Source: Flaccisagitta enflata (lineage: Eukaryota). From it: a DNA stretch of 64,000 bases. Location of the stretch: contig OZ231126.1 of assembly GCA_965153355.1 (NCBI GenBank), positions 1,302,001 through 1,366,000 of the forward strand. The letters are read 5' to 3'. Both the position numbers and the translations under genes were made by a program. Numbering within the stretch: the first letter of the stretch is position 1; the number at the start of each line of letters is the position of its first letter. Below the pieces are notes generated by a model. It was not told the DNA's origin, ran no database searches, and saw only the letters and a list, made by a program, of their open reading frames with translations. Of this stretch, positions 1 to 64,000 are shown in pieces.

Positions 1-3000
1 GCAGTATCCGCCAAAAGACCGTCGATCTGGCCTTCCAAAATTTCAACTGGATCAGTTTCAATTCGAACATACAGTAACGTTACATGTGCGCTTCAGTGGG
101 AATGTCCGCCAAGCAGCCGATGCAGCAGCAGCAACAGTTGGAGCAGCAGCAGCAAGGACAGCAGCGCCACCACGGCAGCAGAATGAACAGCAACAGCGGC
201 CCTGACCAGCAACAGCAGCCCAACATCAACAGTGGCAGCAGCAACGTGCTTCAACAACAGCAACAGCATCAGGGATTGTGCATCATCAAACCCCAGCAGC
301 AACGATTCTCCCTACTGCACCGGAAGTGATCTTCGAGAAGCAGATTGGTTCCGCATAGAAGGGAGACTGGTCTTCCCATCAAGAGGAAAAGGTCTTCAAC
401 ACAGCCGGATGCGGGGGTGATGCTACGGACGTGATAAGCTGGAGGTAGAGGCAAGAGGCCGCTGACGCGAAGTTGGCCCAGCAGCTGCAAGATAAAGAAA
501 GAAGAAAAGTCGCTCCAAAGAAGACAACGACTGAATAGCAGCCAAAGGCGCCGAAAGTAGCGCAAGCGCCTAACGACGCCTCGAAGTGTCATCCAGCAGA
601 ATCATCGCTTGCAGCAAGAAGTGGATAGTTTGAAGATGCAGATCCAGAGACTTTCTTGACCGCCAGAAGCGAGCAGAAGACACCTAAAAGAAGAATTAAA
701 TAACAGCCACAGCATTGGTCCGCCAAGATTTTGATGCTCCCAGATTCCATCAAGATGATCGTCAACAACAAGTGAATCAGCAAGAGAGTTAGTGGAGGTA
801 AAACCACCAAAAAGAGATCTCCGGTAAAAGTCGGGGGTCAATATGCCTTCATCCAACAACCCCAGCGTATCATCAAGGTGGAGCATCACTGGGCAGCCCA
901 CAACCGAAGTCCATGTTCAGATGCCCAACAATCCAGCTCTGGACAGGTTTTTGGAAAGAGCGACGTATAATGATCTTACACAAGCAAGGGAGGTCTGCCT
1001 CAAAGCGTTGGAGAGAGCAAGACCTGAGAAGCTTCTGCAGGAGCTTTCATCCACCGACTTTATGATGTGGAAGAGGAAGTTTAAAGATGCTGAGAAGCAT
1101 GAGGGCTTGACGCGAATGGACATCTTATTGGAATTGCCCAAGTGGTTTGCTGGTCCGGCAAAGGAGATCATGGGAACTGCGACGATTGATGCAACTGAAG
1201 CAACAGCAAGAGGAGAAATTGACGACGCCTTTGCAAAAATGGACGTCGTCTTCATGGCGGGGCTGCAACATTGCGGCGCTGTTCAACGAAATCGCCGCGG
1301 AGGCGAAGATCCAGTCGGCCGACCATGCATGGTTCACCCTGTCTGCAAGGCTGCAGCAAAGAAGATTAAGTAGAGACCTGTGAGAGGGCAACAATGCTAT
1401 CGTGACGCAGCTGCTGCAGGAGATCCTCAATAAGAGGGTCCTCTATCTTGCAGATAAATTCTGTAGCAAATATGAAGCAGCCCAAAATGGACAATTATTT
1501 TCATTCGACAACTCAATCAATATGATCGAGACATGGGCGGTGATTCAGCGCAACATGGGGCGCAAGTTGCAAAACAGCATCAGTGGCAGCAGTCGCAACT
1601 ACAGAGAAAGAAGCGCCATCATCATATGAAGATGCTTGACCAATGGTGCTGGGCAAAGACGAAGTCGACGGACCGGCTGCAACGCCTGCAGGGAAATGCA
1701 GATCAGACGTAAAGAATGCTGTCAGCTGTTAGAGTTGAAGGACGCGGTATTCAAAAAGATCGCGTCTCGTCGCTCTTTGCTTCCACCGTCGCGCCAAGAC
1801 ACAACGCCAAAGGATGCGCGAACAGACCGACTTGCCAAAACTGCAAGTAGTGGCACGCAACGATTCTCCACGAACGCACTCTATAAGAAAGAAGAAAAGG
1901 AAGAGAAGAAAGGAGAAAAAAAGCAGGGAAATAAAGTAACGTTGGCTTTTCAAAGTCAGGAGGATGGCAGCAGCAGCACCCAACAGCCTGGCTGACGGCG
2001 GAGGCAGCCAATCTCACGGAGGTGATCTTCAACGCTGCTTTACATGATCATGCGACGGCACTGCCAATGTCCGTCTCTTCATTCGACGACGTTGTCCGTC
2101 CGATTGTTCCAGTGACTATTATAAACAATTCTTCCGGTGCGCAGAGGACGATTTACGCTATGATCGTACTTCCAGGGCGCTGATCGCGGACGTGATTTGC
2201 ATCAATGTCATTCGCAGGCCTTCTGATTCCAACAAAACAGTGCAATGATGGTGATTACTGTGGGAAGTCATGTTGTTGAGGATCAAGCTTTCATCGCATC
2301 ATTCACTATGCAATCGGTCGATGTTATATCAACAGTGTCGTCGACATCAACGACGCATTGGTGGGTGATTTGTTAACGAGTGAACGCGACATTCCTCCCT
2401 TTCTCCGCGACCCATCTGACCAACCTCACATCGGGGGCGTAAAATTTCCAGAAGCTGAAGGCGGTCAGATGATGATCATCGGAGCGGTGCATGCGGATGC
2501 CGCCGTCGCTCAAGAAATCCGCTGAGGTCTTCTTGTGACGGACTTGGCTTCAGACGTCTGCCATTCGGTTGGACTGCATGTGGAAAAACGGGCAAGAGAG
2601 GACGAGATATTGCGTCGATCAACGCCATCGCGACGGATGACCGCGTCCTCAACGATAATATCGATCGCATCCTCGAAAATCGCGCCCTCAACAGCAACAT
2701 TGACCGCATCTTCTACTACGACTTTGCATCATCAGTCGTCTCGCAAGAGGAGATGGGTGATTCCCTGGAAAATGTCAGAGCGTGCAAAACGTTAGAGGAA
2801 AGAACATATTTTTGCCCAATCAGGAAAAAGTACTTTGCTCCCGTCACGTGGAAATTCTATCACGAAACGGCGAGATTTTGGAGAAGAGTAAAATCACGCA
2901 TCAACTGGCGGCGAAGCCGACTCGGCAATCAACGCGCCTCAAGCGTGATCCAGCCTTCAAAGAAAGAGTTTTCCGTGAAATCGAGTAGTTTCACGAGACG

Positions 3001-4410
3001 GGAGTGGCGATTGAGATCGATAACGCCGACGATTACGACGGCATTGAGAAACCGCGCTGGTACTTACCGCTTCATATTGTGTTGAACTGCGCGGAAAACG
3101 CGCGTATGTCACGAAGCGATGCCAGTGCGGCGACCGACGGGATCCTCACTCCACGTGACTTGCCTGGCCGAGGTCCAAATTTGATGAATAGCTAATGGAC
3201 ATCCTCATATGTTGGCAGGAAGATCGCCTTTATGTGTGACATAAAGGCGTTCTTCCACCAGATTCATGTCCATCCTGACGACGCTGATCTGTTAAGATTC
3301 TTTTGGTTCAAAGACCGTACTTTACGAGAAGCCATTTTGAATCTGTTCTTATCACATGTCTTCAGCCAATCCAGCTCATTCGCCACGTCGCCACCTGGGC
3401 CAGAGCATGCTGAAGTAATCCGGCCCAAATATCCCTCCAACGTCTACGATCTTATTCGCTATGGTTTTTACGTTGACGACGAAGTGGGGTGTGAGACTGG
3501 CCGACTAAGCACTGCAACCAGAAGGTGATTCAGTGGCTGCGATGGCTGGCTACGGGATGGATCTTGTGAAGTGGAAAAGTAATGCGCGGCAATTGATGGA
3601 TGGAGATCCAAATGTGCCAATCCCCATTCTTAGATAAAACAAGATGATGCGCCGACGAAGGTGTTGGGCGTCCCATGGCTTCCTCCAGAAGACTTCTTTA
3701 TTTTCATCTGCGATTAAGAATTCAAAACTCTTAGAGCAAAAACACCGCGTCAATTGGTCTCTATGCAAGTTAAACTTTACGATCCATTGGGTTTTGGAGC
3801 CCAAGCGCATACATCGGCAGATGACTACATCTTCAACTCTGTCGCCCAGGAAGTGGGATGGACGTCTTTGGAAGAGAAGCGTTGAGGAATCTTTCTTCCG
3901 CTATACTTCATCTTGGCCTCTTCTACAACAATATCGAATTGAACGCTGGTGGAATGGCGCAAGGCGATAACAGCGACATTATGAAGTCACAATCGAGTTA
4001 TTTTACATGCAGCTCCAAAAGGCGGATAGGACAGGTTGCATATCGACGTCAAGTCAACCGAGATAGAGATGTTCACATTTCATTCATCTTGCCTCCAAAT
4101 CTCACGCCGGCCACATCCTACCTGTCCAAAACGGTCATCACAACAGAAGGCTCACGTGTCGGTGAGATTGTATCCGCAGAAAAAGCAGTGCAGCTCAAAC
4201 GTCTGGCTGAAGGACCATCAACTGACAATCTCGTCGCAGATTTTGGCCTGATTCTGAATCTGCACTGAAGATGATGCATAATCCGGCAAAACCGAGTACT
4301 GTATTCTTCGCCAATCGGCTCTCCAAGATCCATAGTGGGTCTGATTCAACAGTGGCGCCTGGGCTGACTCACAAACAACCCGGCGAACAGCCGCACCGAA
4401 CGGCGATACT
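1..4410 (+). mobile_element. Partial, indel-riddled copy of the Bel/Pao retrotransposon (gag, protease, RT, part of RNase H); inverted relative to ~32312-36696
   Basis: Collinear with the reverse complement of 32312-36696 (shared PEVHVQMPNNPALDRFLERATYNDL, WYLPLHI, CDIKAFFHQI, FYVDD, FFANRLSKIHSGSD), with small indels every few tens of bases; ends at an N gap. Confidence 0.93.
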
Positions 4411-4411
4411 G

Positions 4412-4421
4412 NNNNNNNNNN
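4412..4421. other. Assembly gap (10 N)
   Basis: Run of N; sequence on either side is unrelated. Confidence 1.
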
Positions 4422-4422
4422 A

Positions 4423-4932
4423 TTCAACCAATCAAGGTCCAACCAGAACTTCAACCAACCTCACATGAATAACACCATTGCCTCTGTTGACCAAGAGCCA
4501 ATACAAGCACATCAAGAATATTTCCCAGTGGTAAATGAGCCACCTCACCAACATCAAAATCCTGCTGTCAACCTACAGCACCCAGACGGTCAACAAAATG
4601 GGCCTGGCGGCCAACAAAATGCACCTGGTGGTCAACAAAACATACCTGGTAGTGGAATCCCACCACCGTTATATGGAAATCTTCAGCGCCCTTTATGCGG
4701 CAATTGTCAGCGCATTGGACACAGATGGCAAGATTGCCAATGGGCGGCATTCTGCTCTAGATGTCTTGTGGAAGGACATCAGAACAGGTCTCACTATCAA
4801 AATCATAACTGGCCACAACAGAGACCTGACGCCAGGCAGTGGAACAACATCCAATTCCAATATGGCGGAACCAATCAGGACGACCAACAAGTGCCCATGA
4901 ACCACATCGATGGGCCCAATCATGATCAATGA
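4423..4932 (+). CDS. gag: Gag-like C-terminal region with two zinc knuckles (5' end lost in the gap)
   Basis: CGNCQRIGHRWQDC = CX2CX4HX4C; CSRCLVEGHQNRSH = CX2CX4HX4H; frame open from the gap; Q/N/P/G-rich. Confidence 0.8.
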   Translation, partial: FNQSRSNQNFNQPHMNNTIASVDQEPIQAHQEYFPVVNEPPHQHQNPAVNLQHPDGQQNGPGGQQNAPGGQQNIPGSGIPPPLYGNLQRPLCGNCQRIGHRWQDCQWAAFCSRCLVEGHQNRSHYQNHNWPQQRPDARQWNNIQFQYGGTNQDDQQVPMNHIDGPNHDQ

Positions 4933-7900
4933 TGGGGCCGAGTGGATCCTGAAGAGAACTACTGTAGCTCAGACGTATTCCTCATTAATAAAACAGGTAA
5001 TCTCACTAACCTTTGTAGAATACCAAATACTAACCTTTTTGTCGAAACAAGCCCAGCTGGAAATCCTTTTCAAAGGACAATTAACTTCACACCAACAACT
5101 CATGATGCAACCCCAAATAAATTCTTCTTGTGCAATTCAACAAAGCAAAGAAACAAATTCTCAAGAAAGAAAAACGCCAGGCCATGGTCAAAAACCAAGG
5201 CTTGGGAACGTAAAACTGATAGCAAAAATAGCCCAACCTCCCAATTTGCACAAAGGGGATCAAAGCATGGAAACAAACATGCCAGGCCAAGGTCAAAAAG
5301 CAAGGCTTGGCAACCCAAAAATAACAGCAAAAATGACCCAACCTCTCAATATGTATGGAGACAATCAAAGCATGCTTCAAACCAAACTTCAAAGAACATG
5401 ATCCCTAGGGACCAAAACGCATGGAAATCAAATCTGGCCCTTGATCACAATGGGTGGCAAATAAGCACTTCAAATAGATATGGTCTCCTTTCTAACCATG
5501 GTGAAGATGAACGAGGGACGAACCAAAATCACTCCTCAGTGTTTGATGACAAAGAAATTGAAGAACGCCTTCACCGTTTAAGGAGTCAAAATATCTTGAA
5601 CGTTGAAGATTCATTTAATGGTGAGAATGAAGTCCCATCCACGCAAAGATTGGAACCTGTTTACTTTAAGAAGAAATCAAGAAAACATGACAAGTCAAGA
5701 AGACCTTTCAAAAATCAGAAGAAAGTAAAGGTAGATCCTTTACCTGCCTCGGAATCATCACAATGGATGGAAAATGAACAAAAGTATTACCCACCAATGG
5801 TTGGATCATCAGGTAAGAGAATCGTTAAAATAGGTAAGTCTAAACTCCAACCCGCACGACATAACTTTTCCTCTAGACAGACAGATGGACACCCTGATAC
5901 CCATCACTCTCAAGATAATTCACCTTTAAACTGCGCAGCAAAACATGACCTTGCCTCTGGATTAAAGGGCAAAAACACCACAATTAACGAAATTGAGGTG
6001 ACTCCCAGCGGTTTAACTTGTCGAGACGTCAAACCTAGGAAGAGACGCAAAGTTAAGAAGGATGGACCAAACATAAATACAACTCAAAATGGCCCAGAAG
6101 TCAGGATCCCAAACCCATGTGAGACAAAATCTCCTTCCAACACCCATGACATCGGTGTCAATACACCTAAACATTTTCTTGCACCATGGGACACAGCCTC
6201 TAGACGAGGGGTTGAACATCCTGATGTCCACGGTACTAACTCTTCAAATAATTGTGCATGTTGGGATCATGCAACTAGACGGAGGGGCGAGCATTCTGAA
6301 ATGGTCAACACAGATGAGAGCCTCACTTCAAATAACTCTACAAGTCAAAACGAAAGACCTTCCAATACCTATGACATTGGTGTGAATATACCCGAACCTT
6401 TTCTTGCACCATGGGACCTTGCCTCCAGACAGACGGGCGGACATCCTAATATCCATGGTGCTAACTCATCAAACAATTGTGCATGTTGGGATCATGCATC
6501 TAGACGGAGGGGCGAGCATCCTGAAATGGTCAACAAGGATGAGAGCCTAACTTCAAATAGCTCTACGAGTCAAAACAAAAGTCCTTCCAATACCCAGGAC
6601 ATTCGTGTAAATACACCTGAACATTTTCATGCACCATGGGATCTTGCCTCTATACGGAGGGGCAAACATCCTGGTACCCATGGTACTAACCTTTCAAACA
6701 ATTATGCATGTTGGGATCATGCATTTAGACGGAGGGGCGAGCATCCTGAAATGGTCAACACGGATGTAAACCTTACTTCAAATAGTTCTACGCGTCAAAA
6801 CGAAAGACCTTCCAACTCCCATGACATTGGTGTGAACACATCTGAAAACCTTCCTCCACCAGTGGACTTTACATCTAGACGGGGGGGCGTAACACCTGAG
6901 GTCCATATCAATAAGATAAACGCCGAGGGACCTACCCCTCTGTTTCAAGAAACTGCACAAAGGAGTGAAGATCAAAATATTTATGGTGATTCTGCAATTT
7001 CTAAACAAGCAGGCAGGAATGCCCGCAATGGAAACAATATGGTAGCAAATGGTAAACAACATTCAAAAGCTGGGAAAAAGATGTCGGGTAAGTATGTAAA
7101 ACACACTGATCCCACCTTCTCTATCCATACAGAAAAGAAATTGGAATCTATCAGTGGACTATGCAAAGAGAATGTCAGCAGATCACCCTTGCTGGTGTTC
7201 CCCTCATCACTCAAACTTAATGCTGAAAGAAAGTTCACTTTTGCTCTCTCAACATTCACAGTTACATTTACACATCACGCCTGGGGAGCATCAATTCCCC
7301 TCGTTCTGCTCATCTGGGTTGTCATCCTAATGTCACTCAGAGGAGAATTTTGGAAATTTATTGATTACTTCAATCCCGTCAAGCACATGGGAATGCATCA
7401 AGTTGGCACAATAAACGTCTTGGACTCCTCTACTGGAGCTAAGCCAAATTGGTTCTATGAGGTCCAAAAACAACCTCAAAATGTGAACCTCAGCCTGCGC
7501 AACATGCTGGAAACTGATTATTGGCCCCTGCAACATGTAAATAATCCATACATTAAGCAGCAGCCACATCCCCCCAGGCGGGATATCAAATACGGCAAGA
7601 AATATCGTGTGGCTGGAATTCTAAACGGAACCTTTGTGGAACTCCAGCTTGACTGTGGGGCATTTGTCTCTGCTATAAGCCTCCAAAAAGCCAAAGAACT
7701 TGGATTAACAATTGTTGATGGTCCAAGCAAGACGGCAGGAGCAGCTAATGGCAGCGTTGAGTTTAAAAAGCAAACAACAACGTGTTTGGATATAGGAGCA
7801 CTCTGCTTGGATGTGACGTTCATGGTCATGGAGCATGACTCCTGGAGGCCTGATATGATTCTCTTGGGTGCCAGTCTACTTGAAACAGTCAAAGCTAAAC

Positions 7901-8361
7901 TAGACTTTGACAAAAACTACATGATTCTTTATGGCCGGTACCCCATTCGTATGTTCACATCCTCTGGAGATCTTAGGCGCTACGTCGACTGCGTCAAAGT
8001 AAACTACATCTCCAACAAGAGAACTCCAGTATTCGCTGATAGATTGGCTATCTTAAAGCCAAACGAATCAAAGTCAGTGAAAATAAAACTCGACCCCAAA
8101 GATCGGCTGTCCCTGCAAAACACAAACCTGTACTTCTGTGCCAATATTCAAACTAAGGGATGCGAAGCGAGGGATTTGTTCATTGATAAAAAATTCCCTT
8201 GGCATCAAAGTGATGTTGAAATTACCATCACAAATACCACAAACCTGCATAAAATTGTAAGGGAAAACGACATAGTTGGCTCCTTCAAGCCCGTGATCTT
8301 CAAAAAATGCACTACTGGCTTGGCGGGAATCAACAGCCACAGCAAAAGCAATGACAACTAA
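4933..8361 (+). CDS. Retroelement polyprotein: basic low-complexity region, 75-aa repeats, hydrophobic segment, retropepsin-type aspartic protease, dUTPase-like C-terminal domain; no RT/RNase H/integrase
   Basis: Same frame as the upstream gag (single TGA at 4930-4932). Protease motifs VAGILNGTFVELQLDCGAFVSAIS...DMILLGASLL...KLDF. C-terminal LKPNESKSVKI...VEITITNTT...IVRENDIVG resembles the dUTPase-like domain after protease in Gypsy-type elements. Confidence 0.75.
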   Translation, partial: WGRVDPEENYCSSDVFLINKTGNLTNLCRIPNTNLFVETSPAGNPFQRTINFTPTTHDATPNKFFLCNSTKQRNKFSRKKNARPWSKTKAWERKTDSKNSPTSQFAQRGSKHGNKHARPRSKSKAWQPKNNSKNDPTSQYVWRQSKHASNQTSKNMIPRDQNAWKSNLALDHNGWQISTSNRYGLLSNHGEDERGTNQNHSSVFDDKEIEERLHRLRSQNILNVEDSFNGENEVPSTQRLEPVYFKKKSRKHDKSRRPFKNQKKVKVDPLPASESSQWMENEQKYYPPMVGSSGKRIVKIGKSKLQPARHNFSSRQTDGHPDTHHSQDNSPLNCAAKHDLASGLKGKNTTINEIEVTPSGLTCRDVKPRKRRKVKKDGPNINTTQNGPEVRIPNPCETKSPSNTHDIGVNTPKHFLAPWDTASRRGVEHPDVHGTNSSNNCACWDHATRRRGEHSEMVNTDESLTSNNSTSQNERPSNTYDIGVNIPEPFLAPWDLASRQTGGHPNIHGANSSNNCACWDHASRRRGEHPEMVNKDESLTSNSSTSQNKSPSNTQDIRVNTPEHFHAPWDLASIRRGKHPGTHGTNLSNNYACWDHAFRRRGEHPEMVNTDVNLTSNSSTRQNERPSNSHDIGVNTSENLPPPVDFTSRRGGVTPEVHINKINAEGPTPLFQETAQRSEDQNIYGDSAISKQAGRNARNGNNMVANGKQHSKAGKKMSGKYVKHTDPTFSIHTEKKLESISGLCKENVSRSPLLVFPSSLKLNAERKFTFALSTFTVTFTHHAWGASIPLVLLIWVVILMSLRGEFWKFIDYFNPVKHMGMHQVGTINVLDSSTGAKPNWFYEVQKQPQNVNLSLRNMLETDYWPLQHVNNPYIKQQPHPPRRDIKYGKKYRVAGILNGTFVELQLDCGAFVSAISLQKAKELGLTIVDGPSKTAGAANGSVEFKKQTTTCLDIGALCLDVTFMVMEHDSWRPDMILLGASLLETVKAKLDFDKNYMILYGRYPIRMFTSSGDLRRYVDCVKVNYISNKRTPVFADRLAILKPNESKSVKIKLDPKDRLSLQNTNLYFCANIQTKGCEARDLFIDKKFPWHQSDVEITITNTTNLHKIVRENDIVGSFKPVIFKKCTTGLAGINSHSKSNDN
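6133..6900 (+). repeat. 225-bp in-frame tandem repeat, ~3.4 copies (75 aa)
   Basis: Units start CCTTCCAA at 6133, 6358, 6583, 6808; peptide PSNTHDIGVNTP...APWD...NNCACWDHA.RRRGEH. Confidence 0.92.
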
Positions 8362-10288
8362 AGAACTCCGTGCGCATCGGCATAACGGTGAATATCACAT
8401 GAAAGGATACAATTCACCTTTTGTGTCAATATCCTGGGGATCAAAATCGGTCCCTGCCCGCTGCAGCTTCTCCTTCTCTGGGTCCTGCCCACTGGAATAC
8501 ATTGTTTTTTTGTTTGTTTTTTTTTTTTGTTTGTTTTTTTTAACAAGTCTTTTTCCCAGGCATTTGCCCCTATTAAGCTTTTCAACCATCATCATCCGCA
8601 GTTTGGCTGCACTCTCTTGTTGAGCTTGTTGAAATTCTACTCATTTTTCAATTGTTGACATCTTGTTATGTTAATCTTGGAAAGTCATTTTAATTTCCTG
8701 CTAGCGCCTCAACGTATTATGATTGAGTCTTCATCATCAAATTATGGCTTCAACCACCTATTGCCATGACTTGTTACTCATCAATACAACACTATTTTTA
8801 AGGCCAAGTCCCATCATCTCTCCGACCTTCTTGCTTCAAATCATTCCTCAAAACACGATGCTGGGTCCACATCCTCACGTCCATCTCTATCTTCAACTAA
8901 AATCAACGCTGAAAACATATTATCTCATCACCCATCTTATCCATCCTCTGAATTAAGGATGGTCCAAAACATCACTTCTAATCCTTCTCACCTGCCATCT
9001 ATGATCAATACCTGGTCCGCAGGCTCTTCTCCATACTCTAAATTCAAAACAGAGTAATAATATTGTCCCGGCGGTCTGTATCACAAAGTTTTCAAAAACT
9101 GGCTCAACCTGCCATGCTATCTACTCTCAAGCATAGTGGCCTCTCACTCATCATCAAATTGTCTCAGGGTAGAACACTAATGGATCAACATCACCATCAC
9201 TTTCTCCTTTGGAATGTTCCAGTACCATGTTTTGACAATTTTAAACTCTTCAAGTCCACACGGTGTCCTAGTTCAGCTTAGTTCTGCATGCATAAACCAT
9301 TCAACAACAAAAAAAACAAAAAACAAAAAAAAAACTTAATCACTTCCAAAATCACACTTTATGTCTCTCATTTTGTCCTCATCACCTCTCCTGTCTTCTC
9401 TGCCTCTTTGTAAATCCCCACTCATTGCTCACTGCCACATCAACTAAGCCAAGGATACTTTGTTACTTCGACATCTTAACTGGCGGCCCCCCCCCCACAT
9501 CCATGCTTCTCTTCATGCGGGATCAGTGGTATCCACCCGCAGACCCAACCTACTCACTTGGGCTTGCTGTCATGTTGTGGCTTCCATGGCCTTCTCCCTC
9601 CAACATCTTTAAAGCATGACAAGCAACGCGTCATGTGCGCGGGACCCACCGGGGGACCTTAGTCATCAAAGTCATGGATTCAGCGTCCCATCCCAATTGA
9701 CAATCTTTTTCCCACTATCATCAGCCCAAGCGAAGCCAAGACAGGCCGAATGTGCCTGACAACTTGCCTTCTCTTTAATACCACAACTGACCTTCAAGAG
9801 ACCTAGGTTCTGATTGTGGTTAGTGAATCTTATCTGTGAATCCGTTACATCCGTGAATTCTATCTGTGAATCCATTCAGTGAATCCTATCTATCTTCAGA
9901 TCCATTTTTGATATCATTCGCCCCAGCTTCTGTCCTTGTATTCGCTCGCAACGCCACTCTATAAGAGGACCTGTCCGTCAATAAATTTCCTGAGTTTATT
10001 CTCACGTTTTTAGTTGAACAGACCTTTTTTTAAGAACCTAGTTTATAAGAACTTCAAGCCTTGAATTTCTTTGCAAAGAATAGAAACAGTTCTCTACTTA
10101 TTATTTCCTTATCCTCTTAAGACAGCAGCTTTAAATGACGTTCTAATAAAAATTTGTAAGTGAACTGATTCCTGAGCTCCAATGCTCTCACCCGGCGAAA
10201 CAACCCAGCCCAGCTTATTGCTGACCCTGCCCAACCTCAGTCCTTATCACACGCAAAGCACTTATCTGTCACAGTCCCGGCCTTGTGG

Positions 10289-10369
<81 letters not shown>

Positions 10370-10377
10370 GTACACAC
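10289..10377. repeat. (CA)n microsatellite
   Basis: Direct observation. Confidence 0.95.
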
Positions 10378-11379
10378 GATATTTAATCCTTACTACAAAG
10401 TACTTTATTTACTTTGCTTTACATTGATATTTACGTTACAATTTCGAGTTAAGTACTTTTTAAGAGACCAAATTGCTTCCAGTAAACAAAACATTATGCA
10501 AAATAATAACCTTTTATTAGTGATAAAAACAAAAAAACAAAAAAAAAAGAACAAAAACAACAACAAAAACAAAACCAAAAAAAAAATTTTTTTTACAAAA
10601 ATAATAATTATACTCAAAAAAAAAAAAAAAAAAAAAAAGTTCACTATTCAATTGTCTTTTATCCCGTTTTTCTTCAAACCTACAAAACTACTTCGTCATT
10701 TCCCCCCCCCTTCTCCCCAGCTTTTCTTATTCCCCTTTACTGATTATATAACGTGCAACTTATTAGATATACGTTAACACCCGTCCCCGAGCCTTATATA
10801 CTTAATCAGACCCCTTAGCCTACCTATTCTCAACCTTCTCCGCGGATGGCGCCTTTCAAGCTAATTGGGCTTCACCAACACGCAGAAATTACACCAACTC
10901 ACAGCGTGACAAGTTTATGTCGCGCGCGCGGTATCCACCCGCGGACCCTCCTCATTCAATTGAACTCGCCGCCAAGATTGACGGTTCACACAGCTGTGTA
11001 TCCCTTCTCACTTCATAGTGTACGAAGCACGCGGTGCCCACCCGCGGGCCTCACACTTGAGATCACTGCTCATCGTCATGATGCAAAAGGTGGCCTCCAA
11101 AGCCGGGCCTTTCCATCTTGATTCAAATTGGAACAAGTTTACCAGCGGATTTCACCCAATCACGTGGACCCTGCTCAGCGTCTTGATATAAGCGGCGGTT
11201 TTCATGGCCGCATCCCCCTTCTCGCCTCAAGCATGACAAATTATGTCACAGAAGCGAGACCCATTCATGGATTCACCTGGATTTGTTATCATCAAGACAT
11301 AAACCGCTGCCTCAACGGCCGCATTCCCCCCCACCCCTTCCAGGGAGGTAACAAGCTGATGTCGCAAGTGATCGCTGGT

Positions 11380-12900
11380 TCAACTTCATGACAAAATAGC
11401 GGCTTCTTTAAGCCGCGTCTGCCTCTCACTTCATGGCGGGACAAGTTAATCACGCAAGCGTCTTCTTCGTCGCGCATGCGGGACCCACCCACGGACCCCA
11501 CCCGCGGACTCTGCCCAATCACGTTGGGCTCACCATATTATCATCATGACGAAAATAGCGGCCTCTACAGCCGTGTCCGCCTCTCGCCTCAAGGCGAGAT
11601 AAGGTAATCACGCAAGCATCTTCTTCGTCGCGCATGCGGGGCCCACCCGCGAACCCTGCCCAATCGCTTGGAGGTATCATCATGACAAAAACAGTGGCTT
11701 CCAGAGCCGCGTCTGCCCTCCCGCTTCAACACAAGACAAGTTAATCACGCAAGCGTCTTCTTCGTCGCGCATGCAGGGCCCAAAAGCGGACCCCGCCCAA
11801 TCGCTTGGAGATATCATCATGACGAAAATAGCAGCTTCCAGAGCCGCGTCTACCCTCTAGCTTAGAGGCAAGGCAAGTTAATCACGCACGCATCCTCATT
11901 GTCGCGCATGCGGGGTCCACCCGCGGACCCCGCCCGATCGCTAGTACAACCTCATGAAAAAATAGCGGCTGCTTTAAGCCGCGTCTGCCTCTCACTTCAA
12001 GGCGGGATAAGTTACTCACGCAAGCGTCTCCATTGATGCGCATTCAGGGCCCGCCCGCGCACCCCGCCCGCGCACCCCGCCCAATCGCTTGTATCATCAT
12101 CATAACGAAAATAGCAGCTTCTACAACTGCGTCTGCTTCTTGCTTCAAACCCCGCTTCTCGCCTTTCACTCCAACCCTCTCGCTTCAAGGCGAGACAAGT
12201 TAATCACGCAAGCGTCTTCTTGGTCGAGCATGCGGGGCCCACCCGCGGACCCCGCCCAATCGCTGGAATATACCATCATGACGAAAATAGCGGCTCCCAA
12301 AGCCGCGTCTGCCCTCTCGCTTCAAGGCAAGGCAAATCAATCACGCACTCGTCCTCATAGTTGCGCTTGCGGGGCCTACCCTCGGACCCCGCCCAATCGC
12401 TTTATCATCACAATGAAAATAGCGGCTTCCGCGATCGTGTCTGCCCTCTCGCTTCAAAGCGAGACAAGTTAATCACACACGCGTCCTCATCGTCACGCAT
12501 GCAGGGCCCGCCCGCGCACCCTGCCCAATCGCTTGGAGTCATCATCATGACATATGGCGGCTTCACAGCAGCGTCTTTCATCTTCATCGCGATTCATCAG
12601 ACATAATCGGCGGCCTCCGCGGCCATCCGCCTTCTGCCTCAAGCATTCCCAGTTCGCATCAAGCATGACAAATATAAGTCACGCAGTGGGGCCCATTCAT
12701 GGACCCTGCCAACTCAATTGGATTTGTTGTCATCAAAACATAAACAGCAGCCTCAAGGGCTGCGTCCCCTTTTTGTAACAAGCTTTCGCCGTGCATGCGG
12801 GGCCCACCCGCGGACCCCGCCCTCGCTTGGAGTTTTCATCAGGATGAAAATGGCGGCGCCCACAGCCGCGTACACCTTTTCGCTTCAAAGTGACTCATCC
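11380..12900 (+). repeat. Degenerate ~135-160 bp GC-rich tandem repeat, ~10 units
   Basis: Recurring CATGACGAAAATAGCGGC...TCACGCAAGCGTC...GCATGCGGGGCCCACCCGCGGACCCCGCCCAATCGC. Confidence 0.88.
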
Positions 12901-14268
12901 ACTCACCACTCCATTCACTTGCGATCACCTTCATGAAACCTTTATGGCGGCTTCCACGTCCGCATCGCCGCTCTCGCTTCAAAGAGTGAAAGTCCACGTT
13001 GGACCCACCCGCGGTCCCTTTCCACTCACCTGTAGTCATCATCATGACATGGACGGCGGCTTCCATGGCCCCGTCGTTCTTCTCGCTTCTCGTTCCTCAT
13101 TCCTGGCTTTAAGGCGAGCTGTTAGCATCATCCTCGCCGGACCCACCTACGGACCCCACCCACTTGCATTAACTCAATGTCATTATAAACGGCGACCTCC
13201 GCCGACCTCTTGAAGCGACCTCCACTTCAAGAACAATTGACACTGCACTCGCGGCACCCACCCGCGGACCCTTCACACTTACTCGAACAACGTGACAAAC
13301 GTGACAAACAATTCTCACTCGCGGGATCCACCCGCGGTCCCCTTCACCTTCTGCGTTTCATTACAAGGTCGTCAATCGCAACTTTGTTGTAGTGGCATCA
13401 TCAGCCGCACCCACTCCTCTTACCTCCAAGCCTGTACGCCAAGATATGTCACGCACAAAAAACCAGCCCACAATCCTACTCACCTTACTTCATCGTAGCC
13501 TCTCCTTAAGCCGCGACATTCTTAGGGGCACTCACTCCTCTCCCCTCCAGGCTTAACAAGCAGAATTATCACGCGCGGGATCCACCCGCGGTCTCTAATC
13601 ATCCCTTGTGTGTCACTACATGCAAGGCAATCAACTACAACTCCTTCGGTGGCGGCAACCTGCTGTGACCACCCTTCTCCGTTTCAAGCATGATCGTCAT
13701 TCTCGCATGCAATCAAAAATCGTCACTCTCGATATTTTCCCCCGTGTCCCTAATCTCGTCAATCGCGGCTACTTCTTCCGTCGCGACTACCTACCGCATC
13801 CACTCCTCTTACCTCGAACCTAATCAAACAAGATTAGGTCATGCTCACGTAATCAGCGCTTGCACTTACTCATCTCACTCAGACACGGCAACTTCTTTGA
13901 TCACAGCGTCCTACGCCGTGCCCACTCCTCTCCCTTTCAATTATGACAAACAGGAGACGTCACAAAACATTACTCACCCGCATCCTTACTGATCCAGTTG
14001 CAGCATCTCCTTCAGCCGCTGCATCCTTAGCCGCACCGACTCTTCATCCCTTCATCGTCAAATTCAAACCTCATGCGCGAGTCCTGCCCGTGGACTCTGT
14101 CCCTCATCCGCCGTCACAACACCCTCAAAAGGGGACCTCTGCATCTGGCTATCTCTCCATCTTGCTTCTCCATCCTCTCCATCTCGCCAACTGTCATGAA
14201 AACCATCACGCAAGCAGGTTCCACCTGCGGACCCCATCGCTCCGCCGCAGTCCTCATCCTTCCCCGGT

Positions 14269-14865
14269 AGATCCCGTCATTATCGTCATAACTTCCTCAA
14301 CATGACATCCGTTGTGACATCCTCGACGTTTTCAAAGCATCGCGAGTACACACCCAAGCCTCTAAATGTATGATCCGTCACGTTACTCACGCGGGATCCA
14401 CCCGCGGATCCTTCTTCCATGGATCCCGTCATTACCGTCATAACTTCCTCGACATGACATCCGTCGTGACATCCTCGACGTTTTCAAAGCATCGCGAGTA
14501 CACACCCAAGCCTCCAAATGTATGATCCGTCACGTTACTCACGCGGGATCCACCCGCGGATCCTTCTCCCATGGATCCCGTCATTACCGTCATAACTTCC
14601 TCGACATGACATCCGTCGTGACATCCTCGACGTTTTCAAAGCATCGCGAGTACACACCCACGCCTCCAAATGTATGACCCGTCACGTTACTCACGCGGGA
14701 TCCACCCGCGGATCCTTCCCCCATGGATCCCGTCATTGCCGTCATAACTTCTTCAACATGACACCCGTCATGACATCCTCAACGTTTTCAAAGCATCGCG
14801 AGTACACACCTATGTACCCGAATGTATGATCCGTCACGTCACTCACGCGGGATCCACCCGCGGCT
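14269..14865 (+). repeat. 152-bp tandem repeat, ~4 nearly identical copies
   Basis: GCGGGATCCACCCGCGG at 14391, 14543, 14695, 14847 (period 152). Confidence 0.93.
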
Positions 14866-15912
14866 CCCTCTCCATCAAAAAACTGATACAACGCGAAACT
14901 TCTATCCGTCGTGTCACCATCCTTCCATGCGCAAAACTCGACAATTTCATATTTCTGCCTTGGTGTAGCCCGGAATGCAACGAAGACTAGAACAGACCAC
15001 GATGATCTTCAAGGTTCAACGTTCAAAATCAAGAATTTCTGCGCCTACCCCGCCCTTTCCCTCGCCCTCAATTTTTCCCCCATAATTAATATTCCATTTT
15101 GCGTTACCATTTCTTACTTGCCATTTTATTATTCTTCCCCTTTTATTCATCCCCCCTCGTTTTGCCTTTTATGCAAATATTGCCGAGATACTGCTTTTCT
15201 GTCATACTTATCAAAGTCATATCCAATCCTACTTAACCACTATGATTGCATTTTACACTGGATTCTTAAATTTGGTCTCGATTACTACTAAATTGACTTC
15301 TTTTATAAATTTACAAAAACCTTTTTATAAAAAGAGCAAATCTTCACTCAATACATCTATTTTTTTCTCCTCTTCCAAAAGTCTCAATCTTTTCATAAAT
15401 TTTCTGTTTTAAAATAAATGAATTTTTTTTAGAAAAAAAATCAAAACAAATCTTACCCTCTGTTTCTCTTAGAAACACTGATTTTATTGTGCTACCTAAA
15501 CAAGTATTATACCCATATAAAAAAAAAGAAAAAAAAGAGAAAAAAAAACAAAAAACAAAACCTTTTTCCTTTTAACAGAGTAAGCGTCGACCCACCCACC
15601 TGCTTTTCAACCCCTTCTATTTCTCAAAATACTAGCGCATCAATCATAAAAAAGTAGACCTTTACAATTCAAGAACAAGTAACCTTCTCATATCAAGAAT
15701 ATCTCTCCTTTTTTGCCTTTAACATCAGTTTCCCATTGTTACCTCTATCATCAGTTTTCAAACATCGATCAATTTATGATTAATAACAGAAATTTAGCCT
15801 TTCCTTACACATTGTTTTTACAGTCCTCTTTCCCCGCCACTCTGTTTAGCGTCCCCCCCCCCCATACATCTACATATTGATTCTTGCAGTGTACTTTTTT
15901 AGCTACTACCTT

Positions 15913-16366
15913 AGTTACTCAGATGAGAGAATCGTCTTGAAAATGGGCATTCGACGCGCATCCAGGTTTTAGCGTGAGCTCCGGCCTTCTTTTTCCAAAA
16001 CTCCCCTTTGTCTCTTGGCTCCAAATTTGGCGTTTTGAGACGGAGGGGCGCGTCTGGCCCTGAGCCCACTCAACCCCGTTCTGCGCGCGCCCGAATCCCC
16101 CCTTTTCGATACGAGTCTCTCCTCTTTTCTTCTTCTTCTACATTTTACCGGCTCAGAGCCTTTATAAGCGATGATGATTTGCTTTCTTTACGCATTCATG
16201 CCCCCCGATTCTCTGTACACGATCTTCTGGAGATTTTGCGTCATCATTTCATGAATAAACCGGACTTCAGGCCTATCTTGGTCTCCTTTCTTTTCATTTG
16301 AGTTACTCTTCTTTGAGGCTAGGATCAAATCCGTCGGACATCACGACCTCAAAAGACAGCGTAACC
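15913..16366 (+). mobile_element. Candidate LTR-like terminus of the gag-pro element
   Basis: AGTTAC...GTAAC short inverted termini, TATA-like TTTATAA (~16161) then AATAAA (~16254), abutting the insertion boundary; no polypurine tract and no partner LTR visible. Confidence 0.3.
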
Positions 16367-17156
16367 CGCTCTCTCTTTCCATGTCATGTGAAGAGATCGG
16401 CAAGGATTTGTTTTCATTTGGCCATCGCAATTTCGATTTTCTTCTGAAAACTTTTCTTGTCAATTTTGTTCTTAAGCCTTGTTTTCATCCAATTCAAGTA
16501 GCTAGTTGCGGGAGAACCTCTCGTCCATGTGTCTGTGTTTGTCCCTCTCGGGAAGCCATCGGATATAGCAGGCTTTCCCTGCAAAGGCGGTTGCGGCTAA
16601 AGTGATAGGCTGACGGCACACAGGCTACTCAAATTTCCGACAAATGCTGTCATTTTACAGAATGTTCGATGAAGACGACATTTACCATTTGAGGACCTAT
16701 CCATGTTTGAATATCTTATGTTTCTTTTTCCCAAGCAAATATTCTTCTTTTCTTTTTCATTAGTGAATTAAATATAATTCGGGTTATTACGAGGCTGTAA
16801 TCCCTGTTTTTCTTTATTTGATAGAAAAGTATTACGGTACTGCATTATGCAAATTAGATTTTATAAGCTTATCGCGTACGAGTGTGTGGGGTTAGGAGAA
16901 GGTGATGGACCATAGGAGGCCATTCGGACACTTTTGGCAGAGGCGGCGACGCAAAAAACCGGAAATCGACCGATGTGACAGTTAGCCTGGTGGACGGATG
17001 CATGCGTACGAACCAATGGGCTGTAAGTGGCTTTTAGTATAGAGTCGCGTAGCAGCGGCTGAAAATGCCGATAAGCATCGTTTTCCTTTGTTTTAGAGCC
17101 GCCACGACAAATCTAACAGACAGCAAAGCATCTCCGTTTTCGTAGTCGAGGGTTTT

Positions 17157-17352
17157 TTGTTGCGGACATGCATCTCTACAAGAGGCTTTGTCCGTCCATC
17201 CGTCCGTCCATCGGTCATTGTTATCAAGTTGAAAACTGGGAAAACAAGAGTTTTAGATACTTTCTGTGTATGTTTGAATGTGGGGGCGGGTTGGAGTGTG
17301 GATACCCCTGCCCACCCATCCGCAGCGATATTGTGACCCCGCATCACTTGTT
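17157..17352 (+). mobile_element. Short DINE-1/Helentron-associated-like element (copy at ~59167-59360)
   Basis: T-rich flanks, (GTCC)n tract, CCCCTGCCCACCC block and CTTGTT end, as at 41438, 42107 and 53405. Confidence 0.5.
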
Positions 17353-17949
17353 GGAGCGTCAATCCACTTTCTCGAAATTCGAAAACAAAAACATTTCCCC
17401 TTCAAAACTGATTGAAAAAAAAAAAGACTTTAAATTGAAGTTTTTTTTCAATTGTTTCTCTATCCCGACACACTAGAAGAGTGGCCAAGCTAGTTGCTGT
17501 CCTGGCATCAGCAAATAATGCTGAAAAGACCTTAATTCTATCATTATTCTTACTGATTGAATTTGATAAAACGTTCTTCAAAGTTCGTAATCTTGAAATC
17601 TTCATTTTAACTCGGACTGAAATGCCTTTAAATGGATTTAAAGAAAATGTTTTTTACAGAAAATAGGGCTCTAAGCCAAGTTCTACCATATATACCCAAT
17701 AAGAAAGGGTAAAATTCATCTAGATATTGAAGCAGATTCCAACTGTTAAAAGCCGAGCGGTTACAGAGCAAGTGAGCGGAGCGAGCGAACGGAGCGAGCG
17801 GAGTGAGCGAGTGAACGGCGCGAGCGAACGGAGCGAGTGAACGGAGCGAGCGACCAAGTTTCGCGTATTGAAAAGCTCTCATCTGTTAACACTAGCGCAC
17901 CATAATTCCGTTGAAATTCAGGGGAATTTAAACTTGAATTTTATGAAAA

Positions 17950-22512
<4,563 letters not shown>

Positions 22513-22847
22513 TCGAGAGAATGGACGGACAGACGGACGGACCTATTTAGAGATGATAAGCTATCAAAGAAATGGACGGATGCACATGAACATGACATGC
22601 ACATGACATGAACATTTTAGTCTCAACTGCATGCGATTTCATTTTCGATTGAACATTAGATGTATTGCATCCGTTATCAGCTTTTTGCTAGATGATAGAA
22701 ATTGAACTGATAACAATTACAATATATATGCTATTTTATGTCATTGGATTTACTGTAAATAAACACTGTTTATACCGTGTAAACGTCATTTGCTGACTCA
22801 TTACTCATGGTAGCAATCCTACGCGGCAGGCAAGCGTCAAAGCGCGG

Positions 22848-22859
22848 CAGAAAGAAGGA

Positions 22860-22910
<51 letters not shown>

Positions 22911-22921
22911 TAAAAAAGAAA

Positions 22922-23008
<87 letters not shown>

Positions 23009-23020
23009 GAAAGACAGAAA
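22848..23020. repeat. (GAAA)n microsatellite
   Basis: Direct observation. Confidence 0.95.
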
Positions 23021-23564
23021 AAGATCAACTCTCACGCCACGAACAACACTCAAACCGACAGCAACAACAACATCATGGCGGTCAACAACAACTCCGTGGC
23101 GGTTAACAGCAACAGCAACACCAACGGCAGCAACGTCCACAGCAGGAGGGGGAATCGACGACGTCAATGGCGCAAGAAATGCGTCAATTCATGGACGAAA
23201 TTAGGGACGCCCTCAGGACCAGGCGTCACACAATGTCAAGAAGAGCAAGGGGAAGTCATCAGGCGATACGCCTTACTTTTTTGGAGTAATTGAATTAGAA
23301 TTTGAATTTGAGCTATGGCTTCTTGATTGTTAAATGCAGAGCGAGTCCGAACCAAATGCAAGATTTTCTATTTTGCTTGCACTAGATTTCTACCACAGTA
23401 AATTTGACAAATTCCACGGTACCACTTGCGCAGGTCATTTCAACTTCCTCGAAACTGTTAAGGGCTTTGTGATTGTGTTCCACGATAGTGGAACACTTAA
23501 TATCCACAATTGTCTCCTTCTCCTTCTCCTTCTCCTTCTCCTTCTCCGGTATACACAATTCTCC

Positions 23565-25438
23565 ATGTCTGTCACACTTTTCCTATTTTCCTTTCACAAC
23601 CCAAAATTCTCCGATGTCTGTCACACAACCCAAGATTCTCCTATGTCTGTCACACAACCCATGATTCTCCGATGTCTGTCACACAACCCAGAGTTCACCA
23701 AATGTCTGTCACACCACCCAGTTTTTTCCGAATGTTCGTCACACAACCCAAAATTCTCCGATGTCTGTCACACAACCCAAGATACTCCGATGTCTGTCAC
23801 ACAACCCAAGATACTCCAATGTCTGTCACAAAACCTAAGATTCTCGAATGTCTGTCACACAACCCAAAATTCTCCGATGTCTGTCACACCACCCAGTTTT
23901 CTCCGAATATCCATCACACCACCCAGTATTCTCCGAATGTCCGTCACACCACCAATTTTTCTCCCATGTCTGTCATGCTAGCCAGATTTCTCCTATGTCT
24001 GTCACACAACCCAAAATCCTCCAATGTCTGTCACACAACTTAAGATTTTCGTATGTCTGTCACAAAACCTAAGATTCTCCAATGTCTGTCACACAACCCA
24101 AAATTCTCCAATGTCTGTCACACAACCCAAGATTCTCCGATGTCTGTCACAAAACATAAAATTCTCCAATGTCTGTCACACAACCCAAGATTCTCCAATG
24201 TCTGTCCCACAACCCATGATTCTCAGTTTTCTCCGATGTCTGTCACGCTAGCCAGATTTCTCCTATGTCTGTCACACAACCCATAATTTTCCAATGACTG
24301 TCACACAACCCAAGATTCTCCTATGTCTGTCAAAAAACCTAAGATTCCCCAATGTCTGTCACACAACCCAAGATTCTCCAATGTCTGTCACACAACCCAA
24401 GATTCTTCAATGTCTGTCACACAACCCAAAATTCTCCGATGTCTGTCACATAACCCAAAATTCTCCAATGTCTGCCACACAACCCAAAATTCTCCGATGT
24501 CTGTCATACAACCCCAGATTCTCCGATGTCTTTCACACAACCCAAGATTCTCCTATGTCTGTCACACAATGCAAAATTCTCTGATGTCTGTCACACAGCC
24601 CAAGATTCTCCGATGTCTGTCACATAACCCAAAATTCTCCAATGTCTGTCACACAACGCAAAATTTTTAGATGTCTGCTACACAGCCTAAGATTCTCCGA
24701 TGTCTGTCACACAACACAAAATTCTCCGATGTTTGTCACACAGCCCGCAATTTTCCGATGTCTGTCACATAACCCAAAATTCTCCGATGTCTGTCACACA
24801 ACCAAAAATTTTCGGATGTCTGTCACACAGCCCAAGATTCTCCAATGTCTGTCGCACAACCCAAGATTCGCCTATGTCTGTCACACAACCCAAAATTCTT
24901 GGATATCTGTCACACAACCCCAGATTCTCCGATGTCTGTCACACATCCCAAGATTCTCCAATGTCTGTCACACAACCCCAAATTCTCCAATGTTTGTCAC
25001 ACAACCCCAGATTCTCCGATGTCTGTCACACAACCCAAAATTCTCCGATATCTGTCACGCTACCCCAGATTCTTCAATGTCTGTCGCACAACCCAAGATT
25101 TGCCGATGTCTGTCACACAACCCAAAATTCTCGGATATCTGTCACACAACCTCAGATTCTCCGATGTCTGTCACACAACCCAAGATTCTTTAATGCCTGT
25201 CACACAACCCCAAATTCTCCAATGTTTGTCACACAACCCCAGATTCTCCGATGTCTGTCACACAACCCAAGAATCTCCAATGTTTGTCATACAACTCAAA
25301 ATTCTATGACACATACCAAAATTCTCTGATGTCTGTCACACAACCCCAAATTTTCCAATGTCTGTCACACAGCCCAAGATTCTCCGATGTCTGTCACACA
25401 ACCCAAAATTCTCTAATGTCTGTCACACAACCCCAGAC
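23565..25438 (+). repeat. 29-bp minisatellite, roughly 60-65 copies, consensus TGTCTGTCACACAACCCAARATTCTCCRA
   Basis: Head-to-tail units, no unique spacers. Confidence 0.95.
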
Positions 25439-25441
25439 TCA

Positions 25442-25489
<48 letters not shown>

Positions 25490-25494
25490 CACAC

Positions 25495-25659
25495 ACAGGC
25501 GGCAGTGGGACTGCCCACAGGCGACAGTGGGACCACCTACAGGTGGTAGTGGGACCGCCCACAGGCGGCAGTGGGACTGCCCACAGGCGGCAGTGGGGCC
25601 GCCCACAGGCGGCAGTGAGATCGCCCATGGATGGCAGTTAGGCCGCCCACAGGCGGCCA
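25495..25659 (+). repeat. 22-bp GC-rich minisatellite (ACAGGCGGCAGTGGGACTGCCC), ~7 copies, preceded by (CA)n
   Basis: Direct observation. Confidence 0.9.
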
Positions 25660-26161
25660 TTATTTACGACATAGATTTGTCTGGTTGTTATTATTATATT
25701 TCTTTTAGGAATTATTGCGTTTCTTTTTCACGCCAAATCAAGTTTTCGTGGAACACAATATGGCGAACGCCACTAGTTTGTTTTGCGATTTGCCTATTGC
25801 TGTTTAATGATTCATGAACGCCAAAAGACGTTCTTTCAATATAAAAAGAATCATTCTCATTGTAAATTATTTAATTATTTTTGTGAGCAAAGAAAGGCCC
25901 GATAATGTAATGACAGCGCAAATAAGCAAAAATGAATGATAACGTCATAGAATCGTTTTACTCCCAGTCACGATTATTTTAAGGGACAAAAATAATGGAA
26001 AAACAGCTCGTTATTGTGAGATCGGTTACCGCGTTGCATCCAGCCTTTTGGTTTCGCTCATCAAAGGGGAAACCTTGCCACGTGCTGGGGCCTCGTTTAG
26101 ACACCGGCCTGTTTCCTGGCCCCTGCCTTGGCGATTACTGAGCGGGATGGAAGATACTTGC

Positions 26162-27071
26162 TATAAATTACGCCCACGAGTTTCAACTGGCACTGTCTAT
26201 GAGCGTCTATCTGACTGACGACTTGTGGTGAAAGAAAGTTGGCCGATTGGAAAATAGGAAGGCGATCGTCTCGTTTATTCCATAAAAATTTCAACAACTG
26301 AAGAGAGGGGGAAAAATGAAAGGGAAAGTGGGCGTTAATTGTGATCAGCAAACGCAAAAGATAACATGAAATCGAGATAGGACACAATAAAGGACAGAAA
26401 CAGCACATGACAACATGTTCATCTTCTTCAGAGCCCATGCCACCTGATAATACCTGCCCCTGCCCCGGCCCATCCCATTAAATTTATCCATATCATCCCT
26501 ATAGCAAGCTGATCGGGCAAGCGATAAAAACCATACTCAAATCCGGCGATAAAAATGCAAAAGGGCAAAAGACAAAATAACAGACCGGAGGACAAAATAA
26601 AAACAACGATAATAAAAGCAAACACGCGTCTATAAAACTTACTTTTAGGCCCACTGTTGGTTTCAACCCACAGTCTGTCGAAGTCAAATTAACGTTAATT
26701 GTCCGTTCATTAGTTTATCTGCAATAAAAAGATGAGAGATTATTGAAATTAGTGAATTCCAAGGGCGCATTCAAACGATCACGAAAAATCAATCAATCAC
26801 TTTAAGAAGCAATGCCGCACATAAATAAAATCAATCAATCCAAAAATTGGATGATACGAAAGACGAGATACGTATGTTCGCCTACGTAATAAAAACAAAT
26901 GGCACAAAATACAAGGCGCAACCATATGGTTACCCATCTAGCGTTCAATATAAAAAATGGCGAGAAACAAAAGACGCGGCATTGAATAATCGAAGAAGAG
27001 AAAAAGCCAAAAGCACGCAAAAGAGACAAAAGCACACATACCTAAAGACGGACGGACATACATTTCTAACA
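26162..27071 (-). repeat. 3' LTR (last ~8 bp missing or garbled)
   Basis: Direct repeat of 38488-39392; starts TGTTAGAAAT on the minus strand. Confidence 0.9.
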
Positions 27072-27086
27072 TTCTGCCCCATTTTT
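27072..27086 (-). promoter_or_regulatory. Polypurine tract candidate
   Basis: AAAAATGGGGCAGAA immediately precedes the TG of the 3' LTR on the minus strand. Confidence 0.6.
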
Positions 27087-28134
27087 GGAATTTCACGAAT
27101 TTCAAAAATCCGACATCTAGTTTCCAGTCGGGGAAACCCTACTAAAAAACCGATACTACCTTCCTTAAAAAAAAAATTTACATAGACACAAACCCCCGCC
27201 CCTCCCCCCCCGTCCACCGCCTCTTACATCCCCACCCTAACTATCAACAGATCGACGACTGCACGAATGATGATTCCCGTCCGGAAAGGATCCACCACCA
27301 GCAATTTGCAACGATCAATGACGACGCGGATGGAGACGAGGCGGCGACGAGGAGGTTGAGGCGCCCGTTCTGAAAAAAGTTAAAGGGAAGGGGGGGGGAA
27401 AGGGGAACGGGCCTAGGAGCACTCCAAGCCTGGGATTTGACTTGAGAGTGGAAAATGATAAGTGGGGGCATACTACTAAAACATGTCATACGAAAGTATT
27501 CGTAATAATGACTAAAAAGACCATGTCTAAAACAAACACAACAAATTTACATGTTCCAAGGAACCAAACAAAACAAGACAAAATAAATAAGTTACTAACT
27601 ATATATAAAAACGAATCTGTAAGGTAAAAACAAATTAGTAAGTATCATGGAACGACCACATCACCTGCGCCTTCTCCATTACAGAGACGAGCGGATCATT
27701 CCGGAAGCTCCAACACCTCGTCAATCCGTGGGCGAAAGGCGATAAATGATGTCGTCAACGGCGACCGCATCGAAAGGCGCAGGTGGTGCAGCCGTCTGAG
27801 AATGTATCCTCCCCGAAGGGAAGAAAAGGAAAGAGAAAAAATGGGGGCAGATTGATTAGTAAAGTTCTTATCGTACACAGATTCAAATTTACAACAAAAA
27901 CTCAACCTCAACCCTTCCCAAACCATGAAACTTACGCGGGCGTTTTTCGCCAGGCCCCGGGGCGGACGTCATTCCCACGCCCCGGGTAGCGCCCCCGACT
28001 TGGCCGGCCTGTCCATCGATGGGATGAGGATGCGAAGGTGGAATACGATCCTCAGCGAATGGCGGCGCTCTCCACGCCATGTTGCAAATTGGTAGTTAAG
28101 TTGAACAGCAACTGGGCGTGGCACCAATCAGCGT

Positions 28135-30246
28135 TTAGCTGGCGGTCTGATTTTTCCAAGGCCTGGTTCGATTTTTCTTATTCCCAGGCTTGGGAGCGTC
28201 TTTTTGCGACGGGATCTGCTGACCGACTTTTTCTGCTGGAGAAGACGCAGGAGGTGGAGATGCTGCATCGCAATTCGGCGCCAGTCGAAATTTCGGACGT
28301 ACAGCGGACGCAGTTTTAAAGTCGACGGCCATAGCCGCCTTTGCGCGTTCCACCGCTTCCTCTTTCTTCTTAGCCTTCATCGCACAGGCCTGCTTCTCCT
28401 TTTCAAGCTGCTTCTCCAGTTCCACGACTCGCTTATTGCCTTTGACCACCTCATTGTCCGCAGCCATTGCTGCTCGACGAGCATCGTCTCTCTCCTTTTG
28501 GATATTGCGACGAATCCTCTCGTCTAAGACTTGACGAGCCGCTTCAACTCGTTGACGCGGCGGAAGCGACGCGAAGAAGTCTTTTGGAAGCCTTGATGCT
28601 AAATTCTTCACCACCCCCAATGGAGCATTTGAGGTCAGTAAAGAGGCTTCTCGTAGCAATGACTCGGCGATGTGGTGTCCATGCGCAGGATCAAAGGCTG
28701 GATCCGACGGGGGAGGCGGGTTCTGCACTTGCTGCAGACCTTGGGCAGACTCGGTTTGCTGACGAGGCGCTACACCAGCTTTAACAGATGCTGAAGCACC
28801 GCCAACTAGTTCGCTTCCTACCGCGGCTTTTGATGGCTGCGAGTGAAAGGAAGACGCTCCCGTCTGCTGACCAGAGACTTGAGGTTTAACAGCGGACGCC
28901 GAAGCACCGCAAGTAGAACCTCCCTTGGTTGCTGCTTTGTGCTTCTTCCCAGCTCTCTTGGTCTTCTTCCCCTTTGCTGCCGCTGCCCCAGGCGCCTGAT
29001 CCAGCTTCTGGGTTGCTGCCAACGTTGCCGTCGACGAACCGCTTGAAGCTTCTCCTTGGCCTTTGGGCGTTACTGCTGCAGGGGGCGCGCCTGGAGGCGC
29101 TTGAAGGGGGCCTTTGCTTTTGGAATTTGGCCCTTTTTGTTGACTCGGCACATTGCGCGTTTGTGGAGTCTTTCCCCGACGTGATCTCTTCGACTGTTGT
29201 GAGGGAGTGACGTCACGAGGACCCTGTTGCTGCTGATTTGGGGGATGAACCAATCCAGGGCGCGATTGACGACTTCCTGATGCTGTAGAGTGAATTGCCG
29301 CTGATGTAGCTGCGGCTGCGTCGAGCACGAATACCGCTGGTGGAGTTGCGGAAGCGTCGACGGAAGTTGCACCAGGAGGCTTCGGAGCCGCATTCTTCCT
29401 CTTCGTCGCCTGGACCATGCGACGAACCTCCTTATCATGCTCCCTCCTTCTCTTATTGCTTTGGATTTTGCGCTCCAGAGTCTCCGAGCCAAGCTCTGTT
29501 TGATTAGCCGATGAGCGCATGAGAGTTTGTTTGTTGCAGCATACCGAAAGTTTTTCAAACTCTTTGAAGAGGAGAGATACTCCGACGTCCGGGCTGATGA
29601 TACGATACCACCAACGCGCCTGCATCCGTTGGTGTTTCTCTTCCGGCGTCGCAGTGTCCACTTCCGGGTCAATGTCTTTCTCCACCGCCTCCCCATTCAC
29701 TAACACCTCCTCCTCTGTTTCCATCCCCTCCTCCTCCACTCTTGCTCCATCATTGACCGATCTCTCTCTCTCTTCGCCCCCGCTGCGTTGACGTGCAGCT
29801 GCAGACGCTTGATCACGAGACGCTGGGCGACCGAAATCAAGGCAAAATTGGCGAGGCGATGGGGGCAAATCCGATGATGATGACGCCGCCGCGGAAGTGG
29901 TGGATAAGTCCGTCGGCGGCCGATTGATCGAGATCCGCCTCGAACCTCCATCTCTGATGACCACCAATGGAGGAAGCGACGCGGGATCAACGGCGTTGGA
30001 TGGCTGTTGACGATTTACCAACGCATCATCTTGTTGACGCTTTTTATTCGCCATTTTTGCGTCTACGACGGAACGAAGGTCGCCATTGAAGGCTGCCAAC
30101 GCGACAGCCTCCTCCTCCGCCCCGAACGACGTCGTGGATGCAGATCCCTCTCGAGTCGAGCCGTCGTTGAAGAGTCGATGAAGATCCAAGGATCCGTACG
30201 ACGTCGACACGTCGGCTTCTGCCTCGAGACGCTGCTGACGGGACAT
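28135..30246 (-). CDS. Accessory ORF between integrase and 3' LTR, ~703 aa, low-complexity/coiled-coil, basic C-terminus, function unknown
   Basis: Uninterrupted ORF (open from 30528; first plausible ATG 30246, MSRQQRLEAE); no signal peptide or TM segment in this span; splice-acceptor-like TTCTTACCTTATCAG at ~30339. Confidence 0.75.
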   Translation of the reverse strand: MSRQQRLEAEADVSTSYGSLDLHRLFNDGSTREGSASTTSFGAEEEAVALAAFNGDLRSVVDAKMANKKRQQDDALVNRQQPSNAVDPASLPPLVVIRDGGSRRISINRPPTDLSTTSAAASSSSDLPPSPRQFCLDFGRPASRDQASAAARQRSGGEERERSVNDGARVEEEGMETEEEVLVNGEAVEKDIDPEVDTATPEEKHQRMQARWWYRIISPDVGVSLLFKEFEKLSVCCNKQTLMRSSANQTELGSETLERKIQSNKRRREHDKEVRRMVQATKRKNAAPKPPGATSVDASATPPAVFVLDAAAATSAAIHSTASGSRQSRPGLVHPPNQQQQGPRDVTPSQQSKRSRRGKTPQTRNVPSQQKGPNSKSKGPLQAPPGAPPAAVTPKGQGEASSGSSTATLAATQKLDQAPGAAAAKGKKTKRAGKKHKAATKGGSTCGASASAVKPQVSGQQTGASSFHSQPSKAAVGSELVGGASASVKAGVAPRQQTESAQGLQQVQNPPPPSDPAFDPAHGHHIAESLLREASLLTSNAPLGVVKNLASRLPKDFFASLPPRQRVEAARQVLDERIRRNIQKERDDARRAAMAADNEVVKGNKRVVELEKQLEKEKQACAMKAKKKEEAVERAKAAMAVDFKTASAVRPKFRLAPNCDAASPPPASSPAEKVGQQIPSQKDAPKPGNKKNRTRPWKNQTAS

Positions 30247-30596
30247 CTTGACTTCGACGAGCGACTTCAAGATGCGAACTGACTTCGTAGATGGAATGAC
30301 GTCGTCAGCGGAAGCTTTGAAATGTTCGTATTGAAGAACTGATAAGGTAAGAACGGATTTGGCACAATAATATGTACATATAGACAGAGCGAATGAATCA
30401 GTGTTTTGATGTGTAAGTGGAAATGGACAACATAATTGACAAGAGGAAAGATGAAAGCATGGATAATCAGAACCAAATATGAATAATAACAACTCTTTGT
30501 AAATATAACAAGTCAGAGTATCAATCACTCATATCTATAGTTACTAATGGACAGGCCCATGCGCCTTTTTCTCTCTCTCTCAAAACTTAGCGTTTT

Positions 30597-33500
30597 TTAT
30601 GAGTCCAATTCCAGCCGCACAAGCTTCGTGCGGTCTTTCGTCACGATCTTTCCATCTTGGCGCCGGATGTGAGCCCTCCGGACATGGGCTGACGAACCCT
30701 CGACGCCCATGACACGTCCTAAGCTCCAATTGTGACGAGGTAGCGTTTCGTCCATGACGATGACCATGTCATCAACCGCAAAGTCTCTCTCGGATCTCGA
30801 CCATTTGCTTCGCGCATGAAGAAGCGACAAATATTCGACCCTCCACGATTTCCAAAATGCATCCACACGCGATTGCGCACGCCTCCATTGAATCTTCGCG
30901 GAGTCGGCGTCAGAATTGACGCCTTGTTGCACCAGATCCAGAGGGGCATGGCCGGATGTTGATGGATTGAGGATATGATTCGGTGTAAGGGCCTCAGAGT
31001 CATTTGGATCATCGCTGAGCGCTGTTAGAGGACGGCGATTGAGAATTCCTTCAACTTCGACGACGGCAGTGTTGAAGGCGTCGACGTGGAGGATGGCGCC
31101 AGTTGAGATGGAGGCAAGATGGCGCTTAAAGAGAGCGACGATTCTCTCCCACACCCCTCCATAGTGGGGTGTTCTCGGCGTGATAAAATCCCACCGAAGG
31201 CCGCGCCGCTGCAATTCGGGAGTTGACGAGCGGTTCCAAGCTTCCATTTCCTTCTTGAGGATGTTGTTGGCGCCGACTAGATTCGTTCCACAATCTGATG
31301 TGAAACGGCGGATTCCTGGGCGCCTTGCTGCAAAGCGGATGATTGCGTTTACCATCGCATCGGCTGACATGTTGAAGAGCAATTCCACATGGACGGCGCG
31401 TGACACGAAACAGGTGAACACTGCGATCCACACCTTGTGATCAGCACGCCCGTTCATTTTTACCATGAAATGCCCCATGACGTCCAATCCAGTCTCTGCA
31501 AAGACAGGCGCCGGATTGACGCGATTTGATGGAAGATTGGCCATTTGCTGATTTGCGTTCTTTTTAAAGTTCTTCTGGCATCTAAAGCACGTGTTGACGA
31601 CGCTCTTGACGGCCTGAAGACCTTTTGTAATCCACACAAATTGGCGTAATTGGCACAATGTATGCTTTGCACCCGCGTGAAAATCATTATGATGATAATG
31701 GCGAATTAATGATTTCACATTCTCGTCTTTTGGCGGCAGGATGAAGGGAAATTTAGCGTCGTGAGAGATGTCGGCATTCTCCAATCGACTGCCGACGCGA
31801 AGGATGCCGTCGTCGTCGACGAAAGGGTTCAGCTTCCGCATCTCCTTGTTCTTTATGATAAAGTCACGACGGCTTTCTGGCTTGAAGACTTTTCCCAATT
31901 CCAATTGTTCGAAGACGTCAGAATAATGCTGCCGCTGCATTGACTTGACGAGCTGTTTGCGCGCCTCCTCCACGACGTCTTGCGTCACTTCCGGTTTGGG
32001 AAGGAGATCTTTTGTTGCTCGTGTCTTCGCCCTTGGATACGCTCTCCACCTTTTGACTGCGATGAGAACCATGCCGATAATCCGCAATTTCTGCATCCAT
32101 TTTCCCCGAGAAGCGGCTGCAAGAAGTATCGCGTCAGCCACTTGTTTCTTTTCACTCTCAGCCGCATACAGAGCGGCGACCTGTGCAGAAATAGGGCACG
32201 TCGCGATGTTCGTCTTTGGCCATTGATCTTCGGGAAGACGCAAAAATGCAGGGCCGTGATGGAATTGACGCCATTTTTCGGCTTCATGGGCCTGGATGCC
32301 TCTGCTACAGTGGTCCGCCGGGTTGTTTGACGAGTCAACCCAGCGCCACTGTTGAGGATCAGACCCACTATGGATCTTGGAGAGACGATTGGCGAAGAAT
32401 ACAGGCCTCGGTTTTGCCGGATTGTAAATCATCTTCAGTGCAGATTCAGAATCAGACCAAAATCTGACGACGAGATTGTCCAAGTTGATGGTCCTTCCGA
32501 CGAAGCGTTTGAGCTGCACTGCTTTTTCTGCGGATACAATCTCGACACGTGGAACGCTGTTGTGATGAGAAGCACGTTTTGGATTGAGTGGGATGACGTG
32601 AGATTTGGAGGCAAGGAATGAAATGTGAACATCTCCATCTCGGTTGACTTGACGTCGATATGCAACTGCTCCATATCCGCCTTTTGGAGCTGCATCGCAA
32701 AATAACTCGATTGTGACTTCCGCAATGTCGCTATTGTCGACGCCGCCATTCCACCAGCGTTCAATTCGATATTGTTGTAGAAGAGGCCAAGATGAAGTAT
32801 AGCGGAAGAAAGATTCCTCGACGCTCTCTTCCAAGGGCGAATCCCATCCCACTTCCTGTGGACGACAGAGTTGAAGATGTCGTCTACCGATGTATGCGCT
32901 TGGGCTCCAAAAACCCAATGGATCGTAAAGTTTCGCTTGCATAGAGACCAATTGACGAGGTGTTTTTGCTCTAAGAGTTTTGAATTCTTCGTCGCAGATG
33001 AAAATAAAGACGTCTTCCGCCGGAAGCCATGAGACGCCCAACACCTTCGTCGGCGCATCATCTTGCTTATCTGAAATGGGGATTGGCACATTTGGATCTC
33101 CATCCATCAATTGCCGCGCATTGCTTTTCCACTTCACAAGATCCATCCCGCCTTCAGCCATCGCCGCCACTGAATCCACCTTTAGTTGCAGTGCTTCGTC
33201 GACCGAATCCCCACCCCCACTTCCGTCGTCGACGTAAAAACCATAGCGAATAAGATCGTAGACGTTGTAGGGATATTTGGGCCGGATTACTTCAGCATGC
33301 TTTCTGACGGTGAAAGACGTGACGAATGAGCTGGATTGGCTGCCGAAGACATGTGATAAGAACAGATTCAAAATGGCTTCTCGTAGAGTACGGTCTTTGA
33401 ACCAAAAGAATCTGAACAGATCAGCGTCGTCAGGATGGACGCGGATCTGGTGGAAGAACGCCTTTATGTCACACATAAAGGCGATCTTCCACTGACGAAA

Positions 33501-34238
33501 ACGCATGAGGATGTCCATTAAGCTATTCATCAAATTTGGACCTCCGACGAGCAAATCATTGAGTGAGATCCCGTCGGTCGCCGCACGCGCATCGTGACAT
33601 ACGCGCGTTTTTCCGCGCAGTTCAACAATATGAAGCGGTAAGTACCAGCGCGGTTTCTCAATGCCGTCGTCGTCGTCGACGTTATCAATCTCAATCGCCA
33701 CTCCCGTCTCGTAAAACTTCTCGATTTCACGGAAGACTCTTTCTTTGAAGGCTGGATCACGCTTGAAGCGAAAACGTTGATTACCGAGTCGCTTCATCGC
33801 AGTTGGTCGTGATTTTACTCTTCTCAGAATCTCCATGATTTTCTCGTGATGAAATTTCCACGTGACGGGAGCAAAGTACTTTTTCACAATTGGGCAAAAA
33901 TATGTCTTTTCCTCTAACGTTTTGCACGCTCTGACATTTTCAAGGGAATCACCCATCTCCTCTTGCGAGACGATTGACGATGCAAAGTCATGGTAGAAGA
34001 TGCGGTCAATGTTGCTGTTGAGGACGCGATTGTCGAGGATGCGATCGATATTATCGTTGAGGACGCGGTCATCCGTCGCGATAGCGTTGATCGACGCAAT
34101 ATCTCGTCCTCTCTTGCCCGTTTTCCACATACAGTCCAACCGAACAGACATCTGAAGCAAGTCAAAGATCCTGAAGGCCCGGCGGATTTCTTGAGCGACG
34201 GCGGCATCCGCATGCGCCGCTCCGATGATCATCATCAC
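30597..34238 (-). CDS. pol: Bel/Pao pol: RT, RNase H, integrase
   Basis: WYLPLH, RVCHDA, SLNDLLVGGPNL, DIKAFFHQI, FYVDD (RT); KVLGVSW, LYDPLG, FCDA, FWSDS, NPADHCSRG (RNase H region); H..H/CFRC, GLDVMG, SDCGTN, GVWERIV, FWKSWRVEYL (integrase). Confidence 0.97.
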   Translation of the reverse strand: MMMIIGAAHADAAVAQEIRRAFRIFDLLQMSVRLDCMWKTGKRGRDIASINAIATDDRVLNDNIDRILDNRVLNSNIDRIFYHDFASSIVSQEEMGDSLENVRACKTLEEKTYFCPIVKKYFAPVTWKFHHEKIMEILRRVKSRPTAMKRLGNQRFRFKRDPAFKERVFREIEKFYETGVAIEIDNVDDDDGIEKPRWYLPLHIVELRGKTRVCHDARAATDGISLNDLLVGGPNLMNSLMDILMRFRQWKIAFMCDIKAFFHQIRVHPDDADLFRFFWFKDRTLREAILNLFLSHVFGSQSSSFVTSFTVRKHAEVIRPKYPYNVYDLIRYGFYVDDGSGGGDSVDEALQLKVDSVAAMAEGGMDLVKWKSNARQLMDGDPNVPIPISDKQDDAPTKVLGVSWLPAEDVFIFICDEEFKTLRAKTPRQLVSMQAKLYDPLGFWSPSAYIGRRHLQLCRPQEVGWDSPLEESVEESFFRYTSSWPLLQQYRIERWWNGGVDNSDIAEVTIELFCDAAPKGGYGAVAYRRQVNRDGDVHISFLASKSHVIPLNPKRASHHNSVPRVEIVSAEKAVQLKRFVGRTINLDNLVVRFWSDSESALKMIYNPAKPRPVFFANRLSKIHSGSDPQQWRWVDSSNNPADHCSRGIQAHEAEKWRQFHHGPAFLRLPEDQWPKTNIATCPISAQVAALYAAESEKKQVADAILLAAASRGKWMQKLRIIGMVLIAVKRWRAYPRAKTRATKDLLPKPEVTQDVVEEARKQLVKSMQRQHYSDVFEQLELGKVFKPESRRDFIIKNKEMRKLNPFVDDDGILRVGSRLENADISHDAKFPFILPPKDENVKSLIRHYHHNDFHAGAKHTLCQLRQFVWITKGLQAVKSVVNTCFRCQKNFKKNANQQMANLPSNRVNPAPVFAETGLDVMGHFMVKMNGRADHKVWIAVFTCFVSRAVHVELLFNMSADAMVNAIIRFAARRPGIRRFTSDCGTNLVGANNILKKEMEAWNRSSTPELQRRGLRWDFITPRTPHYGGVWERIVALFKRHLASISTGAILHVDAFNTAVVEVEGILNRRPLTALSDDPNDSEALTPNHILNPSTSGHAPLDLVQQGVNSDADSAKIQWRRAQSRVDAFWKSWRVEYLSLLHARSKWSRSERDFAVDDMVIVMDETLPRHNWSLGRVMGVEGSSAHVRRAHIRRQDGKIVTKDRTKLVRLELDS

Positions 34239-34644
34239 CGCCTTCAGCTTCTGGAAATTTTATGCCTTCGATGTGAGGTTGGTCAGATAGGTCGCGGAGA
34301 AAAGGAGGAATGTCGCGTTCACTCGTTAACAAATCACCCACCAATGCGTCGTTGATGTCGACGACATATTCTTCGTCGACCGATTGCATAGTGAATGATG
34401 CGATGAAACGATCCTCAACAACATGACTTCCCACAGTAATCACCGTCATTTGCACTGTTTTTGTTGGAATCAGAAGACTGCGAATGACATTGGTACTGAT
34501 CACGTCGCGATCAGCGCCTGAGTCGATCATAGCGTAAATCGTCCTCTGCGCACCCGAAGAATTGTTTATGATAGTCACTGGAACAATCGGACGGACAACG
34601 TCGTCGAATGAAGAGACGGACCGCGACGTTGCCGTCGCCGCCAG
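34239..34644 (-). CDS. Bel/Pao aspartic protease domain
   Basis: RPIVPVTI...IYAMIDSGADRDVIS; in frame with gag past the TGA at 34645-34647; joined to pol by an apparent 2-nt deletion near 34238. Confidence 0.9.
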
Positions 34645-35934
34645 TCATGCCGTGACGTTAGAAGAGATCACCTCCGTAGGATTGGCTGCCTCCGCCGTCG
34701 ACGGAGCTGTTGGTGCTGCTGCAGCCTCTGACTTTTTGAAGGGAGCCAGCGGTACTTTATTTCCCTGCTTATTTTCTCCTTTCTTCTCTTCCTTTTCTTC
34801 TTTCTTATAGGTGCGCCCGTGGAGAATCGTTGCGTGCCGCTTCTTGCAGGTTTGGCAAGTCGGTCTGTTCGCGCATCCTTTGGCGTTGTGTCCTGGCGCG
34901 AGACAGTGGAAGCAAAGACGACGAGACATGATCTTTTGGACTCTCGCGTCCACTTCCAACTCTAACAGCTGATGACATTCTTCTGTCTGATGCATTCCAC
35001 TGCAGACGTTGCAGCGGTCCGTCGACTGCGTCTTTTGCTTGCCATTGGTCAAAGCATCTTCATATGATGATGGCGCTTCTTTCTCTGTAGTTGCGACTGC
35101 TGCCACTGATGCTGTTTTGCAGCTTGCGCCTTTGTTGCGCTGAATCACCGCCCATGTCTCGATCATATTGACCAAGTTGTCGAATGAAAATAATTGTCCA
35201 TTTTGGGCTGCTTCATGTTGCTTTTCCCAGAATTTATCTGCAAGATGAGGGACCCTCTTGTTGAGGATCTCCTGCAGCAGCTCGTCACGATAGCATTGTT
35301 GCACTTCTCCACAGGTCCTCGCAATCTTCTTTGCCTTTTGCAACCTTGCAGACAAATTGAAATGCCTTGCATGGTCGGCCGACTGGATCTTCGCCTCCGC
35401 GACGATTTCGTTGAACAGCGCCGCAATGTTGCAGCGCCTCGCCATGAAGACGACGTCCATTTTTGCAAAGGCGTCGTCAATTTCTCCTCTTGCTGTCGCT
35501 TCAGTTGCATCAATCGTCGCAGTTTCTATGATCTCTTTTGCCGGACCAGCAAACCACTTAGGCAATTCCAATAAGATGTCCATTTGCGTCAAGCCCTCAT
35601 GCTTCTCAGCATCTTTGAACTTCCTCTTCCACATCATAAAGTCGGTGGATGAAAGCTCCTGCAGAGGCTTCTCAGGTCTTGCTCTCTCCAACGCTTTGAG
35701 GCCGACCTCCCTTGCTCGCATGAGATCATTGTACGTCGCTCTTTCCAAAAACCTGTCCAGAGCTGGATTGTTGGGCATCTGAACATGGACTTCCGGTTGA
35801 CGGGCTACTTGATGATGCTCCACTTGATGATACGCTGGGGGTTGTTGGATGAAGGCATATTGACCCCCGACTTTTACCGGAGATCTCTTTTTGGTGGTTT
35901 TTACACTCCACCCAACTTCCTCTTGCTGATTCAC
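34645..35934 (-). CDS. gag: Bel/Pao Gag core with three zinc knuckles
   Basis: CNVCSGMHQTEEC, CFHCLAPGHNAKGC, CQTCKKRHATILH, the characteristic Bel/Pao triple knuckle. Confidence 0.93.
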   Translation of the reverse strand: MNQQEEVGWSVKTTKKRSPVKVGGQYAFIQQPPAYHQVEHHQVARQPEVHVQMPNNPALDRFLERATYNDLMRAREVGLKALERARPEKPLQELSSTDFMMWKRKFKDAEKHEGLTQMDILLELPKWFAGPAKEIIETATIDATEATARGEIDDAFAKMDVVFMARRCNIAALFNEIVAEAKIQSADHARHFNLSARLQKAKKIARTCGEVQQCYRDELLQEILNKRVPHLADKFWEKQHEAAQNGQLFSFDNLVNMIETWAVIQRNKGASCKTASVAAVATTEKEAPSSYEDALTNGKQKTQSTDRCNVCSGMHQTEECHQLLELEVDARVQKIMSRRLCFHCLAPGHNAKGCANRPTCQTCKKRHATILHGRTYKKEEKEEKKGENKQGNKVPLAPFKKSEAAAAPTAPSTAEAANPTEVISSNVTA

Positions 35935-38400
35935 TTGTTGTTGACGATCATCTTGATGGAATCTGGGAGCATCAAAATCTTGGCGGACGTACTGTCGCTG
36001 TTGTTGTTCTTCTTTTCGTTGTCTCTCTTCTGCTCGCGCTGCGGCAAGGTCAAAGTCTCTGCTGAATCTGCATCTTCAAACTATCCACTTCTTGCTGCAA
36101 ACGTTGATTCTGCTGGATGACTTCCGCTTGAGGCGTCGTTAGAGGCGCTTGCGCTACTTTCGGCGCCTTTGGCTGCAATCCACTCGTTGTCTTCTTGGGA
36201 GCGACTTTTCTTCTTTCTTTATCTTGCAGCTGCTGGGCCAACCGCGTCAGCGGCCTCTTGCTTCTGCCTCTGCGCATTGCCTCCGGCTGCATCACCTCCG
36301 CTTCCGGCTGTGTTGAAGACCTTTTCCTCTTGATGGGAAGACCAGTCTCCCTTCTAGCAGAACCAATCTACTACATCACTTCAAAAGGGAGAATCGTTGC
36401 TGCTGGGGTTTGATGATGCTGGACCTGATGCTGTTGCTGCTGTTAGCCGCTGCTGCTGCCACTGTTGATGTTGAAGCCGTTGCTGCTGGTCAGGACGCTG
36501 TTGCTGTTCATTCTGCTGCTGCAGTTGACGCTGACGCTGTCCTTGCTGCTGCTGCTGCTCCAACTGTTGCTGCTGCTGCATCGGCTGCTTGACGGACGTT
36601 TCCACTGACTGCACATGACGTTGCTGTATGTTCGAATTGAACGATCCCGGATTGAAATTTCTGAAGATAGATCGACGGTCTTTTGGCGGATGCTGCGGCT
36701 GCTGCTGGTCCAGCTCAGACAGTTGTCTAAGCTTCACATCCCGCTGCTCTAAAGCTCCACCAATGCCGCCTGCTCAGGCTATTCCAGTGCTTTCGTTGCA
36801 TTTCCGCCGCATTGTTGAATACACCTGCCCTTCTATCTTCATCTCGTTGCTGCTGCTGGCGAAAGTTACACATTCTGTCATATAACACTTTGTCTTCTTG
36901 TGATGAGCTTCGCTGTTGGAATCCCAATGGCACCGCGATCGGCGCCTTTGGAGCTGTTGCTGCATCACCACCTTCACCTTCAGCCATCATGCGCAGCGTT
37001 GATCTGCAGGCGTTGCTGTCTCCTCTTCTTCTGTCTCCTCACTGACGTTCATGCTTTATGCTTTCGACAAGATGGTTGTTTGAAGCTGGAGGATCCACTA
37101 CCACCGCTGGGATTGCGGCGGAAGGTTGCTGTTGCTGCTGCTGTTGCTGTTGCGTATTTTCTCCTGCATCGTTTTGCCGCTGTTGTTGTTGTTCGTGCAG
37201 CTGCATTGCCGTTTGTCGCAGCTCTTGTTGTTGTTGCTGTTGCTGTTGTTGCTGCTGTTGATGGTATTGTTGTTGTTGTTGGCGCCGGCTGCAGGATCTT
37301 GTTGACAAAATTGTTGGAGTTGCAACTGCTGCTGCAACAGCTCTTGCCTTTGTGTTGACGCATCGTTTGCTGCTGCTCCTGTGGTCGGTGGAGGTTGCCG
37401 TTGCTGTTGGAGTTGCTGCTGCTCATCTGCAATTGTTACCTGCTGTTGCTCCTGTCGCTGTCACTGCTCCTCCTCCCGTTGTTGCTGCTGCATATATCGT
37501 CAATCAGCCGACAGCCTTGTCGCATTTCCTCCTCCAACTGCCTGCCCCATCTGTCTCCTCCAGCACTCCTGTTGGCAGACGTCGCCTCGCCCTCTCCTGC
37601 AGCGTCAATCCGTTGATGATCACGCGGCCTCTTGCAAGAGCGTCGGCCAATTCGAGATCCACAAACATATCGTCAACCTGCTCCCATCAGAGACACGCGC
37701 GCAGGATTCAATTTCCGAGACCAAATCTGATACCCATTGATTGACGGCATCTCCTCTTTGGATCGGCAGCAGATTTAAAAATTGGCCGCCAGTTGGAGAT
37801 TGCGCACCATGTCGCGGGACCGGAAGTGGTAGATACTCGGATCCGTCGGGGTTGGCGAAGACGTTCGCGCATCCTTGAGTTGGAGCGCCAGTAACATTGT
37901 CACGGGCGGCGTGAGTGTCAGTTGGGAGACTGTTCCATGAGAATTCGTTGGCGGGTCTTTTGAGATTCACAATGTCATTCTGCACTGCATTCACGATGTC
38001 GGCGTTGGAAGGAAAACCCTCTGTAGATAGTTTTCACGATCAAAGAAACGCATGGAGTCCCATTAGCGTCGGATTCGACGCAAAGGCGCCAGCGGTGAAG
38101 AGGGTCGCCGGGCATCGAGTCGAGCGCCATTTGCCTTGCATGCGATATAAAGTCGTAGACCATGTCCCGAAGGCCGTGTCGAGCGCCATCCGATTCACAG
38201 GCGGCGTAGTCGAAGTCGTTCGTTCCGCCGGTGCAAGTAGAAGCGGCGTCGAAAAGGCGCCGGCATCCTTCCGCATTTCGCGGTGATGTGGAATTCTCAT
38301 TAACGCGCGGCGCAAAGCGATTACGACCTCGGACACTTGATTCAGAACGAAGTGAGATACACACGAAGTTGACGTTGAAGCAGTCGAGACGGTGTCGTCG
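35935..38400 (-). pseudogene. Glutamine-rich Gag N-terminal extension, broken by frameshifts (likely sequence errors)
   Basis: Chain of overlapping Q-rich ORFs on the element's strand leading into gag; partly shared with 1-850. Confidence 0.6.
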
Positions 38401-38479
38401 TTACGCGCAATGGCTGCCACATTGTCCAATTTCGCTCGGAGTCGAAGATGAAGAAAAGAATCGCGAGTCGTTTTTAAAT

Positions 38480-39392
38480 TGTTGAAATATAAGTTACGCC
38501 CGCGAGGTTCAACTGGCACTGTCTATGAGCGTCTATCTGACGACGACTTGTGGTGAAGAAGTTGGCCGATTGGAAAATAGGAAGGCGATCGTCTCGTTTA
38601 TTTCATAAAAATTTCAGCAACTGAAGAGAGGGGGAAAAATGAAAGGAAAGTGGGCGTTAATTGTGATCAGCAAACGCAAAAGATAACATGAAATCGAGAT
38701 AGGACACAATAAAGGACAGAAACAGCACATGACAACATGTTCATCTTCTTCAGAGCCCATGCCACCTGATAATACCTGCCCCTGCCCCAGCCCATCCCAT
38801 TAAATTCATCCATATCATCCCTACTTAGTTGATCGGGCAAGCGATAAAAACCATACTCAAAAAATCCGGCGATAAAAATGCCAAAGGGCAAAAGACAAAA
38901 TAACAGACCGGAGGAAAAAAATAAAAACAACGATAATAAAAGCAAACACGCGTCTATAAAACTTACTTTTCATTTTCGTTGGTTTCAACCCACACAGTCT
39001 GTCAGTCAAATTAACGTTAATTGTCCGTTCATTGGTTTATCTGCAATAAAAGATGAGAGATTATTGAAATTAGTGAATTCCAAGGGCGCATTCAAACGAT
39101 CACGAAAATCAATCAATCACTTTAAGAAGCAATGCCGCACATAAATAAGATCAATCAATCCAAAAATTGGATGACACGAAAGACGAGATACGTATGTTCG
39201 CCTACGTAATAAAACAAATGGCACAAAATACAAGGCGCAACCATATGTTTACCCATCTAGCGTTCAATATAAAAAATGGCGAGAAACAAAAAGACGCCGG
39301 CATTGAATAATCAGAAAAGAGAAAAAGCCAAAAGCACGCAAAAGAGACAAAAGCACACATACCTAAAGACGGACGGACATACATTTCTAACA
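38480..39392 (-). repeat. 5' LTR (913 bp)
   Basis: Minus strand TGTTAGAAAT...ATTTCAACA inverted termini; AATAAA near the 3' end. Confidence 0.92.
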
Positions 39393-39586
39393 CATATGCT
39401 TTTAGAGGATACAAAACAGAATTCAATTCAATATGAATACTTTACGCACAACAAAGGTTTCTTTTGTTTCAGTTGTAATTGATGGCAGGGTACGTTGTAA
39501 TATCAGAAATCTGTCTGTAATAGATAGAATTTGTTGATCCCTTTACTCCCATGATTGAGGGGTACAACTGTAGAGCGTCAAATTAC

Positions 39587-39699
39587 CAATTCACAGTTTT
39601 GTCCAATCCAACCCGACGGGCACTGGCAATAATATGAATTAAAGCGGTCAATGCATGTTCCACCGTTTTCACATGGATTACTTTGACATTCATCAATTT
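39587..39699 (-). CDS. Calcium-binding EGF exon (may read on to TGA at 39578)
   Basis: TTTGCAG acceptor; [38 protein letters not shown]. Confidence 0.9.
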
Positions 39700-40699
39700 C
39701 TGCAAATGACAAAAATTTACGTTAGTAAGTGTTTTGTAAATTCATGTATGTTGCAGCATCTATCTTGCTCAAAAATGTTGTCCCAATGAGGGAAAAAGTG
39801 TGATATATCGCCGTTATTGGATTGTTTATGTTATCGATTTATGTGGTTCTTTTCGCATATAATATGAATGGGCTTTATAGGTACCTAACACCTTGGAAAT
39901 TTTTTTGGGTAGACATTATCTACTAGAAAAAGAGTCTGTCAGAGAATCAAGTTTTGGGGTTTTCAGACCCTAACCACCCGTCATCATCATTGTCATTGTC
40001 ATTTATCTGACCTTGTTAAGCATGATAGTCAGTTGGTCAGCTTGGGTCATATTGACTTAAGATGCCCATTCCCCCAATCCCATCAGCATCAGTATCAAAA
40101 TATGGGGCCAGATTGCGGCCCGTTGTAGAGAAACGACATACCAGCCATTTGATGCTAAAAAACAACCCTCAAATTTAGGGCAAATTGTATGGGGCAAAGC
40201 CAAAGATGTAACCCACCTTCTTTTTGGGCAGCGGCCCCGAAGGATCGATGACCTATGCTTTCACACGTATGAGGGGGGATTTTCTCCTTCTTCTCCTTCT
40301 TCGTCCCCCTCAAATCCCAGTCTCGAGGCCCAAATCCCAGTCTTGTGGCCAAACACCAAAGGCTCTCATCCTTAAGCTAGTTTGGGTTTAAGTAGTTACG
40401 TTGTTCAACTATCATAAATCTAAGTACCCTGGCATGGAATGCCGGCGGTCCCATAGAAGGTTGATCCTCGATTATTACCTATAAGGGTACCATATTTTTT
40501 CTTAAAAGCGCCCCCCCCAAAAAGCGCCCCCCACTGTTTTTCTGGGCGTCGGACTCTTCAGAAGGGATTTGCATAGAAATGTTACCCCTGTGGCACACAC
40601 ATAGGGAAATTTCTCCTTCTTCTCCTCCTCCTTCTCCTCCTTCTTCTTCTTCTCCCCCCCCCAGGCCCAAATCTGTGTCTTGAGGCCCAAATTCTAGTC

Positions 40700-40872
40700 T
40701 GGAAGCTCAAATCCCAGCCTCGATGCTCAAATCCCAGCCTGGAGAGGCTCAAATCCCAGCCTGGAGAGGCAATCCCAGCCTGGAGGCTCAAATCCCAACC
40801 TGGAGGCTCAAATCCCAGCCTGGAGGCTCAAATCCCAGCCTCGAGGTTCAAATCCCAGCCTCAAGGCCCAAT
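40700..40872 (+). repeat. ~21-bp tandem repeat (GGAGGCTCAAATCCCAGCCT) within an interspersed repeat; related reverse-strand array at ~53960-54325
   Basis: Direct observation. Confidence 0.8.
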
Positions 40873-41062
40873 TCCTCTCTGATTTTCAGTGCAATCAATA
40901 CATACAATTGCTCTTGATTTGATATATAATAATAGAAAAATAGATTTGCAGTGACTAAAGATAAAAGCTTGGTGAAAAGTGACCGATGCTTACGACTTTT
41001 TTCCTCACGGCGACAGCTGCTATTACTGGTAGAGTCGCATGCACTCGACTAAAGACACTGAC

Positions 41063-41179
41063 CTTGATTACAATTTGTTCCATTCCATCCCGGTTTGCAG
41101 TTACAAGTGTAAGAATTGATTCCATCTTGGCAGCTTTCTCCGTTTTCACCACAAGGATTGCTTTCACATTCGTCAATGT
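41063..41179 (-). CDS. Calcium-binding EGF exon (phase 1-1)
   Basis: TTCTCAG acceptor, GTCAGT donor; [39 protein letters not shown]. Confidence 0.92.
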
Positions 41180-41437
41180 CTGAGAAGGAAGGAATGTAAT
41201 ATCAATGGTAATAGAGAGTCATGTTTGTCAGGCTATATGGTAACCAGTCAAGCATGCATAGAATCAGCTAGCCCCTCACTGTCCGCCAGAACATGGAATG
41301 AGCTGACTTGAAATGATCGTCTACAACTCTGCTAGATTTTGAGTCCTTGTGGTGTTTATAATACAAATATGAAAAGAACAAAATCATTTCTGGGGCGCTT
41401 TTTGAAATAAATACAGAAATAGTACAAATTTAGTTTG

Positions 41438-41653
41438 TTTTTAGTCGCGTGCTACGCGACTCTACACCCCGCTTTGTCGGTCCGTCGGTCGGTCGGTCCG
41501 TCGGTTGGTGGGTCGGTCGGTCCCTTTTTTACTTTTTCAGCATTTTTGAGCTTTTTGGGCCTACTTCTCCTGCCCAAATGTTCTGGTGATCTTCTCCAGC
41601 ATTGCTCCTGCCCACCCGCACGCGACTAGGGTAGCCGTGTATCCGGCCTTGTT
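41438..41653 (+). mobile_element. DINE-1/Helentron-associated-like short element (relatives at ~42107-42257, ~53405-53620)
   Basis: 5' TAGTCGCGTG with adjacent and subterminal inverted copies (CACGCGACTA), (GTCG/GTCC)n tract, 3' hairpin GCCG-TGTATC-CGGC, T-rich flanks. Confidence 0.6.
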
Positions 41654-43067
41654 CATCATAACTCTTTGTGATTATCTATTTTAGTATTTTTGACCGCAGA
41701 TTAGGACTCAGTGGGTGGCTTGCAGTTGGTTTGATATGTCATACTATATTCTTTTGAAAAAGAAGTAAGAACTTATTTTTTTCATAAAATCATTTAAAAT
41801 ATAAATATTTTATAGCAATATGATAAAAAAATTAACTTTTTATTTCTTTTCAAAACTATATAGTGTGACATATTAAACGAACCAAAACACTCGCTGAATC
41901 CGAATCTACTGTCAAAAATGCCAGAAAACATAACCACAAAGAGTTATCATGAAAAATCACTATGAATCCTGAGAACCGCCAGGTCATTTTTTGGATAACT
42001 TTATGTTTTTCTTCAGTTTGGTAGACTACTGGCATGCAGGAATCAAGATCCATCCATCAAACAATATTTCATTAGTTACTTTTTGAAAAAAATCCACTAT
42101 CAACTATTTTTAGTTGCAGACACGCAACTCTATAAGCGTTGGTCCGCTGGTCTGTTGGTCCGTTAGTCCGTTGGTCCGTCAGTCGAAAAGTAGGGAAATC
42201 GCGCATATCCGCCCCTGCCCACCGTCCGCAACTGATGGCCGTGTATCCGGCCATGTTTATCATATCTTGCATACAAAATTTTTGGGTGAGTTGAAATCTT
42301 TTTTGACAGCATTTTTGAATTCCTGATGTTAGTTCCTTTCATTTGATAGGTCGCACATTATTTCTTCATTTAAAAATAAAACATTTCATTTTTTAGGCAC
42401 CGTTGCTAAATTTTAACAGTAGCCAAAAAAACAAAAATTTCATTTCTTAACCAAAATATACAGTGTGACCTAACAAATGAAAGGAAATCACATCAGGAAT
42501 TCAAATATGCTATCAGAAAATATTTTCTACCTACCTGAAAATTTCTGTATGCAAAAATAACATGTAGAATTGTTATTTTTAAACTTTTTTCAAAAAGTGC
42601 CTCGATAAAATATTTTTTAATGGCTGGATCTTGATTTCTGTATGCCAGGACTAGACTTAACTGAAGAGAAACATACAGTTATCCAAAAATTGTCCTGGCG
42701 GTTCTCAGGATTTTGAGTGAAATGTTATAAATTTACACCATTTTTGCATATATTTCAAAAACCGCCCAAAAGTGATTTAGTTTCCTTTAGATTTATATTG
42801 TACACACTCTAGAGCTCAAGAGCTCTAGTTTTATAATCTAGAGCTCTAGTTTTATAATCTAGAGCTCTAGAGCTCTAGTTTTATAATCTCATGGATTTTT
42901 AGTCAGATTTCAAAGGGGAAGTAGCTCAATTTTGCAGACCAAATGACCAAAATCCAATATTCTTACCACAACCATCTCTTAGTTGTGATGAACAAACCTA
43001 ACTCGCGGTCCCTAAATTGGATTGAAAATTGTTTTTAGGTGAGACAAAGCACCTCTGTAACTGTCTG

Positions 43068-43790
43068 TTAGATGGGAGTGAAAATTTTTTTTTTGGTCAT
43101 AGAAAGATTTGCATCGGTGAAAAGTTTACTTTTTATGTCTACTTTGAGATAAAAAAAAGTTTGGGCCATATTTCCCATTTCCCTCTGGCGAGGAGCACTT
43201 TTAGTTCCCCCCCTTTTTGGGGGTGCAAAGCACTACCAAAAACAATGCAAAATTTGAGATTGTTTGTTTTGTTTTCTTTGCTATTCCTTGACAAATTGGT
43301 AAAAATCCTTAGGACTGGTCTTGTTGGAAAGATATTAGGTAGTAGAACATAAAATAAGGAGAAGTAGCTGATAGGGGTCCCTGTGGGGCCCTCCGGGGGT
43401 CCTCAAAGGGCCCCCAAATGACCAAAATAGCTGAAAATGGCTAAAAAATGAGGGGTTTTGGAGTTGTTTCTTCTCAAATGTTATTGGGGAGGACAATTTT
43501 ATGTTAAGATGCTGTCACCTGGTTTGGAGCAACAAAATAAAAGGTCAGGGGCCCCTCAGGGACCCATTCAAGGGGCCCCTAGATGCTCCAAAAAGGCTTA
43601 AACGGGCAAAAATGACCAAAATTTAGGCATTTTTATCAATTTTTTGCCATCTTTGACAATGCAGGGCCTAGTTATCCGTTTAGCTTCCCTAATCAGTGCA
43701 GCAGAACTAGATAAGAAGGCTGAAGACCCCTGATAGGCCCATCCAGAGGACCTAAAGGACTCATAATAGCCAAAAATGACCAAATCTTGA
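43068..43790. repeat. Interspersed repeat with inverted copies at ~46560-47270 and ~48510-48990
   Basis: Reverse-complement identity (e.g. GGTCATAGAAAGATTTGCAT...GAAAAGTTTACT). Confidence 0.8.
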
Positions 43791-46700
43791 CATTTTTATA
43801 CTATTCTTCTTTGATACATTGTTGGACTGCACCTATTTACTGTTTATTGGTTAGGATGATTGATTGATTGATGGAATGATTGATTGTTAGATTGATTCAT
43901 ATGTCTGGGAAAAAATTGCCAAAATTTAAGTAGTTTTGACGATGAAGGACCTAGTTATCTGTTTAGCTTCCCTCATCAAGGCAGCAGAACTAGATAAGAA
44001 TAAAACTGAAAGCTGAAGACCCCTGTTGAACCCATACAAACGCCTTGTGGGACCCGTGATAGCCAAAAGTGGCCAAATCTTGACATTGTTAATGTTATTC
44101 ATCTTTCATAGATTGTTTGCTTACTGTTTGTTGGATAATTGATTGATTATCTTCTATATCTTATAATAAACTGAATCAAAATTTTTCTCAGTTTGGGTAT
44201 AAAGGAGAATATTTTTCCACTTGTCATACATGATATGATTGATACGAAAATTAATTGATTTATAAGCTGCTGCAGCTCTTGCTGTAAAGATCAAGACTTG
44301 CTACTTAACATTGTACAATTTGATGTACAATAGAAGAACACAGAAAGACTTATGTTCATTTATCTGCCTGTCCATCTATCCCTTTGGCTTTGTGCATCCC
44401 CCCCTCTTTTCAGCCTTCAGCCTTTGCTCATCAACTCTTTCAGGCTCCAAATTAGCGTTTTGAGCCATGAAATCAACTGTTTTGGGGGTCAAATTAGACT
44501 CATCTGACCTCAATTTAATCCTCTCAGGCCTTGAATCAGTTGTACCAGAGCTCTTTCAGGCCTCAAATCAGCCTTCTTTTTCTTGAAATCAACTGTCTTG
44601 GACCTCAAATTTTGTCTTTTAAGCCCCAATCAGCCCTCCCAAGCTTTTTCAAGACTTTAATCACCCCCTGTGTTCTAACCCCTTTGGAGCTGTGCCCTGC
44701 TCCCACTCATTCCCAAATACAATCATACAAAGAAGGGCAGTGGGTATTGCTGAGCACATATCACTACTGCTTTGTTAGTATTAGTATTTTGTTTGTGTAG
44801 CAGGCTGGTTAAGATATCAATCAATGGCAATGGCATGGCTGACCCCATAGCATCACTTTTGTTGCAAATTTAGTGTTGCATCTGCATAAGTACCTGGCCA
44901 AGAGCTGATAGAAAATCTGATCATGCTGAGTCAGAGCTTGGTAAAGCTTTACCGCTTCAGGCCCCATATGATGGCATTATCTCAGTATCTGATCTGGCAA
45001 CATATCTTTGACAAAAAGAGTCTTACATTGAGATCACCATTTCAAATGGAAATGACAATCCAAAGTTATTTCTCTTCCAGCTTGGCAATGAATGAAGAAG
45101 ATCTTTGCTCTTTGGAGGCATGGCTACCCTCTCTTTTCTACCATGGGGAACTGGTAGATCTTGAAAAAATTAAGTCTCATCATACACTGATGTTGTTCAT
45201 AAGACTGCATCTTGGGAAGAGAAAGAGTCAGGCTTTATTTCTTAAAAAAAAAATTCATGGGCCTTGTTTTTGGCGCTGGAATATGGAGCAATGATGGCTT
45301 GGATGGGAAAATCCCTGAGGACTACACATTGAGTCAGTTTGAGAGTATTGAAATTACTCCAAAACCTTTAATACGAATATTATTCCTCCCCTCTCTTGGT
45401 TCATTAGAGAGAAGAAAAGAAAAAGAAAAAGAAAACAAAACAATATAAACAAAAACAAGAAACAAAGCCAAAAACAAAACCAAAAAACAAAAGCTTTTAA
45501 ACCACGATTGTAGAATGTACATTATATTGCAAGATGTCATGTTGCAAGATTTAATCATTAAAGCATAAGCAGCAGCAGCTTAAAAATCTATCCTTTTAGT
45601 AGGTATGATATTCAGTATGATGTATGATAATTGAGGTATGATATATGACATATGAATCAATCTAACAATCAATCAATCAATAAATCATCCATCCAATAAA
45701 CAGTAAACAGGTGCAGTCCAACAATGTATCAAAGAAGAATAGTGTAAAAATGTCAAGATTTGGTCATTTTGGGCAGCGGCAGAAGAGGACGAAGTCCTGT
45801 GGAACACAGGGAAGTCTGTCCGTCCGTCCGTCCGTCCGTCCCGTCGTCCGTCCCCCACTTTACAGCCTTGTCTCCTTTGGGGCCAAATCCAAACTGTATG
45901 GCCCAAATCATACAAAATGGTCCAAATCCGCCAAAATTGGCCAAATCCAGGCAAAATGGCCTAGGACCAGGTAAAATGGGCCTTATCTGGCTAGAAAACC
46001 TGAATTCTGGCCTGAGTTCTATCATCTTGGCCCCTTAAACTTAGATTCTGGCTCCAAAAACCCACATCAACCTTAGAGACCCAGATCATGACCTTTAGGA
46101 CACTGATTCTGACCTCCAAGACCTAGGTGCTCGGCCTAAAGACCTAAATCCTAGCCTCAGAGGACCAAATCCTGACCTCAGAAACTGAAATCCTTGCCTC
46201 TGGGGCCAGAAGTTGGTCTCTGAGACCCAGGTCTGGCCTCAGAGACCCAGATCCTGGCCTGCTCCTGCCTCAGCTTAACCTACAAACTATACAAAAATGG
46301 CAAGGGTACCATTGTCCATATTCTGCCTTTTGTCAGTTCTCCTTGATATTCAGCGAAAATTTGAATAACAGGGCATCCTGGACAAAGGAAGGCAAACAGG
46401 ACAGATAGACGGACAAGAACGGATGGACGGACGGACAGATTCCCTGTGTTCTACAGGACTTCGTTCCCTTTGGGGCCGCTGCCCTGCTCCCTCTCGACCT
46501 TCATCACTTCCTACTCAAGCAGGGCATGGGTACCGCAGACCTCTTACTGCCTTTGGGCTGCTATTGGTCTAATTATGGGTCCTTTAGGTCCTCTGGATGG
46601 GCCCATCAGGGGTCTTCAGCCTTCTTATCTAGTTCTGCTGCACTGATGAGGGAAGCTAAACAGATAACTAGGCCCTTCATTGTCAAAGATGGCAAAAAAT

Positions 46701-46792
46701 TGATAAAAATGCCTAAATTTTGGTCAATTTTTGCCCATTTTAAGCCTTTTGGAGCATCTAGGGGCCCTTTGAATGGGTCCCTGAGAATTCCC

Positions 46793-50222
<3,430 letters not shown>

Positions 50223-50601
50223 CAAGTGCAGAGAAAAGAGCCAATGGAGTTGTTGCAATCTGCTTCTGAACTGCAAGGATTGTCTGCACATTCATCCACG
50301 TCCGAACAATTGAATCCATTCCCTGTAAATCCTCCTTTGCATTCACATTCAAAACTACCAACTGTATTGTTGCATGTAGCATTTGGGTGACAGGTGTGCG
50401 ATTTTATTTCACATTCGTTGATGTCTGCAAAAGTGAGAACAGGCACTGATTGAAATGTAGGTACATTGATGAAAAATGACTAAAATGACAAAAAAAGCAA
50501 ATTGTTATGGACGGACGGACAAACCAATGGACAGAACGAGTCTTAGAGTAGCATGCACACAATAAAAAAAAAAGAATTCATGAACGCAGAAAGAATTGTA
50601 C

Positions 50602-50724
50602 CTGTGCACCCATTTTGTCCAATGCCGTTCCCTTCCCATCCTTTGTGACAAATGCAAAGAAAAGAGTCAATGGTGTTGTTGCATGTAGCATTTGGGTCAC
50701 AGGTGTGCGGATTAATTTCACATT
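50602..50724 (-). CDS. Single hybrid EGF exon derived by duplication of the preceding exon (phase 1-1)
   Basis: ECEINPHTCDPNATCNNTIDSFLCICHKGWEGNGIGQNGCT; six Cys; 123 nt; flanks duplicated. Confidence 0.75.
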
Positions 50725-50930
50725 CTGCAAAAGATGAGAACAGGCATTGATTGAAATGTAGGTCCATTGCGCAGCAGGTGTCTTTATAGGTTAGCATACA
50801 TGGGTGTGAGAGGGTGAGAAGGGCAGCGGACCCAAACCTATGCTAAAGCTCATGAGGAGTTATGGAAAATCATTTGGCTGAGATTTTGGCTGTGAGAATG
50901 AGACTTTGGCCTTAAGGGTGTGATTACAAT

Positions 50931-52925
50931 TTGCATGTTACAATTTGCATACCAAATGTTCAATTTGAACATGGAAAGAAAGACTTAATTCTTGTTACTG
51001 TCTATCGACAGCCAGGAACTGATAACCTAGACAGATTCCTTGAATCACTTCAGGGATGGCTTAACAAATATGACAAAAGAACCAATGAAATCCTTATTAC
51101 GGGTGATATGAACCTTGATCTTCTTAGATATCAAAGTCATGCACCAACCTCGGATTATATGGACATTATGATGTCTCATTCTCTGCTGCCATTGATCACC
51201 AGACCGACACGAATAAAACACACCAGTGCTAGCCTAATTGATCACTTTTTTTTCAAATCTACAGTGAAAAGATCTGGCATTTTAGCAACTGAAATAGCGG
51301 GAAATCATGGTTTTACTGATCATTATCCCATTTTTTGTGTCATTGGGATTAGCAATGTTAAGAGAAATGCTTCGAGGACCTTACCTTCACTAAAAAATAC
51401 TTTACTTGTAAGTGACATGAGAAAAGACGAGAAGGACTAAGAAGTGAAGATTGGGACTCATTTTTTTCGGAAAATGATCCAAACACTGCTTACCAATTTT
51501 TTCAGGACAAATATTGTTCTCTCTACCATGATTCTCTTACAATAAAATCCTTTGAACTAAAAGGACAAAACTGCCCATGGGAACCGTGGATGACACTTGA
51601 CATCCTTCAAAAAATACGACGAAGGGACAGACTTGCTAAGTTAAGAGGAAGACGAGAGGACTACAAAAGAATTAGGAATGACATAGTAAGTGACTGTCGC
51701 AAAGCTGAAAGGGACTACTACAAAAAGAAAATTTCAGACAACTGGAACAACATAAAAGAGCAATGGAATGTTTTGAGGAAAATCATGGGCAAGCATAATG
51801 ACAAATCAAACCTACCATCTGCCTTCAAACATAACAACAACTGGATGACTGACAAACAAGAAATATCTTACTGCATTAACAAATATTACTCAAGCGTTGG
51901 ACTAGATACAAACAGAAGTGTAGGAAATTCTACAAAGGATCCCAAGTTTTATTTACATAAAAACAGGGAAAGAGTAAGTGACCAGTTGATGACAGGTCGT
52001 TTTACTGAACAAGATATTCTTAATGCATGTAGACTGCTCCGCCCTAAGTCTAGCTGTGATGCTTACGGACTGTCACAGAAGATTTTATTGCAGGACATGG
52101 ATATTCTTGCACCTATGTTTGTTCATTTGATTAATTGCTCGCTATCTGCTGGTATTTGCCCGGATATGAGCAAAATTGCAAGGGTTATTCCTGTCTATAA
52201 AAACAAGGGTGAAAATTATTTGTTCTCTAATTACCGACCCATATCCATGCTACCAGTCTTCTCAAAGATCATAGAAAAATTAGTATAAAACAAGATTTTT
52301 GATTTCTTGGTGCGCTTTGAAATTCTCTTCAAATCCCAGTATGGGTTTAGAAGGGGACATAGTACAACCCATGCAACATTAGATTTTTTAAAAACAGTTG
52401 AAGCCGCGCTTAAGCAAGGGGAGCTTGCTGTTGGAGTATTTATAGATCTGAGTAAGGCATTCGACACTCTAGATCATGAAATACTACTGTCTAAACTTTA
52501 CCACTATGGTATAAGAGGTAAATGGTTGTCATGGATCAAATCATACCTGACAAACAGACAGCAATTTGTGGATGTCGACGGTGTAAACAGCTCAATGTCA
52601 CCAATTACAGTTGGAGTGCCCCAAGGAAGTATTTTGGGGCCACTATTGTTTCTTATATATATAAATGACCTCCCTGCTGCCCTTGACAAACTCATCCCAG
52701 TAATGTTTGCTGATGACACGAATCTTGTGCTTAGGGGCAAAAATCTACCTGAGGTAGTAGCCACACTTAATCATGAACTGGAAAACCTAAATGATTACTT
52801 TAAAGCTAACAAATTGAAGCTTAATGCCGGGAAAACTAAACTTGTCTGTTTTAGAAAAAAAATTTTCCCTTTGCTCAAGAAGATCTTGATGTGGTATTGG
52901 ATGATACTAAAATAGAATGTGAATT
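50931..52925 (+). mobile_element. Decayed CR1/L2-group LINE ORF2 fragment (endonuclease C-half and RT)
   Basis: TVYRQP, GDMN, PTR, SLIDH, TDHYPI (endonuclease); YRPISMLPVFSKIIEK, QYGFR, DLSKAFD, GVPQGSILGP, FADD (RT); frameshift ~51380, in-frame TAA 52286-52288, truncated at both ends. Confidence 0.93.
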
Positions 52926-53003
52926 GCCCTGCTTTGCATGGTTGTAATCGGAATGAGAGGCAGGGCAGCGGCCCGGAAGGAGACGAGCCTGTAGAATACA
53001 AGG

Positions 53004-53663
53004 GTACATCCTGAAGCGCCCCAAACTTCGACTATGGCTTTGCAATCTCTTACCACAGTTGCTTGGTAAAAAATATTCCATGCAAAATTTTGGGCCTCTC
53101 AGATGGCAGGAACCTTCGTTAGAGTGAGGTTGAAGTTTGCATTGAACCTATAACATCCTAAAACGCTTCAAACTACAGTTGAACCTCGCTCTAACGGATT
53201 TCAGGGGACTAATGATTTTTTTCTGTTATAGGCGGACTTCTGTTATTGCCAACAAAGGTAATAAAAAAAGATAATCTGAAGGGACTAAGTATTTGCATCT
53301 GTTATAGGGGGAATTCCGTTGGTGGCGGGTCCGTTAGAGCGGGGCTCAACTGTACTCCTAACTAAGGTTCCTGTAGCCAGAGTGGTCTGAAATTTTTCCT
53401 GGAAATTTTTAGTCGCGGACACACAACTCTATAAGAGGCTTTGTCCATCCGTCCGTTGGTCCGTTGGTCCGTCGGTCTGTGGTCATCGCTATGTCGGTCT
53501 GTCGGTCTGTCGGTCTGTCAGGTCACGCATTTGTTCAACAGCAAGAAGTCAGAGTGGGTAAAGCGCATATCCGCCCCTGCCCACCCGTCCGCAACTAGTG
53601 GCCGTGTATCAGGCCTTGTTTCAACAAGCCTGGGTTAACTTTGGGGGCGCTTCAGTGACGTAA
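53004..53663. mobile_element. MITE with nested insertions (second copy 55458-55807)
   Basis: Imperfect TIRs ...TGAAGCGCCCCAAA / TTTGGGGGCGCTTCAGTGACGTA; internal sequence shared with the 55458 copy. Confidence 0.7.
53176..53352. mobile_element. Tc1/mariner (pogo/Tigger-like) MITE, 177 bp, TA target-site duplication
   Basis: TA|CAGTTGAACCTCGCTCTAACGGA ... TCCGTTAGAGCGGGGCTCAACTG|TA. Confidence 0.88.
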
Positions 53664-54988
53664 TGAACAAGTAACGCGGGTGGGAAGGGTGGGCAGGGGC
53701 GTCCGATCCGCGTCCCCCCTCACACACACAATAGAATCTAAAATGCTCGTTTTTTTCACTTTTTGACTCATGCTGACATACAGACCGACTGACCGATGGA
53801 CAAAGCCTCTTGAAAAAGAGTAAAAATAGTTGTAAACTTTTAAAACTGTTTAGCGTCCGTCAGATGGACTGCAATACCCATTGCCTCTAAATCAGTGTAT
53901 GTTAGAGATATGGTAGTGAAAGGGGCAGCGTCCCCAAACGAGCCAATGACCTAGGCTTGGCTTGGATTTGAGCGACAAGGCTAGGAATGAGTCTCAAGGC
54001 TGTGATTTGAGCCACAAAGCCAGGACTTGAGCCACAAGGCTGGGATTTGAGCCTCAAGGCTGACATTGGAGCCTCGTGGCTGGGGTTGGAGACTCAAGGC
54101 TGGCATTGGAGCCTTGAGGTTAGGAATGAAGTCTCAAGCAGGGATTAGAGCCTCAAGGTTGGGATTGGAGCCTTATCAACAAGGCAGAGATTGGAGCCCA
54201 CAGGCTGGGAGTAAAGAAGCCTTGAGATTGGAATTGGAGTCTCAGGACCAGGATTGGAGCCTGGAGGCTGGGATTGGAGCACTGAGGCTAGGATTTGGGC
54301 CTTGCGGCTGAGATTAGAGCCTTGAGGGGGAGCAGAGAGGGAGAAAGAGAAGAGGAAGAAGAAGAAGAAGAAGAAGAAGAAGAAGAAGAAGAAAAAGAAA
54401 AAGTAAAAGAAAAAGAAAAAGAAAAGAAGAAAAGAAAAGAAAAGAAAAGAAAAAAAAGAAAAGAAATAGAAAAGAAAAAGAAAAGAAAAGAAAAAGAAAA
54501 AGAAAAAGAAAAAGAAGAAGAAGAAGAAGCCGCTGCCCAAAAAGGGATGTAAACACAGTTAGTCGATAGGTTGGTCCGCCCTTTACGTACCAGAAAGAGA
54601 TTTAAGATTTAGGACAGGTAAAACATGAAAATTGCATGACATATAGACCACCCACCATGGACGCCAAACAAGCAAATCCGTCTAAAAAGGTGCTCGGAAG
54701 CAGACAAAATCGCAGTGAAAATGGCGAATCTAATCGATGATGAGTGCAGATTTATTCATAGCCCCTTTTATATTGTTTGGATGAAACTTTTTAAGGAGCT
54801 TAACATGGCAGCGCCAAGAAAATTTGAAAAGCATTAGTTGTTTTGAAAAGATTGATCAAATCTTTCTTTTTTAACCAGTTGAAATGAACACAATTTAGAT
54901 TATATAGAATGAAATACGGTGACGACGATGATTATGGCGGGGAGGAAGACGACGCCGGTCAAACTCATTCTTAGCAAACATGCAAAGT

Positions 54989-55028
<40 letters not shown>

Positions 55029-55457
55029 TCTATCAGCCTGTTTTACCAGTTTAGAAATAAAAAATAAAAAAAATAAAAATAAATGTTTTACCAGTTTTAC
55101 CAGTTCTGCAATTCAAGAATCTTAAAGAAGCTATCATTTCATTCAAAGAGAATGAAATTCAATGCAATTCAAGAATCTTACAGAAGCTATCATTTCATTC
55201 AAAGCTCGAAGGCAGAGGAACCAAACGCAGTAAAGGGGAAAGAAGGTCGAGACATAAAACCCTATATGAGAACCCAGTATGAGAAAATGATTAGGGAAAA
55301 AAAACAATGTAGGGGAAAGACGGCAGCTAAATTGTTTTATTGCTATATGGAGAAGAAAATCATAGACATAAAAACATGACGAGACTTCACAAGGGGAAGA
55401 AAATCAAAGGCAGGGGGGAAAAAAAAAAAATCGAAAAAGCTGTTTACTGAATATATA

Positions 55458-55807
55458 CTACGTCCCATGAAGCGCCTCAAACTTCGACTATGGCTTTCAC
55501 CAATCTTACTACAATAGTGCTTGGTAAAAAAATATTCCATGCAAAATTTGGGCCTCTCAGATTGGCAGGAACCTTCGTTAGGGTGAGGTTGAAGTTTGCA
55601 TTGAACCTATAACATTGAATCAGTATTTCTATTATGCAAATTTTGTCTCTGCCATAGATTTCTACGGAAACTTCATGGTCACCCTAACGAAGGTTCCCCC
55701 TATCCCAGAGGCCTGAAAATTTGCATGAGATATTTTTTTACCAAGCCTCGTCTATGGTAAGATTGGTGAGAGCCAGTGTTTAACTTTGGGGCGTTTCCAT
55801 TGACGTA
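55458..55807. mobile_element. MITE adjacent to the duplication breakpoint
   Basis: TACGTCCCATGAAGCGCCTCAAA ... TTTGGGGCGTTTCCATTGACGTA inverted termini. Confidence 0.75.
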
Positions 55808-55819
55808 ATATACACCCCT

Positions 55820-57703
55820 GGTTTTGTCCACTGACTGTTTATGGAATAACGTAGGAAAAGCTTTTATTCACTCAGGGGTAAACCGTTTTCTAAATGTCCT
55901 TCTCATTAAGGACCCACCTTACTATAACCCCTACGCTAACTCCAACCCATACCCTGATCCCTAAGCCTAACAAAATCCCTAAAGCTTACCCAAACCCCTA
56001 CTGTAACCCTTTTCCTTACCCTAACCCTTAATCCAAGCCCAACACTTACCTTACCCTAAACTTTACCCTTTCCTTTACCTGAACAACGAGTCTGAATCTT
56101 CTGTTGAGACATTTCATTTCTTTTTTGATCTTTCTGAGTATAAGATCAGACAAGTAACAAGCAAAGAGTCCAGGACGTTTCATTCCAGTCAAGATAGAGG
56201 AGTAAGATTCACCACGAAGATGCTGTTTCAGAACACCTGTGGAAGCACAATAGGGAAATGATTATATTCAAGAGAGACTGACAGATAGACAGACAGACAG
56301 ACAGATAGACAGATAGACAGACAGGTAGACAGACATACAGATATGCAGACAGAAAGATATGCCGACAGACAGATACAAGCAGTAAGAAATGTGTAAGTCA
56401 TAACCGACTGGAAAACAACAAGGAATTGATGAATGAATGAATGAATGAATTAATGAATGAATGAATGAATGAATGAATGAATTAATAAATGAACGAATGA
56501 ATGAACAAATCTAAGTAATTGACATACCGACTGACGAAGTAAATATACTTGCCAAATCAATACAAACATGATTGTACGATTCTCCGAATGCCTGACTGAC
56601 ATACCTTGCAGTATGTTCCTTGCCTCATTGGCGCAGAATGCCTTCATGGTTTTTGCATCTCCCGGAATATATCGTCGACGGAAGCCGGAGGCGTTGGTTT
56701 CGTCGGCGGCGATCTCCAACGCCGTCTTCAGTTGAAGAAGAAGCAATTTCGCGGCGCTGAGTCGTTGCCGCTTGGAGCAAGTGGATGCGGCTCGACGTCG
56801 ACGAGGTGTTGGAGTGTCAGAGCTTGAAGCTGAAGGTGGTCTAATGGCAGAGATTGCTTCCTTGTCGACGTTATTCTGTAGAACTTGAGCTGGATGCTGG
56901 ACAGTTTCGAAAACATCGTCGTCGTCGTCAACTTCGTCAACTTCGTCAACGTGGTCGTCGTCGTCGTCGTCGTCAACGTTGTTGCCCTCATCGTCTCCTT
57001 TGTCAATTTTGTTATCTTCAGCATCGAGACAAGGCTGTTGATCACCGTCATCACGCAATTCAACATCGTCGTCATCGATGTTGTCATGAAATGCGTCGTC
57101 GTTGTCATTGTTAATGTCGGAGCGAACGTTGTGAAATTCGTCCTTGGTAACGTCAGTATTGGCAGCATCAAGGGTCGGCTCCTTCCCTCCGTCTCCCTGC
57201 TCATCCGACAGCCCCTCTCCACATCGTTCTTCGATTTGATGCTCACCCTTCGTTTCTCCTTCTTGCCCCTCTTCCTCGCTTTTCTTAACCTCTTCCTCTT
57301 CCTCCTCCTTCACGTTTACTGTCACCGGAAATACTTCCTTTCTAGTATCCTTCACTCTTTCCTTCTTCTGCTCCTTCTCCTTCTCTTCCTCTTCCTGCTC
57401 CTCCACCTCGTCCCCATCTTTCACTTCGCTGCCTGCAAGCTCTTGTTCCTGCTCCTTCCGCTCCTCTAACATCTCCTGCTCCTCCTCTTCTACGACCTCC
57501 CCTTCTTCCTCCTCCCACTCCTCCTCCCCCTCCTCTTCCTCAAGTGGTCCGTGGGTGAAAAGTGCTTCATCTTCACTGTCCGTGTCTTCAGAGTCGTCTT
57601 GAAGATCAACGTCGAAAGATTTGGCCAAACGTTGCAGAGTTTGAATCTCTGCCACTTCCTCCGCCGCCTGAGATTGGAATATCAAACATGGTTCATGAGT
57701 TGG

Positions 57704-57741
<38 letters not shown>

Positions 57742-57743
57742 GC

Positions 57744-57793
<50 letters not shown>

Positions 57794-58133
57794 CTTACCA
57801 TGAATCGTTTCACTCTAGTGTTGATTTCTTCATTTGAAGTGGATTTGAATATTCTAAGATTTGCGATGCAGAGTCTCCAAGATGTTCTCATGTTCTGACT
57901 GTCTTCAAATGGAACCAGTGGCGCCACATATCGAGGAATTTTGGCTGAAATGGCGCACGTGCAAAAAAAGAGATGGATTGCATTGGTTCAGATTACTGCT
58001 GCTTTGAGTCTGCAATCAATTATTTCTGTTTACCTGTTTTTTTGTTCCAGTTTCATCACTGTTATGTATGAGTTATGAACCCGAGTTCAGGTGCTCGTGA
58101 GTCTGTCTGTCTGTCTCTGTCTCTGTTTGTCTG

Positions 58134-58187
<54 letters not shown>

Positions 58188-58196
58188 TGTGTCTGT

Positions 58197-58288
<92 letters not shown>

Positions 58289-60141
58289 CCTTCCCCCTCA
58301 TCACATCTCCCCATCATACAAAGTTGTTCCATCGATCCTCTCCTGCCTTCGATTCTGCGGAGGATTGTCCCGATTTCTTTCCTTCTTTCCTCGTAGATTC
58401 TTTCCTCCTTTTCTCCTTGGCTTTCCTCCCTTTCTTCTTCTCCTCCTTCTTTTCCTTCTTTCTTCTTCTTTCCTTTTATTCCTCCATCATCAATTTGGCC
58501 TTCTTGAGTCGATGAAGAGGAAGTCTCCGTGATTTCATCCGACGACATTTTTCATAAAATTCAAGTTTAAATTCCCCTGAATTTCAACAAAATTATGGCG
58601 CGTTAGTGTTCACAGATGAGAGCGTTTTAAAACGCGCAACTCTGTTGCTCGCTCCGTCCGCTCGCTCCGTTCGCTCGCTCCGTTCACTCGCTCCGTTCGC
58701 TCGCTCCGCTCACTTGCTCCGTAACCGCTCGGCTTTTAACAGTTAGAATCTGATTTGAACAACATCTAGATGAATTTTACCCTTTCTTATTGGGGATATA
58801 TGGTAGAACATGGCTTAGAGCCCTATTTTCTTGTAAATAAGATTTTCTTTAAGTCCATTTAAAGGCATTTCTTACAGCTTACCTTTTATCAATGATACTA
58901 AAGCCACTGAGTTCAGTCCGAGATAAAATGAAGATTTCAAGATTACGAACTTTGAAGAATAAGAATAAGAATAATGATAGAATTAAGGTCTTTTCAGAAT
59001 TATTTGCTGATGCCAGGACAGCAACTAGCTTGGCCACTCTTCTAGTGTGTCGGGAAAGAGAAACAATTTTAAAAAAAACTTCAATTTAAAGTCTTTTTTT
59101 TCAATCAGTTTTGAAGAGGAATTGTTTTTGTTTTCGAATTTCGAGAAAGTGGATTGACGCTCCAACAATTGACGCGGGGTCACAATATCGTTGCGGATGG
59201 GTGGGCAGGAGTATCCACACTCCAACCCGCCCCCACACTCAAACATATTCAGAAAGTATCTAAAACTCTTGTTTTCCCAGTATTCAACTTGATAACAATG
59301 ACCGATGGACGGACGGATGGACGGACAAAGCCTCTTGTAGAGTTGCATGTCCGCAACTAAAAACCCTCGACTACGAAAACGGAGATGCTTTGCTGTCTGT
59401 TAGATTTGTCGTGGCGGCTCTAAAACAAAGGGAAACGATGCTTATCGGCATTTTCAGCCGCGTGCTACGCGACTCTGTACTAAAAGCCACTTACAGCGAA
59501 TTTGTTCGTACGCATGCATCCGTCCACCAGGCTAACTGTCACATCGGTCGATTTCCGGTTTTTTGCGTCGCCGCGTCTGCCAAAAGTGTCCGAATGGCCT
59601 CCTATGGTCCATCACCTTCTCCTAACCCTACACACTCGTACGCGCTAAGCTTATAAAATCTAATTTGCATAATGCAGTACCGTAATACTTTTCTATCAAA
59701 TAAAGAAAAACAGGGATTACAGCCTCGTAATAACCCGAATTATATTTAATTCACTAATGAAAAAGAAAAGAAGAATATTTGCTTGGGAAAAAAAACATAA
59801 GATATTCAAACATGGATAGGTCCTCAAATGGTAAATGTCGTCTTCATCGAACACTCTGTAACAGCATTTGTCGGAAATTTGAGCGGCCTATGTGCCGTCA
59901 GCCTATCACTTTAGCCGCAACCGCCTTTGCAGGGAAAGCCTGCTATGTCCGATGGCTTCCCGAGAGGGACAAACACAGACACATGGACGAGAGGTTCTCC
60001 CGCAACTAGCTACTTGAATTGGATGAAAACAAGGCTTAAGAACAGAATTGACAAGAAAAGTTTTCAGAAGAAAATCGAAATTGCGATGGCCAAATGAAAA
60101 CAAATCCTTGCCGATCTCTTCACATGACATGGAAAGAGAGA
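55820..60141 (-). repeat. Segmental duplication, arm B (inverted copy of 16369-21250)
   Basis: Reverse-complement collinearity; stops ~16 bp into the TIR of the intron-4 foldback element. Confidence 0.93.
56079..58548 (-). CDS. Paralog of the acidic Tctex-1-domain gene; exons 58548-58290, 57944-57799, 57667-56605, 56236-56079; final exon not found in the window
   Basis: All four exons open with intact GT-AG sites and the same phases as copy A; no match to 22366-22512 seen downstream. Confidence 0.8.
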
Positions 60142-60845
60142 GAGAGAGAGAGAGAGATCGAAATGCCGGCTTAGAGAAAGAGACAAGAAAATAAAGAGAG
60201 AAAGAATGACAAGGGTAGAGAAAGCAGAAAAGAGGACAGATAGAAAAATGCACAGAAAAAAAGTCTGAGAACGAGTGAAAAGCAGAAAGAAATAATTTGA
60301 AAGACAGAAGAAAAAATGTGGAAAGAAGCCATCGATATTTCGTGCTTAAATGTATTTGAGTTACGGACATGTTTGTTGATTATGAATGATTGTTAATAGT
60401 TTTGTGAGATGTTTTTTGCACCTTTGCTTTCAGCGTTTTACTCAATAACAAATCTGTAATCTTACCCATTATCTTACTGGCCTGGCTGACTAACCGACCG
60501 ACCGACCTATACGATCTTACTGGGTAAAAACGTATGTTTCCCGAAAATTTTCGATCCAGAAATTAACATGTCAACAAAAAAAATGCTGTTGTTAACCCAT
60601 AAGAAACCTTAATCAAACATATTTTTTACTTTCTCCAATTTTCGTTTGTAAACGATGAAATGCAAAGGCAGCCAATCAAACAAATGAAATACGTTTGATG
60701 AAGCCATCTTGATAAACAGTTAAATACACTCAATGTTGACCGATTTCCGTAATTCGCGGATTCGGTACAGCGATGTACGCCAATGTCGATGAGTCTACTG
60801 AATATTTATTGTAAGAACTTTATTGTGTTTCTTCTTTCCTCACAG

Positions 60846-60993
60846 TTTTATTTCTCTTGTTTGGGTTTGCTTTCATCGTTGGATTGACCAATTTGCTTTG
60901 GTATTACGCCGGCAAAGTCATTTACATGCCCAAGGTCTATCCTTACAACACAACAGAATTTGAGAAGAAAGCATCAGCTCCATATTATCAGAA
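60846..60993 (+). CDS. TRPC-like cation channel exon (S5 and extracellular loop)
   Basis: TTCCTCACAG acceptor, GTAAGT donor; LFLLFGFAFIVGLTNLLWYY resembles TRPC S5 (F..GLNQL.WYY); ends in phase 2. Confidence 0.8.
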
Positions 60994-62076
60994 GTAAGTC
61001 TATCCTTACAACACAACAGAATTTGAAAAAAAAAGCCTCGGCTCCATACTTTCAGAAGTAAGTCTATCCTTACAATAAGACAGGGTTTCAGAAAAGAAAC
61101 ACAGGAAGGTATGGCATAGTACTATCAGTGGTAATTCTATCCTCAAATCACCAACATGTTTGCTAAAAAAGGCTTGCCAATCTGCTGCCAGAAGCATACA
61201 ACTACAATACAGTTTAAAAAAAAAAAGATATGTCAAGGTGCACATGAAGTGGCAGTTTCTACAGTCAAATCATATTCTGGAAAAATATGTCAATGATTAA
61301 TTTACAATTTTTTTTAAAAGAAATGGTATTATAACTATATTTTGTTGATTTATTTGCATTTGGAATCATTTATGTGTACAAAATCAGTTGAATATTTAAA
61401 AAAAAAAATTTAAAAATTAACCTCCATTGCTTGATTTGTCTTAGGTGAAATTCTTAATCTGTCTCTGAATACAAAATTTTGCATTTCTGAAAATATGGCT
61501 CTATTCTAAAGATATGTAAGCAAAAAACCATTTTCTTAGAAATGCAAATTTTTTTTATTCAGAGACAGATTAAGAATTTCACGCAAAATGACAACCCAAA
61601 TTTGTTGCTCGTTTGCACCGCGACATATGGCACCCTACATTTCCTACTTTCAGAAGTAAATATTATGTAAAATTTAGCTTGATTGCAAGAATTCCCAACA
61701 TGCTATGGTTTTAAACTTTCATCATTGGCAATGACATTGCCGTGTTCCATGCTCAAACTTGCTCTCAAAGAGAACCTTACGGCTCACCTTCAGCGCCAAG
61801 TTATTGATGCCTCAAGTTTTTTTTCTTCTGATTTTCTAATTTGAAAGATATCATTACCAATGATACTGAGGCAACTTACGTAAGGTGGGGCGACTTCCAA
61901 AGACGTGCTCCATGATCATGAATCCACGAAAATGTCATTGTGAAGTGCGACGGTTTTGGCATAGGAACCGTTTGTTCAAAGTATATAAAATCCGAGCATA
62001 GTAGTACTATTTTGGGTCCTCCATATCCTCTCTCTCCGCCCTCTCCACCCTCTCCACCCCCCTCCCTCCACCGCAG

Positions 62077-62344
62077 CATCATCCGTACATTTGAAACTTT
62101 ATTTTGGCCGTTATTCGGCGTGGGAACTAAAGGCAGTGGGGGTGGTCCCCGCCCGATGCATACACCCCCTGAATGGATCGAGGAGAACAACCCCTGGCTA
62201 GGGGGTTTGTTCCATCAGGGGGACTCGGTCAAATGGATCGCCCGATGGGCCGAAATTATGAGCGGATTTTATTACTTGATTATGATTATCATTTTGGTTA
62301 ATATGCTCATTGCCATGATGAGTAACTCGTTTAATAGCGTTCAG
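62077..62344 (+). CDS. TRPC-like channel pore helix and S6 exon (variant A)
   Basis: CCGCAG acceptor in phase 2; IIRTFETLFWPLFG...IIILVNMLIAMMSNSFNSVQ|GT contains the TRPC LFW and LIAMMSNS motifs. Confidence 0.9.
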
Positions 62345-63446
62345 GTAAAAGGCAAATATGTCTATGACTCGATATTAACACTCTCAGCATGCAAGTTGTG
62401 TCATCCCAGCATCGTCCCTCCCAAGAGCGCGGTCAGTTTTTGGCATCTGTGATTTTGGACACAAAAACAACTCTTATTTAGTAATTCGTCATCAGTGTTT
62501 TTTCAGGACTTCATGACCGAGTATCTCACAGAAGGAGTGTTTTGCAGTAAAGCTCTTTTTTTACAAATAACAGTTGTATTCAATAAACAGATAAGAAAAC
62601 TCTTTATAAAAAAAAAAAAAAAAAAAATCAAATCAATGTTGATTTCATGTAACTTTTATTTTGACACATCCCCAAACACAACTTTCTTCAATTCACAAGC
62701 ACGCGTTGAATAAACTATGCACTGCACTCACAGCTTGATCATATATGTAATCTTTATGTTTGATTGCTTGTTAGTAAAACAGACAGAAATACAAAAAATA
62801 TTTCTGGATGAAACAAAACAGTACAAAACGATACAAGAACAGTTAAAACTAAGGATGTGGAGGCGGCTGACCGCTCTCCATTTGGAGGATAGGAAAGCTA
62901 CTAGTATTTTCATTGTAAAATGGAAGCAAAAGCGTATGCGTTGGAAGCGGCATAAAAATCAACCGCTTCCACATCCCTGAACCTAAAACGCCCATTTTGA
63001 TATTACAAAATCAACAAAAAAATGCCCATATTGATGCCGCTTCCACTGCTTATGCCTCCACTTCCACTTCCACTTCTACTTCTACCGCAGTCACTTCCAC
63101 TTCCACTGCCATATCTGCTTCCATTTTTGCTTCTACCTCTGCTTTCGCTTGCGAATCTATTTCCACCTTTGTTGTCACCTCCACCTTCGCTCATGCTTCC
63201 ACTTTATTTCTGCCTCCACTCCCGCTTCCACTTTCTCTTTCAATCCCAATTCCACTTTTGCTTTTACCTCCGCTCCCCCTTCCAAATCTGTATTTGCCTG
63301 CGCTCCCGCTTCCAATTTCCGCTTCCATTTCCACTTTCACTTCATTTTGCAGCTTGAATATGAGTCAATCCCAGTGACCCAACCACCAGATATGAAAGTT
63401 GTAAATCGCTTCCACATCCTTAATTCCTTATAACCTCGATCCGCAG

Positions 63447-63653
63447 CATCTTGAAGACGTTCGAGGTGCTGTTTTGGTCGCTGTTTGGGATGCTGCAGAC
63501 GTCGGAGCGGGAGTTGCGGCAACCACCGCAGCAATTTGACGAGAATGATCCGTGGCACGAAGGTGTTATGGGAGATAACAAACTCGGAGTCTGGATGATA
63601 TCAGGATCATTAGAAATCATTCTAGGTGCGTTTTGTGCTACATTCTTTATACT
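63447..63653 (+). CDS. Second TRPC-like pore/S6 exon (variant B), cut off in S6 by a repeat
   Basis: CCGCAG|CATC acceptor, same phase as 62077; ILKTFEVLFWSLFGM...DENDPW...LEIILGAFCATFFIL aligns with variant A. Confidence 0.78.

Positions 63654-64000
<347 letters not shown>

What the first reader, a model, noticed from the sequence alone, without database searches (positions are those of the whole stretch)
28135..30340. Bel/Pao element carries a large non-envelope accessory gene in the env position
Seen: a ~700-aa intact ORF on the pol strand between integrase and the 3' LTR, preceded by an AT-rich spacer with a splice-acceptor-like site. It has a small ordered-looking block (RMQARWWYRIISPDVGVSLLFKEFEKLSVCC), a long A/S/Q/P/K disordered region, a helical block (HHIAESLLRE...LPKDFFASLPPRQR), a coiled coil and a basic tail; no signal peptide or TM. 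Established: some Bel/Pao elements (roo, Tas, Cer7) have env-like or extra ORFs here. Inference: an undescribed accessory factor, such as an anti-silencing, RNA-binding or localisation protein, made from a spliced subgenomic RNA.
Basis: partly seen in the sequence, partly recalled or inferred. Interest (0 to 1): 0.75.

Follow-up and report, generated by a model that had tools for sequence, protein, structure and literature searches.

The report
Selected non-envelope retrotransposon accessory gene
A family of jumping genes in an arrow-worm-type genome carries, where infectious relatives keep their envelope gene, an unrelated third gene that natural selection preserves and that looks like a nuclear regulator of the element's own RNA or transcription, though its function and its messenger RNA have not been shown.

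Summary
Confirmed. A 703-aa ORF (ATG 30246, stop 28135, minus strand) lies between pol and the 3' LTR of a Bel/Pao element. It is integral to the family: 342 of 390 pol-end motifs in G000 are followed by its start motif. It is under purifying selection (omega 0.42 and 0.40 in two sister families; 0.09-0.13 in a W/CC-basic block), while other frames are neutral. Three lineages share 37-41% identity while pol shares about 80%. No hydrophobic segment; no Pfam, PDB, Atlas or fold match: not env. Anatomy: acidic LDLxxLF motif, W/CC plus basic helix, conserved TP-NLS-like motif, helical module and predicted antiparallel coiled-coil dimer. An invariant LTR donor-like site (35 of 35) and a conserved acceptor-like CAG fit a spliced mRNA, but no junction was seen and a polyA library gave no reads. 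The host has chaetognath-type spliced-leader genes. Best reading: a nuclear trans-regulator, Rev/CERV-like RNA export (0.35) or Tas/VANC-like activation (0.3). A related family carries a different selected ORF at the same place. The scan noted post-integrase accessory genes once before, in Gypsy elements of another genome.

The parts
38480..39392 (-). 5' LTR (TG...CA, about 913 nt)
   Evidence: self-BLAST 38488-39392 vs 26162-27071, 94.7%; ends read
38961..38966 (-). splice-donor-like GTAAGT in the LTR
   Evidence: only site scoring 6 or more of 7 consensus positions between 5' LTR and spacer; unchanged in 35 of 35 LTR alignments, 21 family A and 14 family B
34645..38420 (-). gag region, Q-rich; in pieces in this copy, one ORF of about 1270-1330 codons in four other copies; ends in a TGA in frame with protease
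   Evidence: TGA followed by CTG or CTT in the window and in 17 loci of both families
30597..34644 (-). protease-RT-RNaseH-integrase (Bel/Pao pol)
   Evidence: PF05380 99.7 bits, PF18701 69.5 bits, PF17921 36.1 bits, all over cut-off; RVT_1, rve and Asp_protease weak
30247..30596 (-). 350-nt AT-rich spacer, conserved above neutral level; GAGA run and TGGGCCT near its 5' end
   Evidence: 258 of 350 nt identical between families A and B (47 of the first 50) against 47-51% at four-fold sites of pol
30339..30341 (-). splice-acceptor-like CAG, 92 nt before the ATG (also fits an Inr-like TCAGTT; Inr consensus recalled)
   Evidence: found in 49 of 49 family A and 14 of 15 family B copies; no ATG between it and the start in 62 of 63, against 4-11 ATGs upstream in the spacer
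28135..30246 (-). ORF3, 703 aa accessory protein
   Evidence: omega 0.417, 2dlnL 158 against omega=1; same start in environmental homologues
30169..30246 (-). aa 1-26: acidic N-terminus with conserved [LYF]DLxxL[FM] motif
   Evidence: present in lineages A, B, C; net charge aa 1-50 of -5 (A) and -9 (B)
29392..29682 (-). aa 189-285: acidic DPEVD, QARW.Y, FK.F..L..CC, SSA.Q and an Arg/Lys-rich helix; the most constrained block
   Evidence: omega 0.13 (A) and 0.09 (B) for aa 191-285; invariant residues in A, B, C; helix with pLDDT 78-92 over its basic part
29176..29262 (-). aa 329-357: RP..VHPP..Q..RD.TP followed by a basic cluster (NLS-like, with proline-directed phospho-site; reading recalled from SV40-type NLS)
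   Evidence: found in 5 of 5 lineage representatives
28300..28692 (-). aa 519-649: two short helices plus a long helix; predicted antiparallel coiled-coil homodimer
   Evidence: pLDDT 91-98 over most of it; omega 0.21 and 0.31; dimer score 0.56 vs best control 0.00
27072..28134 (-). 3' non-coding stretch ending in the polypurine tract
   Evidence: no stop-free stretch over 101 codons on either strand; about 70% identical to family B
26162..27071 (-). 3' LTR; its last few bases differ from the 5' LTR end, so no target-site duplication could be read
   Evidence: 22 mismatches, 27 gap columns in 921

Best explanation
ORF3 is a genuine third gene of a Bel/Pao clade of an arrow-worm-type host, not an envelope gene. 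SHOWN: coding, selected, fixed in position, shared by at least three lineages. INFERRED: it is translated from a subgenomic mRNA whose 5' end joins the acceptor at 30339, most likely by splicing from the LTR donor at 38966 (gag-pol removed as an 8.6-kb intron), possibly also by the host's spliced leader. INFERRED: the protein is nuclear (conserved basic clusters), dimerises through its coiled coil, and binds the element's own nucleic acid through the W/CC-basic helix. Most likely job: like Cer1 CERV or Rev, it lets the unspliced genomic RNA, which holds a strong donor and acceptor and lives in a trans-splicing host, escape splicing and leave the nucleus, switching the element from early (ORF3) to late (gag-pol) expression. 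Confidence that it is a real selected non-env gene is about 0.97; that it is a nuclear trans-regulator about 0.7; the figure given is for the export/splicing-control role.
For: Presence: 342 of 390 pol-end motifs are followed by the ORF3 start motif at 322-352 nt. Selection: variants among 29 copies against the window give N/S-normalised ratios 0.15-0.23 in frame and 0.74-4.6 in the two other frames, with 0 against 4 and 9 stop-creating variants; codon model omega 0.417 (28 open copies, 2dlnL 158) and 0.400 (7 copies, 2dlnL 65), 0.13/0.09 in aa 191-285, 0.74/0.75 in the linker. Depth: 37-41% identity among lineages A, B, C against 78-82% for pol. Splice signals; a related family has T-rich TTATCAG directly before the ATG of its own post-pol ORF in 5 of 5 copies. 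Host: chaetognath leader motif 154 times against 7 for the control, in tandem arrays with a GT donor. Dimer: 0.56, best of 3 controls 0.00, runs agree in at least 78% of contacts, pLDDT at least 68; the mark was reached by 21 of 30 microbial homodimers and 0 of 23 monomers, by 17 of 29 eukaryote homodimers (animals 7 of 16) and 0 of 30 monomers. Precedent: CERV is made from a spliced mRNA, is phosphorylated at a proline-directed site and is needed for export of unspliced Cer1 RNA (PMC10309623, abstract and section 15); that mRNA occurs with and without SL1 (PMC3315495, passages).
Against: No expression seen: of 12.16 million records of polyA run X15 (about 6% of the run) none lay on ORF3, pol or the LTR; 46 lay in part on CAG repeats; that X15 is the host was not checked with a host gene. 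Contigs of RNA-labelled runs X1, X2 cover spacer and would-be intron evenly, like DNA, and show no 38966-30338 joint. No sequence or fold likeness to CERV or Rev was found. No clear leucine-rich export signal was identified. Family B's acceptor has a weak pyrimidine tract. One 6-of-7 donor in 9 kb is not above chance by itself, and it sits in a longer conserved block that could be a promoter element. Most sampled Bel/Pao families of the same genome (55 of 60 loci, 7 of 8 clusters) thrive without any such gene. A coiled-coil pass may be from memory of solved coiled coils.
Confidence: 0.35

Rival explanations
1. Transcriptional trans-activator or anti-silencing factor (works like foamy-virus Tas or Arabidopsis VANC; both recalled): the basic helix binds DNA motifs in the LTR and spacer, and the acidic LDLxxLF end recruits co-activators or counters methylation.
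For: Acidic amphipathic N-terminal motif kept in A, B, C; TGGGCCT is conserved both in the LTR next to the donor-like site and in the spacer; the unrelated post-pol ORF of family D has an acidic N-half, Arg-rich helix and coiled coil; chaetognath DNA methylation targets LTR elements most strongly (PMC12460157, passages); pol of families A and B keeps CpG o/e 1.05-1.20 against 0.39-0.44 in two flanking stretches.
Against: Two Bel/Pao groups without ORF3 have equally high CpG o/e (1.13-1.23) and equally low CpG transition excess (0.86, 1.26 against 1.37, 1.38). No DNA-binding fold was matched. A shared 7-mer is weak, chosen after the fact. No reads on the element in X15.
Confidence: 0.3
2. Cytoplasmic RNP or particle accessory: a disordered, basic, dimeric scaffold that condenses genomic RNA with Gag, carries particles to the germ plasm or nucleus, or sequesters small-RNA factors.
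For: 525 of 703 residues have pLDDT under 50; pI 9.9, basic middle and tail; predicted dimer; nearest Atlas look-alikes with a Pfam family were plant Transposase_28 accessory proteins, scores 0.77 (lead only).
Against: A conserved TP plus basic cluster in 5 of 5 lineages fits nuclear import better; no GW/WG repeats; the linker is nearly neutral (omega 0.74).
Confidence: 0.22
3. The mRNA is made from an internal promoter in the spacer or by spliced-leader trans-splicing rather than by cis-splicing (a rival for the expression step only).
For: Spacer conserved above neutral, with GAGA run and TATA-like stretch; TCAGTT fits a recalled Inr consensus; host has leader genes and nearly half of genes are trans-spliced in another chaetognath (PMC12460157).
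Against: Invariant LTR donor-like site; family D has TCAG directly before ATG, which fits an acceptor and not a start site; no leader-ORF3 retrocopy in G000 (0 matches; covers two of three candidate AGs and one leader type).
Confidence: 0.4
4. A diverged env or a captured host gene or nested element with no role for the element.
For: It occupies the env position; 21 of 49 family A and 8 of 15 family B copies examined are broken.
Against: No hydrophobic segment; six Cys only, no match to viral folds at E<=0.001; breaks are mostly private (8 of 77 distinct indels shared) and no more frequent than in pol (1.24 against 2.54 frameshifts per kb, biased by selecting on ORF3); omega far below 1; no terminal repeats around it (one search found none in the spacer or 3' stretch beyond short chance pairs).
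Confidence: 0.04

Closest known systems
Env-bearing Bel/Pao elements (Tas, Cer7; PMC554778 passages; PMC3118150 passages; roo recalled)
   Same: Same superfamily, third ORF between integrase and 3' LTR on the pol strand.
   Different: No signal-like or TM hydrophobic segment, mostly disordered and basic, no similarity found to viral glycoproteins.
CERV of C. elegans Cer1 (PMC10309623 abstract and section 15; PMC3315495 passages)
   Same: Novel accessory protein of an LTR element in a trans-splicing host; spliced mRNA; coiled-coil multimerisation, Cys-containing block, proline-directed phospho-site, nuclear.
   Different: Cer1 is Ty3/gypsy; CERV shares exons with gag and has three folded domains; no sequence or fold likeness was found; function here untested.
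Plant additional ORFs between pol and 3' LTR (Grande gene23, Retand Transposase_28; PMC7264820, parts 1-2 of 3 read)
   Same: Conserved family-wide ORF of unknown origin in the long 3' internal region; nuclear regulatory role proposed; Atlas look-alike to PF04195 at 0.77.
   Different: Those non-env ORFs are mostly antisense with their own promoter and in plant Ty3/gypsy; no PF04195 match by HMM here.
Complex-retrovirus regulators Rev and foamy-virus Tas; Arabidopsis VANC (recalled)
   Same: Basic nucleic-acid-binding helix, oligomerisation, acidic motif; gene placed 3' of pol.
   Different: No homology; analogy of anatomy only.
13,941-bp Bel/Pao element with 914-bp LTRs in Spadella cephaloptera BAC 46L09 (PMC2997562, passages and table)
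   Same: Chaetognath Bel/Pao of nearly the same size (13.2 kb, about 913-nt LTR here).
   Different: Annotated there only as GAG-AP-RT-RH-INT; its sequence could not be fetched, so kinship and an ORF3 are untested.

Membership tests
Bel/Pao (Belpaoviridae) LTR retrotransposon | Pao-type pol with PR-RT-RH-IN order, Peptidase_A17 and DUF5641 | tested here: met
Bel/Pao (Belpaoviridae) LTR retrotransposon | Two direct LTRs, TG start, PPT before 3' LTR | tested here: met
Bel/Pao (Belpaoviridae) LTR retrotransposon | Gag Cys-His zinc-knuckle region | tested here: met
   three Cys/His clusters at the end of ORF 34645-36075, read by eye; no Pfam hit
Bel/Pao (Belpaoviridae) LTR retrotransposon | tRNA primer-binding site after the 5' LTR | tested here: inconclusive
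   no TGG start after the LTR end; the tRNA comparison returned no tRNAs and was not repeated
Env (fusogen) of LTR elements | Signal peptide and C-terminal transmembrane helix | tested here: not met
   highest KD19 1.32 in an Ala-rich linker (A), 0.75 (B); termini charged; hydropathy only
Env (fusogen) of LTR elements | Homology to a viral glycoprotein | tested here: inconclusive
   no match at E<=0.001 in BFVD or PDB, only generic coiled coils at Z<=6.4; no Pfam or PDB sequence match
Env (fusogen) of LTR elements | Spliced subgenomic mRNA from a 5' donor | tested here: inconclusive
   sites conserved; no junction
CERV / Rev-like export factor | Homology to CERV or Rev | tested here: inconclusive
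   no hit in Pfam, PDB sequences or folds; CERV itself was not aligned
CERV / Rev-like export factor | Arg-rich helix and oligomerisation surface | tested here: met
   conserved K265, R268, K272, R275, R276; predicted dimer; prediction only
CERV / Rev-like export factor | Needed for nuclear export of unspliced RNA | not testable with these tools
   needs cell assays
VANC / Tas-like anti-silencing or trans-activating factor | Family shows reduced methylation footprint relative to families without the gene | tested here: inconclusive
   CpG retention high, but equally high in two ORF3-less groups
VANC / Tas-like anti-silencing or trans-activating factor | Sequence-specific DNA binding and activation | not testable with these tools
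   needs reporter and binding assays
Plant Transposase_28 (PF04195) accessory ORFs | PF04195 domain | tested here: not met
   no Pfam hit in 16 aligned members or full-length proteins; Atlas score 0.77 only

The most novel reading that the evidence does not exclude
Arrow-worm Bel/Pao elements include a 'complex' clade that, like complex retroviruses, uses a spliced or trans-spliced non-env gene as a nuclear trans-regulator of its own RNA export or transcription, with two unrelated-looking proteins (703 aa and about 220 aa) of the same acidic / Arg-rich / coiled-coil plan at the same site, as an answer to a host with pervasive trans-splicing and transposon-targeted methylation.
Probability: 0.35. 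Interest if true: 0.82.

Novelty: new variant of a known kind. Interest (0 to 1): 0.62.

Why it matters
The papers seen describe extra Bel/Pao ORFs only as env-like; ten searches of the library turned up no non-env accessory gene in Bel/Pao, though subscription papers are missing. Accessory regulators are well studied in retroviruses but only a handful are known in animal LTR retrotransposons. This is a new protein family with clear selection, mapped constrained blocks and predicted splice sites, so the question of how an LTR element keeps its genomic RNA unspliced or unsilenced in a trans-splicing, transposon-methylating animal becomes directly testable.

Tried and rejected
Remote homology: Pfam 0 families for ORF3 and no family shared by more than 1 of 16 members; PDB sequences 0 at E<=1; Foldseek PDB and BFVD 0 at E<=0.001, VIA-align best Z 6.4, all long helices, the N-terminal block barely tested; Atlas best 0.78 whole, 0.86 part; 20 hits among 1.84 billion representatives, all ORF3-like on reading. 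JGI metagenome and IMG/VR scans: 0 of 213 and 0 of 3 candidate stretches confirmed. ORF3 profile against 60 of the 150 listed DUF5641 loci: no hit at E<=1 (the second profile gave output identical to the first and is disregarded). An in-frame N-terminal extension from an ATG just before the donor: specific to this copy's 5' LTR, absent from 35 other LTR alignments, rejected. Coding in the 92 nt before the ATG: rejected. Spacer as a relic LTR of another family: no alignment better than E 0.35. Leader genes in the 5S repeat: none; found elsewhere. Leader-ORF3 retrocopy: 0. PPT-complementary 17-nt repeat in the 3' stretch: not seen among the five longest pairs in family B, treated as chance. The omega=1 nulls used kappa 2 and overstated the test; redone. 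The simple N/S counts ignore transition bias and run lower than the codon model. The bacterial promoter scan does not apply to this host. The FASTA supplements of PMC2566580 with the full leader genes could not be read; the leader end and donor come from G000 itself.
Full report
Observation. On the minus strand, 28135-30528 is open for 797 codons; the first ATG is at 30246 and gives 703 aa. Shuffles reach at most 260 codons. Upstream lies a Bel/Pao pol (PF05380, PF18701, PF17921 over cut-off), and LTRs of 94.7% identity flank the element at 38488-39392 and 26162-27071. The element is 13.2 kb. The ORF starts 350 nt after the pol stop and ends about 1060 nt before the 3' LTR.

It belongs to the family. 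The DNA search in G000 returned 40 of 40 scored matches at 95-100%. Counting from the pol side, free of bias toward the ORF, 342 of 390 exact pol-end motifs are followed 322-352 nt later by the ORF's start motif. A protein query gave 63 matches, 57 without an internal stop (best-scoring, so biased). Of 64 copies examined in detail 35 have a whole frame (28 of 49 in family A, 7 of 15 in B). Breaks are mostly private (8 of 77 distinct indels shared) and run at 1.24 frameshifts per kb against 2.54 in the adjacent pol and 11.3 in the 3' non-coding stretch (loci were picked by likeness to the ORF). Environmental assemblies hold six clusters of 195 members in all at 86-98% identity, the full-length ones starting at the same Met.

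It is selected. Among 29 copies compared with the window, non-synonymous variants are depleted in every frequency class (ratio 0.15-0.23), while the other two frames give 0.74-4.6 and gain 4 and 9 stops against 0. A codon model gives omega 0.417 for family A (2dlnL 158 against omega=1 with the best of six kappa values) and 0.400 for B (65); by block, 0.41/0.48 for aa 1-190, 0.13/0.09 for aa 191-285, 0.74/0.75 for the linker, 0.21/0.31 for aa 511-650. Pol gives 0.23 and 0.15. Diverged hits among 1.84 billion representatives led to a sister family B in G000 with the ORF at the same place and a third lineage C (one partial copy, L084, without pol nearby; a full-length environmental protein P0085). 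A, B and C share 37-41% identity, 142 positions identical in all three, while pol of A and B shares 78-82% and four-fold sites 47-51%. The gene is old relative to silent-site turnover and evolves faster than pol.

It is not env and has no known relative. The highest hydropathy window is 1.32. Pfam, PDB sequences, Foldseek on PDB and BFVD, VIA-align and the Atlas gave nothing beyond generic coiled coils and sub-0.9 look-alikes. AlphaFold with 7 close sequences left 525 of 703 residues under pLDDT 50; with 16 diverged ones, aa 523-649 reached 91-98 over most of their length as two short helices and a long helix, and the basic helix 78-92. Two copies of aa 514-652 were predicted to pair as an antiparallel coiled coil, score 0.56 against 0.00 for the best of three controls, with the caveats. 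Conserved features are an acidic N-terminal [LYF]DLxxL[FM], the W/CC block with an Arg-rich helix, a VHPP...TP motif followed by a basic cluster in 5 of 5 lineage representatives, the helical module, and a basic tail.

Expression route. The spacer is 258 of 350 nt identical between A and B. The CAG at 30339-30341 is kept in 63 of 64 copies, and 62 of 63 have no ATG between it and the start, against 4-11 upstream; with two independent lineages this alone is weak. One donor-like site, AAA|GTAAGT at 38966 in the LTR, is the best between LTR and spacer and is unchanged in 35 of 35 LTR alignments although A and B LTRs are about 70% alike. But RNA gave no support: no read of 12.16 million from polyA run X15 lay on the ORF, pol or LTR, and contigs from X1, X2 and X9 cover the element evenly without the joint. 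The element may be silent in that sample; host identity of X15 was not controlled.

Host context. A leader motif from a chaetognath primer table (PMC2566580 supplement) occurs 154 times against 7 for the control, in tandem arrays with a GT donor and as heads of dispersed retrocopies: the host has chaetognath-type spliced-leader genes. In another chaetognath nearly half of genes are trans-spliced and DNA methylation targets LTR elements most strongly (PMC12460157, passages). No leader-ORF3 retrocopy was found. CpG retention in A and B is high but matched by two groups without the gene, so an anti-methylation role gets no specific support.

Other Bel/Pao families. Sixty of 150 listed DUF5641 loci fall into 8 clusters; none matches the ORF3 profile. 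One cluster of 5 loci (family D) has a different post-pol ORF of 218-225 aa, whole in 3 of 5, preceded directly by a T-rich TTATCAG in 5 of 5, with omega 0.14 (2dlnL 98), acidic N-half, Arg-rich helix and coiled coil, and no similarity to ORF3. It groups with A and B in a pol tree at weak support (80/75, long branches; 18 rows). Shared ancestry or convergence cannot be told.

Mechanism. Shown: a selected, family-wide, non-env gene. Inferred: subgenomic mRNA ending its first exon or leader at the conserved CAG (cis-splicing about 0.55, trans-splicing or internal promoter about 0.4); a nuclear, dimeric, nucleic-acid-binding protein (about 0.7). I put control of splicing and export of genomic RNA first (0.35), by analogy with Cer1 CERV, which is made from a spliced, partly SL1-bearing mRNA and is needed for export in another trans-splicing host (PMC10309623, abstract and section 15; PMC3315495, passages); trans-activation or anti-silencing second (0.3); a cytoplasmic RNP or particle role third (0.22).

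Comparison and novelty. Extra ORFs after pol are known in plant LTR elements (PMC7264820, parts 1-2 of 3) and as env in a few Bel/Pao elements (PMC3118150, PMC554778, passages). A 13.9-kb Spadella Bel/Pao element with 914-bp LTRs was annotated without a third ORF (PMC2997562, passages; PMC2678813, passages, mentions only a Bel/Pao RT transcript). Ten library searches found no non-env Bel/Pao accessory gene. The scan's own notes held nothing on this genome or sequence and one unrelated Gypsy case. Verdict: new variant of a known kind, a new protein family with unknown function; interest 0.62.

Noticed in passing
L034, L138, L139, L140, L142 (G000 C5:31.09 M, C1:54.06 M, C5:35.91 M, C4:29.50 M, C9:64.85 M): Another Bel/Pao family with its own selected post-pol ORF (218-225 aa, omega 0.14; acidic, Arg-rich, coiled coil) right behind an acceptor-like TTATCAG; no similarity to ORF3.
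   Followed up: partly
window 34645-34647 (-): gag and protease are in one frame, separated by a single TGA followed by CTG or CTT, kept in the window and 17 loci of both families: likely stop-codon readthrough, rare among Bel/Pao (recalled).
   Followed up: partly
L099 (G000:C4:75903000-75908600): A 5.3-kb tandem unit holding one 5S rRNA gene and 33 whole tRNA genes on both strands, repeated many times on C4.
   Followed up: no
L120-L123 and L108-L137: Tandem arrays of spliced-leader genes on four contigs, apart from the 5S repeat, and a dozen dispersed leader-headed retrocopies; L114, L115, L118 share sequence after the leader.
   Followed up: partly
window 38440-38479 (-): No TGG-type primer-binding site follows the 5' LTR in families A or B; priming mode unclear.
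   Followed up: partly
L080; protein P0063: Internally deleted derivatives that join the start or middle of pol to the inside of ORF3; they look like microhomology deletions, not splices.
   Followed up: partly
window 1-4388 (+) and 4345-8361 (+): A decayed 88% copy of the family's gag-pol part, abutting a different element with a CCHC knuckle and an 1142-codon ORF with internal repeats and a protease-like motif.
   Followed up: no
window 16369-21249 and 55821-60142: An inverted duplication of about 5 kb, 89-98% alike, carrying an acidic 450-480-codon ORF.
   Followed up: no
window 23500-25430: Array of a 29-nt satellite, over 50 copies.
   Followed up: no
window 49859-50479 (-), 50916-52915 (+), 61922-62452 (+): EGF-like exon, a LINE-like endonuclease/RT region, and an exon resembling a TRP-channel pore region, named by eye.
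   Followed up: no
window 38971-38977 region of the 5' LTR: This copy's 5' LTR has lost the TGGGCCT block that its 3' LTR and 35 other LTR alignments keep just before the donor-like site; the same 7-mer is conserved in the spacer.
   Followed up: partly

Follow-up and report, generated by a model that had tools for sequence, protein, structure and literature searches.

Two homologous TRPC-like pore exons in tandem in Flaccisagitta enflata, a candidate for mutually exclusive pore splicing

The outer pore and filter loop of a cation channel set its cation selectivity, block and pharmacology. Alternative splicing can act on this region. In NALCN, the mutually exclusive exons 15a and 15b swap a residue of the selectivity filter (EEEE versus EKEE) in lophotrochozoans and non-vertebrate deuterostomes, and in TRPM3, alternative splicing of the pore loop alters channel properties (PMC4436565; PMC9290681). 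RefSeq isoforms of single insect NOMPC (TRPN) genes also differ exactly in their pore/S6 versions, examples on the same contig being P0128 versus P0139 and P0140, P0077 versus P0121, and P0066 and P0067 versus P0072. Our literature search found no paper describing these insect isoforms and, in full text, no pore-exon swapping for TRPC or TRPN channels.

Here we describe two homologous pore exons, A and B, in a 64,000-nt stretch of contig OZ231126.1 from F. enflata (the window), for which a first-pass annotation had proposed mutually exclusive splicing that swaps the pore of a TRP channel. Judged from the DNA, such splicing at this gene is plausible but unproven. Feature coordinates are collected in Table 1.

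Table 1. Features of the pore exon region, in window coordinates (a slash marks an exon boundary)
Feature	Position	Strand	Details
S5 exon, TRPC-like gene	60846..60993	+	148 nt; acceptor cacag/, donor GAA/GTAAGT; 2 bases of a codon left over
64-bp tandem duplication of the S5 exon 3' end and its donor	60935..61075	+	2.2 copies; TRF period 64, 91% matches
High-copy MITE-like element, S5-A intron	61428..61635	.	32-nt terminal inverted repeats (inverted repeat search); word depth at most 201,082
Exon A	62077..62344	+	268 nt; acceptor ccgcag/CATC, donor CAG/GTAAAA; first base completes a codon, end in phase 0
A-B intron	62345..63446	+	1102 nt; high-copy element at ~62884-62987; low-complexity CTTCCA-rich DNA
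Exon B as best delimited	63447..63625	+	179 nt; acceptor and start phase of A; donor TAG/GTGCGT leaves phase 1
S6-like stretch	63626..63653	+	28 nt, in-frame AFCATFFI(L); common to P0020 (one replacement), absent from P0019
Very high-copy repeat	63654..64000	+	begins TACCAATAAAGGCGG, then (GT)64 and (TC)38; runs past the window end

A TRPC-like pore exon and its gene

Exon A is an intact TRPC-like exon for the pore helix, loop and S6, and it is under clear purifying selection. It encodes the pore helix (FETLFWPLFG), a long loop with ENNPW and a complete S6 (LVNMLIAMM), and all six differences between haplotypes within it are synonymous (6/6). The exon matches Pfam Ion_trans (E = 9e-6). In the PDB its best match is TRPC3 (E = 0.002), with TRPC4, TRPC5, TRPC6 and TRP-gamma also matched and NOMPC at E = 0.07. 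It resembles the orthologue-like ORFs P0001 (81%) and P0002 (86%). A metagenome scan for A-type sequences returned distant relatives (29–36% identity), short S6-only matches (42–59%) and zero orthologues; querying a word index with exon A to find longer proteins returned nothing, and the ESM Atlas gave generic Ion_trans clusters only.

Upstream of exon A, the S5 exon region (60794–60919) was matched by ORFs of 13 related metagenome loci (best E = 2.6e-5), and the exon weakly matched S5 of TRP-gamma in the PDB. The TRPC-like features present are therefore S5, the pore helix (LFW-x-x-FG) and S6 with its (L/V)NMLIAM motif and, by these similarities, the S5 exon and exon A belong to a divergent TRPC-like cation channel gene. 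The second donor in the tandem duplication at the end of the S5 exon, at 61057, sits behind an in-frame stop, the ORF ending at 60997. In the intron between S5 and A, an allele without 61202–61624 is present, with the joint 61201>61625 in DNA runs X1 and X3.

The exon that follows A, where the TRP box (EWKFAR) is expected, lies beyond 64000. No exon for the rest of the protein was found in the remaining 60 kb of the window. There, tblastn with 40 NOMPC proteins gave no upstream TRP exon and matched exon A alone, exon A was the sole match of an HMM of the NOMPC transmembrane domain among all window ORFs, and matches of ORFs from 80 related metagenome loci were limited to S5, A and B. Neither the NOMPC proteins nor the HMM nor the metagenome TRPC exons detected N-terminal ankyrin repeats, S1–S4 or the S4–S5 linker (LGPLQISLG) in this DNA. 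These N-terminal parts may lie outside the window or may be too diverged. Rfam gave zero matches across the window. An inverted segmental duplication of 5 kb comes to within 700 nt of the start of the S5 exon, and its closeness, together with the lack of an upstream TRP exon in the window, leaves the integrity of the whole gene unproven. A weak match at 16357–16419 was dismissed as part of this duplication.

Exon B: homology, frame and ends

We found that the proteins encoded by A and B are identical at 24 of 73 positions (33%, with 5 gaps; BLASTP E = 3e-11), a value that rules out chance similarity. Both exons open at the same acceptor, CCGCAG/CATC, and both fit the donor at 60993 when the frame is checked. 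They also have in common a loop that is ~20 residues longer than that of their relatives and carries an EN-x-PW motif, and they are each other's closest relatives. Their DNA flanks have only 10 nt, CCGCAGCATC, in common, which indicates an old duplication. Homology, a common acceptor and an old duplication had all been asserted by the first-pass annotation, and each of these points held. The position, orientation, identical acceptor and phase of the two exons point to a tandem exon duplication, and the intron between them contains no S5-like or other TRP-like ORF.

The reading frame constrains how the two exons could be used. S5 joined to A and S5 joined to B are both open, and S5 joined to A and B together reaches a stop 31 codons into B; it was thus rightly noted at first pass that A ends in phase 0 and that the two exons in series are out of frame. 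The length of A is 1 mod 3, so that skipping it shifts the frame. Because A ends in phase 0, the next exon must open in phase 0, and skipping both A and B then breaks the frame. The initial description of the exons as a same-phase pair applies to their starts, which are identical in phase, but not to their ends: A (268 nt) leaves phase 0 and B, if closed at its only good donor (179 nt), leaves phase 1, and the window offers B no phase-0 end that includes S6. The hallmark of equal end phases is therefore lacking. Since its best donor leaves phase 1, B cannot join the exon that follows A and needs an extra S6 exon, which is unseen; only an added S6 exon of 2 mod 3 would bring B to the end phase of A. 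Between 60994 and 63653 we counted 14 inverted repeats of at least 14 nt, mostly transposon ends. One of these (62343–62356 with 63256–63269; 14 nt, 86% complementary, without a shuffle control) covers the donor of A, and we treat it as an unsupported docking/selector pairing.

Exon B (63447–63625) encodes a pore helix (FEVLFWSLFG), a loop with ENDPW and the start of S6 up to EIIL-G. It is open over 59 codons with no stop or frameshift, and its acceptor, pyrimidine tract and donor are intact. This donor, AG/GTGCGT at 63625, which the first-pass annotation had offered as a possible end of the exon, is indeed present and is the best donor-like GT in 63447–63700, matching 7/9 consensus positions, level with the donors of A and S5. 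In DNA run X1, the depth over exon B was that of normal single-copy sequence, and a second variant at ≥95% was absent. A second individual (X2) differs from the window at three sites in B (63459, 63564 and 63585), all of them synonymous. As 21% of random changes in B are synonymous, the chance of three out of three is ~0.01, a signal that rests on n = 3. X2 differences are about as dense in B (3 in 179 nt) as in the preceding intron (6 in 261 nt). In the poly-A RNA run X9 of the same study, none of the 12.2 million reads sampled (~6% of the run, uninformative on expression or splicing) fell on 60700–63797.

Past 63625, nine codons resemble the start of S6 (G-A-F-C-A-T-F-F-I-L, compared with G-A-Y-H-V-A-A-I-V-V-L in relatives), and the stretch 63626–63653 represents the beginning of an intron or else a remnant of the original S6 of B. 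As an observation in its own right, these codons fit an exon cut by a transposon better than an intron, which counts against a split exon. The repeat reported at 63654 was borne out. In blastn within the window, 63654–63770 aligns to 47400–47519 (84%) and 49114–49232 (82%), and word depth in X1 rises from ~100 to 831,608 in the bin 63612–63715, with many differing loose ends before 63653/63654. The window end at 64000 falls inside (GT)n(TC)n. We found the NMLIAMM half of S6 for exon B nowhere in the window, nor in its other known copies, P0019 and P0020. The loss of this essential coding part, beyond 63653, is decisive only if there is no separate S6 exon.

P0019 and P0020 were the two B-like proteins found; a metagenome scan for B-type sequences gave 170 pattern matches, of which 0 were confirmed. 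P0019 is a 97-residue ORF from a 504-nt ENA contig that aligns to the window over 63433–63630 only, its flanks being unalignable. It is identical to exon B at 56 of the 59 exon residues, and the alignment breaks off 5 nt beyond the GT. Its three replacements (D>V, H>G and D>P) need at least five base changes in three loop codons, a pattern that speaks for long divergence under constraint. After G-A, P0019 is no longer like B; a frameshift was rejected as the cause, as the other two frames, compared by eye, gave no match. P0020, the other allele or copy, runs on not into S6 but into a different repeat, also found at 41453–41518, and is probably an X2 contig that differs from the window for 40 nt after 63650. 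The three known copies of B have three different sequences within 25 nt after it.

Competing accounts of exon B

The account that we tentatively prefer, and to which we give slightly less than an even chance, is that B is a real coding exon of 63447–63625 that ends at TAG/GTGCGT, has its own S6 exon beyond the window and is mutually exclusive with A. An ancient tandem duplication of A within the same TRPC-like gene would have produced B. It would stop at 63625 and not extend into the repeat, and a short S6 exon of its own would follow past the window end. The pre-mRNA would be spliced either from S5 to A to the next exon or from S5 to B to the S6 exon to the next exon, and never through both. 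If B is used in this way, one gene would give two channels with a common sensor and gating scaffold and with different outer pore and filter loops. We infer the splicing of B, the use of 63625 as its donor, the downstream S6 exon and the differing permeation of the two pores.

Several observations argue for this account. Despite only 33% identity to A, B is still open over its 59 codons and retains both the motif of the pore helix and EN-x-PW, the loop motif specific to this lineage, which argues that it has not been dead since the duplication. The three out of three synonymous differences, the limits of the P0019 match and the rank of the donor suggest that B is still constrained and that it ends at 63625. 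The first-pass annotation had left B either interrupted by the repeat or ending at this donor, and the evidence leans to the donor over an S6 that continues behind the repeat. Its broader claim, that one gene encodes two pores, is helped by the old tandem duplicate of a pore exon, by the signs of constraint in B and by the same design elsewhere (see below), but B is not equivalent to A, as it is without its S6 half.

The main rival, which we consider a serious if somewhat doubtful possibility, is that B is a pseudo-exon. It would once have been a full alternative to A, until a transposon or rearrangement at ~63630–63654 destroyed its S6, so recently that its first 59 codons have stayed open, and A alone would now make the channel. 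Consistent with this, AFCATFFI(L) runs straight into the repeat of 831,608 word depth at 63654, P0020 enters a different repeat instead of S6, and P0019 too is without S6. The nucleotide diversity of B, equal to that of the intron, fits as well. Exon structure in relatives points the same way: a pore-helix ORF separated from S6 was found in 0 of the 80 related loci, and all 104 pore exons there carry pore and S6 together, as A does, so that a split B would be a derived oddity. By contrast, the differences in X2 are exclusively synonymous and the splice signals of B are all intact. The multiple-hit changes of P0019 are confined to three loop codons, between flanks that can no longer be aligned, which is unlike neutral decay. 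The three different sequences that follow the three copies of B are, likewise, as for an intron.

A further proposal, which we regard as unlikely, keeps one gene with two pores made by mutually exclusive splicing and has B split in two by transposon-driven intron gain inside S6. Such a gain would leave B ending at an AG/GT in mid-helix with repeats directly behind. If this proposal were true, then, taken together with the pairs in other TRPC genes, it would mean that invertebrate TRPC/TRPN channels in general swap pores through the choice of exon.

It is also conceivable, although improbable, that B belongs to something else. It could be a fragment copied into the intron from a paralogous TRP gene located elsewhere, with P0019 representing the functional copy, or it could be part of a further transcription unit of which no earlier exon is visible. 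P0019 does place a B-type exon in other sequence surroundings, transposons and segmental duplications abound in the region, and the exon structure of B, with its end at 63625, is unlike that of A. However, there is no S1–S5-like ORF between A and B, and B is single-copy in X1. Its location in the very next intron, on the same strand and with the same acceptor hexamer and phase as A, would have to be a coincidence. A and B also have the long loop with EN-x-PW in common and are closest to each other. Finally, a regulatory 'poison' or dominant-negative exon, in which splicing from 63625 into a phase-0 exon would give a frameshifted product without S6 or a target of NMD, would explain why the phase-1 donor clashes with the exon that A joins and why no S6 is visible, but it is highly improbable, as the synonymous-only variation and the kept pore-helix residues point to selection on a pore peptide in a working channel and we know of no role for a bare S5-plus-pore-helix protein.

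Comparison with pore exon pairs and pore splicing elsewhere

TRPM3, cited at first pass as a precedent, stands as an example of pore-loop splicing but not of exon swapping. Two alternative donors at the end of its exon 24 include or omit 12–13 residues, and it belongs to another subfamily (PMC9290681). NALCN provides the mechanism proposed for the window gene, in that mutually exclusive duplicated exons swap the selectivity filter. In contrast to a TRP tetramer, it is a four-domain channel in which the pore loop of one domain is swapped, and the swap is experimentally supported (PMC4436565). Insect NOMPC resembles the window gene in being one TRP gene with two homologous pore-loop/S6 versions, and the unspliced ORFs P0011 and P0014 hold both versions in tandem. 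However, NOMPC is of another subfamily, as the match of exon A to NOMPC at E = 0.07 in the PDB illustrates, and its two versions, known from isoforms that are database models, differ mostly in the loop and are nearly identical in S6.

Further counterparts come from other TRPC genes. Among the 80 related metagenome loci, 24 contain two tandem pore/S6 exons (within the set L001–L031, L054, L078 and L079), which lie 322–521 nt apart wherever both could be delimited (22 pairs). Adjoining exons are those of TRPC (LGPLQISLG, EWKFAR and LPPPFNL). In 20 of the 24 pairs, both exons were delimited automatically. One measures 196 nt (a single locus has 199 nt) and the other 190 nt; both lengths are 1 mod 3, so that including the two together, or neither, would break the frame, and the start phase is that of the window gene. 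The two copies within a locus are identical at 26/65 and 28/65 residues. Across two lineages, the first copy best matches the first copy and the second best matches the second, and dN/dS is ~0.02–0.13 for both copies. The metagenome TRPC pairs show every structural hallmark of mutually exclusive exons, and from this structure we infer that they are used in that way.

Like the window gene, these loci are TRPC-like and have an exon that runs from the pore helix to S6, the same phase of the preceding intron and two diverged copies on one strand. Unlike in the window gene, both copies are complete, are bounded by cag/ and /gtaa and have been conserved in two lineages with dN/dS well below 1, whereas exon B is without the S6 half and has its donor in another phase. 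The window locus is thus the less clean case, either a derived, split version of the paired design or a recently broken one, and the conserved, complete pairs of pore/S6 exons in other invertebrate TRPC genes are the more solid result.

A divergent TRPC-like gene with a duplicated pore exon

The 64 kb contain only three TRP-like coding blocks, an S5 exon and two pore exons, A and B, all on the plus strand. By homology, the gene is a TRPC-like channel: exon A matched Pfam Ion_trans (E 9e-6), its nearest solved structure was TRPC3 (E 0.002), followed by TRPC4/5/6 and TRP-gamma, with NOMPC at 0.07, and the S5 exon gave 13 matches to metagenome TRPC S5 ORFs (best E 2.6e-5). Exon A, run with HMMER against all 1.84 billion representatives, matched only 18 of them, and the channel is therefore a divergent one. 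Two of these matches (P0001, 81%; P0002, 86%) are unspliced ORFs with A-type exons from related organisms. Exon A itself is clearly functional. DNA run X1 contains another haplotype with six differences from it within 82 nt, every one a synonymous third position.

Exon A, whose acceptor follows a 50-nt pyrimidine tract, codes for the pore helix FETLFWPLFG, then for a long ENNPW-containing loop and the whole of S6 (LVNMLIAMM). Exon B encodes FEVLFWSLFG, an ENDPW-bearing loop and the initial S6 residues. The two products are identical at 24 of 73 residues (BLASTP, E 3e-11). Outside this coding similarity their DNA is alike only over 10 nt at the acceptor, and the duplication is thus old. Both S5+A and S5+B are open, and S5+A+B reaches a stop 31 codons into B. 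These results confirm, in all checkable details, what the first-pass annotation had observed: a shared CCGCAG/CATC start in the same phase after the S5 donor at 60993, ancient homology, and a phase-0 end of A that makes A+B unreadable.

Coordinates of the pore-region exons and of a comparable metagenome pair (slash, splice site)
Feature	Position (nt)	Strand	Details
S5 exon	60846-60993	+	donor GAA/GTAAGT; two codon bases left over
Exon A	62077-62344 (268 nt)	+	acceptor ccgcag/CATC; donor CAG/GTAAAA; end phase 0
Exon B	start 63447	+	acceptor ccgcag/CATC and phase identical to A
L001 pair	3563-3758 and 4105-4294		metagenome, invertebrate hosts; likewise L002-L031, L054, L078

No exon for the ankyrin repeats or S1–S4, which should lie upstream, turned up in homology searches of the 64 kb; the gene may have either very long introns or an upstream rearrangement. 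One arm of a 5-kb inverted segmental duplication (16369-21249 on the plus strand and 60142-55821 on the minus strand, 87-95% identical) stops 700 nt 5' of the S5 exon. The duplication holds an acidic Q/E-rich ORF of 450-480 aa (19156-20592, plus; 57814-56450, minus). Another pair of inverted repeats, at 1-4388 and 36696-32313, measures 4.4 kb and is 88% identical. A tandem duplication at 60935-61075 (period 64, 2.2 copies) takes in the final 58 nt of the S5 exon together with the GTAAGT donor; the second donor copy sits past an in-frame stop and so looks harmless. A high-copy MITE-like element whose inverted ends measure 32 nt shows insertion/deletion polymorphism at 61202-61624; in contigs of X1 and X3, 61201 is linked to 61625 through 26-27 other letters.

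Elsewhere, a possible retroelement at 4345-8358, judged by ORF length and appearance only, comprises a 1142-aa ORF and, ahead of it, a 195-aa ORF broken by a 10-N gap (4412-4421). A long diverged tandem repeat array at 23595-25437 is open in several frames (…PKILRCLSHNPRFSDVCHTTQ…); its self-alignment offsets advance in steps of about 29-30 bp, the smallest being 87 bp, and the repeat unit is probably about 29 bp. A minus-strand ORF at 49859-50479 with cysteine-rich repeats, EGF-like by eye (…CHPNATCNNTVGSFECEC…), adjoins reverse-transcriptase-like ORFs at 50916-52915 (plus).

Signs of constraint on exon B, and its probable end

Although down to 33% identity with A, exon B still has 59 codons open and preserves both the pore-helix motif and the lineage-specific EN-x-PW, which suggests that selection acted on it for the greater part of its history. 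In X2, another individual, the three differences from the window listed inside B (63459, 63564 and 63585) are all synonymous, which only 21% of single-base changes placed there at random would be. Against constraint, their density (3 in 179 nt) equals that of the upstream intron (6 in 261 nt).

Two B-type proteins, P0019 and P0020, came from a word-index search; scanning metagenomes with B-type patterns gave no confirmed match. P0020 (98%) is the same as the window through AFCATF, has one replacement and then enters a different repeat family, which recurs in the window at 41453-41518. It is probably the other allele, since beyond 63650 an X2 contig departs from the window for 40 nt. P0019 can be aligned only at 63433-63630, with both flanks unalignable, and is identical at 56 of the 59 exon B residues. 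Its replacements (D>V, H>G and D>P) require at least five base changes across three loop codons; such multiple changes in a few free codons, with the rest of the exon frozen, point to long divergence under purifying selection. A degenerate copy of a MITE end, CGCTTCCACATCC, lies at 63408-63420, 26 nt 5' of the B acceptor, so that part of the upstream mismatch to P0019 may be a transposon difference rather than divergence.

Past EIIL-G, the frame of B reads AFCATFFI(L) and then enters a repeat at 63654 that is 84% identical to 47400 and 82% to 49114 (blastn). Word depth in X1, about 100 up to there, climbs to 831,608, and numerous differing loose ends lie before 63653/63654. The only good donor of the B region, TAG/GTGCGT at 63625, agrees with the consensus at 7 of 9 positions, equalling the donors of A and the S5 exon. 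The first-pass annotation had offered either the repeat or this donor as the end of B; both features are present, and the block conserved between B and P0019 stops five bases beyond the donor GT. Together, the retained motifs and open codons, the synonymous X2 differences and the P0019 match favour 63447-63625 as a real exon. Because the donor leaves phase 1, B is no simple substitute for A ahead of the following exon: it has either a separate downstream S6 exon (length 2 mod 3) or an S6 that has been destroyed. For B, the conserved half of S6, NMLIAMM, is absent from the whole 64-kb window, and the repeat itself continues as (GT)64(TC)38 past the window end.

Tandem pore/S6 exons in TRPC and TRPN genes

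Two or more tandem pore/S6 (or S6) copies per unspliced ORF occur in 11 of 16 non-orthologous HMMER matches, a ranking that favours such ORFs because two copies sum in score. One ORF, P0005 (526 aa), has seven or more tandem S6-like units (…LLNMLIAMMSRSFEIIQV…), spaced 65 residues apart; in some organism, amplification of an S6 exon seems to have given rise to a satellite. An unbiased set came from a metagenome scan with A-type sequences (593 stretches matched, 215 confirmed, 80 loci kept), in which 24 of the 80 loci have two same-strand S6 motifs. These 24 are non-independent, comprising 22 close relatives (95-98% identical) and a second lineage of two. Both exons were delimited by script in 20: the first measures 196 nt (199 in one locus) and the second 190 nt, both lengths being 1 mod 3. 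They have the start phase of the window's exons, cag/ acceptors and /gtaa donors. The same splice sites were read by eye in L054 and L078, and copy 1 was not delimited in L020 and L079. The intron between copies spans 322-521 nt (22 pairs with both exons delimited).

Between lineages, copy 1 best matches copy 1 (68%) and copy 2 best matches copy 2 (65%). Copies within one locus share 26/65 and 28/65 residues. Both copies have low dN/dS, about 0.02-0.13 (values for copy 1, then copy 2: L001 versus L007, 0.020/0.958 and 0.014/0.116; L054 versus L078, 0.135/1.074 and 0.076/0.683). Neighbouring exons encode LGPLQISLG, EWKFAR and LPPPFNL, which identifies the gene as a classical TRPC. With both exons complete, this pair makes a strong structural case for putative mutually exclusive pore splicing.

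In insect NOMPC proteins, taken from NCBI by way of P0014, isoforms of one nompC gene vary exactly in the pore-loop/S6 segment, and same-contig isoforms carry alternative versions (P0128 versus P0139/P0140; P0077 versus P0121; P0066/P0067 versus P0072). Three gene models with both versions in tandem (P0042, P0046 and P0048) are probably mis-annotated mutually exclusive exons. Supplementary lists of mutually exclusive Drosophila exons may include nompC. Judged from gene structure, pore/S6 exon pairs with the hallmarks of mutual exclusion are a recurrent design of TRPC and TRPN genes. A and B have in common a loop with about 20 more residues than the loops of these relatives, and their duplication is therefore independent of the other pairs.

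Readings of exon B and known precedents

The proposal that one gene encodes two pores, by mutually exclusive use of A and B, is partly supported: homology, the shared acceptor and phase, and the frame logic speak for it, and the missing S6 of B and its phase-1 donor against. Our tentative reading, which we place just short of an even chance, is that B is a live alternative pore exon; it would end at 63625, pair with a predicted S6 exon beyond the visible sequence and be spliced instead of A. A lesser but substantial possibility is that B once served as an alternative exon and recently lost its S6 to transposons. S6 is absent from all three B-type copies, and the residues past 63625 resemble the S6 start of relatives. 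No pore-helix ORF lacks its S6 among the 80 TRPC-like loci and A is likewise unsplit, so an intron within the S6 of B would be derived; on the other side stands the conserved block ending just past the 63625 donor. Of 12.2 million reads from RNA run X9, some 6% of its total, 0 fell on 60700-63797, exon A included, a result that bears on neither reading. A stray paralogue fragment is improbable beside the shared acceptor and phase, and a frameshifting regulatory exon is slightly less probable still.

TRPM3, invoked by the first-pass annotation, is a true precedent for TRP-channel pore splicing that alters pharmacology, but not for exon swapping: there, the pore variants result from a choice between two donors where exon 24 ends (PMC9290681). 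Full-text searches across the main text of open-access articles found no paper on TRPC/TRPN pore exon swapping or on a tandem pore/S6 pair in TRPC. NALCN has mutually exclusive exons 15a and 15b, with the filter residue swapped in lophotrochozoans and non-vertebrate deuterostomes (PMC4436565). This kind of mechanism is already known from NALCN and NOMPC isoforms and, judged by exon structure, is probably present in other TRPC genes too, which makes the present locus an atypical candidate for a further example.
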